DNA from: Escherichia coli
GTDB taxonomy: Bacteria; Pseudomonadota; Gammaproteobacteria; Enterobacterales; Enterobacteriaceae
Assembly (NCBI RefSeq): GCF_003334335.1
Contig: NZ_QOWQ01000026.1
Reading direction: 5' to 3' (one strand)
DNA length: 64,000 nucleotides
Below, piece by piece: positions 1 to 64,000 of the stretch. Under the pieces are notes generated by a model, which was given only the letters and a program-made list of their open reading frames with translations, made no database searches and had not been told where the DNA came from. The position numbers were made by a program, and so were the translations under genes. Numbering within the stretch: the first letter of the stretch is position 1; each line of letters begins with the position of its first letter.

Positions 1-1303
1 GTAACCAGCCATTTTTGATGATTTCATCGGTAGCATCGGGACGCTGCCAGTAACCCAGCATCACCTGCGGTCCTTTGACACAAAGCTCACCCGGTTGACC
101 TGGTGGTACTTCATTATCATCATCATCCACCAGTTTGGCTTCCGTCGACGGCACCGGCAAACCGATGCTACCACTATGATAATCAATATCATATGGGTTA
201 ACGCTGACCAGCGGCGCACACTCGGTAAGGCCATAGCCTTCCAGCAGATACTGTCCGGTCAGTTTCACCCAACGCTCTGCCACCACTTGCTGCACTGGCA
301 TCCCACCGCCTGCGGAAAGATGCAGACTGGAGAAATCCAGCTGCTGGAACTCTTTATTGTTCAGCAACGCATTGAACAAGGTGTTAACGCCCGTGATAGC
401 GGTAAACGGATATTTCGCTAACTCTTTTACCAACCCTGGAATATCGCGCGGGTTAGTGATAAGCAGGTTCTGCCCACCCAGTTCGATAAACAGCAGGCAG
501 TTAATGGTCAGGGCAAAAATGTGATACAGCGGCAGCGCCGTCACCACCAGCTCTTTGCCCGGATGCAACAGCGGACCATAGGTCGCGTTAACCTGTTCCA
601 GGTTCGCCAGCATATTGCGGTGAGTCAGCATCGCGCCTTTCGCCACACCAGTGGTGCCGCCGGTGTATTGCAGAAAAGCTAAATCTTCCGGCACCAGTTC
701 GGGTTTGACGTACTGCATCCGGTAGCCGTTATGCAGTGCGCTACGAAATGAAATGGCATCTGGCAGATGGTATTTCGGCACCAAACGCTTGATGTATTTA
801 ACAACGAAATTGACTACCGTGCCTTTTGCCGTAGATAGCTGATCGCCCATACGGGTCAGAATTACGTGCTGAACGGCGGTTTTATCAACCACTTTTTCCA
901 GTGTGTGAGCAAAGTTAGACACGATAACAATCGCCGATGCGCCGCTATCGTTAAGCTGATGCTCAAGCTCACGCGGGGTATACAACGGGTTAACGTTTAC
1001 GACGATCATCCCGGCACGCAAAATGCCAAACAGCGCCACCGGATATTGCAATAAATTAGGCATCATCAACGCAACGCGATCGCCTTTCTTCAGCCCCAAC
1101 CCTTGTTGCAAATAAGCGGCAAACGCGCGACTGCGTTCTTCCAGCTTGCGGAAGGTCATTACCTCCCCCATATTCACAAACGCAGGTTGATCGGCGTAGC
1201 GCGCGACCGACTGCTCAAACATATCTACCAGAGATTGATAACGGTCAGGGTTGATCTCCGTCGGAACGTCCGCGGGATAACGGTTAAGCCAAACCTTCTT
1301 CAA
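1..1303 (-). CDS. fadD: Long-chain-fatty-acid--CoA ligase FadD (partial; C-terminal ~130 codons lie upstream of window start)
   Basis: Hand translation of minus strand from 1303 gives (L/M)[22 protein letters not shown]...; TTG start with AGAGGTGAA RBS; revcomp of window start encodes DEIIKNGWL. An in-frame upstream ATG at ~1336 is an alternative start. Confidence 0.9.
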
Positions 1304-1507
1304 TTCTTCACCTCTAAAATGCGTGTTCGTCGTCATCGCAACCCCAAATGATATACATGCCGTTAACATAATATTAACTCATCATACCAGCTTGATAATT
1401 ACCCAACGAAAAGGTTGCGAAGCGCGTCACTATTTATTTTTATCTTTACCGTAAGAATGCAGAAACAGCGGACCAGCCGCTGTTTCTTTTTCTTTAAAAA
1501 CAAGCAA

Positions 1508-2089
1508 TTATTCAGTTACAACTGTTTGTACTCTCGCGGGGCCGGGATTATACCAGCCCCATCCGCCGTAGCCATAGGGCCAGCCACGACCGCCATAAAA
1601 CCATGGATCAATCGGCTGAGGCGGCATAATCACCTGCTGGGTTAAATGCCAACGTTTGTAACCCGTTACTTGCATCACCATAAATTTATAGGGCGTATTG
1701 CCGATTTTGCCGTCAACCGCACCAGTGATTGGCCCGACTACCGTAACCAGTTGTCCACGGAAATCCACCGGGTCCAGAAAACCGTTCACATCGGCATAAA
1801 TGCGACCGCGAGAAAGTTCTCCCAGCGTCGGTCTGGCTCCGCTGTCCAGCGGTACGGTAGCAATTTCCAGGCGAGTTTTCCCTTGCTGGTTTTGTACCGC
1901 AACCACTTTGCCACCAAAGCGTGCCTCCTGACCAACGTACAGCTGCGGCGCACTCATCACCCGAACTAAATCTTGTTGCGGCGTGGGACTGCTGCCTTTA
2001 ATGGCGTCCGGCACAGTGACACAACCGCTCAGCATTAGCGCAAACGTACCTGCCAGTATGCCTTTGATAACATTCTTTTGAACCGCCAT
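1508..2089 (-). CDS. yeaY: Slp-family outer-membrane lipoprotein YeaY
   Basis: ORF track 193 aa; signal peptide with lipobox LSGC; synteny next to fadD/tsaB. Confidence 0.9.
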
Positions 2090-2128
2090 GGTGCGACTCC
2101 TTTTTTTCTCAGGGCATACTCTTAAGAT

Positions 2129-2824
2129 TCATTCTTTGCCCGGAAGTTTCTTCCATGCGACGTTGTTACGTAAATAAACCGGTTCGGCATGTTCCACCGC
2201 CACCGTTTTACCCTCAGCAAACATCTGACACGCAATCGGCAGCATATCTTCAGCAGCAGGCAGTAACACTTCGCCATCGCGCAAAACCAGCCCGCTCTCT
2301 TTACCGAGATCCGGCCAAGCTTGCCAGCCCGTCCCTACCGTCACCCATTCGCCGGAAAGCTGTTGCATTCGTTCATGGACGATTTCGGGTTTGAGTACGG
2401 CTTCGGTTTCTTCACCGTGCCAGATACCGTTTTCATCACGCTGATATTCGGCCCAGTAAACTTCGCCCATTCGCGCGTCAATGGCTGCCAGCACGCGGGT
2501 TGCGCCGTTTTTGCGCCACGCCCCTTGCGCCATCGTCATTAGCGTGGAGACGCCAATCATCGGTAATTCCGCGCCAAGCGCCAGCCCTTGCGCGATGCCA
2601 ATACCAATGCGCACGCCAGTAAAGCTACCGGGGCCGCGCCCGTAAGCCAGAGCGTTAATATCAGTCAGGGAAGTTCCGCTGGTGGTCAGGATATCCTGCA
2701 CCATCGGTAAGATTCGTTGAGTATGTTCACGAGGGCAAAGCTCAAAATGAGCGTTGACAGTACCGTCGTTCCACAGGGCGACAGAGCAGGCCTCTGTCGC
2801 GGTATCGATAGCCAGAATTCGCAT
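2129..2824 (-). CDS. tsaB: tRNA threonylcarbamoyladenosine biosynthesis protein TsaB (YeaZ)
   Basis: ORF track 231 aa, [17 protein letters not shown]... typical Kae1/TsaB-family N-terminus. Confidence 0.92.
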
Positions 2825-2881
2825 GGGTCTTCGTGCTTAGATCAATAAAAAGGCGCGCATCATACCATACTCCGTAACAAA

Positions 2882-4792
2882 TTACCTGGAGGATGGTATC
2901 GCAAGGAAACGAACCGCACGGGCAATGTCACGGGTGCGTGGCGCGGGCGGCAGACTGGCGAGAAACGTCGCGCCGTAAGGACGCATCACCAGCCGATTGT
3001 CACAAATCACCAGCACGCCACGATCGTCGGCGTCGCGAATCAGTCGCCCTACCCCCTGTTTGAGAGTAATGACGGCATCTGGTAGTTGCACTTCATCGAA
3101 CGGGTCGCCACCGCGCAAACGACAATCTTCCATGCGCGCTTTTAACAGTGGATCATCCGGCGAGGTAAACGGCAATTTGTCGATAATTACCAATGACAAT
3201 GTATCGCCACGCACGTCCACCCCTTCCCAGAAACTGCTGGTTGCCACAAGAAGCGCATTACCGGCGCTGACAAATTGCTGCAACAGTTGCCCTTTGCTGG
3301 TTTCCCCCTGCAACAATACAGGAAGCGTCATGGTAGCGCGGAACTGCTCGGCCAGATCGCGCATCATGGCGTGCGAGGTACAAAGCATAAAACAACGACC
3401 GTTGTTAGCTTCGATGATCGGTCGCAGCATTGCCGCTAACTGGCGAGCAGAACCTGGCTGGTTGGTTTGCGGCAGATTGCGCGGCACACAGAGTAACGCC
3501 TGGCGGCTGTAATCAAATGGGCTGGGCAACAGCAACGACTCGGCCTGTTCGATGCCAAGCCGCGAGGTGAAATGATGCAGATCGTCGTTCACCGACAGCG
3601 TTGCTGAGGTGAAGATCCAGCTACCGGGTTTTTGCGCCATTAACTCTTTGAATTTATCCGCCACGCTGAGCGGCGTGAGAGCCAGAGTAAAATGGCGCGA
3701 AGTGCATTCGTACCAGTAGCTGTAGCCCGGCTGATTGATCTCTTTTAGCCGCTTCAGCCGTGTGCGATACAACGTGGCGCGCTCAAATGCCGCATCCAGC
3801 AAGGCGGAACGCCCCAGTGACAGTTTCGCCACGTCATAACAAAGTTCCAGGGTGTCATCGAGCAGTAAAAATGCCCGCTGAATTTGCGGATTAGCTAACA
3901 GCTCACGCAGGTTACCGCGATAACCTGGCTCACCGAGTTGCAGACGAAAATCCTGCGCACTCTGGGCAAGACGATCAGCGCACTTTTGTAACTGCTGGGT
4001 GTCTTTTAATTCGGTGCGGTAGGCGATGGTGATGTCTTTTGCCAGGTCGAGCAGTTGTCGACTGGAGAGTGACTGACCAAAATACTGGCTGGCAATGTCC
4101 GGTAGCTGGTGGGCTTCGTCGAAGATCATGACGTCCGCTTCCGGGATCAGTTCGCCAAATCCACTCTCTTTAACCACCATATCCGCCAGAAAGAGATGAT
4201 GGTTTACCACCACCACATCGGCGTCCATCGCTTTTTTACGTGCTTTGACCACAAAGCAATCTTTATACATCGGGCAGTCGCTGCCAAGACAGTTGTCGTT
4301 GGTGCTGGTGACCAGCGGCCACGCCTGTGAATCTTCCGCCACGCTGACGCAGGTGCTGATATCACCATCGACTGTTTGATTAGACCAGGAGCGCAGCAGG
4401 ATCACATCGCTTAAGATTTGTACCGGCAGATCGCCCCCCGCCAGCGCCTGCTGTTCGAGACGTTCGAGGCAGAGGTAGTTTGAGCGCCCTTTCAGCAGCG
4501 CCACGTTGCCCGTATATTTCAATGCCTTTGAGACTGTTGGCAAATCGCGGCTGTAGAGCTGATCCTGCAACGCTTTTGAGCCGGTCGAGATAATGACTTT
4601 CTTTTTCGCCCGCAGCGCAGGAGCCAGGTAAGCGTAGGTTTTGCCCGTACCGGTTCCTGCTTCCACCACCAGCGGCTGGCCTTTTTCTATCGCCTGGGTG
4701 ACGGCTACCGCCATCTGTCGCTGTGGTTCTCGCGGCTTAAAGCCTGGTATCGCTTTCGCCAGCTGACCGTCTGGTGCAAAATCGTCCGTCAC
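2882..4792 (-). CDS. yoaA: ATP-dependent DNA helicase YoaA (DinG/XPD-like)
   Basis: ORF track 636 aa; Walker A GTGTGKT, DEAH-type motif (FDEAHQL) and helicase C-terminal motifs. Confidence 0.92.
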   Translation of the reverse strand: MTDDFAPDGQLAKAIPGFKPREPQRQMAVAVTQAIEKGQPLVVEAGTGTGKTYAYLAPALRAKKKVIISTGSKALQDQLYSRDLPTVSKALKYTGNVALLKGRSNYLCLERLEQQALAGGDLPVQILSDVILLRSWSNQTVDGDISTCVSVAEDSQAWPLVTSTNDNCLGSDCPMYKDCFVVKARKKAMDADVVVVNHHLFLADMVVKESGFGELIPEADVMIFDEAHQLPDIASQYFGQSLSSRQLLDLAKDITIAYRTELKDTQQLQKCADRLAQSAQDFRLQLGEPGYRGNLRELLANPQIQRAFLLLDDTLELCYDVAKLSLGRSALLDAAFERATLYRTRLKRLKEINQPGYSYWYECTSRHFTLALTPLSVADKFKELMAQKPGSWIFTSATLSVNDDLHHFTSRLGIEQAESLLLPSPFDYSRQALLCVPRNLPQTNQPGSARQLAAMLRPIIEANNGRCFMLCTSHAMMRDLAEQFRATMTLPVLLQGETSKGQLLQQFVSAGNALLVATSSFWEGVDVRGDTLSLVIIDKLPFTSPDDPLLKARMEDCRLRGGDPFDEVQLPDAVITLKQGVGRLIRDADDRGVLVICDNRLVMRPYGATFLASLPPAPRTRDIARAVRFLAIPSSR

Positions 4793-4923
4793 ACTACCCC
4801 CTGTTGATTTGAACAGGGATTATGTCAGGATGAGGGCGCTTTCGCCAGTTGAAGTGGTGACGGCGACCTCACATTGTGGCAGTCTTTGCAGCACGAAAAT
4901 GGAAGTATAATGAGGACAAAATG

Positions 4924-5268
4924 ATGACTATCGTTCGTATCGATGCTGAAGCCCGCTGGTCTGATGTAGTAATCCACAACAACACGCTCTACTACACTGG
5001 TGTACCGGAAAACCTCGACGCCGATGCCTTTGAGCAAACCGCCAACACGCTGGCACAGATTGACGCCGTGCTGGAAAAACAGGGCAGCAATAAATCGAGC
5101 ATTCTGGATGCCACCATTTTCCTGGCCGATAAAAACGACTTCGCGGCGATGAATAAAGCGTGGGATGCCTGGGTTGTCGCGGGTCATGCGCCGGTGCGCT
5201 GCACGGTACAAGCGGGTTTGATGAACCCGAAGTATAAAGTTGAAATTAAGATTGTGGCTGCGGTGTAA
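4924..5268 (+). CDS. yoaB: RidA/YjgF-family protein YoaB
   Basis: ORF track 4876..5268 is over-extended; the recalled protein begins MTIVRIDAEARW (114 aa). Start could equally be the adjacent ATG at 4921. Confidence 0.85.
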   Translation: MTIVRIDAEARWSDVVIHNNTLYYTGVPENLDADAFEQTANTLAQIDAVLEKQGSNKSSILDATIFLADKNDFAAMNKAWDAWVVAGHAPVRCTVQAGLMNPKYKVEIKIVAAV

Positions 5269-5689
5269 GCTTTATCGAAGCAAAATAAGTCAGACGATAA
5301 TTTATCGATAATACTGGTCGGTTTTACATAAATCGACCAGAGAATAAGATATTACTGTTGATGCTTCTGCTAATTCATTATTTATATTTATAATTTCAAT
5401 TTTATCTATAAAACTAACTATATAAATAAACATAAACATGCCGTTGTGTTCGCCCTTTGATTAGCAACTCTGGTTTTCTTTCTTAGCTGAACAATCTGGT
5501 TATAGCGTGCGGACTGACCGTTAAATTTCTCCATCTTACTGGATAACACACCATGAGCTGCTACCTTTAAAACACCTGAATGTCAACAGGTTAACTCGTG
5601 CCATATCGTTATAATCCCTTTGATATTAGATGCAAATTAAGGTCATATATAGCCTTATCGATAACATGGTTAATTTTAAGGATAAGAAT

Positions 5690-5989
5690 ATGCCTGCTGT
5701 AATAGATAAAGCCCTGGATTTCATTGGTGCCATGGATGTATCAGCGCCAACACCAAGTTCGATGAATGAAAGCACGGCGAAGGGAATCTTTAAATATTTA
5801 AAAGAACTGGGAGTACCCGCGAGTGCCGCTGATATTACGGCGCGAGCTGACCAGGAAGGCTGGAACCCTGGGTTCACGGAAAAAATGGTTGGATGGGCAA
5901 AAAAAATGGAGACAGGTGAACGTTCTGTGATTAAAAATCCTGAATACTTTTCAACATATATGCAGGAAGAACTAAAAGCACTGGTCTGA
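5690..5989 (+). CDS. yoaC: DUF1889 protein YoaC
   Basis: ORF track 5630..5989 trimmed to the ATG at 5690 (MPAVIDKALDF..., 99 aa) preceded by AAGGA RBS. Confidence 0.8.
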   Translation: MPAVIDKALDFIGAMDVSAPTPSSMNESTAKGIFKYLKELGVPASAADITARADQEGWNPGFTEKMVGWAKKMETGERSVIKNPEYFSTYMQEELKALV

Positions 5990-6108
5990 GTTAAATTTAT
6001 ATCAGCATAAATGGGTCAGGACGCTTTTAATCACATATAAAAAGCGTCCTTTTTCTCACAATCAAATGATCATCGGCTTCTATAACGAAATCGATACGGA
6101 TTAGTGTG

Positions 6109-6288
6109 TTACTCGTCTTCATCCTCAAAACGCGCCACGATTCGCTCGCCGGAGTGGTTGGCACGCAGCTCTTCTGCCACCAGCGCGATTGCCTGGCCGC
6201 TGCTCATCCCTTGTGCCATCAGTTCCTGGATCCGCTCGACAGCTTTTTGCTGCTGTTCATGGGTGAGTGAAGGTAAACCTGCAAACAT
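6109..6288 (-). CDS. yoaH: UPF0181 small protein YoaH (59 aa)
   Basis: Not in ORF track (below 60 aa). Hand translation of minus strand: [59 protein letters not shown]. Confidence 0.85.
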
Positions 6289-6361
6289 TGTTAACTCCTG
6301 CTAAATTGTTGGCGCTAATTATTTCATGCTACCCGGCACATAGCCAGTAGAGTCAGGACTG

Positions 6362-7723
6362 ATGAAGACGTTATCTCCCGCTGTGATTACTTTACCCTGG
6401 CGTCAGGACGCCGCTGAATTTTATTTCTCCCGCTTAAGCCACCTGCCGTGGGCGATGCTTTTACACTCCGGCTATGCCGATCATCCGTATAGCCGCTTTG
6501 ATATTGTGGTCGCCGAGCCGATTTGCACTTTAACCACTTTCGGTAAAGAAACCGTTGTTAGTGAAAGCGAAAAACGCACAACGACCACTGATGACCCGCT
6601 ACAGGTGCTCCAGCAGGTGCTGGATCGCGCAGACATTCGCCCAACGCATAACGAAGATTTGCCATTTCAGGGCGGCGCACTGGGGTTGTTTGGCTACGAT
6701 CTGGGCCGCCGTTTTGAGTCACTGCCAGAAATTGCGGAACAAGATATCGTTCTGCCGGATATGGCAGTGGGTATCTACGATTGGGCGCTCATTGTCGACC
6801 ACCAGCGTCATACAGTTTCTTTGCTGAGTCATAATGATGTCAATGCCCGTCGGGCCTGGCTGGAAAGCCAGCAATTCTCGCCGCAGGAAGATTTCACGCT
6901 CACTTCCGACTGGCAATCCAATATGACCCGCGAGCAGTACGGCGAAAAATTTCGCCAGGTACAGGAATATCTGCACAGCGGTGATTGCTATCAGGTGAAT
7001 CTCGCCCAACGTTTTCATGCGACCTATTCTGGCGATGAATGGCAGGCATTCCTTCAGCTTAATCAGGCCAACCGCGCGCCATTTAGCGCTTTTTTACGTC
7101 TTGAACAGGGTGCAATTTTAAGCCTTTCGCCAGAGCGGTTTATTCTTTGTGATAATAGTGAAATCCAGACCCGCCCGATTAAAGGCACGCTACCACGCCT
7201 GCCCGATCCTCAGGAAGATAGCAAACAAGCAGTAAAACTGGCGAACTCAGCGAAAGATCGTGCCGAAAATCTGATGATTGTCGATTTAATGCGTAATGAT
7301 ATCGGTCGTGTTGCCGTAGCAGGTTCGGTAAAAGTACCAGAGCTGTTCGTGGTGGAACCCTTCCCTGCCGTGCATCATCTGGTCAGCACCATAACGGCGC
7401 AACTACCAGAACAGTTACACGCCAGCGATCTGCTGCGCGCAGCTTTTCCTGGTGGCTCAATAACCGGGGCTCCGAAAGTACGGGCTATGGAAATTATCGA
7501 CGAACTGGAACCGCAGCGACGCAATGCCTGGTGCGGCAGCATTGGCTATTTGAGCTTTTGCGGCAACATGGATACCAGTATTACTATCCGCACGCTGACT
7601 GCCATTAACGGACAAATTTTCTGCTCTGCGGGCGGTGGAATTGTCGCCGATAGCCAGGAAGAAGCGGAATATCAGGAAACTTTTGATAAAGTTAATCGTA
7701 TCCTGAAGCAACTGGAGAAGTAA
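6362..7723 (+). CDS. pabB: Aminodeoxychorismate synthase component I
   Basis: ORF track 453 aa; chorismate-binding family motifs (PIKGT, SPERF, GGSITGAPK). Confidence 0.95.
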   Translation: MKTLSPAVITLPWRQDAAEFYFSRLSHLPWAMLLHSGYADHPYSRFDIVVAEPICTLTTFGKETVVSESEKRTTTTDDPLQVLQQVLDRADIRPTHNEDLPFQGGALGLFGYDLGRRFESLPEIAEQDIVLPDMAVGIYDWALIVDHQRHTVSLLSHNDVNARRAWLESQQFSPQEDFTLTSDWQSNMTREQYGEKFRQVQEYLHSGDCYQVNLAQRFHATYSGDEWQAFLQLNQANRAPFSAFLRLEQGAILSLSPERFILCDNSEIQTRPIKGTLPRLPDPQEDSKQAVKLANSAKDRAENLMIVDLMRNDIGRVAVAGSVKVPELFVVEPFPAVHHLVSTITAQLPEQLHASDLLRAAFPGGSITGAPKVRAMEIIDELEPQRRNAWCGSIGYLSFCGNMDTSITIRTLTAINGQIFCSAGGGIVADSQEEAEYQETFDKVNRILKQLEK

Positions 7724-7726
7724 GAC

Positions 7727-8305
7727 GTGGAATACCGTAGCCTGACGCTTGATGATTTTTTATCGCGCTTTCAACTTTTGCGCCCGCAAATTAACCGGGA
7801 AACCCTAAATCATCGTCAGGCTGCTGTGTTAATCCCCATCGTCCGTCGACCGCAACCGGGGTTGTTGCTGACTCAGCGTTCGATTCATCTGCGTAAACAC
7901 GCTGGACAAGTGGCATTCCCTGGAGGTGCAGTCGATGACACGGACGCATCAGCTATCGCCGCCGCGCTGCGCGAAGCTGAAGAAGAGGTCGCTATACCGC
8001 CTTCCGCCGTTGAAGTTATCGGCGTGCTGCCGCCCGTCGATAGCGTCACTGGCTACCAGGTAACCCCAGTGGTCGGCATTATCCCGCCCGATCTGCCGTA
8101 TCGCGCCAGTGAAGATGAAGTCTCGGCGGTGTTTGAAATGCCGCTCGCCCAGGCATTACATCTGGGTCGTTATCACCCTTTAGATATCTACCGCCGTGGT
8201 GATTCACATCGGGTATGGCTGTCCTGGTACGAACAGTATTTTGTATGGGGAATGACCGCAGGCATAATTCGTGAGCTGGCGCTGCAAATTGGTGTGAAAC
8301 CCTGA
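7727..8305 (+). CDS. nudL: CoA pyrophosphatase NudL (Nudix hydrolase)
   Basis: ORF track 192 aa, GTG start 4 nt after pabB stop; Nudix box [23 protein letters not shown]. Confidence 0.9.
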
Positions 8306-8488
8306 CTATACTTATCTTTACATCTACAAAACACTACTTGAGACAATCATCGCAATATTAGTTAAATCGCGGTTTTTGATTAGTTTAATTCATGTGAATA
8401 GTTAAGCCAGTCGCCGCGTTCCCTCTTACACTATGCGCTGTTATTAGTTCGTTACTGGAAGTCCAGTCACCTTGTCAGGAGTATTATC

Positions 8489-9853
8489 GTGATTAGTCTA
8501 TTCGACATGTTTAAGGTGGGGATTGGTCCCTCATCTTCCCATACCGTAGGGCCTATGAAGGCAGGTAAACAGTTCGTCGATGATCTGGTCGAAAAAGGCT
8601 TACTGGATAGCGTTACTCGCGTTGCCGTGGACGTTTATGGTTCACTGTCGCTGACGGGTAAAGGCCACCACACCGATATCGCCATTATTATGGGTCTTGC
8701 AGGTAACGAACCTGCCACCGTGGATATCGACAGTATTCCCGGTTTTATTCGCGACGTAGAAGAGCGCGAACGTCTGCTGCTGGCACAGGGACGGCATGAA
8801 GTGGATTTCCCGCGCGACAACGGGATGCGTTTTCATAACGGCAACCTGCCGCTGCATGAAAACGGTATGCAAATCCACGCCTATAACGGCGATGAAGTCG
8901 TCTACAGCAAAACTTATTATTCCATCGGCGGCGGTTTTATCGTCGATGAAGAACACTTTGGTCAGGATGCTGCCAACGAAGTAAGCGTGCCGTATCCGTT
9001 CAAATCTGCCACCGAACTGCTCGCGTACTGTAATGAAACCGGCTATTCGCTGTCTGGTCTCGCTATGCAGAACGAACTGGCGCTGCACAGCAAGAAAGAG
9101 ATCGACGAGTATTTCGCGCATGTCTGGCAAACCATGCAGGCATGTATCGATCGCGGGATGAACACCGAAGGTGTACTGCCAGGCCCGCTGCGCGTGCCAC
9201 GTCGTGCGTCTGCCCTGCGCCGGATGCTGGTTTCCAGCGATAAACTGTCTAACGATCCGATGAATGTCATTGACTGGGTAAACATGTTTGCGCTGGCAGT
9301 TAACGAAGAAAACGCCGCCGGTGGTCGTGTGGTAACTGCGCCAACCAACGGTGCCTGCGGTATCGTTCCGGCAGTGCTGGCTTACTATGACCACTTTATT
9401 GAATCGGTCAGCCCGGACATCTATACCCGTTACTTTATGGCAGCGGGCGCGATTGGTGCATTGTATAAAATGAACGCCTCTATTTCCGGTGCGGAAGTTG
9501 GTTGCCAGGGCGAAGTGGGTGTTGCCTGTTCAATGGCTGCTGCGGGTCTTGCAGAACTGCTGGGCGGTAGCCCGGAACAGGTTTGCGTGGCGGCGGAAAT
9601 TGGCATGGAACACAACCTTGGTTTAACCTGCGACCCGGTTGCAGGGCAGGTTCAGGTGCCGTGCATTGAGCGTAATGCCATTGCCTCTGTGAAGGCGATT
9701 AACGCCGCGCGGATGGCTCTGCGCCGCACCAGTGCACCGCGCGTCTCGCTGGATAAGGTCATCGAAACGATGTACGAAACCGGTAAGGACATGAACGCCA
9801 AATACCGCGAAACCTCACGCGGTGGTCTGGCAATCAAAGTCCAGTGTGACTAA
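8489..9853 (+). CDS. sdaA: L-serine dehydratase 1 (iron-sulfur dependent)
   Basis: ORF track 454 aa, GTG start; [23 protein letters not shown]... N-terminus. Confidence 0.95.
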
Positions 9854-9863
9854 TACTTCTTAC

Positions 9864-9894
9864 TCGCCCATCTGCAACGGATGGGCGAATTTAT
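9864..9894 (+). terminator. Intrinsic terminator downstream of sdaA
   Basis: Hairpin tcgcccatc-tgcaacg-gatgggcga followed by atttat. Confidence 0.6.
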
Positions 9895-9983
9895 ACCCGC
9901 TTTCTCGTCTGCTGTAATATTCCCCACTACACTTCCACTGTTGCGTCAGGCGTTTGTCGCCATACGCTTACAGGGTGGCCCGC

Positions 9984-11582
9984 ATGCAAAAAGCACAACG
10001 GATCATTAAAACCTATCGTCGTAATCGAATGATTGTTTGTACGATTTGCGCACTCGTTACGCTCGCTTCGACCCTGAGCGTGCGATTTATTTCACAGCGT
10101 AACTTAAATCAACAACGGGTAGTACAATTCGCCAATCACGCTGTAGAGGAATTAGATAAAGTACTGCTTCCCCTACAGGCAGGTAGCGAAGTCTTGCTTC
10201 CGCTGATTGGTCTGCCCTGCTCTGTCGCCCATTTGCCATTACGTAAACAGGCGGCAAAACTCCAAACTGTGCGATCCATTGGCCTGGTGCAAGACGGCAC
10301 ACTTTATTGCTCCAGCATTTTTGGTTATCGCAATGTGCCCGTCGTGGACATTCTGGCTGAACTTCCTGCACCGCAACCACTTTTACGCCTGACGATCGAC
10401 CGTGCCCTGATTAAAGGCAGTCCGGTTTTGATTCAATGGACGCCTGCAGCGGGCAGTAGCAATGCTGGGGTCATGGAGATGATTAACATCGACTTACTGA
10501 CGGCAATGCTGCTTGAGCCACAACTGCCGCAAATCAGTAGCGCCAGCCTGACGGTGGACAAACGGCATTTGCTCTATGGTAATGGGCTGGTAGATTCCCT
10601 TCCGCAACCTGAAGACAATGAAAACTATCAGGTTTCTTCGCAACGCTTTCCTTTTACCATTAACGTTAATGGTCCGGGGGCTACGGCGCTGGCATGGCAC
10701 TATCTTCCAACACAATTACCGCTGGCGGTGCTGCTAAGTTTACTGGTGGGCTACATCGCCTGGCTGGCGACCGCTTACCGAATGAGCTTTTCCCGCGAAA
10801 TCAATCTGGGCCTGGCGCAACATGAGTTCGAATTGTTCTGTCAGCCTTTGCTTAATGCGCGCAGCCAGCAATGTATTGGTGTAGAGATTTTGCTGCGCTG
10901 GAACAATCCGCGTCAGGGCTGGATTTCACCGGATGTGTTTATTCCTATCGCGGAAGAACATCATTTAATTGTGCCACTGACCCGCTATGTGATGGCAGAA
11001 ACCATTCGTCAGCGCCATGTTTTCCCGATGAGTAGTCAGTTTCATGTTGGCATTAACGTCGCACCCAGCCATTTTCGCCGTGGTGTGCTGATAAAAGATC
11101 TCAATCAGTACTGGTTTAGCGCTCACCCGATTCAGCAACTGATCCTCGAAATCACCGAACGCGATGCCTTACTGGATGTTGATTATCGGATTGCCCGCGA
11201 GCTGCATCGTAAAAACGTCAAACTGGCGATTGATGACTTCGGCACCGGCAACAGCTCGTTTTCCTGGCTTGAAACATTACGTCCTGACGTGCTGAAAATT
11301 GATAAGTCATTTACCGCAGCTATAGGTTCTGACGCGGTTAACTCGACGGTGACCGATATCATCATCGCGCTGGGGCAAAGACTGAATATTGAACTGGTGG
11401 CGGAGGGCGTGGAAACGCAAGAACAGGCGAAGTATTTGCGCCGTCATGGCGTGCATATTTTGCAAGGGTATTTGTACGCACAGCCGATGCCGCTACGTGA
11501 TTTTCCCAAATGGCTGGCGGGCAGCCAACCGCCGCCCGCCCGGCATAATGGACATATCACGCCCATTATGCCGTTACGTTAA
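9984..11582 (+). CDS. pdeD: c-di-GMP phosphodiesterase PdeD (YoaD), CSS-motif periplasmic domain plus EAL domain
   Basis: ORF track 9954..11582 trimmed to the ATG at 9984 (532 aa); membrane-anchored N-terminus; C-terminal EAL-domain motifs (e.g. DDFGTGNSS). Confidence 0.88.
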   Translation: MQKAQRIIKTYRRNRMIVCTICALVTLASTLSVRFISQRNLNQQRVVQFANHAVEELDKVLLPLQAGSEVLLPLIGLPCSVAHLPLRKQAAKLQTVRSIGLVQDGTLYCSSIFGYRNVPVVDILAELPAPQPLLRLTIDRALIKGSPVLIQWTPAAGSSNAGVMEMINIDLLTAMLLEPQLPQISSASLTVDKRHLLYGNGLVDSLPQPEDNENYQVSSQRFPFTINVNGPGATALAWHYLPTQLPLAVLLSLLVGYIAWLATAYRMSFSREINLGLAQHEFELFCQPLLNARSQQCIGVEILLRWNNPRQGWISPDVFIPIAEEHHLIVPLTRYVMAETIRQRHVFPMSSQFHVGINVAPSHFRRGVLIKDLNQYWFSAHPIQQLILEITERDALLDVDYRIARELHRKNVKLAIDDFGTGNSSFSWLETLRPDVLKIDKSFTAAIGSDAVNSTVTDIIIALGQRLNIELVAEGVETQEQAKYLRRHGVHILQGYLYAQPMPLRDFPKWLAGSQPPPARHNGHITPIMPLR

Positions 11583-11585
11583 CGC

Positions 11586-21831: not shown

Positions 21832-23205
21832 ATGCCAAAAGTTCAGGCCGACGGCCTGCCATTGCCCCAGCGATACGGTGCGATATTAACCATTGTGATT
21901 GGTATTTCGATGGCTGTCCTTGACGGCGCAATCGCCAACGTCGCCCTGCCAACAATCGCCACGGACCTTCATGCCACGCCAGCCAGTTCCATCTGGGTAG
22001 TGAACGCCTATCAAATCGCCATTGTCATCTCCCTGCTCTCGTTTTCGTTTCTGGGCGATATGTTTGGCTATCGACGTATTTATAAATGCGGTCTGGTCGT
22101 TTTTCTGTTGTCTTCACTGTTCTGCGCCCTTTCTGATTCGCTGCAAATGCTCACCCTTGCGCGTGTCATACAAGGTTTCGGCGGTGCAGCGTTGATGAGC
22201 GTTAATACCGCACTTATCCGCCTGATCTATCCACAACGTTTTCTGGGGAGAGGGATGGGCATAAACTCGTTTATTGTTGCCGTCTCTTCTGCTGCCGGGC
22301 CGACAATTGCTGCAGCAATCCTCTCCATCGCATCCTGGAAATGGTTATTTTTAATCAACGTACCGTTAGGTATTATCGCCCTGCTTCTGGCGATGCGTTT
22401 TCTGCCACCCAATGGTTCTCGCGCCAGTAAACCCCGTTTCGACCTGCCCAGCGCCGTGATGAACGCGTTAACCTTCGGCCTGCTTATCACTGCGTTGAGT
22501 GGTTTCGCTCAGGGGCAATCGCTGACGTTAATTGCTGCGGAACTGGTGGTAATGGTTGTTGTTGGTATTTTCTTTATTCGCCGCCAGCTTTCTCTTCCCG
22601 TACCGCTGCTACCGGTGGATTTACTGCGTATCCCGCTGTTTTCACTTTCTATTTGCACATCTGTTTGCTCTTTCTGCGCACAAATGCTGGCAATGGTTTC
22701 CCTGCCCTTTTACCTGCAAACCGTGCTCGGGCGTAGTGAAGTCGAAACAGGCTTACTTCTGACACCGTGGCCGTTAGCAACGATGGTGATGGCTCCGTTG
22801 GCAGGCTATTTGATTGAACGCGTACATGCAGGATTGCTGGGTGCTCTAGGGTTGTTCATCATGTCTGCGGGGCTTTTTTCCCTGGTTCTGCTGCCCGCGT
22901 CACCTGCGGATATCAATATTATCTGGCCGATGATCTTATGTGGCGCTGGATTTGGCTTGTTCCAGTCACCCAATAACCACACCATTATTACCTCCGCTCC
23001 TCGCGAACGTAGCGGTGGAGCCAGTGGCATGTTAGGAACGGCTCGTCTACTGGGTCAGAGTAGCGGCGCGGCACTGGTGGCGCTGATGCTAAATCAGTTC
23101 GGTGATAATGGTACGCACGTTTCGCTGATGGCTGCGGCTATTCTGGCAGTGATTGCTGCCTGTGTCAGTGGTTTACGTATCACTCAGCCACGATCCAGGG
23201 CATAA
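21832..23205 (+). CDS. yebQ: MFS transporter YebQ
   Basis: ORF track 21721..23205 trimmed to the ATG at 21832 (MPKVQADGLPLPQRYGAIL..., 457 aa); 14-TMS MFS-like hydropathy. Confidence 0.88.
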   Translation: MPKVQADGLPLPQRYGAILTIVIGISMAVLDGAIANVALPTIATDLHATPASSIWVVNAYQIAIVISLLSFSFLGDMFGYRRIYKCGLVVFLLSSLFCALSDSLQMLTLARVIQGFGGAALMSVNTALIRLIYPQRFLGRGMGINSFIVAVSSAAGPTIAAAILSIASWKWLFLINVPLGIIALLLAMRFLPPNGSRASKPRFDLPSAVMNALTFGLLITALSGFAQGQSLTLIAAELVVMVVVGIFFIRRQLSLPVPLLPVDLLRIPLFSLSICTSVCSFCAQMLAMVSLPFYLQTVLGRSEVETGLLLTPWPLATMVMAPLAGYLIERVHAGLLGALGLFIMSAGLFSLVLLPASPADINIIWPMILCGAGFGLFQSPNNHTIITSAPRERSGGASGMLGTARLLGQSSGAALVALMLNQFGDNGTHVSLMAAAILAVIAACVSGLRITQPRSRA

Positions 23206-23206
23206 A

Positions 23207-23236
23207 AAAAGCGCGTCGATCAGGACGCGCTTTTTA
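23207..23236. terminator. Bidirectional intrinsic terminator between convergent yebQ and htpX
   Basis: aaaaaaa-gcgcgtc-gatcag-gacgcgc-ttttt: GC stem flanked by an A-run and a T-run. Confidence 0.8.
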
Positions 23237-23250
23237 GTATTTACTTTATA

Positions 23251-24132
23251 TTACTTCAGGTATTCACCCGTACGCAGAGCTTCAATTCGTTTATCCAGCG
23301 GCGGGTGAGTCATGAACAACTCACTGAGCGATTTCGACTTACCGTTAATGCAGAAAGCCATCATGCTGGTTGCTTCTTGCGGTTCATAGCTGGTTTTCAG
23401 GCGCTGCAGCGCGGCAATCATTTTCTCGCGACCAACCAGTTTTGCCGAACCGGCATCAGCATGGAATTCACGATGACGCGAGAACCACATGGTGATAATG
23501 CTCGCAAGAATACCAAACACCAGTTCCAGAACCGTTGCAACCGCAAAGTAGATCAGCGGGTTGCCGTTGCTCTCTTCACCTTCATCACGATTTCCGCCCA
23601 TAAAACCCGCGGCAAGCTGCGCCAGAATACGGGAAATAAAGATAACGAAGGTGTTCACCACGCCCTGAATCAGCGTCATGGTGACCATATCACCATTGGC
23701 GATGTGGCTGATTTCGTGAGCAATTACCGCCTCGGCTTCATCCGGGCTCATGTTCTGCAGCAAACCGGTGCTGACAGCAACCAGAGAGGCATCACGGCGC
23801 GCACCGGTTGCAAAAGCGTTGATGTCCGGCGCATGGTAGATAGCCACTTGCGGCATAGCGATCCCTGCCTGACGAGCCTGGGTTGCTACAGTATTAACCA
23901 GCCAACGTTCCCTTTCGTTACGCGGTTGCTCGATCACTTCCCCGCCAACAGATCGTAATGCCATCCATTTGGACATCAGAAGCGAAACGAAGGAACCACC
24001 AAAACCGAACAGCAAGGCCATGATCATCAGCCCCTGAACGCTGCTCGACTGTATCCCTGTCAGGCTCAGTACCAGCCCGAAAACGACCATTACGGCCAGG
24101 TTCGTTAGCAGGAAGAGCGCGATTCGCATCAT
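23251..24132 (-). CDS. htpX: Membrane zinc metalloprotease HtpX
   Basis: ORF track 293 aa; HEXXH motif ([10 protein letters not shown]) and transmembrane segments. Confidence 0.95.
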
Positions 24133-24286
24133 AATTTTCTTTTTACCTCAGTTTAACAAAACGCAATATGCGATACCCACATCGTATGGGTTACGCGACT
24201 ATTTTCAAGTCTGGATAGTGCGTAAGTCACCAGAAAGACACAACTTTACATTTTGTAGCATCTGATTTACGGCATCTTGCCGCTGT

Positions 24287-24320
24287 TAAAAAATCAGGCA
24301 CAATTTCTTGTGCCTGATTG
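24287..24320 (-). terminator. Intrinsic terminator downstream of prc
   Basis: atcaggcac-aatttctt-gtgcctgat hairpin; minus-strand read followed by TTTTTT. Confidence 0.75.
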
Positions 24321-24323
24321 ATA

Positions 24324-26372
24324 TTACTTGACGGGAGCGGGTTGTTCCGCGGGTCTGGCTTTTTCAAGCTTCGCCAGATCGAGTGCGATATTCACCGTCT
24401 CATCCAGATAAGGATCCGGCTCCTGGTAATCTTTAGGTAGATCATCCAGCTTCTTCAACTCCGGTTTACCTTCGCGTTTAAAGCGTTCGTTCAAACGCGC
24501 CAGACGCGTCGCATCATCTTCATTATTCTCTTTCTCACGCACAGCGTAGTTCAGAGAAACGATATTGCGCTTGTCCTTCATAGCGTTGAAGCGCGCGATA
24601 TCCTTCATGATGTTCTGGAACTCAGGATCTTTCGCGATACGCGCATTATGTTCCTTCAGCAGCTCCGGCCCAAAGGCCGTTAAATCGCCTGATTTCACAT
24701 AAGTCGCGGCATCAATGCTATCCCACGGCAGCGCGTTATCTTCGAATTTCTCACCCGTTTCCGTTTCTTCATTACCCGTCGGCATGATGATGTCTGGCGT
24801 TACGCCTTTACGTTGCGTACTGCCGCCGTTAACGCGATAGAATTTCTGGATCGTGTACTGCACAGAACCCAGCGCTGGCCATTCAGGACGTAACATCTGA
24901 TCGTAAATACGGTTCAATGAACGGTATTGCTGAACGGTGCCTTTACCAAACGTCGGTTCACCCACAACCAGCGCACGACCGTAATCCTGCATTGCCGCGG
25001 CAAAGATTTCTGAAGCCGAAGCACTGAAACGGTCAACCAGTACCACCAGCGGGCCTTTATAGAACACCTGCCCGTCGGTATCGCTGTCTTCACGAACCTT
25101 GCCGTTGTTATCGCGGACCTGAACAATGGGACCCGCAGGAATAAACAGACCTGAGAGCGATACCGCTTCGGTCAGCGCCCCACCGCCATTGCTACGCAGG
25201 TCGATGATCACACTGCTGACATTCTGTTTTTCCAGTTTCTGCAGTTGAACTTTGACATCGTCTGTCAAACCCACATAGAAGCCCGGAATATCCAGCACGC
25301 CGACTTTCTCTTTACCGACGGTCTTCACCGACATTTTAACCGCGCGGTCTTCGAGACGAATACGTTCACGGGTCAATGTTACAGTGCGGGTCTTGGTCCC
25401 TTTACCAGCAGGTAAAATTTCCAGACGAACTTTACTGCCCTTCGGCCCTTTAATTAAGGCAACCACATCATCAAGACGCCAGCCAATCACGTCAACCATC
25501 GGCTTGCCTGTTTGACCAACACCGACAATTTTGTCACCAACGCTGATAGCTTTACTCTTCGCTGCCGGACCACCTGCCACCATCGAATTGATAACGGTGT
25601 AGTCATCATCCATTTGCAGCACTGCGCCAATACCTTCCAGCGACAAACTCATTTCAGTGTTGAACTGTTCGGTATTACGCGGGGAAAGATAGTTGGTATG
25701 CGGGTCGATTTCACGCGCAAACGCCGTCATTGCCAGCGAGAAAACATCTTCGCTGTTGGTTTGCGCCAGACGACGAATGGCAAATTTGTAGCGGCGTGTC
25801 AGGGTTTCACGAATTTCTTTATCCGTTTTTCCTGCCAGCTTCAGGCTTAACTCGTCGAATTTGACTTTACTGTCCCACAGCGCGTTCAACTCAGCCTCGT
25901 TTTTCGGCCAGGGCGCTTTGCTGCGGTCAAGGTTATAAGTGTCGTTGCCGGTGAAATCCATCGGCTTTTCCAGTACCGACAAAGCGTACTGGTAACGCTC
26001 AAAACGGCGCTTTTGCGCCAGATTGTAGAGATCGTAGAAAACGTCGAGTTTGCCTGAACGCAGTTCATCGCCTAACTCGGTTTTCTTTTTCGCGAACTGT
26101 TCAACATCGCTTGCCAGCAGCACGTTGTGGCTGTAATCGAGCAGATTCAGGTAGCGGTCAAAGATTTTGGCCGAAAATGCCTGATCGAGGTCGAACTGGC
26201 GATAATGAGAACGGGTGAAGCGCGACGTTACGCGCTCACTTACCGTCGCATGCTGCGTCTCTTCCTTTAATACCGGAATTTGATCAGCACGCGTGATATC
26301 TTCTACAGCGAAGGTCTGGCCTGCTATTGCAAGCAGGCCAGCTAACGCGGTAAGCCTAAAAAACATGTTCAT
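24324..26372 (-). CDS. prc: Tail-specific periplasmic protease Prc (Tsp)
   Basis: ORF track 24324..26420 trimmed to the ATG at 26372 (MNMFFRLTALAGLL..., 682 aa); PDZ and S41 peptidase regions. Confidence 0.93.
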   Translation of the reverse strand: MNMFFRLTALAGLLAIAGQTFAVEDITRADQIPVLKEETQHATVSERVTSRFTRSHYRQFDLDQAFSAKIFDRYLNLLDYSHNVLLASDVEQFAKKKTELGDELRSGKLDVFYDLYNLAQKRRFERYQYALSVLEKPMDFTGNDTYNLDRSKAPWPKNEAELNALWDSKVKFDELSLKLAGKTDKEIRETLTRRYKFAIRRLAQTNSEDVFSLAMTAFAREIDPHTNYLSPRNTEQFNTEMSLSLEGIGAVLQMDDDYTVINSMVAGGPAAKSKAISVGDKIVGVGQTGKPMVDVIGWRLDDVVALIKGPKGSKVRLEILPAGKGTKTRTVTLTRERIRLEDRAVKMSVKTVGKEKVGVLDIPGFYVGLTDDVKVQLQKLEKQNVSSVIIDLRSNGGGALTEAVSLSGLFIPAGPIVQVRDNNGKVREDSDTDGQVFYKGPLVVLVDRFSASASEIFAAAMQDYGRALVVGEPTFGKGTVQQYRSLNRIYDQMLRPEWPALGSVQYTIQKFYRVNGGSTQRKGVTPDIIMPTGNEETETGEKFEDNALPWDSIDAATYVKSGDLTAFGPELLKEHNARIAKDPEFQNIMKDIARFNAMKDKRNIVSLNYAVREKENNEDDATRLARLNERFKREGKPELKKLDDLPKDYQEPDPYLDETVNIALDLAKLEKARPAEQPAPVK

Positions 26373-26391
26373 GCCTGGCCCGGCCTCCGTT

Positions 26392-27090
26392 TCAGAACAC
26401 CAGGTGTTCTGCGCGCACAATCAAAGACATACCCGAATTCAGCTGGACGCGGACGCCGTCTTTGGTGATTTCTAATACGGTGGCATCCATCGCGTTTTGA
26501 CCCGCTTTCACCTTCAGAGCTTGTCCGACAGTCAGAGCTGAAATGTCAGAAACCGGGGTGTGCTGTTCTTCGCGAGGTGCTTTTACTGTTTTTGGCGCTT
26601 TCTCTACCGGCTTTTGCGCACGAGGTTTACGTTCAGCGCCTTCTTTGCGGCGTGGCGTGGTCGGACGTGGCTTGCGTTCGCGGCGCGGTGCGTCTTCTTT
26701 CTCACCAGCAGCTGCGGCAGCTTCGCGTTTTTTCGCTTGCTGTTCAGCACGCTGTGCCTGAACACGCGCTTTCGCTTCTTCAAGCTGCTTGCGAGCATGC
26801 TCTACATGTTGCTCGTCCAGCTCACCGCATGGGTTGCCGTCAAGATCGACACGCGTTGCGCCGGGTTTAACACCGTAAAGATAACGCCAGCTCGAAGTGT
26901 AGAGACGTAAAGCGGATCGTAATTGCGTTTTGCTCAGGTTCATTTCCCCGGCAACACGATCGACCAAATCCTGAAAAATACCGATTTTCAGCGGACGCGC
27001 TTCACCTTCCGCACTGAAACAGTGGGGAAAACGTTCGGCCAGAAACGCGATTACTTCTTTACTGCTATTCAACTTAGGTTGATTTTCCAT
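26392..27090 (-). CDS. proQ: RNA chaperone ProQ (FinO-like)
   Basis: ORF track 232 aa; FinO-like N-terminal domain, basic Ala/Lys/Arg-rich linker, C-terminal Tudor-like domain. Confidence 0.95.
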
Positions 27091-27186
27091 GAAATTTCCT
27101 GATTACAACGGACGTAGCCAACAAGCGCAGGCATGAACAGGCGTCATTATAATGACGCTACCAGTAAATGCTACGTTATCCGTTGA

Positions 27187-27684
27187 TTATCCTGCGACGC
27201 TCGCAAAGAATTTTTTGTAATCCGTCGTTGCAAGCACTTTTTCAAGCTGTGCCACAAGCTGACGTAAGCCTTGCTCGTCCTCGTCTGTAAAGCGACCGAA
27301 GACGGTACTATCGATGTCGAGAACACCAATAATCTGATTTTTCACCACCAGCGGCAGAACAATTTCAGAATTACTCGCCGCATCACAGGCAATATGCCCG
27401 TCAAACGCGTGAACATCCTCGATACGCTGCACTTGATTGCGGGCAACCGCAGTGCCGCACACCCCGCGCCCGACGGGTATCCGGACACAGGCAATTTTGC
27501 CCTGAAATGGTCCGAGTACCAGTGTATCGTCCTCAAGCAAATAAAAACCTGCCCAGTTTACGTCAGTGAGACGCTCGTATAACAACGCACTGGTGTTCGC
27601 AAGCGTTGCCAGAAAACTGGTTTCTCCTGCCATCAGCGCGTTAAAGTCGCGATTTAAATCCGCGTAAAATTCTGTTTTGTTCAT
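27187..27684 (-). CDS. msrC: Free methionine-(R)-sulfoxide reductase MsrC (GAF domain)
   Basis: ORF track 27187..27738 trimmed to the ATG at 27684 (MNKTEFYADLNRDF..., 165 aa). Confidence 0.88.
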   Translation of the reverse strand: MNKTEFYADLNRDFNALMAGETSFLATLANTSALLYERLTDVNWAGFYLLEDDTLVLGPFQGKIACVRIPVGRGVCGTAVARNQVQRIEDVHAFDGHIACDAASNSEIVLPLVVKNQIIGVLDIDSTVFGRFTDEDEQGLRQLVAQLEKVLATTDYKKFFASVAG

Positions 27685-27813
27685 TATATAATCACTTGGT
27701 TGTCTTACCTGGAACTGCCAGCCTATTAAAATAAGCATTAAATGCGTTAATGCTCAAGATCATTCCCATCATGGGTTAATATTAATGTTAATTCTTATTA
27801 CATTTGGCACGTC

Positions 27814-29097
27814 ATGGCTCTTAACACACCACAAATTACGCCGACAAAAAAGATAACAGTGAGGTCAATCGGCGAGGAACTGCCGCGTGGTGATTACCAA
27901 CGTTGCCCGCAATGCGACATGCTGTTTAGCCTGCCCGAGATAAATTCTCATCAGAGTGCCTATTGTCCGCGCTGTCAGGCAAAAATTCGCGACGGGCGCG
28001 ACTGGTCGCTAACGCGCCTGGCGGCAATGGCTTTCACCATGCTGTTGCTGATGCCGTTTGCCTGGGGCGAACCGCTGTTGCATATCTGGCTGTTAGGTAT
28101 TCGTATCGACGCCAACGTCATGCAAGGCATCTGGCAAATGACCAAACAGGGCGATACGATAACGGGGGCGATGGTCTTTTTCTGCGTTATTGGTGCCCCC
28201 CTCATTCTGGTGTCCTCCATAGCATATTTATGGTTTGGTAACCGACTGGGAATGAATTTACGTCCGGTACTGCTGATGCTTGAGCGACTTAAAGAGTGGG
28301 TAATGCTGGATATCTACCTGGTCGGCATTGGCGTTGCTTCTATAAAGGTACAGGATTATGCCCATATCCAGGCGGGTGTCGGCTTGTTCTCTTTTGTGGC
28401 GTTGGTGATTTTAACGACGGTGACGTTGTCACATCTTAATGTCGAGGAGCTGTGGGAGCGATTTTATCCGCAGCGCCCCGCTACGCGTAGGGACGAGAAA
28501 CTTCGTGTCTGTCTTGGGTGCCATTTTACCGGCTATCCTGATCAGCGTGGTCGCTGCCCGCGTTGCCATATCCCGCTACGCCTGCGTCGCCGTCATAGTT
28601 TGCAAAAATGCTGGGCGGCGCTGTTAGCGTCAATCGTTTTGTTGTTACCTGCCAACCTGTTGCCTATTTCTATCATTTATCTGAACGGAGGACGGCAGGA
28701 AGATACAATTCTTTCCGGAATTATGTCGCTGGCAAGTAGCAACATTGCGGTTGCGGGAATCGTGTTTATCGCCAGTATTCTGGTACCGTTTACTAAAGTG
28801 ATCGTCATGTTCACTTTACTGTTGAGCATTCATTTTAAATGCCAGCAAGGTTTACGCACACGCATTCTGTTACTGCGGATGGTGACCTGGATTGGTCGCT
28901 GGTCGATGCTCGACCTGTTTGTCATATCTTTAACCATGTCGCTGATTAATCGCGATCAGATCCTCGCTTTTACTATGGGACCGGCTGCGTTTTATTTCGG
29001 CGCAGCGGTAATTTTGACTATTCTTGCTGTGGAATGGCTGGACAGCCGCTTACTTTGGGATGCACATGAGTCAGGAAACGCCCGCTTCGACGACTGA
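27814..29097 (+). CDS. yebS: Inner-membrane protein YebS (LetA; paired with the MCE-domain protein YebT/LetB)
   Basis: ORF track 427 aa; two Zn-ribbon-like CxxC pairs per repeat and duplicated membrane modules. Confidence 0.9.
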
Positions 29098-31699
29098 AGC
29101 GCAGATTAAAAATAAACGCCGTATCTCACCTTTCTGGCTGCTGCCGTTCATCGCGCTAATGATTGCCGGTTGGCTGATTTGGGACAGTTATCAGGACCGG
29201 GGTAATACCGTCACCATCGACTTTATGTCGGCGGATGGTATTGTCCCGGGCCGTACGCCTGTTCGTTATCAGGGCGTTGAAGTCGGAACAGTGCAGGATA
29301 TCAGCCTCAGCGACGATCTTCGTAAGATTGAAGTCAAGGTCAGCATCAAGTCCGATATGAAAGATGCGCTGCGCGAAGAGACTCAGTTCTGGCTGGTGAC
29401 GCCAAAAGCATCGTTGGCAGGTGTCTCCGGGCTGGACGCCCTCGTCGGTGGTAACTATATCGGCATGATGCCAGGTAAAGGTAAAGAGCAGGATCACTTT
29501 GTCGCACTCGATACCCAACCGAAATATCGACTGGACAATGGCGATCTGATGATCCACCTGCAAGCCCCCGATCTCGGTTCGCTGAACAGCGGTTCATTGG
29601 TCTATTTCCGCAAGATCCCTGTGGGAAAAGTCTACGACTATGCCATCAATCCCAACAAGCAAGGCGTGGTGATTGATGTCCTGATCGAGCGGCGTTTTAC
29701 CGATCTGGTGAAAAAAGGTAGCCGTTTCTGGAACGTTTCCGGCGTTGATGCCAATGTCAGTATCAGTGGCGCGAAGGTGAAACTGGAAAGTCTGGCGGCA
29801 CTGGTTAACGGTGCGATTGCCTTCGATTCACCTGAAGAGTCGAAACCTGCCGAGGCGGAAGATACCTTTGGTCTGTATGAAGATCTGGCCCACAGCCAGC
29901 GTGGCGTAATAATAAAACTGGAACTGCCGAGTGGGGCAGGATTAACCGCCGACTCGACGCCATTAATGTATCAGGGACTGGAAGTCGGACAGCTAACTAA
30001 ACTGGATTTAAATCCTGGTGGTAAAGTCACTGGGGAAATGACAGTTGATCCCAGCGTCGTTACCCTGCTTCGTGAAAATACCCGCATCGAATTACGTAAT
30101 CCGAAATTATCCCTTAGCGATGCCAATCTCAGCGCCCTGCTGACTGGCAAAACCTTCGAGTTGGTACCCGGCGATGGCGAGCCACGCAAAGAGTTCGTTG
30201 TTGTGCCAGGCGAAAAAGCACTGCTGCATGAACCTGATGTTCTGACGCTGACCCTGACCGCGCCGGAAAGTTACGGTATTGATGCTGGTCAGCCGCTCAT
30301 TCTTCACGGCGTGCAGGTAGGCCAGGTTATCGATCGTAAACTCACCAGCAAAGGCGTCACCTTTACCGTCGCCATCGAGCCTCAGCATCGAGAACTGGTA
30401 AAAGGCGATAGCAAATTTGTCGTCAACAGCCGTGTCGACGTGAAGGTGGGGCTGGATGGCGTTGAGTTTCTCGGTGCCAGCGCCTCAGAATGGATTAACG
30501 GCGGGATACGTATTCTGCCGGGCGATAAAGGCGAGATGAAAGCCAGCTATCCACTGTATGCCAATCTGGAAAAAGCGCTGGAGAACAGCCTTAGCGATTT
30601 ACCCACCACAACCGTGAGTTTGAGTGCAGAGACGCTGCCGGATGTGCAGGCAGGATCGGTAGTGCTCTACCGTAAATTTGAAGTTGGTGAAGTTATTACC
30701 GTGCGTCCGCGAGCTAACGCGTTTGATATCGATCTGCATATTAAGCCGGAGTATCGCAACCTTCTGACCAGCAATAGCGTGTTCTGGGCAGAAGGCGGGG
30801 CGAAAGTTCAGCTGAATGGTAGTGGCCTGACCGTACAGGCATCCCCGCTCTCCAGAGCATTAAAAGGGGCTATTAGCTTCGATAACCTCAGTGGTGCCAG
30901 CGCCAGTCAGCGTAAAGGCGACAAACGTATTCTGTATGCTTCCGAAACAGCGGCCCGTGCGGTTGGTGGGCAGATTACGCTTCACGCTTTCGATGCCGGA
31001 AAACTGGCGGTCGGGATGCCAATTCGCTATCTCGGTATTGATATCGGGCAAATCCAGACGCTGGATCTGATTACCGCGCGCAATGAAGTACAGGCAAAGG
31101 CGGTGCTCTATCCGGAATATGTCCAGACCTTTGCTCGCGGTGGTACGCGCTTCTCAGTGGTCACACCGCAAATTTCGGCAGCTGGCGTTGAGCATCTAGA
31201 TACTATCCTCCAGCCGTATATCAACGTCGAACCAGGCCGGGGCAATCCTCGCCGCGACTTTGAATTACAAGAGGCCACCATTACTGATTCGCGTTACCTG
31301 GATGGCTTAAGCATTATTGTTGAAGCGCCGGAAGCCGGTTCGTTAGGTATTGGTACGCCTGTGCTGTTCCGTGGTCTGGAAGTCGGTACGGTTACAGGAA
31401 TGACGCTGGGGACATTGTCAGATCGCGTGATGATTGCGATGCGCATCAGTAAACGCTATCAACACCTGGTGCGTAACAATTCCGTCTTCTGGTTGGCATC
31501 GGGTTACAGTCTGGACTTTGGTCTGACGGGCGGCGTAGTGAAAACCGGCACCTTTAACCAGTTTATCCGTGGCGGCATCGCCTTCGCCACGCCTCCGGGT
31601 ACGCCACTGGCACCGAAAGCCCAGGAAGGCAAACACTTCCTGTTGCAGGAAAGTGAACCGAAAGAGTGGCGTGAATGGGGAACTGCGCTTCCCAAATAA
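29066..31699 (+). CDS. yebT: Multi-MCE-domain intermembrane transport protein YebT (LetB)
   Basis: ORF track 29024..31699 trimmed to the ATG at 29066 ([28 protein letters not shown]..., 877 aa); overlaps yebS 3' end by 32 nt; repeated MCE-domain pattern. Confidence 0.9.
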
Positions 31700-31708
31700 T
31701 GCCCACTG

Positions 31709-31737
31709 CTCCGGCGTGCCTGCGCCGGAGCGTTTAT
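31709..31737 (+). terminator. Hairpin downstream of yebT
   Basis: ctccggcg-tgcctg-cgccggag followed by cgtttatgc (weak T-run). Confidence 0.5.
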
Positions 31738-31778
31738 GCTAAACTGCGCGCCTGTTTTTTTGCCAGTGGTACATGCTC

Positions 31779-33218
31779 GTGGCCCAACACACCGTTTATT
31801 TCCCGGACGCCTTTCTGACACAAATGCGCGAAGCGATGCCTTCGACGCTCTCATTTGATGATTTTCTTGCCGCCTGTCAGCGCCCGTTGCGCCGCAGCAT
31901 TCGCGTTAATACGCTGAAAATCTCCGTTGCTGATTTCCTGCAATTAACCGCTCCTTATGGCTGGACGCTTACGCCAATTCCGTGGTGTGAAGAAGGTTTC
32001 TGGATTGAACGCGACAATGAAGATGCATTGCCATTGGGTAGTACCGCCGAGCATTTAAGCGGCCTGTTTTATATTCAGGAAGCCAGTTCAATGTTGCCCG
32101 TTGCCGCCTTGTTTGCTGACGATAATGCACCACAGCGGGTGATGGATGTCGCAGCTGCGCCAGGCTCCAAAACGACGCAAATTGCCGCGCGGATGAATAA
32201 CGAAGGGGCAATCCTTGCCAATGAGTTTTCCGCCAGTCGGGTAAAAGTGTTACATGCCAATATCAGCCGCTGTGGCATCAGTAATGTTGCGCTCACACAT
32301 TTTGATGGCCGCGTGTTTGGTGCGGCAGTGCCAGAAATGTTCGATGCCATTTTGCTGGACGCTCCCTGCTCTGGCGAAGGCGTGGTGCGTAAAGATCCCG
32401 ATGCGCTAAAAAACTGGTCACCAGAAAGCAATCAGGAAATCGCAGCTACACAACGGGAGCTTATCGACAGCGCCTTTCATGCATTACGTCCTGGTGGTAC
32501 GCTGGTTTACTCGACCTGTACCTTAAACCAGGAAGAAAACGAAGCCGTTTGCCTGTGGCTGAAAGAGACTTACCCCGACGCAGTAGAGTTTTTACCACTT
32601 GGCGATCTCTTCCCTGGTGCAAACAAAGCGCTGACCGAAGAAGGCTTTTTGCATGTTTTCCCACAAATTTACGACTGCGAAGGCTTCTTCGTTGCTCGTC
32701 TGCGTAAAACTCAGGCGATCCCCGCCTTACCCGCCCCCAAATACAAAGTGGGCAATTTCCCGTTCAGCCCGGTGAAAGATCGCGAAGCCGGACAAATTCG
32801 TCAGGCGGCTGCAAGTGTTGGCTTAAACTGGGATGGAAACCTGCGACTCTGGCAACGCGACAAAGAACTGTGGTTGTTCCCGGTGGGCATTGAAGCCCTG
32901 ATCGGTAAAGTCCGATTTTCTCGCTTGGGGATTAAACTTGCCGAAACGCACAACAAAGGTTATCGCTGGCAGCATGAAGCAGTTATTGCCCTTGCCACCC
33001 CCGACAATGTGAACGCTTTTGAACTGACACCGCAGGAAGCGGAGGAGTGGTATCGCGGGCGCGATGTTTACCCGCAAGCCGCGCCAGTGGCGGATGACGT
33101 GTTGGTTACTTTCCAGCATCAACCGATTGGTTTAGCCAAACGGATTGGTTCGCGATTGAAAAACAGCTATCCGCGTGAACTGGTGCGCGATGGGAAACTT
33201 TTTACCGGTAACGCCTGA
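31779..33218 (+). CDS. rsmF: 16S rRNA (cytosine1407-C5)-methyltransferase RsmF
   Basis: ORF track 31773..33218; recalled protein starts [10 protein letters not shown] (GTG at 31779, 479 aa); NOL1/NOP2/Sun-family SAM-binding motifs. Confidence 0.9.
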
Positions 33219-33335
33219 CAGCGCACAAAAAAAGCGCACTTTTTGACTGGCACATTCGGCTGCCTCAACTAGGCTGAAAAATGGTGCGATCGGACTGGTC
33301 GTACCACAACCGGCAGCTAAATGGAGAGCACGAAG

Positions 33336-33572
33336 ATGAAAACCAGTGTGCGCATAGGCGCTTTTGAAATCGACGACGGCGAATTACACGGTGAATCGCC
33401 GGGTGATCGAACATTAACCATTCCTTGTAAATCTGACCCCGATTTATGTATGCAACTGGATGCCTGGGATGCTGAAACCAGTATCCCTGCCCTGCTAAAT
33501 GGCGAACACTCTGTCCTTTACCGTACCCGTTACGATCAACAATCTGATGCCTGGATTATGCGTCTTGCCTGA
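33336..33572 (+). CDS. yebV: Small protein YebV
   Basis: ORF track 33321..33572 trimmed to MKTSVRIGAFEIDDGELHGE... (78 aa). Confidence 0.75.
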   Translation: MKTSVRIGAFEIDDGELHGESPGDRTLTIPCKSDPDLCMQLDAWDAETSIPALLNGEHSVLYRTRYDQQSDAWIMRLA

Positions 33573-33676
33573 TCCAAAAAGAACCCGTCGGCATGGCGGG
33601 TTATTTGTCCTGGTTATTCCCCCGTTGTAAAATCTCTCCTAAACTTAACGGTACGGCACCACACTTCGGGGATGAA

Positions 33677-33868
33677 ATGTTCGCGCTGGTACTTTTTGTT
33701 TGCTACCTGGATGGCGGTTGTGAAGATATCGTTGTGGATGTCTACAACACGGAACAGCAGTGTCTTTATTCTATGAGCGATCAACGGATCCGCCATGGCG
33801 GTTGTTTTCCGATTGAGGATTTTATAGATGGTTTCTGGCGACCTGCACAGGAGTATGGTGATTTTTAA
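33677..33868 (+). CDS. yebW: Small protein YebW
   Basis: ORF track 33593..33868 trimmed to MFALVLFVCYLDGG... (63 aa). Confidence 0.7.
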   Translation: MFALVLFVCYLDGGCEDIVVDVYNTEQQCLYSMSDQRIRHGGCFPIEDFIDGFWRPAQEYGDF

Positions 33869-34525
33869 TTATTGCAATTGCACAAGAGTCAGTTCGCCCC
33901 CAAAGACAGCACCTGTATCAATATAATGCAGGTTGCCAATATCCACGCGATGGCGCAACGGTGTATGACCAAACCAGAAATGATCAGCACCTGTAATTCC
34001 CTGCCCTTTTTGGCGTTCACCTAATCGCGAGCGGCTCCACAAGACCTGATGCAAATCAACGTCCTTTTGCCATTCATAAACATCATCTGGATAATCGGCA
34101 TGAGCAATAACATGTTTGCCGGTGCGACTATGTACTTCAAGAATAAAGGGCAAATGCTGACATTTTTCCAGCGCCGTTTTCGCTTGTTTCTGTTGATTAT
34201 CTGCCAGCGCAATAAACCAGTCGCCGCCATTCATCAACCACAAAGACATCTGCTGGGATGCCAGCGCATCCATCGCCATCTGTTCATGATTGCCTCTTAC
34301 CGCACAAACCCAATGTTGTTCCAGTAACTGCAGACAACGTAAACTTTGCGGCCCACGATCGATAACGTCTCCCACTGAGATAAGTAAATCTCGCCACGGA
34401 TCAAAACGACAATGCCATAATTTGCGGCGCAACTGCTCAAGACAACCGTGTATATCGCCAGAAAGCCAGATATGTCGCCATTGATGACCCGCAATTCTCT
34501 GATAAACGGGCGCAGGCTGTTTCAT
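33869..34525 (-). CDS. pphA: Serine/threonine protein phosphatase 1 (PPP-family)
   Basis: ORF track 219 aa; metallophosphoesterase motifs GDIHG, GDVIDRG, GNHE; start is one of two adjacent ATGs. Confidence 0.92.
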   Translation of the reverse strand: MKQPAPVYQRIAGHQWRHIWLSGDIHGCLEQLRRKLWHCRFDPWRDLLISVGDVIDRGPQSLRCLQLLEQHWVCAVRGNHEQMAMDALASQQMSLWLMNGGDWFIALADNQQKQAKTALEKCQHLPFILEVHSRTGKHVIAHADYPDDVYEWQKDVDLHQVLWSRSRLGERQKGQGITGADHFWFGHTPLRHRVDIGNLHYIDTGAVFGGELTLVQLQ

Positions 34526-34766
34526 CAATATTTTCCTCCCGCGCTAAAGATCACATAATCTTAACAAGAATGTTAAAAAACGCTGGACTCAGACAGTAGA
34601 GTGTGTGTTATGGTTGACTATAAAGTCAGCGAAGGAAATGCTTCTGGCTTTTAACAGATAAAAAGAGACCGAACACGATTCCTGTATTCGGTCCAGGGAA
34701 ATGGCTCTTGGGAGAGAGCCGTGCGCTAAAAGTTGGCATTAATGCAGGCTTAGTTGCCTTGCCCTT
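34520..34766 (+). ncRNA. ryeA: RyeA (SraC) sRNA, antisense partner overlapping SdsR
   Basis: RyeA is known to be encoded opposite SdsR between pphA and yebY; ends placed from recalled length (~250 nt), not determined from sequence. Confidence 0.4.
34659..34762 (-). ncRNA. sdsR: SdsR (RyeB) sigma-S-dependent sRNA
   Basis: Minus-strand read GCAAGGCAACTAAGCCTGCATTAATGCCAACTTTTAGCGCACGGCTCTCTCCCAAGAGCCATTTCCCTGGACCGAATACAGGAATCGTGTTCGGTCTCTTTTT matches the SdsR sequence as I recall it, including the terminator hairpin and U-tract. Confidence 0.85.
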
Positions 34767-34920
34767 TAAGAATAGATGACGACGCCAGGTTTTCCAGTTT
34801 GCGTGCAAAATGGTCAATAAAAAGCGCGGTAGTCATCAGCTTAAATGTTAAAAACCGCCCGTTCTGGTGAAAGAACTGAGGCGGTTTTTTTATTGGAAAT
34901 CAAAAGGCTATTTTAGGTAA

Positions 34921-35262
34921 TTAACAGAGTTTTTCAGCTCGTTCTATAAACGGTGCCAGACTCATTTTTTCGCCGGGATTGTTAGGATCATCAATCTGAA
35001 TCACCGAAATCGGCTGGGCTTTAGTCTTCCCACTGGCAACTTCCTTTTGTGCGATATCGTTTAAAGGATACTGCACGAGGGTACTTGGGTTGATGACATA
35101 CAAAGCATTACCCGGTCGGCAAGTCAGCATCACCTCTTCGCGATTAAACGCCCATTTGTCTTTACCCACTTCAAAACGGCTGACGGTAATCACCTGCGGT
35201 GCCGCCAGCGCCGCTGCAGAACTGGTGAGTAACAGAAACGCCAGAATACTTTTTTTCATCAT
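34921..35262 (-). CDS. yebY: Periplasmic protein YebY (DUF2511)
   Basis: ORF track 113 aa with signal peptide [20 protein letters not shown]; last gene of yobA-yebZ-yebY. Confidence 0.88.
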
Positions 35263-35274
35263 TTTCGTAATCCA

Positions 35275-36147
35275 TCAAAAAGGTTCGAGAGTCGCAAGCA
35301 GGCTGATGATCACCAGTACTACCGCACCTATCGCCCATTCGAGTTTAGTCATCCACACAAACAAGGGTGCCGCACGATCTTCATCCTGCCTCATGCGCGG
35401 TACAAGAACATAACGATTAGCCAGCGCAATGACCACCATAATCATCACCAGGATGGCTTTGAGCAATAAGAGTTGGCCCCAGTAAGTCGTAAGCGTGGGG
35501 GGAAATCCGGTAATCAACAATGCATTAAGCACGCCGCTTGCCAGTACGCCGATCACCGCAAAATGCCCGCACCAGGAAAAACGCATCAGCGCCTGAATAG
35601 CCTGGTGTCGCCAACGGCCTTTGATGAGTTGCATACACCAGAGCACCGGCAGTAATCCCCCAAACCACGCCGCCGCACAAATCAGGTGAATCGCGTGATT
35701 AGTCTGATGGATTTTCGCCGTTACCCCTTCATTCAGTGTCGCATGCCCGATTCCCGCCAGCAGAATAAATTGCGCGGTAGTGATCATAAACAGCAAACGT
35801 GGCATATTCCGCGGTTGCATAAGGGCGACGATCAACGTTACGAGGGCGAGAACAATTTGCCATAACCAGACGCCACCAAACTGCGTTTGCAAAACAGCCT
35901 GACAAATGTTTGGCGAAAATACATCTGCCCATCCCGTTCCCATCAACCCGCCCTGAACAGCGAGCATTGCAGTGGCACTGATCAAACTCCAGACGGCAGC
36001 GTGCTGTTGTAAACGCAGAAAACGCTTCGCCAGCAAGCGACGAATCGTTAAGGGAGCCAGCCAGGCACCGTACATTGCGAAGCCAAAGACCAGCATCAGC
36101 GAGGTGAAATGGATAAATCGCAGCGCGATCCAGGTAAACGCCAGCAT
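35275..36147 (-). CDS. yebZ: CopD-family inner-membrane protein YebZ
   Basis: ORF track 290 aa, polytopic membrane protein. Confidence 0.9.
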   Translation of the reverse strand: MLAFTWIALRFIHFTSLMLVFGFAMYGAWLAPLTIRRLLAKRFLRLQQHAAVWSLISATAMLAVQGGLMGTGWADVFSPNICQAVLQTQFGGVWLWQIVLALVTLIVALMQPRNMPRLLFMITTAQFILLAGIGHATLNEGVTAKIHQTNHAIHLICAAAWFGGLLPVLWCMQLIKGRWRHQAIQALMRFSWCGHFAVIGVLASGVLNALLITGFPPTLTTYWGQLLLLKAILVMIMVVIALANRYVLVPRMRQDEDRAAPLFVWMTKLEWAIGAVVLVIISLLATLEPF

Positions 36148-36150
36148 GAT

Positions 36151-36525
36151 TTATTTCACGCTAAAGGTGTAGTGTCCTTTCGTTTTATGCCCGTCCACCG
36201 AAACAACATGCCAGTCAACGGTGTAGGTTCCGGGTTTCAGCGAATCGGCCAGTGGAACAATCAGTTGCTTTTGGTCCTGCTCATTTCGCTTCGCCGGTAA
36301 TGTTTTAATATTTTCGTTTTTTGGCCCCGTGATTTTTGCACCACTGAATCCTGTTTCAACACCTTCCGAGAAGTTTAAAGTGATTGCCTGCGGTGCAGCT
36401 GTCACTTGCGCGTTTGCCGCAGGATACTGATGCGTTAAATGCGCATGTGCCCAGACTGAAGGTGTCACCAACGAAGTGGTCAGGATTGCCAGCGCGTAGC
36501 GAAGGGAGCGTGCAGTTGAAGCCAT
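36151..36525 (-). CDS. yobA: CopC-family periplasmic copper-binding protein YobA
   Basis: ORF track 124 aa; signal peptide then HAHL... mature N-terminus typical of CopC. Confidence 0.9.
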   Translation of the reverse strand: MASTARSLRYALAILTTSLVTPSVWAHAHLTHQYPAANAQVTAAPQAITLNFSEGVETGFSGAKITGPKNENIKTLPAKRNEQDQKQLIVPLADSLKPGTYTVDWHVVSVDGHKTKGHYTFSVK

Positions 36526-36663
36526 ATTATCTATTCCTTTTTGTAATAACTTTTTTACAGAGCATAACCTTGTCTAATGTCTGAGTCGAGGATCATCAAT
36601 TCCGGCTTGCCATCCAGGCTCACTCTTAGTAACTTTTGCCCGCGAATGATGAGGAGATTAAGA

Positions 36664-36894
36664 ATGCTGAAGAATCTGGCTAAACTGGATCAAACAGAAA
36701 TGGATAAAGTGAATGTCGATTTGGCGGCGGCCGGGGTGGCATTTAAAGAACGCTACAATATGCCGGTGATCGCTGAAGCGGTTGAACGTGAACAGCCTGA
36801 ACATTTGCGCAGCTGGTTTCGCGAGCGGCTTATTGCCCACCGTTTGGCTTCGGTCAATCTGTCACGTTTACCTTACGAGCCCAAACTTAAATAA
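36664..36894 (+). CDS. holE: DNA polymerase III theta subunit
   Basis: ORF track 36577..36894 trimmed to the ATG at 36664 ([35 protein letters not shown]..., 76 aa). Confidence 0.9.
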
Positions 36895-36995
36895 AACTTA
36901 TACAGAGTTACACTTTCTTACATAACGCCTGCTAAATTATGAGTATTTTCTAAACCGCACCCATAATTTGCAGTCATTTTGAAAAGGAAGTCATT

Positions 36996-37652
36996 ATGTC
37001 GTTCTGGAAAGTTGCAGCAGCGCAATATGAGCCTCGTAAAACCTCACTCACCGAACAGGTAGCTCATCATCTGGAGTTTGTGAGGGCCGCCGCCAGGCAA
37101 CAATGTCAGCTGTTAGTTTTTCCATCGCTTTCTTTACTGGGGTGTGATTATTCGCGACGTGCCCTTCCTGCCCCACCCGATCTCTCACTGTTAGACCCGC
37201 TTTGTTATGCCGCAACGACCTGGCGAATGACCATCATTGCCGGCCTTCCCGTTGAATATAACGATCGCTTTATTCGTGGAATTGCGGTGTTCGCACCGTG
37301 GCGAAAAACGCCTGGGATCTACCATCAGAGTCATGGTGCATGTCTGGGCCGTCGTTCCAGAACCATCACGGTGGTCGATGAACAACCGCAAGGTATGGAT
37401 ATGGACCCGACCTGTTCACTGTTTACGACAGGGCAATGTCTGGGAGAACCCGACCTGCTGGCGTCGGCCCGTCGCTTACAATTTTTTTCACATCAGTACT
37501 CGATTGCTGTGCTGATGGCAAATGCCCGTGGTAACAGTGCACTATGGGATGAATATGGTCGTCTCATCGTTCGCGCCGATCGTGGTTCATTATTGTTAGT
37601 CGGTCAGCGTTCATCACAGGGTTGGCAAGGCGATATCATTCCATTACGCTAG
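36996..37652 (+). CDS. yobB: Carbon-nitrogen hydrolase family protein YobB
   Basis: ORF track 218 aa. Confidence 0.85.
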   Translation: MSFWKVAAAQYEPRKTSLTEQVAHHLEFVRAAARQQCQLLVFPSLSLLGCDYSRRALPAPPDLSLLDPLCYAATTWRMTIIAGLPVEYNDRFIRGIAVFAPWRKTPGIYHQSHGACLGRRSRTITVVDEQPQGMDMDPTCSLFTTGQCLGEPDLLASARRLQFFSHQYSIAVLMANARGNSALWDEYGRLIVRADRGSLLLVGQRSSQGWQGDIIPLR

Positions 37653-37675
37653 GCTTTTTCGGCCTGGAGCATGCC

Positions 37676-40422
<2,747 letters not shown>

Positions 40423-40603
40423 TTATAAGGGTGGCAAAACTCACCGGGGATGCAAGCGAAACAGGGGAGTCATTGCTTAGATGATGACAGGTAATGGCGC
40501 GGATATCGAATGTTATGCAGACAGAGAAAATCAGCCTGTTCAAATGGCTGTGCGATTCTGGATAGCCCGAAATAGTCAACTTCAGGCTATCCAGAGAGCG
40601 GAA

Positions 40604-41263
40604 TTATTCCGCCAAAGTGCGTTTTTGCTGTTCGAGATCGCGTTCAATGCCGTCACGAACATCCTGGGGGATTTTCAGCGCGTCACCCAGTGCATTCAGG
40701 TAACTGCGTTCCATAAAATGGTCAATATCAATAGCCGCGCAACTCAGGAAATAGATTTCCAGCGCCTCTTCTTCATTGCGGACCCCGGTAGCCAGGCGTT
40801 GTGGATCCAGCGGTTGTTCGATTGCCTGCTCAATGAGTACACGCCCCTGCTCTTCCACGCCGGCTTCACGCAATTGCTGGTCGATTGCCGCACGTTCTTT
40901 GGCATCAATATGACCATCACTTTTAGCGGCAAAGACCAGCGCAAGGATCAAACGTTCTGTACGCTCATCCAGCGGCGTACTTTGCGCGCCAAACTGCGGT
41001 TCGTCCTGATGCGCCGCGCGAATTTTATCTTTGTATTTATTCCACAGCACCGTACCCGCTACCGCTCCGCCGCCAACCAGTAACGCGTTGGTGCCATATT
41101 TCGTAAGAAGTTTACGTGCTGATTTATTTGCGACCAGCAGCCCAGCCAGTCCGCCTAATGCGCCTGGCACTAACAGTTTGCCCAATCCCTGATCCGCAGA
41201 CGAGGAGGTAGAAGAACTGCTTTGCCCAAGCAGGGATTGCAGTTGATTTAACCAGTTAGCCAT
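40604..41263 (-). CDS. yebE: Inner-membrane protein YebE (DUF533)
   Basis: ORF track 219 aa. Confidence 0.88.
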
Positions 41264-41589
41264 ATTTGCTCCTCAATAACCATTTTTAGTGCCTGTAGCA
41301 TAGCGGATGAGGATGTCAGAAAATGTATATCGAGACAAAAGATGCGCAAATAAGCGGGGCGGTAGGCCGTTATTCAAAGAAATTCGCGCCAGGTAAGGTA
41401 TTTACTGTATATCAGGTGATAAGGGTATTTTAGGTGAAAGTAGTTTGTCGTTTTGAGTGGCATTGTTTGATGCTGATTGCCCGATGCGACGCTGTTGCGT
41501 CTTCTCAGGCCTACGATTGTGGTGCGTTCTGGGGCGGACAAGGCACTCGCGCCGCATCCGCCAACGGTCAATCGAATTATCAGAAGCCA

Positions 41590-41994
<405 letters not shown>

Positions 41995-42012
41995 TCAGGA
42001 GCGCAAGTTGCT

Positions 42013-42303
42013 TCAGGCCGCGTGTGAGGCATCTTCCTCTTCGGATTCAGCACCGACGACCTGTGGGGACGGTAATTTGCCGGTTTTCAGAATGGTGCTC
42101 AGCACATCTTTTTGTTCTGCCAGCCATAGCGAAAGGGCTTCACGTTGCTCGTCTTCCATTTGCACTGGAGAATTTGTCAGCCAGGTGTCAAGCAGATCCG
42201 CCGTATCAAGCATTTTATCATAAGCATCGGCTTCCTTTTTGCTGGTAAACGACATTTTCTCTTCGCCCTCACGAATGACTACGTATTTAACTTCAACCGC
42301 CAT
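42013..42303 (-). CDS. yebG: DNA-damage-inducible protein YebG
   Basis: ORF track 96 aa; acidic C-terminus; LexA box immediately upstream. Confidence 0.92.
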   Translation of the reverse strand: MAVEVKYVVIREGEEKMSFTSKKEADAYDKMLDTADLLDTWLTNSPVQMEDEQREALSLWLAEQKDVLSTILKTGKLPSPQVVGAESEEEDASHAA

Positions 42304-42322
42304 TTGCAGCCTCTCATAATAA

Positions 42323-42338
42323 CTGTTATTTTATACAG
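42323..42338. promoter_or_regulatory. LexA (SOS) box in the yebG promoter
   Basis: ctgt-tattttat-acag is a perfect CTGT-N8-ACAG match ~20 bp upstream of the yebG ATG. Confidence 0.85.
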
Positions 42339-42383
42339 TATATTTCTTTTCGGTTGAGAAATCAACATCAGCAATAAAGACAC

Positions 42384-42399
42384 ACGCAAACGTTTTCGT
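42384..42399. promoter_or_regulatory. PurR operator upstream of purT
   Basis: acgcaaacgttttcgt matches the PurR box as I recall it (ACGCAAACGTTTTCNT), ~40 bp upstream of purT. Confidence 0.85.
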
Positions 42400-42436
42400 T
42401 TATACTGCGCGCGGAATTAATCAGGGGATATTCGTT

Positions 42437-43615
42437 ATGACGTTATTAGGCACTGCGCTGCGTCCGGCAGCAACTCGCGTGATGTTATTAGGCTCCGGTG
42501 AACTGGGTAAAGAAGTGGCAATCGAGTGTCAGCGTCTCGGCGTAGAGGTGATTGCCGTCGATCGCTATGCCGACGCACCAGCCATGCATGTCGCGCATCG
42601 CTCCCATGTCATTAATATGCTTGATGGTGATGCATTACGCCGTGTGGTTGAACTGGAAAAACCACATTATATCGTGCCGGAGATCGAAGCTATTGCCACC
42701 GATATGCTGATCCAACTTGAAGAGGAAGGACTGAATGTTGTCCCCTGCGCTCGCGCAACGAAATTAACGATGAATCGCGAGGGTATCCGTCGCCTGGCGG
42801 CAGAACAGCTGCAGCTGCCCACTTCCACTTATCGTTTTGCCGATAGCGAAAGCCTTTTCCGCGAGGCGGTTGCCGCCATTGGCTATCCCTGCATTGTAAA
42901 ACCGGTGATGAGCTCTTCCGGCAAGGGGCAGACGTTTATTCGCTCTGCAGAGCAACTTGCTCAGGCATGGGAATACGCTCAGCAAGGCGGTCGCGCCGGA
43001 GCGGGCCGCGTAATTGTTGAAGGCGTCGTTAAGTTTGACTTCGAAATTACCCTGCTAACCGTCAGCGCGGTGGATGGCGTCCATTTCTGTGCACCAGTAG
43101 GTCATCGCCAGGAAGATGGCGACTACCGTGAATCCTGGCAACCACAGCAAATGAGCCCGCTTGCCCTTGAACGTGCGCAGGAGATTGCCCGTAAAGTGGT
43201 GCTGGCACTGGGCGGTTATGGTCTGTTTGGTGTCGAGCTGTTTGTCTGTGGTGATGAGGTGATTTTCAGTGAGGTCTCCCCTCGTCCACATGATACCGGG
43301 ATGGTGACGTTAATTTCTCAAGATCTCTCAGAGTTTGCCCTGCATGTACGTGCCTTCCTCGGACTTCCTGTTGGCGGGATCCGTCAGTATGGTCCTGCAG
43401 CTTCTGCCGTTATTCTGCCACAACTGACCAGTCAGAATGTCACGTTTGATAATGTGCAGAATGCCGTAGGCGCAGATTTGCAGATTCGTTTATTTGGTAA
43501 GCCGGAAATTGATGGCAGCCGTCGTCTGGGTGTTGCGCTGGCGACCGCTGAGAGTGTTGTTGACGCCATTGAACGCGCGAAGCACGCCGCCGGACAGGTA
43601 AAAGTACAGGGTTAA
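42437..43615 (+). CDS. purT: Formate-dependent phosphoribosylglycinamide formyltransferase (GAR transformylase T)
   Basis: ORF track 392 aa; ATP-grasp fold motifs. Confidence 0.95.
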
Positions 43616-43635
43616 ACCCGGCAAAAAAACGCTAC

Positions 43636-43665
43636 AAAAATGCCCGATCGTAGATCGGGCGTTTT
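43636..43665. terminator. Bidirectional intrinsic terminator between convergent purT and eda
   Basis: aaaaa-gcccgatc-gta-gatcgggc-gtttt. Confidence 0.8.
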
Positions 43666-43670
43666 GACTT

Positions 43671-44312
43671 TTACAGCTTAGCGCCTTCTACAGCTTCACG
43701 CGCCAGCTTAGTAATGCGGTCGTAATCGCCCGCTTCCAGCGCATCTGCCGGAACCAGCCAGGAACCACCGATGCACAGCACGCTTTTCAGCGCCAGGTAG
43801 TCACGGTAGTTAGCCGGAGAAATACCACCCGTCGGGCAGAAACGGACCTGGGAGAACGGACCCGCGATCGCCTGCAGGGCTTTCACGCCGCCGTTAGCTT
43901 CAGCCGGGAAGAATTTGAACTCTTTCAAACCGTAGTCCATACCCAGCATCAGTTCGGAAACAGTGCTGATCCCCGGAATTAGAGGAATAGTCCCTTCGGT
44001 AGCAGCTTTCAGCAGCGGCTCGGTCAGACCCGGGCTAATTGCGAACTGTGCACCCGCTTCAGTGACTTCTGCCAGCTGCTGTGGATTCAGCACCGTACCG
44101 GCACCCACAATCGCTTCAGGCACTTCTTTGGCGATAGCACGGATAGCGTCAACTGCACACTCGGTACGCAGAGTCACTTCCAGAACGCGCACCCCACCAG
44201 CAACCAACGCTTTTGCCATCGGCACTGCGTGTTCCAGTTTTTTTACCACGATAACCGGTACAACCGGGCCGGTGGTCAGGATTGATTCTGCACTTGTTTT
44301 CCAGTTTTTCAT
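43671..44312 (-). CDS. eda: KHG/KDPG aldolase (Entner-Doudoroff)
   Basis: ORF track 213 aa. Confidence 0.95.
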
Positions 44313-44348
44313 CAGAGTTTTCTCTCGCCTGATTACAAATTTGTCGTC

Positions 44349-46160
44349 TTAAAAAGTGATACAGGTTGCGCCCTGTTCGGCACCGGACAGTTTTTCACGC
44401 AAGGCGCTGAATAATTCACGTCCTGTCCCCACGCGTGACGCGCTCAGGTCAGGAATGTGCGGTTCGCGAGCAGCCAGTTCCGCTTCGTCTACCAGCAGCG
44501 TCAGTTCGCCTGTCTGTCCATTCACACGAATGATGTCCCCGTCGCGCACTTTTGCCAGCAGCCCGCCATCGTAGGCTTCTGGTGTTACGTGGATAGCTGA
44601 CGGCACTTTACCTGAAGCGCCGGAGAGTCGTCCATCGGTAACTAACGCAATTTTGAAACACCGGTCCAATAATACACCAAGTGGCGGCATGAGTTTATGT
44701 AATTCTGGCATTCCGTTCGCTTTTGGCCCCTGATGACGGACAACAACGACACAATCGCGGTCCAGCAAACCCGCTTCAAAGGCCGGCATAACGTCATGCT
44801 GGCTTTCAAAAACAACCGCTGGCGCTTCAATCACCTGGTTCTCAACCGGCACGGCAGAGGTTTTCATAACCGCGCGGCCCAGGTTACCGCTTAACACTTT
44901 TGTCCCACCATGATGAGAGAAAGGTTGCTCGAAGGAAGCGATCACATTGCTGTCGAGTGATTTTTCCGCCCCTTCCCGCCAGTCCAGTTCACCATTATTC
45001 AGCCATGGTTCAAGGGTATAACGAGACAGACCAAAGCCTGCCACCGTATTGACATCTTCATGCAGCAGGCCTGCTTTGAGCAGTTCACGCACCAGAACCG
45101 GTACGCCACCTGCCGCCTGGAAGTGGTTAATATCGGCCGGACCGTTCGGGTAGAGACGTGCCATCAGCGGTACAACATCAGAAAGGTCAGAGAAGTCATC
45201 CCAGTTAATCTGAATACCGGCCGCGCGCGCCATCGCCACCAGGTGCATGGTGTGGTTAGTGGAACCACCGGTCGCCAGCAGTGCAACGATACCGTTCACC
45301 ACCACTTTCTCATCGATCATCTTACCGATCGGCATCCATTCATTACCATTACCGGTCATGCGTGTAACCTGACGCGCAGCGGCAACGGTCAAAGCATCGC
45401 GCAGCGGAGAATCCGGATGAACAAAAGAAGAGCCTGGCAACTGCATCCCCATAAACTCCACCACCATCTGGTTGGTGTTGGCAGTACCGTAGAAAGTACA
45501 TGTTCCCGGCGCATGGTAAGACGCGGCCTCTGACTCCAGTAAGGCCATGCGGTCCACTTTACCTTCGGCATAAAGCTGGCGAATACGCACTTTTTCTTTA
45601 TTTGGCAAACCGCTTGCCATCGGTCCAGACGGCACAAACACCGCAGGCAAATGACCAAACGACAGGGCTGCCATCGTCAGACCTGGGACAATCTTGTCGC
45701 ATACACCGAGGAACAGAGCACCATCAAACATGTTATGGGACAGCCCCACCGCCGCAGACATCGCAATCACTTCTCGGCTTAACAGCGACAATTCCATTCC
45801 ATCCTGCCCCTGGGTGACACCATCACACATCGCCGGAACACCACCCGCAACCTGACCAACCGCATTCGCTTCATGCAGGGCTTTACGAATGATTTCTGGA
45901 TAGTGTTCATAAGGCTGGTGCGCGGAGAGCATGTCGTTATAGGAGGTGATGATGGCGATATTGTTACGCAACATGCTTTTCAAAGAGGCTTTGTCTTCTG
46001 GCTGGCAGGCAGCGAAACCGTGTGCCAGGTTACCGCATGCCAACTGCGAACGATGAACGGTCGACGTTTTCGCTTGTTCTATCCGGCCGAGATAAGCAGA
46101 GCGAGTCTCGCGAGAACGTTCAATGATTCGATTTGTTACGCGTAACAATTGTGGATTCAT
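44349..46160 (-). CDS. edd: Phosphogluconate dehydratase (Entner-Doudoroff)
   Basis: ORF track 603 aa; IlvD/Edd family. Confidence 0.95.
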
Positions 46161-46282
46161 AAAGGCTCCTGAAATTGAGTTGTCAGAGCAGGATGATTCA
46201 CAACGCGTTTCATTCGGAGGATTTATGAGTGAAACGCCTGTAACCGGAGCTCATAGGGCAAAAACGTTTCAGTCAGTGTAAT

Positions 46283-46315
46283 AAAAAAAGCCTCGTGGGT
46301 GAATCCGCACGAGGC
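46283..46315 (-). terminator. Intrinsic terminator downstream of zwf
   Basis: gcctcgtg-ggtgaatccg-cacgaggc hairpin; minus-strand read followed by TTTTTTT. Confidence 0.8.
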
Positions 46316-46394
46316 CTGAAAGTGTAAAAATTGTTCTACAATCTGCGCAAGATCATGTTACCGGTAAAATAACCATAAAGGATAAGCGCAGATA

Positions 46395-47870
46395 TTACTC
46401 AAACTCATTCCAGGAACGACCATCACGGGTAATCATCGCCACCGAGGCAACGGGTCCCCAGGTTCCGGCCTGATACGGTTTCGGCGCATCATTGTCCATC
46501 GCCCACGCCTCAGTAATGGAGTCTACCCATTTCCAGGCTTCTTCCACTTCATCACGACGTACAAACAGTGCCTGAATACCACGCATGGTTTCCAGCAGCA
46601 GACGTTCATAGGCATCCGCCAGATGCGTCTGATTAAAGGTTTCTGAATAGCTCAGATCCAGCTTGGTGATTTGCAGGTTATGTTTGTGGTCAAGGCCAGG
46701 AACTTTATTCAGTACCTGGATATCCACGCCTTCATCAGGTTGCAGACGGATAGTCAGTTTATTCTGCGGCAGATCCTGCCACGACTCTTTAAACAGATTC
46801 AGTTCAGGTGTTTTGAAATAGACCACGACTTCAGAACATTTGGTCGGCAGACGTTTACCAGTACGCAGGTAGAATGGCACACCGGCCCAGCGCCAGTTAT
46901 CAATGTCGACGCGGATCGCCACGAAGGTTTCTGTATTGCTGCTCTTGTTCGCGCCCTCTTCTTCCAGATATCCCGGCACTTTTTTGCCCTGGGCGAAGCC
47001 CGCAGTATATTGCCCGCGTACGGTTTTTTCGCGTACGTTGGAGCGGTCGATGCGGCGCAGAGACTTCAGTACTTTCACTTTTTCATCGCGGATGCTGTCT
47101 GCGCTCAGGTCAGACGGCGGAGACATCGCAATCATGCAGAGAATTTGCAGCAGGTGGTTTTGGATCATATCGCGCATCTGACCGGCTTTATCAAAATAGC
47201 CCCAGCGCCCTTCGATCCCCACTTCTTCTGCCACGGTAATCTCAACATGATCAATGGTGCGATTGTCCCAGTTATTCACAAACAGGGAGTTAGCAAAACG
47301 CAGCGCCAACAGGTTCAGCACCGTTTCTTTACCAAGATAGTGGTCGATACGGTAAACCTGGCACTCCTCGAAGTATTCGCCAACCTGATCATTGATTTCC
47401 TGCGAGGTCGCCAGCGACGTCCCTAGCGGTTTCTCCATGACTACGCGTGCCGGTTTAGCATTCAGTTTAGCCTCGCCAAGCCCTTTGCAAATTGCGCCAA
47501 AAGTGCTGGGCGGCATGGCAAAGTAGTTAATGGTGATACGATTTTTTTGATCCAGCATCGCGCCGAGACGGCTGAATGCAGCAGTGTCATTGACATCGAG
47601 ATTACAAAAATCCAGACGTGCACTCAGGGTGTCCCATAAACCTTCATCAATGGTTTCTTTCATGAAAGTTTCGAGCGCCTCGCGGACAACTTTGGTATAT
47701 GCCGCTTTATCCCAGTCAGCACGCCCTACGCCGATAATCCGGGTGTCCGGGTTGAGCTGACCGGCTTTTTCCAGTTGATACAGGGAAGGCAGCAATTTAC
47801 GACGCGCAAGGTCGCCTTTCGCGCCGAAAATGACCAGGTCACAGGCCTGGGCTGTTTGCGTTACCGCCAT
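46395..47870 (-). CDS. zwf: Glucose-6-phosphate 1-dehydrogenase
   Basis: ORF track 491 aa; NADP-binding GAKGDLA and active-site RIDHYLGKE motifs. Confidence 0.97.
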
Positions 47871-48207
47871 GTCATTCTCCTTAAGTTAACTAACCCGGTA
47901 CTTAAGCCAGGGTATACTTGTAATTTTCTTACGGTGCACTGTACTGCTTTTACGAGCTTGCGAAAACTGTAAACGCTTATCCACCCGTGCGATTACGGTA
48001 AAAGCGCGCAAAGTGCGGTAAAACTGATAAAAAAATCATCGTTTTCCATTGGGTAAAAATCTGACACTGATCATGTTATGAAAAAAAATAACAACTTTTT
48101 TATCTGCTTTTGTCATTAACACAGCACACAGGCGTAATATCTGACAAAACTACATTTCGATTTCTTTCAGTGCGGAAATCGTCATTACCCGTGAGTTTCT
48201 TTACATC

Positions 48208-49077
48208 ATGAATATGCTGGAAAAAATCCAGTCTCAGCTGGAACATTTGAGCAAATCAGAGCGCAAAGTTGCCGAGGTCATTCTGGCTTCGCCCGATAAC
48301 GCGATCCATTCGAGTATTGCTGCTCTGGCGCTGGAAGCCAATGTTAGCGAACCGACGGTGAATCGTTTCTGTCGCAGCATGGACACGCGCGGTTTTCCTG
48401 ATTTTAAACTTCATCTGGCACAAAGTCTGGCGAATGGCACTCCCTATGTTAATCGCAATGTCAATGAAGATGACAGCGTTGAATCATACACAGGGAAAAT
48501 ATTTGAGTCCGCAATGGCAACGCTTGATCATGTCCGTCATTCACTGGATAAATCTGCCATCAACCGCGCCGTCGACTTGCTCACTCAGGCAAAAAAAATC
48601 GCCTTTTTCGGATTAGGCTCTTCAGCCGCCGTTGCCCACGATGCGATGAATAAGTTCTTTCGTTTTAATGTTCCGGTGGTGTACTCCGATGATATCGTGC
48701 TGCAACGCATGAGTTGTATGAATTGTAGCGACGGAGACGTGGTGGTGCTGATTTCTCACACTGGAAGAACAAAAAATCTGGTCGAGCTGGCGCAGCTGGC
48801 TCGCGAAAACGACGCAATGGTGATTGCCCTCACCTCTGCGGGTACCCCGCTCGCCCGGGAAGCAACGCTGGCAATTACCCTCGACGTACCGGAAGATACT
48901 GACATTTATATGCCCATGGTTTCTCGACTTGCACAGCTGACCGTGATAGATGTGCTGGCGACAGGATTTACTTTGCGACGCGGTGCAAAATTCAGAGATA
49001 ACTTGAAGCGGGTCAAGGAAGCGCTGAAGGAATCGCGTTTTGATAAGCAGTTACTTAATTTAAGTGACGATCGCTAA
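48208..49077 (+). CDS. hexR: RpiR-family transcriptional regulator HexR (YebK)
   Basis: ORF track 289 aa; N-terminal HTH and C-terminal SIS domain. Confidence 0.92.
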
Positions 49078-49204
49078 AAACGACTGTCACTGTCCTAATC
49101 TTATACGACATCCGAATGAGATTAATTTATCGCCATCGCGGCGTTATTTCATTCGGATTTCATGTTCAAGCAACACCTGGTTGTTTCAGTCAACGGAGTA
49201 TTAC

Positions 49205-50647
49205 ATGTCCAGAAGGCTTCGCAGAACAAAAATCGTTACCACGTTAGGCCCAGCAACAGATCGCGATAATAATCTTGAAAAAGTTATCGCGGCGGGTGCC
49301 AACGTTGTACGTATGAACTTTTCTCACGGCTCGCCTGAAGATCACAAAATGCGCGCGGATAAAGTTCGTGAGATTGCCGCAAGACTGGGGCGTCATGTGG
49401 CTATTCTGGGTGACCTCCAGGGGCCCAAAATCCGTGTATCCACCTTTAAAGAAGGCAAAGTTTTCCTCAATATTGGGGATAAATTCCTGCTCGACGCCAA
49501 CCTGGGTAAAGGTGAAGGCGACAAAGAAAAAGTCGGTATCGACTACAAAGGCCTGCCTGCTGACGTTGTGCCTGGCGACATCCTGCTGCTGGACGATGGT
49601 CGCGTTCAGTTAAAAGTACTGGAAGTTCAGGGCATGAAAGTGTTCACCGAAGTGACCGTCGGTGGTCCCCTCTCCAACAATAAAGGTATCAACAAACTTG
49701 GCGGCGGTTTGTCGGCTGAAGCGCTGACCGAAAAAGACAAAGCAGACATTAAGACTGCGGCGTTGATTGGCGTAGATTACCTGGCTGTCTCCTTCCCACG
49801 CTGCGGCGAAGATCTGAACTATGCCCGTCGCCTGGCACGCGATGCAGGATGTGATGCGAAAATTGTTGCCAAGGTTGAACGTGCGGAAGCCGTTTGCAGC
49901 CAGGATGCAATGGATGACATCATCCTCGCCTCTGACGTGGTAATGGTTGCACGTGGCGACCTCGGTGTGGAAATTGGCGACCCGGAACTGGTCGGCATTC
50001 AGAAAGCGTTGATCCGTCGTGCGCGTCAGCTAAACCGAGCGGTAATCACGGCGACCCAGATGATGGAGTCAATGATTACTAACCCGATGCCGACGCGTGC
50101 AGAAGTCATGGACGTAGCAAACGCCGTTCTGGATGGTACTGACGCTGTGATGCTGTCTGCAGAAACTGCCGCAGGGCAGTATCCGTCAGAAACTGTTGCA
50201 GCCATGGCGCGCGTTTGCCTGGGTGCGGAAAAAATCCCGAGCATCAACGTTTCTAAACACCGTCTGGACGTTCAGTTCGACAATGTGGAAGAAGCTATTG
50301 CCATGTCAGCAATGTACGCAGCTAACCACCTGAAAGGCGTTACGGCGATTATTACCATGACCGAATCGGGTCGTACCGCGCTGATGACCTCCCGTATCAG
50401 CTCTGGTCTACCAATTTTCGCCATGTCGCGCCATGAACGTACGCTGAACCTGACTGCTCTCTATCGTGGCGTTACGCCGGTGCACTTTGATAGCGCTAAT
50501 GACGGCGTAGCAGCTGCCAGCGAAGCGGTTAATCTGCTGCGCGATAAAGGTTACTTGATGTCTGGTGACCTGGTGATTGTCACCCAGGGCGACGTGATGA
50601 GTACCGTGGGTTCTACTAATACCACGCGTATTTTAACGGTAGAGTAA
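49205..50647 (+). CDS. pykA: Pyruvate kinase II
   Basis: ORF track 49064..50647 trimmed to the ATG at 49205 ([19 protein letters not shown]..., 480 aa). Confidence 0.95.
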
Positions 50648-50653
50648 GTACGT

Positions 50654-50690
50654 TGCCGGATGCGGCGAAAACGCCACATCCGGCCTACAG
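50654..50690. repeat. REP (repetitive extragenic palindromic) element downstream of pykA
   Basis: gccggatgcggcgaaaacgccacatccggcctacag, a typical enterobacterial REP palindrome. Confidence 0.8.
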
Positions 50691-50754
50691 TTCAATGATA
50701 GTTCAACAGATTTCGAATATTCTGAAGCAAACTTGAACTTATCATCAGGCGAAG

Positions 50755-50779
50755 GCCTCTCCTCGCGAGAGGCTTTTTT
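50755..50779 (+). terminator. Intrinsic terminator (pykA side) abutting the lpxM stop codon
   Basis: gcctctc-ctcgc-gagaggc followed by tttttt. Confidence 0.75.
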
Positions 50780-51749
50780 ATTTGATGGGATAAAGATCTT
50801 TGCGCTTATACGGCTGGATTTCGCCCGGTTTGCGAGTTTTCAGCAATTTTAGTATCCAGGTGTATTGTTCTGGTCGCGGACCAACAAAAATCTCGACTTC
50901 TTCATTCATCCGCCGCGCAATCGTATGATCATCCGCCTCTAACAGATCATCCATCGGTGGGCGCACCTGAATCGTCAGACGATGCGTCTTGCCATCATAA
51001 ATCGGAAACAGCGGTACAACGCGCGCACGGCACACTTTCATCAAACGACCAATCGCGGGCAACGTCGCTTTATAGGTGGCAAAGAAATCCACAAATTCGC
51101 TGTGCTCTGGGCCATGATCCTGATCGGGTAAATAATATCCCCAGTACCCCTGACGTACCGACTGGATGAATGGTTTAATACCGTCATTTCTCGCATGCAG
51201 ACGACCGCCAAAGCGACGACGCACCGTGTTCCAGACATAATCAAAAACCGGGTTGCCCTGATTATGGAACATCGCTGCCATTTTCTGCCCTTGCGAGGCC
51301 ATCAGCATGGCAGGGATATCGACGGCCCAACCGTGCGGCACCAGAAAGATAACTTTCTCGTTATTACGCCGCATCTCTTCGATGATCTCCAGCCCTTGCC
51401 AGTCAACGCGCGGCTGAATTTTCTCCGGCCCGCGTATTGCCAACTCAGCCATCATTGCCATCGCTTGCGGCGCGGTGGCAAACATCTCATCAACAATCGC
51501 TTCGCGTTCAGCTTCACTACGTTCTGGAAAGCAGAGCGACAAATTGATTAACGCACGACGGCGTGAGCTTTTTCCCAGTCGTCCGGCAAAACGTCCCAGC
51601 CGTGCCAGAATGGGATCACGGAACTTTGGCGGCGTTAAAGCGATACCCGCCATCGCTGCTACGCCCAGCCATGCTCCCCAGTAGCGCGGGTGGCGAAAGG
51701 ATTTATCAAACTCAGGAATGTATTCGCTATTATTTTTTTTCGTTTCCAT
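50778..51749 (-). CDS. lpxM: Lipid A biosynthesis myristoyltransferase LpxM (MsbB)
   Basis: ORF track 323 aa; HtrB/MsbB acyltransferase family. Confidence 0.93.
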
Positions 51750-51822
51750 GCTTTTCCAGTTTCGGATAAGGCAAAAATCAATCTGGTGATAGTGTAGCGG
51801 CGCAACTTGCCCCGCACCAAAT

Positions 51823-51852
51823 AAAAAAAGCCGGTACTGACTGCGTACCGGC
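51823..51852 (-). terminator. Intrinsic terminator downstream of mepM
   Basis: gccggtac-tgactgc-gtaccggc; minus-strand read followed by TTTTTTT. Confidence 0.8.
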
Positions 51853-51868
51853 TGCGAATGGATGTTAA

Positions 51869-53191
51869 TTAATCAAACCGTAGCTGCGGCACAATCTCTT
51901 TGGCCTGCGCCAGGAATTCGCGACGATCGGAGCCGGTCAGCCCTTCGGTACGCGGCAGTTTTGCCGTCAGCGGGTTTACGGCCTGCTGGTTTATCCATAC
52001 TTCATAGTGCAGATGCGGCCCGGTTGAACGTCCGGTATTACCGGAAAGCGCGATACGGTCGCCACGTTTCACCTTCTGTCCCGGTTTCACCAGAATCTTG
52101 CGCAAGTGCATATAACGCGTGGTGTAGCTGCGACCATGACGAATAGCCACATAATAACCTGCTGCGCCACTGCGTTTGGCAACCACCACTTCACCGTCAC
52201 CCACTGAAAGCACTGGCGTACCCTGCGGCATGGCGAAATCAACACCTCTGTGTGGTGCAACGCGACCGGTCACCGGATTAGTACGACGCGGGTTAAAGTT
52301 AGACGAGATACGGAACTGTTTCGCCGTCGGGAATCGCAAGAATCCTTTCGCCAGACCAGTACCGTTACGATCGTAGAATTTGCCATCCTCAGCGCGGATT
52401 GCGTAATAATCTTTACCTTCTGAACGCAAACGTACGCCCAGCAGCTGGCTTTGCTCACGTTTACCATCAAGCATTTCTCGAGACATTAACACCGCAAATT
52501 CATCGCCTTTTTTCAGTTTGCGGAAATCCATTTGCCACTGCATGGCTTTAATCACTGCGCTCACTTCGGCGCTGGTTAAACCGGCGTTTCTGGCGCTGGC
52601 AACAAAGCTCCCCCCGACGGTACCTTTCAGCAGATTGTTAACCCACTCTCCTTGCTGCATTTCGCTGGTCATTTTAAAACCGTTAGCGGCAGTACGGTCA
52701 TAGGTTCGGGTTTCACGACGAGACACTTCCCAGGTGAGGCGCTGCAGTTCGCCGTCCGCGGTTAATGTCCAGGAGAGTTGTTGACCGATTTTCAGATTAC
52801 GCAATTCTTTGTCGGCCGCAGCCAGTTGGGTGATATCACCCATATCAATACCATACTGATTGAGAATGCTGCTTAGCGTATCGCCAGTTGAAACAACATA
52901 TTCATGCACGCCCGCTTCACCGGCGATTTTGTCATCCAGTTCATCCTGGGGAATGGCTTCATCTTCTTGTGCAGCTTGATCAATCGGCTCACTGGCTTCA
53001 GGTAAGAGTGAACGAATTTCGTTCTGTTCCAGCTCAATGGTTTTGACAATTGGCGTGGCATCGCGGTGATAAACATAGGGCCGCCAGACAGCGACGGCCA
53101 GAGTAAGAACGGTGAGCGACCCCAACATAACGCGGTGTGGTCGCGGTAAATTATTAAACGCCAGGGCGACAGAGCGGGCTATCTGTTGCAC
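51869..53191 (-). CDS. mepM: Murein DD-endopeptidase MepM (YebA), LysM plus M23 peptidase
   Basis: ORF track 440 aa; M23 metallopeptidase motifs (HRGVDF..., HLHYEV) in the C-terminal domain. Confidence 0.93.
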
Positions 53192-53206
53192 GTAATCACT
53201 TCCTCA

Positions 53207-54139
53207 TTAATCTCCTTTCAGGCAGCTCGCATACTGGTTGGCTAATTGACTCAGGAATTCTGAATAGCTTGTTTTACCCAGTTTGATATTCGTCCCCAGG
53301 GGATCCAACGTTCCCATACGAACGGATGTCCCTCGTGCGACGCTCTCAACGACCGCTGGCCTGAACTGTGGCTCAGCAAAAACGCAGGTTGCTTTTTGCT
53401 CAACCAACTGTGTTCTTATTTCATGTAAACGCTGCGCGCCAGGTTGAATCTCAGGGTTAACGGTAAAATGACCAAGCGGTGTCAGTCCAAACTGTTTTTC
53501 GAAATAGCCGTAAGCATCGTGAAAAACGAAATAACCTTTCCCCTTGAGCGGCGCGAGCTCGTTACCAACCTGCGTTTCGGTTGAGGCTAATTGTGCCTCA
53601 AAATCCTTCAGGTTGGCGTCAAGTTTGGCTCGACTTTGCGGCATAAGTTCCACTAATTTTCCATGGATTGCAACCGCTGTAGCCCGCGCTATCTCTGGGG
53701 AAAGCCAAAGATGCATGTTGAAATCGCCGTGATGGTGATCTTCGTCACTTTTTTCCGCGTGGTCGTGATCATCATCATCGCCGTGAATACTTTTCATCAG
53801 TAGCGGTTTCACATCTTCAAGCTGCGCAATCGTTACCTGCTTCGCTTCTGGTAATTTGCTTACCGGTTTTTGCATAAACGCTTCCATCTCCGGGCCAACC
53901 CAAACGACTAAGTCCGCGTTCTGTAAGCGTTTTACATCCGATGGACGCAGTGAATAATCATGTTCTGAAGCGCCGTCAGGCAGTAAAACCTCCGTTTCTG
54001 TTACACCATCAGCAATGGCAGAAGCGATGAACCCAACGGGTTTAAGCGAAGCGACAACGGCGGCATCTGCGGCCTGTGTTGCACCTCCCCAGAGAGCGGC
54101 GGATAATGCTGCGAAAAGAAGCGTTTTTTTATGTAACAT
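53207..54139 (-). CDS. znuA: High-affinity zinc ABC transporter periplasmic binding protein ZnuA
   Basis: ORF track 53207..54265 trimmed to the ATG at 54139 ([23 protein letters not shown]..., 310 aa); His/Asp-rich loop [21 protein letters not shown]. Confidence 0.93.
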
Positions 54140-54167
54140 AATGCGACCAATCATCGTAATGAATATG

Positions 54168-54192
54168 AGAAGTGTGATATTATAACATTTCA
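54168..54192. promoter_or_regulatory. Zur box in the divergent znuA / znuCB promoter
   Basis: gagaagtgtgatattataacatttc is an AT-rich palindrome resembling the Zur consensus, between divergently transcribed znuA and znuC. Confidence 0.75.
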
Positions 54193-54217
54193 TGACTACT
54201 GCAAGACTAAAATTAAC

Positions 54218-54973
54218 ATGACAAGTCTGGTTTCCCTGGAAAATGTCTCGGTTTCTTTTGGCCAACGCCGCGTCCTCTCTGATGTGTCGCTGGAACTTAA
54301 ACCTGGAAAAATTTTGACTTTACTTGGGCCAAATGGCGCAGGTAAGTCGACACTGGTACGGGTAGTGCTCGGGCTGGTAACACCCGATGAAGGGGGTATC
54401 AAGCGCAACGGAAAACTGCGCATCGGCTATGTACCGCAGAAGCTGTATCTCGACACCACGTTGCCACTGACCGTAAACCGTTTTTTACGCTTACGCCCTG
54501 GTACACATAAAGAAGATATTTTGCCTGCACTGAAACGTGTCCAGGCCGGGCACCTGATTAACGCACCGATGCAAAAGCTCTCTGGTGGCGAAACGCAGCG
54601 TGTACTGTTAGCGCGAGCATTGTTAAATCGCCCGCAATTATTAGTGCTGGATGAACCCACTCAAGGCGTGGATGTAAATGGCCAGGTGGCGTTATATGAC
54701 CTTATTGACCAACTGCGTCGTGAACTGGATTGTGGCGTTTTAATGGTTTCTCACGATCTGCATCTGGTGATGGCAAAAACCGATGAAGTGCTGTGCCTGA
54801 ATCACCACATTTGTTGTTCCGGCACACCGGAAGTTGTTTCCCTGCATCCGGAGTTTATTTCAATGTTTGGTCCTCGTGGTGCTGAACAACTGGGTATCTA
54901 TCGCCATCATCATAACCATCGTCACGATTTACAGGGACGAATTGTTTTGCGTCGGGGAAATGATCGCTCATGA
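54218..54973 (+). CDS. znuC: Zinc ABC transporter ATP-binding protein ZnuC
   Basis: ORF track 251 aa; Walker [10 protein letters not shown], signature LSGGETQR, Walker B LLVLDEP. Confidence 0.95.
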
Positions 54974-55755
54974 TTGAATTATTATTTCCCGGTTGGTTAG
55001 CCGGGATCATGCTCGCCTGTGCCGCGGGTCCGCTGGGTTCGTTTGTAGTCTGGCGTCGTATGTCTTATTTCGGTGATACGCTGGCTCATGCCTCATTACT
55101 TGGTGTCGCGTTTGGTTTGTTGCTGGACGTGAATCCATTCTATGCGGTGATTGCCGTTACGCTGCTGCTGGCGGGCGGTCTGGTATGGCTGGAGAAGCGT
55201 CCACAGCTGGCGATCGACACGTTATTAGGGATTATGGCGCACAGTGCCCTGTCGCTGGGCCTGGTGGTCGTTAGTCTGATGTCTAATATTCGTGTTGATT
55301 TGATGGCTTACCTGTTCGGTGATTTGCTGGCAGTGACGCCAGAAGATCTCATCTCTATTGCGATTGGCGTGGTCATCGTGGTGGCTATTTTGTTCTGGCA
55401 ATGGCGCAATTTGCTGTCGATGACGATTAGCCCGGATCTGGCGTTTGTTGATGGTGTGAAATTACAGCGCGTGAAATTGTTGTTGATGCTGGTGACGGCA
55501 TTGACGATTGGTGTAGCGATGAAATTTGTCGGCGCGTTGATTATTACTTCGTTGCTGATTATTCCTGCAGCTACTGCGCGTCGCTTTGCCCGCACGCCGG
55601 AACAGATGGCTGGTGTCGCTGTTTTGGTGGGGATGGTGGCAGTAACTGGCGGTTTAACCTTTTCCGCATTTTACGATACGCCGGCTGGTCCGTCGGTGGT
55701 GCTATGTGCGGCACTGTTATTTATTCTCAGTATGATGAAAAAGCAGGCCAGCTAA
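54970..55755 (+). CDS. znuB: Zinc ABC transporter permease ZnuB
   Basis: ORF track 261 aa; start overlaps znuC stop (ATGA). Confidence 0.95.
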
Positions 55756-55773
55756 TCTATCGCTGAACACATT

Positions 55774-56915
<1,142 letters not shown>

Positions 56916-56920
56916 TTACC

Positions 56921-57532
56921 TCATAACGCGGCGCGTAGGGCTTCGCGAATTAATGTTTCACTGCTGGCGTCAGGGCGAGCGATTTTGCTCACCATGCGGC
57001 TGGCTTCTTGTGGTTTATAGCCCAGCGCCACCAGCGCAGCAACCGCTTCCTGTTCAGCATCGTTGGTTGCCGGGCTGGCAGGCGACGTGAGCACCAGATC
57101 GGCGGCTGGCGTAAAGAGATCGCCATGCAGACCTTTAAATCGATCTTTCATTTCGACAATCAAGCGTTCTGCGGTTTTTTTGCCAATACCCGGCAGTTTC
57201 ACCAGCGCCCCCACTTCTTCACGCTCAACGGCATTAACGAACTGCTGCGCTGACATTCCGGAGAGGATCGCCAGCGCCAACTTCGGGCCGACGCCGTTGG
57301 TTTTGATCAACTCTTTGAACAACGTGCGCTCTTGTTTATTGTTAAAACCGTACAGCAGCTGCGCGTCTTCACGCACCACAAAGTGGGTGAAAACGATCGC
57401 TTCCTGTCCCGCTTCAGGGAGTTCATAAAAACAGGTCATCGGCATATGCACTTCATAGCCTACGCCGCCCACTTCAATTAACACCAGCGGGGGTTGTTTT
57501 TCAATGATGATGCCTCTGAGTCTGCCTATCAC
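56921..57532 (-). CDS. ruvA: Holliday junction DNA-binding protein RuvA
   Basis: ORF track 203 aa. Confidence 0.97.
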
Positions 57533-57583
57533 ATGACGCTCCTGCGTAATGAATCAAAGATAATGCTGTATGATAAAAAAATG

Positions 57584-57599
57584 CTGGATAGATATCCAG
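57584..57599. promoter_or_regulatory. LexA (SOS) box of the ruvAB promoter
   Basis: ctgg-atagatat-ccag palindrome ~50 bp upstream of the ruvA ATG (CTG-N10-CAG class). Confidence 0.8.
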
Positions 57600-57807
57600 C
57601 GAAGGATGAAGAAAACTTGCGAGGTGTCTCGATGATCTGAAAAATGGCACAGTATAATTTATTCTACAGGTTATTTTGGAAGCAAATATTTTAATATTAC
57701 ATATTCAGTGAAAAAATGCGTAATAAAAATATACATTGCGCCTCCTGAAAAAAATAAATTTTTTATGCTATTACGTATATTCGTATCTATTTCAATGGAA
57801 TGACAAC

Positions 57808-58410
57808 GTGAATATTAATTACCCTGCTGAATATGAAATTGGAGATATCGTCTTTACATGTATAGGTGCTGCCTTATTTGGTCAAATATCAGCTGCATCA
57901 AATTGTTGGAGTAATCACGTCGGGATCATTATCGGTCATAACGGTGAAGACTTCCTGGTTGCAGAAAGCCGGGTCCCCCTTTCAACCATCACCACGCTAT
58001 CTCGTTTTATTAAACGTTCGTCTAATCAACGCTATGCTATAAAGCGATTAGACGCTGGGCTGACAGAACAACAAAAACAACGAATTGTTGAACAGATTCC
58101 CTCCCGGCTACGCAAACTCTACCACACCGGTTTTAAATACGAATCTTCGCGCCAGTTCTGTTCAAAATTTGTCTTTGATATTTATAAAGAGGCGCTATGT
58201 ATTCCGGTGGGTGAAATAGAGACGTTTGGAGAACTGTTAAATAGCAATCCGAATGCAAAACTCACTTTCTGGAAATTCTGGTTCCTAGGTTCTATTCCGT
58301 GGGAGCGTAAAACCGTCACGCCAGCCAGTTTGTGGCATCATCCGGGTTTGGTGTTGATTCATGCGGAGGGAGTGGAAACGCCTCAGCCGGAACTGACCGA
58401 GGCGGTATAA
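57808..58410 (+). CDS. yebB: Uncharacterized protein YebB (DUF830)
   Basis: ORF track 57736..58410; recalled protein is ~200 aa, so start placed at GTG 57808 ([16 protein letters not shown]...); start uncertain. Confidence 0.7.
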
Positions 58411-58411
58411 C

Positions 58412-58933
58412 TTAACGCAGTCGCCCTCTCGCCAGGTTCAGCCGCGATTCGCTCATCTGCATCGCATTCTGACTGACGTGACAATGGGTAATCGCGATAG
58501 CTAACGCATCGGCGGCATCCGCCTGTGGATTAGCGGGCAGTTTCAGCAAGGTGCGGACCATATGCTGCACCTGGCTTTTTTCGGCACTACCAATACCTAC
58601 CACCGTTTGCTTTACCTGACGTGCCGCGTATTCAAATACCGGCAATTCCTGATTCACCGCCGCAACAATCGCCACGCCGCGCGCCTGGCCCAGTTTCAGG
58701 GCTGAGTCAGCGTTCTTCGCCATAAAGACTTGTTCAATGGCGAAATAATCAGGCTGGAACTGGGTGATGATTTCCGTCACGCCCGCATAGATGAGCTTCA
58801 GACGAGACGGTAAATCATCCACTTTGGTGCGTATGCATCCGCTACCCAGGTAGGACAGTTGCCTGCCTACCTGGCGAATTACGCCATAGCCGGTCACGCG
58901 CGAACCCGGATCAATGCCGAGAATAATAGCCAT
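58412..58933 (-). CDS. ruvC: Crossover junction endodeoxyribonuclease RuvC
   Basis: ORF track 58412..58936; recalled protein starts [17 protein letters not shown] (173 aa). Confidence 0.95.
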
Positions 58934-58967
58934 CACGCGTCTCCGTTTTGCTGTTTAGCAGGCCTCA

Positions 58968-59708
58968 TCAGAGAGTCGCTGCGACCTCATCAGAGATTTC
59001 ACCGTTATGGTAAACTTCCTGCACGTCGTCGCAATCTTCCAGCATATCGATCAGACGCATCAGTTTCGGTGCGGTTTCTGCATCCATATCAGCTTTGGTG
59101 GACGGGATCATGGAAACTTCCGCGCTGTCTGCTTTCAGACCTGCCGCTTCCAGAGCGTCGCGCACTTTACCCATTTCTTCCCATGCAGTGTAGACATCAA
59201 TCGCGCCGTCATCATAGGTCACAACGTCTTCAGCACCTGCTTCCAGAGCTGCTTCCATGATGGTGTCTTCATCGCCTTTCTCGAAGGAGATCACGCCTTT
59301 TTTGCTGAACAGATAGGCTACGGAACCATCTGTACCGAGGTTACCGCCACATTTGCTGAATGCATGACGCACTTCAGCAACGGTACGGTTGCGGTTGTCA
59401 GACAGACATTCAATCATGATTGCCGTGCCGCCAGGACCGTAACCTTCGTAGATGATGGTTTCCATGTTTGCATCATCATCACCGCCCACACCACGTGCAA
59501 TTGCGCGGTTCAGTGTGTCACGGGTCATGTTGTTAGACAGTGCTTTATCCACCGCCGCACGCAGACGCGGGTTAGCGTCCGGATCGCCACCGCCCAGCTT
59601 AGCCGCGGTTACCAGCTCACGAATGATTTTAGTGAAGATTTTACCGCGCTTAGCATCCTGCGCAGCTTTACGATGTCTGGTGTTGGCCCATTTACTATGA
59701 CCTGCCAT
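58968..59708 (-). CDS. yebC: YebC/PmpR-family protein (DNA-binding regulator / translation-associated factor)
   Basis: ORF track 58968..59876 trimmed to the ATG at 59708 ([27 protein letters not shown]..., 246 aa). Confidence 0.92.
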
Positions 59709-59736
59709 AAAAATATCTCCAGATAGCCCTGCCTGT

Positions 59737-60189
59737 TCAGGCAGCGTTAATGACAAACTGTTCAATCGCCTGCCGGTTGCTCCAGGACTTAGTGAGCGCC
59801 GCCGCAGCAGGCGCATCAAGCCACTTGTAAGCCAGATGTTCAGTGAAAACGATCTGCCGCTCGTGCGGAAGCGCAAGACAGAACCATGATTCCGTATTAC
59901 GCGTCACGCCCGGCGCATAGCGATGACGTAAATGTGAAAAAATTTCAAACTCTACCGTGCGCTGACAGTCAATTAAGGTCAGTTGTTCAGCGACAACATC
60001 AATGGTGACCTCTTCCTTTACTTCGCGCATGGCAGCTTGCGGCGCGGTTTCACCCTCTTCCACGCTGCCGGTTACCGACTGCCAGAAATCGGGATCGTCA
60101 CGCCGCTGCAACATCAGCACCCGTTTCGTATCTTGTGCATAGATGACCACTAAGATCGAAACGGGACGCTTATACACTTTATCCTTCAC
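59737..60189 (-). CDS. nudB: Dihydroneopterin triphosphate pyrophosphatase NudB (Nudix)
   Basis: ORF track 59737..60246 trimmed to GTG 60189 ((M)[17 protein letters not shown]..., 150 aa); Nudix box [21 protein letters not shown]. Confidence 0.88.
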
Positions 60190-60306
60190 GCTGCCTCTTC
60201 GTTGACTGCCTTCGCTCATCCCATTCACATAGTTATCTATGCTCATGGGAGTTCACTCAGTTGCCGCCTTGATGCAACGCGAATGATTTCGTGTATTTGA
60301 GTCATA

Positions 60307-62079
60307 TCAGTTATTCTCAGCCTTCTTCACAACCTGAATGCTCAGCTCAGCCAGTGCAGTCGGGTTAGCAAAGCTCGGTGCTTCAGTCATCAGACACGCT
60401 GCCGCCGTGGTTTTCGGGAAGGCGATAACGTCACGGATATTGTCGGTGCCGGTCAGCAGCATGGTCAGACGGTCAAGACCGAATGCCAGACCTGCGTGCG
60501 GCGGAGTACCGTATTTCAGAGCGTCGAGCAGGAAGCCGAATTTCTCGCGCTGTTCCTCTTCGTTGATACCCAGAATACCAAACACCGTCTGCTGCATATC
60601 ACCATTATGGATACGTACTGAACCACCGCCCACTTCGTAACCATTGATGACCATATCGTAAGCGTTCGCCACCGCATTTTCCGGTGCAGCTTTCAGTTCT
60701 GCAGCAGTCATGTCTTTCGGTGAGGTGAACGGATGGTGCATTGCCGTCAGGCCGCCTTCACCGTCGTCTTCAAACATCGGGAAGTCGATAACCCACAGCG
60801 GTGCCCATTTGCTTTCGTCGGTCAGACCAAGGTCTTTACCCACTTTCAGGCGCAGTGCGCCCATCGCGTCGGCAACAATTTTCTTGTTGTCGGCACCGAA
60901 GAAAATCATATCGCCATCTTGCGCGGCAGTACGATCCAGGATGGCTTCGATGATTTCTGCATTAAGGAACTTCGCTACCGGGCTGTTGATACCTTCCAGA
61001 CCTTTCGCGCGTTCGTTAACTTTGATGTAAGCCAGACCTTTCGCGCCGTAGATTTTAACGAAGTTACCGTATTCGTCGATCTGCTTACGGGTCAGCGATG
61101 CGCCGCCCGGAACGCGCAGAGCGGCAACGCGACCTTTCGGATCGTTCGCCGGACCTGCAAATACTGCAAACTCAACAGATTTCAGCAGATCAGCAACGTC
61201 GGTCAGTTCCATCGGGTTACGCAGATCCGGTTTATCAGAACCATAACGGCGTTCTGCTTCCGCAAAGGTCATTACCGGGAAATCGCCCAGATCCACGCCC
61301 TTCACTTCCAGCCACAAATGACGCACCAGCGCTTCCATCACTTCACGCACTTGCGGCGCGGTCATGAAAGAAGTTTCCACATCGATCTGAGTAAATTCAG
61401 GCTGACGATCAGCGCGCAGGTCTTCGTCACGGAAGCATTTAACGATCTGATAGTAACGGTCAAAACCGGACATCATCAGCAGCTGTTTGAACAACTGTGG
61501 GGATTGCGGCAGTGCGTAGAATTTACCTTTGTGCACACGAGAAGGCACCAGGTAGTCACGCGCGCCTTCCGGCGTGGCTTTGGTCAGCATCGGAGTTTCG
61601 ATGTCGAGGAAGCCGTGGTCATCCATAAAACGGCGCACCAGGCTGGTGATTTTAGCGCGGGTTTTCAGGCGCTGAGCCATTTCCGGACGACGCAGGTCGA
61701 GGTAGCGGTATTTCAGACGCGCTTCTTCGGTGTTGACGTGGTTAGAGTCAAGCGGCAGAACATCTGCGCGGTTGATGATAGTCAGCGAGGACGCCAGCAC
61801 TTCGATTTCGCCGGTCGCCATATCGCGGTTAATATTTTTTTCGTCACGCGCACGTACGGTGCCCGTGACCTGAATGCAGAACTCATTACGCAGTTCAGAG
61901 GCCAGCTTTAACGCGTCCGCACGATCCGGATCGAAAAATACCTGCACGATACCTTCGCGGTCGCGCATATCGATGAAGATCAGGCTACCAAGATCACGAC
62001 GACGGTTGACCCAACCACACAGAGTCACCTGCTGCCCCACGTGGGACAAACGGAGCTGTCCACAATATTCTGTACGCAT
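60307..62079 (-). CDS. aspS: Aspartate--tRNA ligase
   Basis: ORF track 590 aa; class II aaRS motifs and N-terminal OB anticodon-binding domain. Confidence 0.97.
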
Positions 62080-62388
62080 GAGATATCCCTTAACTTAGCT
62101 GCCGGCGGATGCCCCCTGCTGCGCAGGTGACCAAGTCGCAGCGTTAGCTGTATGTCACAACTGAATGAAAAAAGGCGGCTATTATACTGGAAATTCTGCC
62201 GCACCGTAAGAGCCTGGCCCGCGCTGGAACGCCTCGTTACCACTTTATATCGGGCCTGAAATCAGACTCTACGCCAGTTTGCTATAAAGGTGTTGCCCGA
62301 ACTCATAAAAATTAACAAAATTTGTCGTTCCGCAATCGGCTAATCGCATTAAGGTGTGAGGCACGATTTTGTTTTTTCAGGAGTCAGC

Positions 62389-62955
62389 ATGCTTGAACTT
62401 AATGCTAAAACCACTGCGTTGGTGGTGATCGATTTACAAGAAGGCATCTTACCTTTTGCCGGTGGTCCACATACTGCCGATGAGGTAGTTAATCGCGCCG
62501 GGAAGCTGGCGGCGAAATTTCGCGCCAGCGGTCAGCCCGTGTTTCTGGTGCGAGTTGGCTGGTCTGTCGATTACGCCGAAGCATTAAAACAGCCGGTTGA
62601 TGCCCCCTCCCCCGCTAAAGTGTTGCCCGAAAACTGGTGGCAACATCCAGCTGCATTAGGTGCAACTGACAGTGATATCGAAATCATCAAACGTCAGTGG
62701 GGTGCGTTTTACGGTACGGATCTGGAGTTGCAACTGCGCCGCCGAGGTATCGATACAATAGTGTTATGTGGGATCTCGACCAATATCGGTGTTGAATCCA
62801 CCGCCCGCAATGCCTGGGAACTTGGCTTTAATCTGGTGATTGCCGAAGACGCCTGTAGTGCCGCCAGCGCCGAGCAACACAATAACAGCATTAATCATAT
62901 CTACCCGCGCATCGCCCGTGTGCGTAGCGTGGAAGAGATCCTTCACGCGTTATGA
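62389..62955 (+). CDS. yecD: Isochorismatase-family hydrolase YecD
   Basis: ORF track 62356..62955 trimmed to the ATG at 62389 ([17 protein letters not shown]..., 188 aa). Confidence 0.88.
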
Positions 62956-63062
62956 TTTACATCGGTCTACCGCAATGGTCGCATCCTAAATGGGTGCGGT
63001 TGGGGATCACCAGCCTTGAAGAGTATGCCCGCCACTTTAACTGCGTGATACGGGATTTTTAA
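62952..63062 (+). pseudogene. yecE: yecE (DUF72) 5' fragment: first ~32 codons intact, then sequence diverges and hits a stop after 4 foreign codons
   Basis: ATG overlaps yecD stop (ATGA). Translation [32 protein letters not shown] matches the YecE N-terminus as I recall it, then IRDF* instead of the expected EVNTTFY...; no long ORF follows. Confidence 0.75.

Positions 63063-64000: not shown

Follow-up and report, generated by a model that had tools for sequence, protein, structure and literature searches.

The spacer between msrC and proQ in Escherichia coli carries a perfect inverted repeat with TATAAT near its centre, and this raises the question of whether the symmetry is itself functional, as an operator laid over a promoter, as a bidirectional promoter or as an RNA hairpin, or whether it is incidental to an ordinary promoter. 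An earlier note on this DNA drew attention to the repeat and suggested an operator overlapping a promoter or a bidirectional element. We analysed the repeat in the window, i.e. the whole 64,000-nucleotide stretch from contig NZ_QOWQ01000026.1, where it is surrounded by the following genes:

24324-26372, minus strand: prc coding sequence (tail-specific protease), downstream of proQ.
26392-27090, minus strand: proQ coding sequence, encoding the RNA chaperone ProQ; the promoter discussed here drives this gene.
27187-27684, minus strand: msrC (yebR) coding sequence, upstream of and co-directional with proQ; its stop codon TAA lies at 27187-27189.

Because msrC and proQ both lie on the minus strand, msrC is arranged in tandem with and upstream of proQ; msrC had been described as convergent with proQ, which is wrong, as msrC, proQ and prc all share this strand. 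According to PMC8264596, which cites RegulonDB, proQ and prc are co-transcribed, and transcriptomes of Dickeya likewise show a promoter between yebR and proQ and co-transcription of proQ and prc. Of note, two published transcription start sites (TSSs) fall inside the proQ coding region, at window positions 26466 and 26564 on the minus strand (94 and 192 nt upstream of prc), and the row for proQ in the portion of the RpoD genomic-SELEX data retrieved lists a peak between prc and proQ; therefore, prc probably has internal promoters of its own besides its co-transcription with proQ.

The repeat was described as a perfect 18-bp inverted repeat with TATAAT near its centre, about 55 bp upstream of the proQ start, and both parts of this description hold:

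27141-27158, no strand assigned: perfect 18-bp palindrome GCGTCATTATAATGACGC, covering -20 to -3 of the proQ promoter relative to the mapped TSS.

The palindrome is spacer-free, can be written as the dyad GCGTCAT-N4-ATGACGC and lies within the 96-bp msrC-proQ spacer (27091-27186), starting 28 nt from the msrC stop codon. Symmetry stops at the flanking bases 27140 (g) and 27159 (t), with no extension beyond them. Its proximal edge is 50 nt and its symmetry centre 59-60 nt from the proQ ATG (A at 27090), so that the distance of about 55 bp is acceptable. TATAAT is present on both strands (27148-27153 on the plus strand and 27146-27151 on the minus strand), the two hexamers overlapping by 4 bp with an offset of 2 bp; each is displaced by 1 bp from the symmetry centre, where the actual palindromic core reads ATTATAAT. 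The 901 bp around the palindrome are 100% identical to strain CP53 and have a match in 5425 of 5426 complete genomes. Two perfect palindromes of at least 18 bp were observed in the window against 0.3 expected from Markov-1 shuffles, while for an 18-bp palindrome on a ATTATAAT core the expectation is about 0.002 per window, or about 0.07 per genome. Because of this low expectation pure chance is unlikely as the origin of the symmetry, with the qualification that the estimate is post hoc, having been computed once the feature had already been singled out. The other perfect 18-bp palindrome of the window, ACCATTAACGTTAATGGT at 10656-10673, lies within a 542-codon open reading frame (9954-11582, plus strand) and most likely arose by chance.

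Kim et al. 2012 mapped TSSs in E. coli K-12 by 5' RACE deep sequencing with Terminator-exonuclease enrichment of 5'-triphosphate RNA, and their Table S1 lists a proQ start at NC_000913.2 1913606 on the minus strand with a 48-nt 5'UTR; the 50-mer given upstream of it is AATCAACGGATAACGTAGCATTTACTGATAGCGTCATTATAATGACGCCTG, ending ...TATAATGACGCCTG / ...GCGTCATTATAATGACGCCTG. Placed through the K-12 locus, this start defines the following elements:

27138, minus strand: mapped proQ TSS, a G (NC_000913.2 1913606 = NC_000913.3 1915582).
27146-27151, minus strand: -10 hexamer TATAAT, 6 of 6 matches, at -13 to -8, with the TSS 8 nt downstream.
27169-27174, minus strand: -35-like hexamer GTAGCA, 3 of 6 matches, at -36 to -31 with a 17-bp spacer, in conserved columns.
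27139-27145, minus strand: GC-rich discriminator GACGCCT, formed by the palindrome's right arm and two further bases.
27091-27138, minus strand: proQ 5'UTR, 48 nt, nearly invariant across Enterobacteriaceae.

Because the TSS lies at 27138 on the minus strand, it is the minus-strand TATAAT that occupies -13 to -8. The reading of TATAAT as the -10 element of the proQ promoter is thus borne out, by the published TSS 8 nt downstream and by conservation of the element and of its distance to the ATG; mapping of the proQ start had been proposed as a check, and the published map places it 8 nt past TATAAT and 48 nt before the ATG. Based on these data, we consider it likely that the palindrome is the core of a sigma-70-type promoter that drives the proQ(-prc) transcription unit, sigma-70 being the factor that its elements imply. 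In the mechanism that we propose, the holoenzyme would recognise the consensus -10 hexamer at 27146-27151 on the minus strand with little help from the weak -35 element GTAGCA, and initiation at G 27138 would yield a proQ(-prc) mRNA whose leader is 48 nt long. The left arm of the palindrome would then be the promoter-proximal portion of the spacer, and the right arm plus two bases the discriminator. The dyad would be incidental because ATTATAAT is self-complementary and the GC-rich bases flanking it happen to mirror each other. The promoter core is as such ordinary and, being present in public TSS maps, already known.

Direct TSS support for this promoter comes from the single dataset of Kim et al. 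2012, with 18 reads; the TSS supplements of Ettwiller 2016, Yan 2018, Warman 2026 and Middlemiss 2023 have no entry for this site. Indirect support for an upstream TSS is provided by the 5'UTR table of Adams et al. 2021, which retains an RNA 3' end within the proQ leader, at +24: the filter behind this table requires that the first upstream feature is a dRNA-seq TSS, or a stop codon with a TSS within 200 bp, and discards 3' ends with a TSS at most 20 bp upstream. A consensus promoter scan of the window called no promoter at this position, because it required 4 of 6 matches per hexamer and the -35-like element has 3 of 6. In the retrieved portion of the RpoD genomic-SELEX data there is no peak for the msrC-proQ spacer; therefore, RNA polymerase alone may bind weakly here and an activator may be needed. 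Together with the block CAACGGATAAC at -47 to -37, which is invariant and has no assigned function, the SELEX result leaves room for an activator acting at the proQ promoter. Kim et al. 2012 also list a second 5' end at 27090 on the minus strand, the A of the proQ ATG, with 12 reads in E. coli, and a 5' end at the orthologous ATG position in Klebsiella pneumoniae with 28 reads, tabulated by the authors as leaderless mRNA. This 5' end at the proQ start codon could be a genuine leaderless start or a processing site.

To follow the locus through evolution, we collected it from 80 Enterobacteriaceae species and from more distant taxa, giving 88 Enterobacterales species in total. Because the list of E. 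coli ProQ homologues gave close relatives only, the distant taxa were obtained through 50%-identity representatives and a second search that started from the Edwardsiella protein; they comprise Edwardsiella, Hafnia, Serratia, Yersinia, Enterobacillus, a metagenomic taxon whose ProQ is 63% identical and a reduced genome of 1.15 Mb. Mean pairwise identities were calculated on 81 Enterobacteriaceae sequences:

Whole msrC-proQ spacer: 0.937.
Palindrome: 0.948.
proQ 5'UTR: 0.959, with 37 of 48 columns invariant.
Positions -47 to -1: 0.920.
proQ codon positions 1 and 2: 0.967.
proQ third codon positions: 0.63.
msrC third codon positions: 0.49.

The spacer, in which 70% of the columns are invariant in the 81 species, thus comes close to proQ codon positions 1 and 2 in its conservation; the palindrome is conserved no better than the spacer and the 5'UTR around it. 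Among the conserved parts are stretches to which no function has been assigned, namely CAACGGATAAC at -47 to -37 and the greater part of the 48-nt leader. The minus-strand TATAAT is invariant in 81 of 81 Enterobacteriaceae and reads TATACT in the reduced genome (L085). At -5 to -1 the discriminator is 96-100% conserved, and the -35-like hexamer improves to GTGGCA (4 of 6) in Yersinia, Serratia and Cedecea. Nearly all 88 species, Yersinia, Serratia, Hafnia and Edwardsiella among them, retain the element TCATTATAATG together with its spacing from the ATG (58-61 nt when measured from the symmetry centre); taxon L083 and the reduced genome show slight deviations. L083 has a divergent TetR-family gene upstream in place of msrC and retains CGTAGCATTTA...TATAATGACGCCTGTT, including the -35 element, the -10 element and the discriminator. 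Because the promoter block is retained there without msrC, we conclude that it serves proQ and not the msrC 3' end. In the alignment, variable columns cluster at -30 to -19, which is the pattern expected of a promoter spacer.

Two further observations concern the otherwise invariant proQ leader. Its main variable spot is a 1-nt indel at +13 to +17 (window region 27121-27125, minus strand), where the sequence is GCG-CTTG or GCGGCTTG and which splits the Enterobacteriaceae about half and half. We also considered a 14-codon open reading frame in the spacer (ATG ACG CCT ... TAA), the ATG of which lies inside the right arm of the palindrome, and rejected it because the 1-nt indel (GCG/GCGG) breaks the frame in about half of the species.

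If the symmetry were the functional property of the site, the two arms would be expected to be kept alike. The earlier note had proposed conservation across the family as a check, and the outcome is divided in that the core promoter block is deeply kept while the dyad symmetry itself is often lost. The uninterrupted perfect palindrome has a length of 20 bp in 22 of the 88 species, 18 bp in 18, 16 bp in 10, 14 bp in three, 10 bp in 33, and 6 bp and 4 bp in one each; i.e. it measures 18-20 bp in 40 species and at most 10 bp in 35. The 20-bp form is common to Yersinia, Salmonella, Citrobacter, Raoultella and Enterobacter, a sharing that is improbable by chance. Position by position, the arms in the 81 Enterobacteriaceae differ as follows:

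Pair -6/-17: -6 is A in 51 species, T in 30 and never G or C; -17 is T in 81 of 81.
Pair -20/-3: -20 is G in 65 species and A in 16; -3 is C in 81 of 81.
Flanking pair -21/-2: -21 is variable; -2 is C in 96%.

Among the 53 distinct sequences, none of the seven palindrome pairs is altered on both sides. Four of the seven depart from symmetry solely through broken pairs, the pair -17/-6 being broken in 22 of the 53. In the distant taxa it is the left arm that degenerates, to GCCTCAT in Edwardsiella, GCGCCAT in Hafnia and GCGTGTT in L083, while the right arm with the start region, TAATG[A/T]CGCCTGTT, is maintained. Judged from these alignments, selection acts on each arm separately and not on the symmetry, and the conservation pattern of the palindrome is that of a directional promoter rather than that of a selected hairpin or a symmetric operator.

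These data bear most directly on the possibility that a dimeric DNA-binding protein sits on the dyad GCGTCAT-N4-ATGACGC, covers the -10 element and represses proQ-prc. Such a protein would find a perfect dyad of 18-20 bp in nearly half of the species, of a kind rarely expected by chance, overlapping the -10 element and the TSS in the classic position of a repressor, and it would give a reason for invariant left-arm bases that have no obvious contact with RNA polymerase. In this respect the site resembles palindromic operators over -10 elements, at which a repressor acts by steric block and the dyad is likewise centred on the -10 element and reaches the start-site region. It differs from them in that its half-sites are unequally conserved, no second site was found and no cognate protein is known. 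A mirrored change in one arm never accompanies a change in the other, the palindrome shrinks to 10 bp or less in more than a third of the species, it is no better kept than the rest of the spacer, and copies of the dyad or half-site elsewhere in the 64-kb window are no more frequent than expected by chance. Literature searches returned no regulator of proQ and no binding peak for the msrC-proQ spacer. In an informal comparison, none of the operator consensuses considered (Fur, Zur, ArgR, Fis, CRP, LexA and others) fits the dyad. Because the arms evolve independently, there is no support for a separate operator, and we regard repression through the dyad as very unlikely; this applies to the operator proposed earlier as far as it is defined by the dyad.

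The left arm carries some constraint that the reading as a proQ promoter does not explain, because GTCAT at -18 to -14 is invariant in the 81 Enterobacteriaceae although it is not an extended -10 element (there is no TG). This invariance would be accounted for if the plus-strand TATAAT also recruited RNA polymerase and produced an antisense RNA running from 27160/27161 into the msrC 3' end, the left arm being kept as the plus-strand discriminator:

27148-27153, plus strand: mirror TATAAT, putative divergent -10 element antisense to msrC, with a start near 27160/27161.

A start of this kind would add to the proQ promoter and not replace it. In the terms of Warman et al. 2021, as described in PMC12825309 and PMC10268837, bidirectional (pseudo-symmetrical) promoters are divergent TSS pairs 7-25 bp apart, 23 bp being a common spacing, and the commonest class has an 18-bp spacing with reciprocal pairing of -7T and -11A. 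The msrC-proQ site shares with these promoters -10 elements on opposite strands that have a few base pairs in common, here two consensus hexamers overlapping by 4 bp, and the mapped TSS and its mirror image would be 22-23 bp apart, within the range of 7-25 bp; on the plus strand, the base where transcription would begin, A at 27160 (complementary to T at -22), is 94% conserved. It departs from the Warman et al. promoters in having one documented start, hexamers offset by 2 bp and a symmetry of 18-20 bp that exceeds what their model needs. Moreover, the datasets examined contain no plus-strand TSS, the sole dataset with rows for this locus listing gene-assigned starts only. The plus strand has neither a -35 element (GCGCAG, 1 of 6) nor an extended -10 element, and in Hafnia, Edwardsiella and L083 it is the left arm that erodes while the right arm stays. 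For these reasons, divergent initiation at the palindrome appears unlikely to us.

The third possibility is that the palindrome acts in RNA, i.e. that read-through RNA from msrC folds it into a 7-bp stem-loop serving as a terminator, as a stabiliser or as an autoregulatory hairpin bound by ProQ. The stem-loop has a predicted stability of -9.2 kcal/mol as RNA (z = -2.8; -6.9 kcal/mol as DNA) and would begin those 28 nt past the msrC stop codon. A strong 3' end in Term-seq data lies 26 nt downstream of the stem:

27115, minus strand: strong RNA 3' end that falls at +24 in the proQ leader and precedes the ATG by 25 nt (Adams et al. 2021, NC_000913.3 1915559).

The 75-nt RNA from the stop codon to this 3' end can adopt a single long, imperfect hairpin (-21.7 kcal/mol, z = -1.9) whose tip is the palindrome. 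Moreover, an inverted repeat, CAACGGA(TA)ACGTAGC ... GCTACGTCCGTTG, flanks the promoter at 27170-27185 and 27106-27118 on the minus strand, and in read-through RNA the hairpin of the palindrome would lie inside this long-range repeat (-27.5 kcal/mol, z = -1.8); the z-scores of the two larger folds with the palindrome at the stem tip, -1.8 and -1.9, are marginal. As in Rho-independent terminators between tandem genes, a GC-containing stem-loop thus follows soon after a stop codon. Unlike in those terminators, the stem is followed by CUGUUCAUG / CUGUUCAUGCC with no U-tract, the 3' end is 26 nt past the stem, too distant for intrinsic termination, and more than a third of the species have a broken stem; no terminator was called on the minus strand. 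The central U-A pair is a U.U mismatch in 37% of the 81 Enterobacteriaceae species, and the sequence is kept in L083, which lacks msrC. We tested three structures, namely the palindrome hairpin, the hairpin with the outer stem CAACGGA..ACGUAGC/GCUACGUCCGUUG and the long hairpin to the mapped 3' end, and each has zero or one compensatory pair, no more than shuffles give. The long-range repeat shows no compensatory changes, and 38 of the 53 distinct sequences have a mismatch at its A-U pair -34/+23. A search of Rfam at a permissive threshold gave a chance miRNA match and no other. A function of the palindrome as an RNA hairpin is therefore highly improbable.

The 3' end at 27115 itself deserves attention. 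It has scores of 103591 and 41034, is not Rho-dependent and, with a score of 2.43, falls short of the intrinsic-terminator cut-off of 3. We read four columns of the table of Adams et al. as up- and downstream counts without and with bicyclomycin, a reading that reproduces the listed Rho score of 0.96; accordingly, read coverage at this end is 221 downstream versus 126 upstream. The higher downstream coverage would fit msrC transcripts that end at 27115 and proQ transcripts that start at +1. The site is probably the 3' end of the msrC mRNA, with a 72-nt 3'UTR overlapping the proQ promoter; it could also be the end of a short leader RNA. A second strong Term-seq 3' end, at 26997 on the minus strand (NC_000913.3 1915441), lies 93 nt inside the proQ open reading frame; it has scores of 44086 and 66213, is not Rho-dependent and may reflect premature termination or processing of the proQ mRNA.

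Returning to the palindrome as the core of the proQ promoter, its architecture resembles that of the rrn P1-type promoters, which combine a perfect -10 hexamer and a poor -35 hexamer with a GC-rich, slightly long discriminator, form unstable open complexes and are controlled by ppGpp/DksA. The rrnB P1 discriminator is GCGCCACC, and the stringently controlled class to which it belongs is known from work of the Gourse laboratory. The proQ promoter shares with the rrnB P1 type the perfect TATAAT, the poor -35 element, the 17-bp spacer, the GC-rich discriminator and initiation 8 nt past the hexamer, and it differs in having no evident UP element or Fis sites. By analogy with this class, open complexes at the proQ promoter would be short-lived and the promoter may be sensitive to growth rate and to ppGpp/DksA.

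Among the RNA-binding regulators of enterobacteria ProQ is a major one, and no description of its own transcriptional control was found in the literature searched. Fixing the promoter, i.e. its -10 element, weak -35 element, GC-rich discriminator and 48-nt leader, and showing that selection on the two arms is asymmetric, removes the tempting operator hypothesis. Taken together, it is quite unlikely that the dyad has a function of its own, be it as the operator of an undescribed regulator of ProQ or as a ProQ-bound autoregulatory hairpin in msrC read-through RNA; if it did, the perfect 20-bp form seen from Yersinia to Salmonella may be the ancestral state, and control of a global RNA chaperone would be placed at an unusually conserved 96-bp spacer with a strong 3' end at +24. 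The conservation of the whole spacer may serve specialists more than the palindrome. Combined with the abundant 3' end in the leader, this conservation points to, and suggests, a so far undescribed control of proQ expression.

Follow-up and report, generated by a model that had tools for sequence, protein, structure and literature searches.

The lipid-transport genes letA and letB (yebS and yebT) meet in the Escherichia coli chromosome at a native operon junction where the letB start, ATG 29066, lies within the last 11 codons of letA, and this is very probably a start at which ribosomes initiate independently, held in place while the letA stop codon drifts. According to this scheme, letB would be translated chiefly through 30S subunits that bind de novo to an open initiation region with weak Shine-Dalgarno (SD) assistance, built into the conserved LetA codons ...Arg-Leu-Leu-Trp-Asp-Ala-His. 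An independent start would let LetB exceed LetA, as it does in the 6:1 complex, from a single mRNA, and the length of the overlap would be a by-product, with the letB ATG staying where it is and the letA stop moving about within the letB 5' end. In an operon with a 1:6 subunit ratio, the start of the abundant subunit is embedded in the coding end of the scarce one and has been kept fixed over deep divergence. All positions below are those of the window, that is, the whole stretch of 64,000 nucleotides that was analysed, and the features discussed are collected in Table 1.

Table 1. Features of the letA/letB junction and of the other gene junctions considered, in window coordinates
Feature	Positions	Strand	Remarks
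mntP(+)/rlmA(-) TTAA	17808..17811	.	second convergent stop/stop overlap; missed in the first-pass annotation
letA (yebS) CDS	27814..29097	+	427 aa, PqiA-family inner-membrane protein; ORF list, identical RefSeq sequence, K-12 b1833
Synonymous-constraint zone in letA	29017..29065	+	putative letB initiation region; includes U/A-rich CUUACUUU of rare Leu codons
TTG, rejected as start	29024..29026	+	opens 891-aa mechanical ORF; weak SD; missing in L014, L030 and L033
Weak SD-like GGGA	29057..29060	+	5 nt before letB ATG; from LetA Trp415-Asp416 codons (UGG GAU)
Alternative in-frame ATG, probably not a start	29060..29062	+	6 nt upstream of 29066; first-pass annotation silent on it
letB (yebT) CDS	29066..31699	+	877 aa, seven-MCE-domain tunnel protein; RefSeq, K-12 b1834
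letA/letB overlap	29066..29097	+	32 nt; letB in +1 frame relative to letA
Predicted 7-bp hairpin, unproven	29083..29101	+	spans letA stop codon; stem kept in 24/25 sequences; variation mainly in loop
exoX/ptrB TTAA	38335..38338	.	4 nt; exoX stop (TAA, +) and ptrB stop (TAA, -); exoX 37676-38338 (+), ptrB 38335-40395 (-)
znuC/znuB ATGA	54970..54973	+	znuC stop/znuB start (-4); znuC 54218-54973, znuB 54970-55755
yecD/yecE ATGA	62952..62955	+	yecD stop/yecE start (-4); also in K-12
yecE 5' remnant	62952..63062	+	pseudogene in window strain; 32 native codons, 4 foreign codons, stop

The letA/letB junction across lineages

The window is a part of the E. coli chromosome that extends from pabB to yecD. 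A 4.3-kb query around letA/letB matches several RefSeq E. coli chromosomes at 100% identity and was found in 5425 of 5426 complete genomes, annotated as msrC - yebS - yebT - rsmF, and the K-12 MG1655 chromosome is colinear with positions 27056-63047, at 98.9% nucleotide identity over 36 kb. Sequence identity and the yebS/yebT annotation in RefSeq E. coli genomes identify the gene pair as the letAB operon; the gene map is based on the feature tables of the matching strain, a second strain and K-12. Precomputed domain assignments place PF04403 on the LetA homologues and PF02470 on the neighbouring proteins of 876-881 aa, and the same gene order, a PqiA-domain protein and then a long MlaD/MCE protein, flanked by prc-proQ on the upstream side or rsmF on the downstream side, recurs in distant loci as well. 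Some incidental features of the region deserve mention. In the best-matching RefSeq strain, ECZP248 (L001), yoaE, yobD, kdgR and ptrB are flagged as frameshifted; these flags may be assembly errors in the record of that strain, since the window has intact ORFs for both ptrB (686 aa) and yoaE (518 aa). The K-12 record also annotates ryeA and sdsR, two overlapping sRNAs antisense to each other, between pphA and yebY (1923066-1923337; window about 34620-34895).

The first-pass annotation had noted that the 5' end of yebT overlaps the 3' end of yebS by 32 nt, and the ORFs, the RefSeq/PGAP annotation and the K-12 record concur. In the curated K-12 record, letA occupies 1916258-1917541 and letB 1917510-1920143, with 1917510-1917541 common to both, and the RefSeq/PGAP start of letB agrees with that of K-12 and with ATG 29066. 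The overlap encodes LetA from a part of residue 418 to residue 427 and the stop, along with LetB residues 1-11. It is published and annotated: the 2026 structure paper on LetAB states that letA and letB 'overlap by 32 bp'. The same paper describes a complex of six LetB per one LetA, in which LetA is modelled to residue 418, where TMD-C ends, and LetA 419-427 and LetB 1-13 have no cryo-EM density, so that the overlap codes for unresolved tails only. The letB ATG lies at letA codon 418, which specifies the last residue that is ordered. The functional selection in that work used a plasmid with a refactored, non-overlapping letAB as the wild-type background, which implies that the overlap is dispensable for function, at least from a plasmid.

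The identity of the start codon is well supported. We fetched 80 Enterobacteriaceae loci with LetA 77-97% identical, of which 77 were aligned for codon analyses; this search for close relatives covered LetA homologues at least 77% identical only, and distant orthologues were recovered by a representative search and contig look-ups. All 80 loci have an ATG at the position that corresponds to 29066, and letA codon 418 is CAT in each of the 77 aligned ones, where the synonymous CAC would destroy the letB ATG. The ATG is found at the same codon offset in orthologues in which LetA is only 37-50% identical and the synteny is prc-proQ-letA-letB(-rsmF); in three of these (L085, L087 and L090), it follows the LetA motif DSRL(L/I)W(D/K)x(H/Y), always as (C/T)AT-G. 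One of the close relatives, Kluyvera ascorbata (L062), has a best letB protein match that begins only at anchor residue 48 while its junction DNA aligns normally, which suggests an early letB frameshift or an assembly error in that record.

The position of the letA stop is a different matter. The overlap spans 56 nt in L085, 38 nt in L087 and 11 nt in L090, because the length of the LetA tail differs, and among more distant loci there is an 8-nt overlap (L088) and a gap (L089); one further candidate (P0135/L091) proved not to be a letAB locus and was set aside. Within the Enterobacteriaceae, four loci (L014, L030, L033 and L061), belonging to three Citrobacter species and Superficieibacter electus, carry GGA in place of the stop codon TGA (window 29095; about 4281-4296 in the four loci), so that the next stop comes 12 nt further on, LetA gains 4 residues (431 aa) and the overlap is 44 nt. 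Overlaps reportedly arise by stop-codon loss and extension, and these four loci illustrate, in natural sequences, how the loss of a stop codon lengthens an overlap. Across the sequences compared, the start site is fixed, and the length of the overlap (11, 32, 38, 44 or 56 nt) appears to follow the drift of the letA stop codon, which would wander through sequence that encodes only disordered tails.

Constraint on the putative letB initiation region

Synonymous variability is at its lowest around the junction in both genes. In the 77 aligned loci, the variability of letA third positions is 0.379 in the gene body, falls to 0.184 at 28998-29032 and 0.053 at 29033-29065, and reaches 0.03 in the overlap; letB third positions stand at 0.053 in the overlap, rise to 0.247 over the following 63 nt and are at 0.364 further into the gene. 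A codon-aware scan likewise finds the lowest 11-codon windows of both genes in the overlap: those of letA have values of 0.007-0.058, where the median for the gene is 0.391, and letB has a value of 0.05, where the median is 0.367. With variability of 0.02-0.05 at all codon positions, the overlap bears the mark of selection on two reading frames. There is one clearly variable spot inside it: LetA residue 426 (29089-29091) is Asp in the window strain and in 13 of the 77 loci and mostly Ala elsewhere, and the same bases also change LetB residue 9, from Thr to Gln or Pro.

The constraint extends beyond the overlap. It can be traced back to around letA codon 402, some 50 nt ahead of the letB ATG, and letA codons 402-404, 408-409, 413-415 and 418 show no synonymous variation in 75-77 of the 77 loci. 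Two rare Leu codons, TTA413 and CTT414, are the sole Leu codons used at their positions in 75 and 76 of the 77 loci, respectively, and form a U/A-rich tract ahead of the GGGA; the TGG of LetA Trp415 is invariant in 77 of 77, and distant orthologues have UGGGAU or UGGAAA at the equivalent place. The calculated anti-SD duplex energy is -4.0 kcal/mol for ATG 29066 compared with -3.0 and -3.1 kcal/mol for the candidates at 29024 and 29060, and letA itself has essentially no SD (-1.5 kcal/mol). A TTGACT at 29014 was considered as part of an internal promoter and discarded, no plausible -10 being apparent by eye at a spacing of 16-17 nt.

It is conceivable, although we consider it rather unlikely, that the near-invariant island of ~85 nt at 29017-29101 serves as a dedicated device for setting the LetB:LetA output at 6:1, over and above an ordinary ribosome-binding site and dual coding. 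Such a device could work, for example, through letA-translating ribosomes that gate letB initiation, or through a downstream 'starting-block' hairpin that aids the weak SD. The predicted hairpin that spans the letA stop codon, with the variable spot at 29089-29091 in its loop, displays no compensatory change, and its z-score is non-significant.

How ribosomes reach the letB start

The most direct evidence on letB initiation comes from INRI-seq (PMC9825163), in which a purified translation system containing retapamulin was supplied with synthetic mRNAs that each comprised 30 nt of upstream sequence and the initial 153 nt of a K-12 ORF. A yebT peak lies at K-12 1917510, which is window position 29066, in five of five replicates (29.8-69.1 CPM), and the complete Table S3 of that study lists no alternative initiation site for b1834. 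As the letA start is not part of this template, ribosomes can initiate at the letB ATG independently of letA translation, at least in vitro. The mean peaks are ~49 CPM for letB on a 58.7-CPM template and ~7.3 CPM for letA on a 541-CPM template, the letB template being ~9-fold scarcer, although these peak heights are uncalibrated for initiation rate, come from an in vitro system and have a resolution of only +/-3 nt. The direction, letB above letA, agrees with the six LetB per LetA of the complex, and the relative output of the two genes might match 6:1. In the in vivo Ribo-RET data tabulated in the same paper (PMC9825163), the signal is 0 for both letA and letB, which are poorly expressed, and the zero values are consistent with that low expression. 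The TRAINSPOTTER N-terminomics supplements contain no LetA or LetB entry, the supplements of Mori et al. 2021 no entry for LetA/LetB synthesis or abundance, and a full-text literature search for yebS/yebT with ribosome profiling found nothing.

From the in vitro initiation, the subunit ratio, the unstructured initiation region and the loss of coupling at -25 nt in reporters, we infer that letB is translated mainly by independent initiation and that termination-reinitiation is a minor route at most. The latter would have ribosomes that finish letA at 29095-29097 back up 32 nt and restart at ATG 29066, and it is this kind of translational coupling that the first-pass annotation proposed for letA/letB along with the two ATGA pairs. 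The genes are co-transcribed and overlap, the letB SD is weak, as the duplex energy given above indicates, and scanning by post-termination ribosomes is documented for short spacings (PMC12548453). However, in the reporter series covered by the same 2025 review (PMC12548453), coupling weakened with increasing overlap from -4 nt onwards and had disappeared at -25 nt. Moreover, letB initiates in vitro from a template with only 30 nt of upstream sequence and no translation of letA; the initiation signal of letA is below that of letB; the 6:1 complex requires LetB in excess of LetA, which reinitiation cannot supply; the refactored operon works with no overlap at all; and the overlap length is not conserved, with values between 11 and 56 nt and, in one case, a gap. 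For the 32-nt overlap, coupling of this kind as the main route is decidedly unlikely. Independent initiation in vitro is nevertheless compatible with some added contribution, positive or negative, from letA-translating ribosomes in vivo.

Coupling could also operate by unfolding, if an RNA structure masked the letB initiation region until ribosomes at the letA 3' end opened it. The minimum-free-energy fold does pair 29012-29019 with 29069-29076 around the start, and the region is highly conserved, but the predicted fold of the initiation region is no more stable than that of shuffled sequences (z -0.06 and +0.54), the long-range helix is disrupted by substitutions that occur naturally at 29013 and 29016, and the naked fragments initiate in vitro. 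None of 24 pairs at the junction has a compensatory change, the region being too invariant for a fair covariation test, and an Rfam search of the junction returned no match at E<=1. With no Rfam match, no significant folding and no covariation, a structured RNA element at the junction is unsupported, and we regard the unfolding route as very improbable.

There is, finally, the choice of codon. Taken mechanically, the letB reading frame opens at TTG 29024 (891 aa), and between this codon and 29066 lies a second candidate, ATG 29060. The TTG is missing in three species (L014, L030 and L033), and in the frame extended from it, natural substitutions at 29028, 29031, 29043 and 29061 that are silent in letA would be radical (Leu>Gln, Trp>Leu/Ser, Thr>Ile, Met>Thr); the same substitutions and losses led us to reject this frame as the cause of the upstream constraint. 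ATG 29060 is absent from 20 of the 80 loci, usually through a synonymous GAT>GAC change in letA, and in the GTDB E. coli representative (L003), it is lost by G>A at 29062, which converts LetA Ala417 to Thr. Although the upstream candidates are in frame with no stop in between, and INRI-seq has a resolution of +/-3 nt and a template that excludes 29024, a mis-set start, be it TTG 29024 (a 74-nt overlap), ATG 29060 (38 nt) or a non-canonical start past the letA stop (no overlap), is extremely improbable, considering the losses and weaker SDs of both upstream codons, the radical changes between 29024 and 29066, the distant orthologues, which carry only the homologous ATG, and the lack of any ATG, GTG or TTG between 29066 and the letB transmembrane helix codons.

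The result for the junction matters mainly for the quality of annotation, in that the curated starts in the region are right, and as a caution that a long gene overlap does not automatically imply translational coupling.

Other junctions in the window and comparison with known systems

Three further junctions had been singled out together with letA/letB, namely, ATGA overlaps at znuC/znuB and yecD/yecE and a TTAA in which the exoX and ptrB stop codons overlap on opposite strands. All four are placed correctly and recur both in the RefSeq annotation and in the curated K-12 record, and all are ordinary, previously annotated features of the E. coli chromosome. The start codons chosen by the first-pass annotation are right as well, as indicated by conservation, by cell-free initiation for letB, znuB and yecD, and by in vivo Ribo-RET for yecD and exoX. 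Its argument that the overlaps help confirm these starts is circular.

The two ATGA pairs have the proximity of stop and start that termination-reinitiation involves, unlike letA/letB at -32 nt, and ATGA (-4) is the commonest prokaryotic overlap motif (PMC12548453). Here, the suggestion of coupling is plausible for both and suits yecD/yecE best, even as it is weak for letA/letB. The znuC/znuB overlap lies where it had been placed; znuB has a good SD (-7.3 kcal/mol) and initiates independently in vitro (43-60 CPM; PMC9825163). By contrast, yecE has no SD, its start region is less open (unpaired probability 0.32), and INRI-seq (PMC9825163) gives no in vitro initiation peak for it, so that yecE most plausibly depends on yecD translation. 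In the tables of that study (PMC9825163), the start of yecD is supported in both assays and that of exoX in vivo, and there is no signal for znuC, yecE or ptrB.

In the window strain, the ATGA of yecD/yecE is present, but the second gene is not intact, and what follows the overlap is a remnant of just 36 codons. Colinearity with K-12 extends as far as 63047, at yecE codon 32; the 961 bases after that point show 100% identity to prophage P-EibC (eaaC end) of E. coli ECOR-9, and a closely matching RefSeq strain has its yecE CDS noted as 'incomplete'. A lambdoid P-EibC-like prophage is integrated in yecE. The prophage stretch includes a DinI-like ORF (63310-63558), which, in a similar strain, is followed by a gene for an S6-family (SPATE) peptidase.

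The exoX/ptrB overlap likewise turned out as described, with exoX and ptrB (686 aa) both intact and the same arrangement in K-12; a promoter and terminator scan around this junction yielded matches at chance level. The TTAA at mntP/rlmA is of the same kind, and both sites are convergent genes with a common palindromic stop-codon pair. Elsewhere in the window, the stop codons of yebW and pphA directly adjoin each other (TAATTA, 33866-33871), and yebB and ruvC converge with a 1-nt gap (about 58410-58412). Convergent genes in the region generally leave no room for intergenic terminators. In view of the additional TTAA, the abutting yebW/pphA stops and the 1-nt yebB/ruvC gap, tight or overlapping junctions of these kinds are common in the window and not special.

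Compared with known systems, the junction is, first of all, that of letAB (yebST, b1833/b1834) of E. coli K-12, with identical genes, start and 32-nt overlap and only strain-level differences in sequence. The convergent genes with common complementary TTAA stops, exoX/ptrB and mntP/rlmA, are alike and in no way unusual. The NTGA (-4) coupled overlaps (Huber et al. 2019, PMC6728339; PMC12548453) have textbook ATGA counterparts in znuC/znuB and yecD/yecE, and yecE, with neither an SD nor an initiation signal of its own, is what would be expected of a coupled downstream gene. Here, znuB differs in that it initiates independently in vitro, and letA/letB differs in that its 32-nt overlap lies outside the measured range of coupling and contains its own active start site. 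Among overlaps that result from stop-codon loss (Fonseca et al. 2014, compared by abstract and general knowledge), the change of the letA stop from TGA to GGA, which takes the overlap from 32 to 44 nt, finds a close likeness. The paralogous E. coli MCE operon, pqiABC, also has the gene for a membrane protein of the PqiA family and then, in the same direction and closely packed, that for a multi-MCE protein, but with a 4-nt gap between pqiA and pqiB and a 4-nt overlap between pqiB and pqiC. In a pqiAB-like locus in our set (L092), the gap is 7 nt; of these systems, only letAB has the long overlap.

Follow-up and report, generated by a model that had tools for sequence, protein, structure and literature searches.

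The sdsR/ryeA antisense RNA locus in an Escherichia coli sequence: comparison with K-12, distribution among species and prophage attachment

The sdsR-ryeA pair of Escherichia coli is the founding type VIII toxin-antitoxin system, in which overexpression of SdsR is lethal and RyeA rescues (PMC8610362). Its classification as an RNA/RNA system reflects the toxicity of excess SdsR and the relief that RyeA provides; in K-12 the toxin-antitoxin label rests on overexpression, with growth arrest arising through repression of yhcB and being neutralised by the antitoxin RNA. In vitro transcription in K-12 compared sigma-70 with sigma-S at the two genes, and RyeA and SdsR were found to degrade each other (PMC6610125). 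The same study reported transcriptional interference and found that the neighbouring pphA gene is transcribed mainly from the sdsR promoter by read-through of the sdsR terminator (PMC6610125), which places pphA under the same circuit. Capture of double-stranded RNA with p19 identified ryeA-ryeB as the top stationary-phase RNase III cluster (PMC7373196).

Related work in Salmonella established the role of the SdsR seed, RNase E processing at nt 31, the Hfq sites and the critical nature of C38 (PMC5137417). According to the account of Balbontin et al. 2008 given in PMC7380047, the last 23 bp of ryeB serve as a phage attachment site in Salmonella DT104, and lysogens show lower ryeA and higher ryeB expression. 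Here we describe the corresponding locus within a 64,000-nucleotide stretch of DNA (the window), which shares with the type VIII system of Choi et al. (2018/2019) the same locus and the combination of an RNA toxin with a cis-antisense RNA antitoxin.

The SdsR/RyeA pair and its match to K-12

A 4-kb stretch of the window aligns with K-12 MG1655 without gaps at 98.95% identity and, judged by its sequence, the window is E. coli chromosome. The whole window was scanned against Rfam, giving three matches above threshold, two of them at the SdsR/RyeA locus. The third, RF01766 (cspA thermoregulator), lies at 18708-19168 on the minus strand (135.5 bits, threshold 78) and aligns across the coding region of a cold-shock protein; its location in comparison with K-12 matches the yobF-cspC transcript and not cspA. 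The features of the sdsR/ryeA locus are as follows.

33869-34525, minus strand: pphA coding sequence (open reading frame and annotation)
34606-34614, plus strand: ryeA sigma-70 promoter, extended -10 element TGtTATGGT, identical to K-12
34622-34893, plus strand: ryeA (sraC), 272 nt; K-12 b4432 aligns ungapped with 3 mismatches
34660-34694, minus strand: SdsR Rho-independent terminator, an 11-bp stem (34694-34666) followed by a U-tract (terminator scan)
34660-34763, minus strand: sdsR (ryeB), 104 nt; K-12 b4433 aligns ungapped with 0 mismatches
34722-34746, minus strand: SdsR target-pairing (seed) region, nt ~18-42, unpaired in the fold
34764-34796, minus strand: sigma-S-type sdsR promoter, sequence identical to K-12
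34850-34893, both strands: bidirectional Rho-independent terminator, from folding; the same hairpin forms at the 3' end when all of RyeA is folded
34921-35262, minus strand: yebY coding sequence, directly upstream of sdsR (open reading frame and annotation)

This is almost certainly the canonical E. coli sdsR/ryeA locus, with convergent promoters 140 bp apart and fully overlapping RNAs. The reading follows from the Rfam matches, identity to K-12, the terminators, the SdsR fold, conservation, and a mechanism published for the same sequence; no sequence evidence contradicts it. Both products are RNAs, antisense to each other and encoded at one locus, which is the geometry of a type VIII RNA toxin with its RNA antitoxin.

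The initial annotation of this DNA had SdsR on the minus strand, essentially verbatim and with its terminator hairpin, and this proved accurate. All 104 of 104 nt are identical to K-12 sdsR, the terminator scan detects the hairpin at 34694-34666, and Rfam family RF00111 (SdsR_RyeB) matches 34660-34759 on the minus strand along the entire model, positions 1-100 (114.4 bits; gathering threshold 38 bits; E = 1.8e-21). Lack of an SdsR match in Rfam had been named as grounds for dropping the assignment; the match is present and above threshold. In K-12 the sdsR start was mapped 1 nt downstream of the annotated end, equivalent to window position 34762 (Choi 2019, PMC6610125), and the 3' ends at +100 to +102 (PMC6610125); by these positions the primary transcript would span 34762 down to 34661-34663, a length of 100-102 nt. 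The 104-nt sequence folds into three hairpins (-35.2 kcal/mol, z = -3.8, with 0 of 200 shuffles as good), and a long single-stranded stretch separates hairpins one and two. Within the seed region lie the conserved UAGCGCAC with C38 and, close to nt 31, the site of RNase E processing.

Upstream of the SdsR start, the arrangement GTCATC-TATTCT-TAAAG constitutes a putative sigma-S-type promoter with a C at -13. Its parts are the -10 box TATTCT (34774-34769), C(-13) at 34775, the A/T-rich discriminator TAAAG, and a -35-like element, TGGAAA (34796-34791, minus strand). TATTCT is the hexamer that primer PM_SdsRR replaced in K-12 (PMC6610125), and the sigma-S features and dependence of the sdsR promoter, with its C-13, have been described (PMC3333887). 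The window copy therefore shares with K-12 sdsR (b4433) and RF00111 the same 104 nt, the TCTATTCTT promoter with C-13, the three hairpins, the terminator and the position downstream of yebY, with no sequence difference from the K-12 gene.

RyeA had been placed on the opposite strand, overlapping SdsR, and K-12 b4432 does map to the plus strand here with 269 of 272 nt identical. The three substitutions relative to K-12 (34827 T>C, 34831 G>A and 34842 G>T) lie in the 3' part of RyeA, between the stretch that pairs with SdsR and the terminator. SdsR is nested wholly within RyeA, and RyeA nt 39-142 are the perfect complement of the entire SdsR. Beyond the SdsR 3' end RyeA has a predicted sigma-70 promoter of its own, with the -10 box TATGGT at 34609-34614 and a start at 34622, the most downstream of three starts mapped for K-12 ryeA (PMC6610125). 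Replacement of TATGGT in K-12 by primer PM_RyeAF abolished RyeA (PMC6610125).

The 3' ends of K-12 RyeA were mapped at +261 to +270 (PMC6610125) and coincide with the terminator at 34850-34893. On the plus strand this element forms a hairpin at 34850-34889 followed by U7 (-20.0 kcal/mol, z = -4.4), and on the minus strand, where it sits 28 nt beyond the yebY stop codon, a hairpin of -19.8 kcal/mol followed by U5 (z = -3.6). Because the hairpin folds equally well on both strands and lies past the end of yebY, we regard it as a bidirectional terminator common to RyeA and the yebY transcript. Transcripts from upstream of yebY must read through it to reach sdsR or pphA, and the same applies to a previously reported far-upstream pphA promoter. 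In comparison with K-12 ryeA (b4432) and RF00101, the window has the same extended -10 element, start, 272-nt length, terminator and complete overlap with SdsR, and differs from the K-12 gene by the three 3' substitutions. The prediction of a RyeA transcript at this position thus draws its support from sequence identity to K-12 at the promoter, start sites and terminator mapped there.

Two scans missed parts of this architecture. A sigma-70 consensus scan detected neither the sdsR nor the ryeA promoter, as expected for a promoter of sigma-S type (sdsR) and for one with an extended -10 and a weak -35 (ryeA). One -35/-10-like site at 34937-34910 on the minus strand was set aside, since 1 was found against 1.1 expected by chance, and it is unrelated to the mapped promoters; we do not take it for the sigma-32-like pphA promoter described earlier. 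The terminator scan did not pick up the RyeA terminator, which folding shows, probably because the bulged stem and loop break the scan rules.

That the RNAs form a known sense/antisense pair is borne out by sequence identity to K-12, where the locus is annotated and was mapped by experiment, and by its occurrence throughout the species: a 481-nt query spanning the locus matched 5,426 of 5,426 complete E. coli genomes at 95% identity or more in each, with a 100% match in one strain, and was contiguous in 5,189 of them. Of 5,665 sites that match the pphA-sdsR-yebY segment, one is on a plasmid rather than a chromosome. The proposed location between pphA and yebY agrees with the flanking coding sequences. 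The interval first given for the pair, 34518-34770, covers SdsR and the duplex region in full and only nt 1-149 of the 272 of RyeA; it leaves out the 3' 123 nt with the terminator and is shifted to the left of the true extent, 34622-34893. Its left 104 nt (34518-34621) lie outside both RNAs and hold the first 8 nt of the pphA coding sequence, the pphA 5' leader and the RyeA promoter, while its right end (34770) falls inside the SdsR -10 box (34769-34774). The proper annotation is sdsR at 34660-34763 (minus) plus ryeA at 34622-34893 (plus), a functional non-coding locus that tracks based on open reading frames overlook. The biology is not new: SdsR/RyeA is a textbook sigma-S-dependent, Hfq-binding small RNA with its cis-antisense antagonist, tied to mutagenesis (mutS), efflux (tolC) and envelope control (yhcB). 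The pair has been described in detail before, and at the positions that matter this copy does not differ from the reference.

Predicted operation of the locus

By analogy with experiments in K-12 and Salmonella, on which we base expression, sigma-factor dependence, targets, RNase III decay, interference and toxicity, the locus may work as follows. In stationary phase, sigma-S RNA polymerase would start at about 34762 on the minus strand and stop at the hairpin 34694-34666, giving SdsR as an Hfq-binding RNA of ~102 nt. Its single-stranded, near-invariant nt ~18-42 would then base-pair with many mRNAs, among them tolC, mutS and yhcB, and repress them, and partial read-through of the sdsR terminator would supply most of the pphA mRNA. 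In growing cells, sigma-70 polymerase would start at about 34620-34622 on the plus strand, cross the whole sdsR gene together with its promoter, and end at 34850-34893 to yield an RNA of ~270 nt. This transcription is expected to interfere in cis with the facing sdsR promoter, also lowering expression of pphA, and the RyeA RNA would form with SdsR a perfect duplex of ~102 bp that RNase III degrades. Interference and duplex decay together would restrict SdsR to stationary phase.

A prophage attachment site in the SdsR terminator

The locus was non-contiguous in 237 of the 5,426 complete E. coli genomes (~4%). Two of these split genomes were inspected; in both the match begins at window position 34659, adjoining the SdsR 3' end, and both carry a prophage. 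In strain FDAARGOS_943 (NZ_CP065615.1, segment 825001-875000) sdsR is separated from pphA by a 47.5-kb lambdoid prophage, with a tyrosine integrase and an excisionase beside the site and ipaH3 at the far end; it also contains a RecE-family exonuclease pseudogene, a Gam-family gene and four tRNA genes. The two prophage junctions in NZ_CP065615.1 overlap exactly on window positions 34659-34690, and NZ_CM177019.1 has the same integrase/excisionase pair at the same site. A duplicated core next to a tyrosine integrase was thus found in both genomes, and the equivalent site in the window is empty.

34659-34690, no strand assigned: prophage attachment core (attB), unoccupied, inside the SdsR terminator and the 5' part of RyeA
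5990-6040 of the E. coli locus L002: prophage/SdsR site

In FDAARGOS_943 the phage end restores the SdsR terminator, whose stem is then perfect and followed by U7, and SdsR remains intact. The RyeA promoter and the first ~69 nt of RyeA remain on the pphA side, 47 kb away. If our reading of RyeA is correct, then in prophage-carrying strains (at most ~4%) sdsR would be severed from both the RyeA promoter and pphA. The prediction for such strains is that neither the antitoxin nor transcriptional interference restrains SdsR, that pphA is deprived of its main promoter, and that transcription from the orphaned RyeA promoter enters the end of the prophage in the direction of ipaH3. That promoter faces the prophage in the same orientation as ipaH3, ~645 nt upstream of the ipaH3 start codon. 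The SdsR terminator is also a live prophage integration site, and the circuit would be rewired in lysogens.

The ryeA/ryeB insertion hot spot of Salmonella (phage PhiW104), as far as it is described in the source cited above, uses the same ryeB/sdsR 3' terminator segment as its attachment site, whereas the E. coli element is a 47.5-kb lambdoid prophage with ipaH3 and the site in the window is empty. The integrase/att end of the E. coli prophage (L002, 4794-6010) is 97% identical over 1,217 nt to PP818812.1, a record named 'Actinobacillus phage vB_Apl-pPE4', the match lying in its last 1.2 kb. At 47,508 bp this record has nearly the length of the E. coli prophage, and Actinobacillus seems a strange host to name for an element that is inserted in a small RNA gene of E. 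coli.

Distribution of SdsR and RyeA across species

We searched one genome per species for the SdsR core TAGCGCACGGCTCTNNNNNNAGAGCCAT, a pattern of 22 specified bases for which ~0.03 chance matches are expected, and obtained at least 120 species loci, nearly all from Enterobacterales and with Shewanella included. SdsR was found by blastn in 120 of the 120 loci listed, and a yebY homologue in 106 of them. The sdsR promoter motif CTGGAAAA...TCTATTCTT recurs across Enterobacteriaceae among these loci, with CTAC[TG]CT variants in Yersinia, Serratia and others, and the SdsR terminator is present at every listed locus that is not cut by a contig end.

In an alignment of 81 distinct sequences, 100% of cells in the terminator helix are paired, and compensatory double changes occur at 3 of its pairs (G-C to C-G or U-A; A-U to G-C; U-A to A-U or C-G). 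The structure of SdsR is thus borne out by the three-hairpin fold, the scanned terminator and covariation in the terminator helix. AAUGCCAACUUU, which the search pattern leaves unconstrained, is at least 90% conserved in the same 81 sequences; helix 2 and UAGCGCAC are fixed by the pattern, and their invariance is an uninformative artefact. In helix 1 only 79% of cells are paired, in a MAFFT alignment whose variable 5' end is poorly registered.

Conservation also bears on the proposal that the region encodes a small protein, SdsR or RyeA being a dual-function RNA, a possibility that we consider very remote. Three candidate open reading frames do exist.

34817-34626, minus strand: 63-aa open reading frame (mechanical list)
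Within 34817-34626, minus strand: 37-aa open reading frame internal to it, with its AUG at SdsR nt 25
34754-34870, plus strand: 38-aa open reading frame (mechanical list)

The ATG at SdsR position 25 occurs in 100 of the 120 listed species, where the peptide MPTFSARLSPKSHFPGPNTGIVFGLFL would be conserved. All three codon positions are near-invariant, though, pointing to selection at the level of the RNA, which explains the apparent conservation of the peptide; the ATG is missing in most Shewanella copies, and the sequence before it, read directly, has no Shine-Dalgarno sequence. We reject the 63-aa frame as coding: among the 120 loci it is confined to Escherichia, an in-frame TAG at SdsR position 16 closes the frame in 56 of the 120 listed species, and its end varies from position 54 to beyond 324 among the loci listed. 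Its start also lies upstream of the SdsR start site. On the plus strand, two of the three substitutions relative to K-12 fall at second codon positions of the 38-aa frame, and no coding sequence is annotated here in K-12 or by PGAP. The initial annotation had dismissed the small frames of this region as spurious, and the failure of the minus-strand frame to persist across the species loci compared agrees with it.

RyeA has a different distribution. Its promoter and 5' segment (34560-34659) were found by blastn in 2 of the 120 loci listed, both Escherichia, and not in E. albertii; its 3' segment (34801-34893) was found in 4 of the 120. These figures describe sequence similarity rather than antisense transcription, which non-homologous promoters could also drive, and Salmonella is not among the 120 listed loci, so that statements on RyeA distribution cover the sampled genera only. 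In Salmonella and Shigella, SraC is made from a -10 box ~35 bp further upstream. The antagonist arm appears far less conserved than SdsR, in agreement with Froehlich et al.

A match to the Rfam RyeA model does not alter this picture. RF00101 (SraC_RyeA) matches 34656-34800 on the plus strand with 175.1 bits (gathering threshold 37 bits), and the model covers 145 of the 272 nt of RyeA. The matched segment is complementary to SdsR together with the sdsR promoter, and each SdsR locus tested gave an RF00101 score above threshold, among them five Shewanella loci (51-65 bits) in which nothing besides this match resembles RyeA. Because the model mirrors SdsR and its promoter and matches every SdsR locus, it cannot show that RyeA is made, and we rejected the match as proof of RyeA. 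The Rfam check suggested for the pair at the outset thus holds for SdsR, through RF00111, and for RyeA supplies no independent evidence. Outside Escherichia, Shigella and Salmonella, RyeA annotations made automatically may lack any corresponding transcript.

It could be argued from this distribution that only SdsR is functional and that RyeA is incidental antisense transcription, arising from a chance promoter in variable DNA and without a selected function. The contrast between 2 of 120 loci for the RyeA promoter segment and 120 of 120 for SdsR, and an Rfam model that merely mirrors SdsR, fit such an account; so does the split locus of ~4% of E. coli genomes, since in the two inspected the prophage parts the RyeA promoter from sdsR, a separation that the locus evidently tolerates. 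We nevertheless consider it unlikely, because mutation of the K-12 ryeA -10 box caused SdsR to be expressed earlier and raised pphA, and because RyeA relieves SdsR toxicity. Furthermore, the promoter region is kept across E. coli, the 481-nt query being at least 95% identical everywhere and contiguous in all but the split genomes, and the SraC transcripts of Salmonella and Shigella indicate that antisense transcription recurs despite differing sequence.

We tentatively suggest, at slightly less than even chances, that it is a young and essentially Escherichia-restricted antisense promoter in variable DNA abutting the attachment site, rather than an ancient partner of SdsR. Compared with the type VIII framing, the antitoxin arm looks lineage-restricted and the toxin is a widely conserved regulatory small RNA; with the RyeA promoter detected only in Escherichia among the 120 listed loci, the toxin-antitoxin framing may not generalise. 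SdsR itself would be far older than RyeA, extending across Enterobacterales and, in recognisable form, to Shewanella next to rsmF.

Five Shewanella genomes carry an SdsR-like gene, matched by RF00111 at 81-87 bits (threshold 38).

L031, 9565-9667, plus strand: SdsR-like gene (RF00111)
L042, 9643-9745, minus strand: SdsR-like gene (RF00111)
L059, 6865-6966, minus strand: SdsR-like gene (RF00111)
L077, 2041-2143, plus strand: SdsR-like gene (RF00111)
L099, 1590-1691, minus strand: SdsR-like gene (RF00111)

They have in common with SdsR UAGCGCAC, hairpin 2 and a terminator with compensatory changes; the -10 box is CTACACT and the 5' third differs. None of yebY, yebZ, yobA and pphA was found near the five genes. 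The gene of L031 lies directly downstream of an rsmF homologue, and in the window rsmF is 1.4 kb from sdsR. Among 14 papers that mention SdsR as well as Shewanella, none names the two together in title or abstract.

The variable region between sdsR and pphA holds a further RNA match in two Klebsiella genomes, where a RydC-family sequence lies 180-320 nt past the sdsR 3' end on the RyeA strand. It was absent from the Raoultella and K. oxytoca loci, some of which are short. The two matches are:

L088 (Klebsiella indica), 3239-3302, plus strand: RydC-family match, 65.9 bits (threshold 48)
L086 (K. pneumoniae), 7017-7079, plus strand: RydC-family match, 48.9 bits (threshold 48)

Follow-up and report, generated by a model that had tools for sequence, protein, structure and literature searches.

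The yecE gene of Escherichia coli is documented as an integration site of lambdoid and Stx phages (PMC8065619), and a second study names it as a known site of such phages with a 21-bp attachment (att) sequence (PMC8112680). Reference elements include phiP27 (AJ298298), the classical yecE Stx2e phage, the Stx2a phage Stx2_12E129_yecE (LC567842) and PPyecE_EH1910 (PMC8112680), which use the same attB in yecE as the DNA described here. Another close element is P-EibC, a phage of E. coli ECOR-9 that was deposited in GenBank in 2000 in a record covering 9.7 kb (AF151674). The ECOR-9 prophage with eibC and eaaC goes back to Sandt and Hill (2000), as cited in a review on SPATE proteins, and EaaC has been described from ECOR-9 prophages as a SPATE-type autotransporter (PMC3153244).

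Here we compare with these elements one end of a 64,000-nt stretch of E. coli DNA (hereafter the window; contig NZ_QOWQ01000026.1). Positions 63037–63047 are almost certainly the crossover core of the int-distal junction of a P-EibC-type lambdoid prophage that entered yecE by tyrosine-integrase-mediated integration. The phage P-EibC, the eaaC and eibC cargo, the yecE site and the att core are all already public (AF151674; AJ298298; LC567842; PMC8112680; PMC8065619; PMC3153244), and the value of the comparison lies mainly in correct annotation, with little beyond it: 63048 is the first base of a prophage of an expected ~50 kb, whose cargo would be eibC, for an immunoglobulin-binding adhesin, and the SPATE gene eaaC.

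The yecE breakpoint and its P-EibC flank

On the host side, segments 1–25000, 25001–50000 and 50001–63047 could each be aligned in one piece, ~100% identical, with the chromosomes of several completely sequenced E. coli strains including EC416, and alignments confirmed the statement of the preliminary description that the backbone is collinear with the K-12 order up to yecD. The order in EC416 is edd, zwf, hexR, pyk, lpxM, mepM, znuACB, ruvAB, yebB, ruvC, yebC, nudB, aspS and yecD, the last in the allele found in the window, followed by an intact yecE, yecN and cmoAB. Because its backbone matches at ~100% and its yecE is intact, EC416 provides a natural empty-site control; the sole difference between the window and EC416 at this locus is the switch to foreign DNA past 63047. 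Elsewhere on the backbone, Rfam matches at gathering scores fell on 34656–34800 (both strands), the overlapping small RNA pair SraC/RyeA and SdsR/RyeB, and on 18708–19168 (minus strand), a cspA-type thermoregulator 5′ UTR; nothing about either sets it apart from the usual backbone.

The final host gene ahead of the junction is yecD (62389–62955, plus strand; 188 codons), an intact isochorismatase-family hydrolase gene whose product matched NCBIfam NF008517 over its full length (385 bits against a cutoff of 195) and which relatives annotate under the same name. Its stop codon overlaps the ATG of yecE in the sequence ATGA at 62952–62955, as had been described before. From there 96 nt, or 32 codons, of yecE (62952–63047, plus strand; yecE′, the B arm of the hybrid site) are perfectly identical to nt 1–96 of the gene in both K-12 MG1655 and EC416, and from 63048 on similarity to both genomes is gone. 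The host DNA is therefore identical to the empty site up to a discrete breakpoint, as is expected of a hybrid site, and the interruption that had been estimated at about 96 nt into the gene, from about 63,048, lies exactly between 63047 and 63048. The preliminary description had left room for an intact K-12 yecE that continues with this same sequence past codon 32; in the alignment, the K-12 gene is unlike the window there.

The open reading frame (ORF) that starts with yecE′ spans 62952–63062 (plus strand) and encodes 36 aa. It runs into phage DNA, where four phage-derived codons (IRDF) precede the stop codon at 63060–63062. NCBIfam NF007637, the YecE family model of 272 positions, matched residues 1–32 of this short ORF only, in agreement with the earlier view that the first 32 codons read like YecE, and the absence of a DUF72 ORF after the IRDF-stop, also remarked on earlier, held for the remaining 950 bases of the window in the ORF list. 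Judged by its sequence, this ORF of 36 codons is what is left of yecE as a pseudogene; PGAP labels its counterpart in the complete genome S1-CAM-02-A, the best relative, a C-terminally truncated pseudogene.

The foreign DNA in the window amounts to 953 bases (63048–64000), and the stretch 63040–64000 is 100% identical to AF151674. This record contains the same core, P′ arm, dinI-like gene, intergenic hairpins and eaaC 3′ end, and it crosses the yecE′ junction base for base, continuing leftwards into yecD and aspS, with yecD, yecE′, the att site and the dinI-like gene left without annotation. The downstream DNA, which had been called phage-type, can thus be named: it is 100% phage P-EibC, with a P′ arm homologous to those of the phages CharmingMan, PhiR49_2 and phiP27. 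On the strength of this identity we take the foreign DNA to be the end of an Eib/Eaa-carrying lambdoid prophage of the P-EibC type.

The two host flanks are not the same. Over the compared interval (62334–62944), 24 differences separate AF151674 from the window, all of them in yecD. The window strain can for that reason not simply be equated with the published ECOR-9 clone, unless that flank has recombined; either the source of the window is another lysogen, or recombination beside the prophage has replaced yecD. AF151674 equals the window in aspS, in yecE′ and in all phage DNA. At the 24 yecD differences the window has the EC416 allele, and AF151674 has the K-12 allele where compared (62877–62944).

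Attachment core, P′ arm and candidate integrase sites

The crossover core, TTAACTGCGTG (11 bp; 63037–63047, plus strand), is the stretch at which the window, K-12 and the int-side junction of S1-CAM-02-A still agree before they part. These are the last 11 host bases, at yecE codons 29–32, and they are common to attB, attP and both prophage junctions. In a three-way alignment, the window junction (BOP′) reads GCCCGCCACTTTAACTGCGTG followed by ATACGG, the K-12 empty site (BOB′) reads GCCCGCCACTTTAACTGCGTG followed by GAGGGC, and the int-side junction of S1-CAM-02-A (POB′) reads ACCCGTCATGTTAACTGCGTG followed by GAGGGC. TTAACTGCGTG occurs once in the window, with an imperfect extension upstream. 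The identical 11 bp are annotated as attR in phiP27, at the end of the record, and the core sits inside the 21-bp att repeat annotated in LC567842, which is present at both ends of that record. Compared with the window, core alleles of the yecE Stx and non-Stx phages differ by one or two bases. That yecE is a reported integration site of lambdoid and Stx phages, as the preliminary description had stated, is supported by the phiP27 attR annotation, by PMC8065619 and by PMC8112680.

Past the breakpoint, the window continues as the P′ arm of a bona fide attP, aligning with the attP of CharmingMan and with the genome ends of PhiR49_2 and phiP27, and on this alignment the junction reads as the int-distal (tail-fibre-end) hybrid site, BOP′, which is attR in lambda terms. 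CharmingMan, a free phage, has an uninterrupted attP in the order xis, int, core, P′ arm, dinI and tail fibre. The genome of PhiR49_2 (record host ECOR13) has its ends at the core; it encodes an integrase (Int) that shares 99% identity with the one of S1-CAM-02-A, and its P′ arm matches that of the window at 88%.

The P′ arm (63048–63244, plus strand) is non-coding and 100% identical to AF151674. It is 61.6–88.3% identical to the corresponding sequences of PhiR49_2, phiP27, CharmingMan (intact attP) and Stx2_12E129_yecE and to apparent fossil copies in phi80 and PPompW prophages; the value for phiP27 is 72%, and the yecE Stx and non-Stx phages have a homologous P′ arm (62–72%) with the same conserved repeats. 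In an alignment of seven sequences the mean column identity was 66%, and short invariant islands corresponded to the core, to a core-proximal block and to the repeats. The block, TTTTAAAAATCACTAAAGAACGCCCAAGAGCAT (63056–63090, plus strand), contains most of the alignment's invariant columns. It is A/T-rich and may be a binding site for an accessory protein (IHF or Xis) or for Int.

The repeats form a cluster at 63165–63223 (plus strand) with three members, TGTCCCAACCATGCCCCA (63165–63182), ATGCCCCA (63185–63192) and TGTCCCATGCATGCCCCA (63206–63223), which is marked out by clustering and by conservation across diverged P′ arms. TGYCCCA half-sites occur five times in 59 bp, whereas 300 block shuffles of the window never exceeded 2 per 60 bp, and the motif columns are invariant across the diverged P′ arms of yecE phages. 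ATGCCCCA alone was not enriched window-wide (3 found against 2.7 expected), and only its clustering and cross-phage conservation therefore carry meaning. An extra copy of the repeat, TGTCCCAATGATGCCCCA, lies in the P arm, inside the int 3′ end of relatives; it is kept between Ints that are only 76% identical, and protein coding could account for its conservation there. The tally for TGTCCCA-N3-ATGCCCCA is two and a half copies in the P′ arm (63165–63223) and one in the P arm of relatives. We propose these clustered repeats as candidate arm-type sites of Int, a motif that was apparently not stated before in the literature found.

The organization resembles the lambda paradigm in the order xis, int, attP and late-gene end, in the short identical core and in the presence of repeats in both arms. 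It differs from lambda in that the core lies inside a protein-coding gene and not in an intergenic region, and in its repeats: the lambda arm-site consensus is unrelated to the candidate motif TGTCCCA-N3-ATGCCCCA. The att anatomy of an 11-bp core, a core-proximal block and clustered repeats could mark the boundaries of yecE prophages precisely and could guide arm-site binding tests of the yecE integrase family.

Other readings of the P′ arm were considered. Two minus-strand ORFs over it (63037–63243 and 63059–63217) were rejected as genes, as they are unannotated in relatives and the conservation takes the form of short binding-site blocks; phiP27 does annotate a hypothetical ORF across its P′ arm. 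No RNA family was found at the junction by Rfam, either at gathering thresholds over the whole window or at E ≤ 1 over 62900–64000. The sole match in the latter interval, mir-2008 on the eaaC hairpin, was dismissed as chance.

The prophage end and the far junction in a relative

Next to the P′ arm is a dinI-like gene (63310–63558, plus strand; 82 aa), a prophage moron at the extreme end of the element. Its product matched PHROG 189, 'RecA filament binding protein DinI', over the full length (E = 8.9e-27). Its score of 63 bits on NCBIfam NF007893 falls short of the equivalog cutoff (111), and the gene is for this reason called DinI-like and not chromosomal DinI. Upstream, on the same strand, a promoter scan (10 of 12) returned TTGACA-18-AAAAAT; the promoter proper spans 63245–63274, and with the two LexA boxes that overlap it, CTGTTTATACATACAG (63251–63266) and CTGTACATAACCACAG (63279–63294), the regulatory region extends over 63245–63294. 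Both boxes have the form CTGT-N8-ACAG, which was found 4 times in the window against 0.68 expected, two of these at the dinI promoter. The two other exact matches are at 4801–4816 and 42323–42338. A LexA site is annotated at the homologous position in phi80, and Stx2_12E129_yecE has, like the window, a dinI gene with LexA boxes at its prophage end. Sequence and LexA-controlled promoter both place the product in the DinI family, relatives also annotate it as DinI-like, and the prophage end thus appears to carry a SOS-controlled DinI-like RecA modulator.

A terminator scan found a terminator-like hairpin 3′ of the dinI-like gene (63656–63675, plus strand), with a 7-pair stem, 5 G-C pairs and a T-rich tail. 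Between the yecD stop codon and the start of the dinI-like gene the same scan returned no terminator-like site, so that read-through from yecD into the dinI-like gene is possible.

At the right edge, the window cuts into the 3′ end of eaaC (63925–64000, minus strand; 100% identical to AF151674), a gene for a SPATE-type serine-protease autotransporter. The last 25 codons are visible and end in NAGFRYSF*, a typical autotransporter C-terminus, with the stop at 63925 as in AF151674; relatives annotate an S6 family peptidase at this position. Just 3′ of eaaC lies a stem-loop (63878–63910, minus strand) that AF151674 annotates as such (2319–2351 of the retrieved locus, converted to window positions) and whose inverted repeat, GAAGGAGATC paired with GATCTCCTTC, is visible in the window sequence. 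The cargo had been expected beyond 64,000, which stands except for the dinI-like gene and the eaaC 3′ end, both of which are already inside the window.

A sharp module boundary at 63553–63559 separates the conserved att–dinI end from variable cargo. Most genomes with this junction resemble the window no further than the dinI-like stop codon (query coverage to 1254–1259 of 1701). The cargo past the P′ arm and dinI is eaaC and eibC in the window, nleC in Stx2_12E129_yecE and unnamed ORFs in phiP27. PhiR49_2 and CharmingMan, unlike the window, are without eaaC beside dinI and have tail fibre genes directly after it.

The far side of the element was extrapolated from the closest complete genomes, which are 97.6–99.4% identical over 62300–64000, with S1-CAM-02-A the best at 99.4%. 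In S1-CAM-02-A, yecE′ is followed by the dinI-like gene, the S6 peptidase (Eaa), a YadA-like protein (Eib), tail fibre, lambda-like tail, head, terminase and lysis genes, and further on by Q, replication genes, a LexA-family repressor, an excisionase and a 437-aa tyrosine integrase, after which come the yecE (DUF72) remainder (nt 97–819), yecN and cmoAB. TTAACTGCGTG is present at both ends of this prophage, 50,968 bp apart, and the int gene stops 19 nt short of the core. The second core with the 3′ part of yecE, predicted earlier to lie next to int and xis, is therefore seen ~51 kb away in this relative. No module is missing from this prophage, and a pseudogene flag is attached to just two of its internal genes. 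Integrase and excisionase genes are also present in PhiR49_2, CharmingMan and LC567842, with Ints 76–99% identical; the Int of Stx2_12E129_yecE is 76% identical to that of S1-CAM-02-A.

At the int side of S1-CAM-02-A (retrieved locus 30231–31001), the yecE remainder is annotated by PGAP as a DUF72 protein of 256 aa, labelled intact. Translation would have to begin at ATT, within phage DNA and overlapping the int 3′ end, and the phage P arm mimics yecE codons 25–32 (NTRHVNCV against YARHFNCV). The remainder in S1-CAM-02-A is probably non-functional, and in the window strain yecE is most likely inactivated, because the start codon and the first 32 codons are lost. On the host side of S1-CAM-02-A, an island upstream of lpxM encodes a TrmB-family regulator, a beta-L-arabinofuranosidase-domain protein and an alpha-mannosidase (retrieved locus 2514–8391). 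In EC416, pyk lies directly beside lpxM, and the island is apparently absent from the window, so that the prophage occurs on different chromosomal backgrounds.

From these comparisons the origin of the locus can be reconstructed with high confidence. The phage attP would lie between int and the dinI-like gene, and Int would pair its core, TTAACTGCGTG, with the same 11 bp in codons 29–32 of yecE for strand exchange. Recombination of attP with attB would split yecE after nt 96 (codon 32). The window holds the left product: yecD and yecE′ with the core, then the P′ arm, the dinI-like gene under apparent SOS control and, in convergent orientation, eaaC; past 64,000 there would follow eibC, tail, head, lysis, Q, replication and immunity genes, xis and int, and then a second core and yecE codons 33–272. 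The far junction would read CCCGTCATGTTAACTGCGTG and then GAGGGCAAC, from yecE codon 33 onward, ahead of yecN and cmoAB, and the circular attP junction formed on excision would read GTTAACTGCGTGATACGGG. The window itself shows where yecE breaks off and which core lies there, that the foreign DNA is identical to P-EibC, and that the P′ arm has homologues in bona fide attP and attR sites; the far junction, the integrase and the size of ~51 kb are expected from relatives.

Frequency, alternative origins and possible fossil junctions

Of 5426 complete E. coli genomes, 4903 covered at least 80% of a 200-nt probe centred on the K-12 attB, which leaves ~523 (9.6%) without a contiguous match across the yecE site at that threshold. 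Roughly a tenth of the sequenced E. coli genomes thus appear to have this site occupied, and the insertion in the window is genuine but ordinary. In 240 of the complete genomes at least 80% of a 311-nt probe over the window junction (yecE′ plus P′ arm) was covered, and the specific dinI–eaaC arrangement (at least 80% of 62300–64000, 97.6–99.4% identity) was found in 9 of the 5426.

These counts bear on the origin of the junction. A lone junction cannot formally separate insertion from rearrangement, and the sequence might in principle reflect the insertion of an IS element or transposon, the endpoint of a deletion or inversion, an assembly chimera or a divergent yecE allele, with no phage integration at all. 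However, the breakpoint falls exactly at a core common to the att sites of independently deposited phages, the foreign flank is colinear with the attP of a free phage, and the junction recurs in a GenBank record from 2000 and in the 240 complete genomes, while yecE of the K-12 type runs across the break in ninety percent of genomes. A repeat search of 63030–63330 found neither an IS-type terminal inverted repeat nor a target-site duplication at the breakpoint. The coincidence with the att core and the recurrence of the junction exclude for practical purposes that the junction stems from an IS, a rearrangement or an artefact or that it is allelic variation, and we give a non-phage origin next to no credence. 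It is only slightly less far-fetched that the element is a Shiga-toxin-converting phage, at which the preliminary description had hinted. Several Stx1a, Stx2a and Stx2d phages do use the same att site and end with dinI (database matches; PMC8112680), but Stx phages match the dinI part only, at ~80% identity, whereas the foreign DNA is 100% identical to P-EibC of ECOR-9, a strain called non-pathogenic in the SPATE review (PMC3153244). The module after dinI is eaaC, against nleC in the Stx2a yecE phage, and S1-CAM-02-A is without an annotated Stx between Q and the lysis genes. Nothing in the window points to stx, and that hint is withdrawn in favour of an Eib/Eaa prophage of the P-EibC type.

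A more serious alternative accepts the junction as real and attributes it to a decayed, non-inducible prophage remnant or island, in which int and xis or the far junction have been lost and the morons of the attR side (dinI, eaaC, eibC) are left. The 953 visible bases of the element and the 9.7 kb covered by AF151674 are compatible with such a remnant, and many lambdoid prophages of E. coli are defective, for example all PPompW prophages examined, according to PMC8112680. Against this, the nearest complete genome has a full-length prophage of ~51 kb with all modules and two pseudogenes, PhiR49_2 (Int 99%, P′ arm 88%) is a separate phage genome record, and prophage-borne eaaC has been moved between strains by transduction, according to the SPATE review (PMC3153244). 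We therefore regard decay as unlikely, though well above the other two alternatives, and favour integration of a P-EibC-type lambdoid prophage whose int-distal end is seen in the window.

Sequences like this junction also occur inside other phages. In phi80 (JX871397, retrieved locus 1416–2012), an N-terminal yecE fragment, there a DUF72 pseudogene, is followed by the core, P′-arm-like sequence with the repeats, a LexA box and a dinI homologue, and in PPompW_132418 (LC567822, retrieved locus 735–1010) such a fragment is followed by the core and P′-arm-like sequence with the conserved repeats. PMC8112680 traces a 100-bp region of PPompW prophages, attB-in-PP_1, to yecE and describes it as a site of prophage-in-prophage integration; the section that covers this leaves the P′ arm unmentioned. 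From their sequence, attB-in-PP_1 and the DUF72 fragment of phi80 look like fossil BOP′ junctions and not bare copies of attB. The P′-arm-like sequence that follows them was apparently not stated before in the literature found. If they are fossil junctions, prophage-in-prophage integration would be a reaction of attP with an attR-like site. For the joint reading, in which TGTCCCA-N3-ATGCCCCA marks the arm-type sites of yecE-specific integrases and the attB-in-prophage and phi80 DUF72 fragments are fossil BOP′ junctions, we consider the chances evenly balanced. The phage mEp237, too, is similar to the window at this position, in both the core and the P′ arm.
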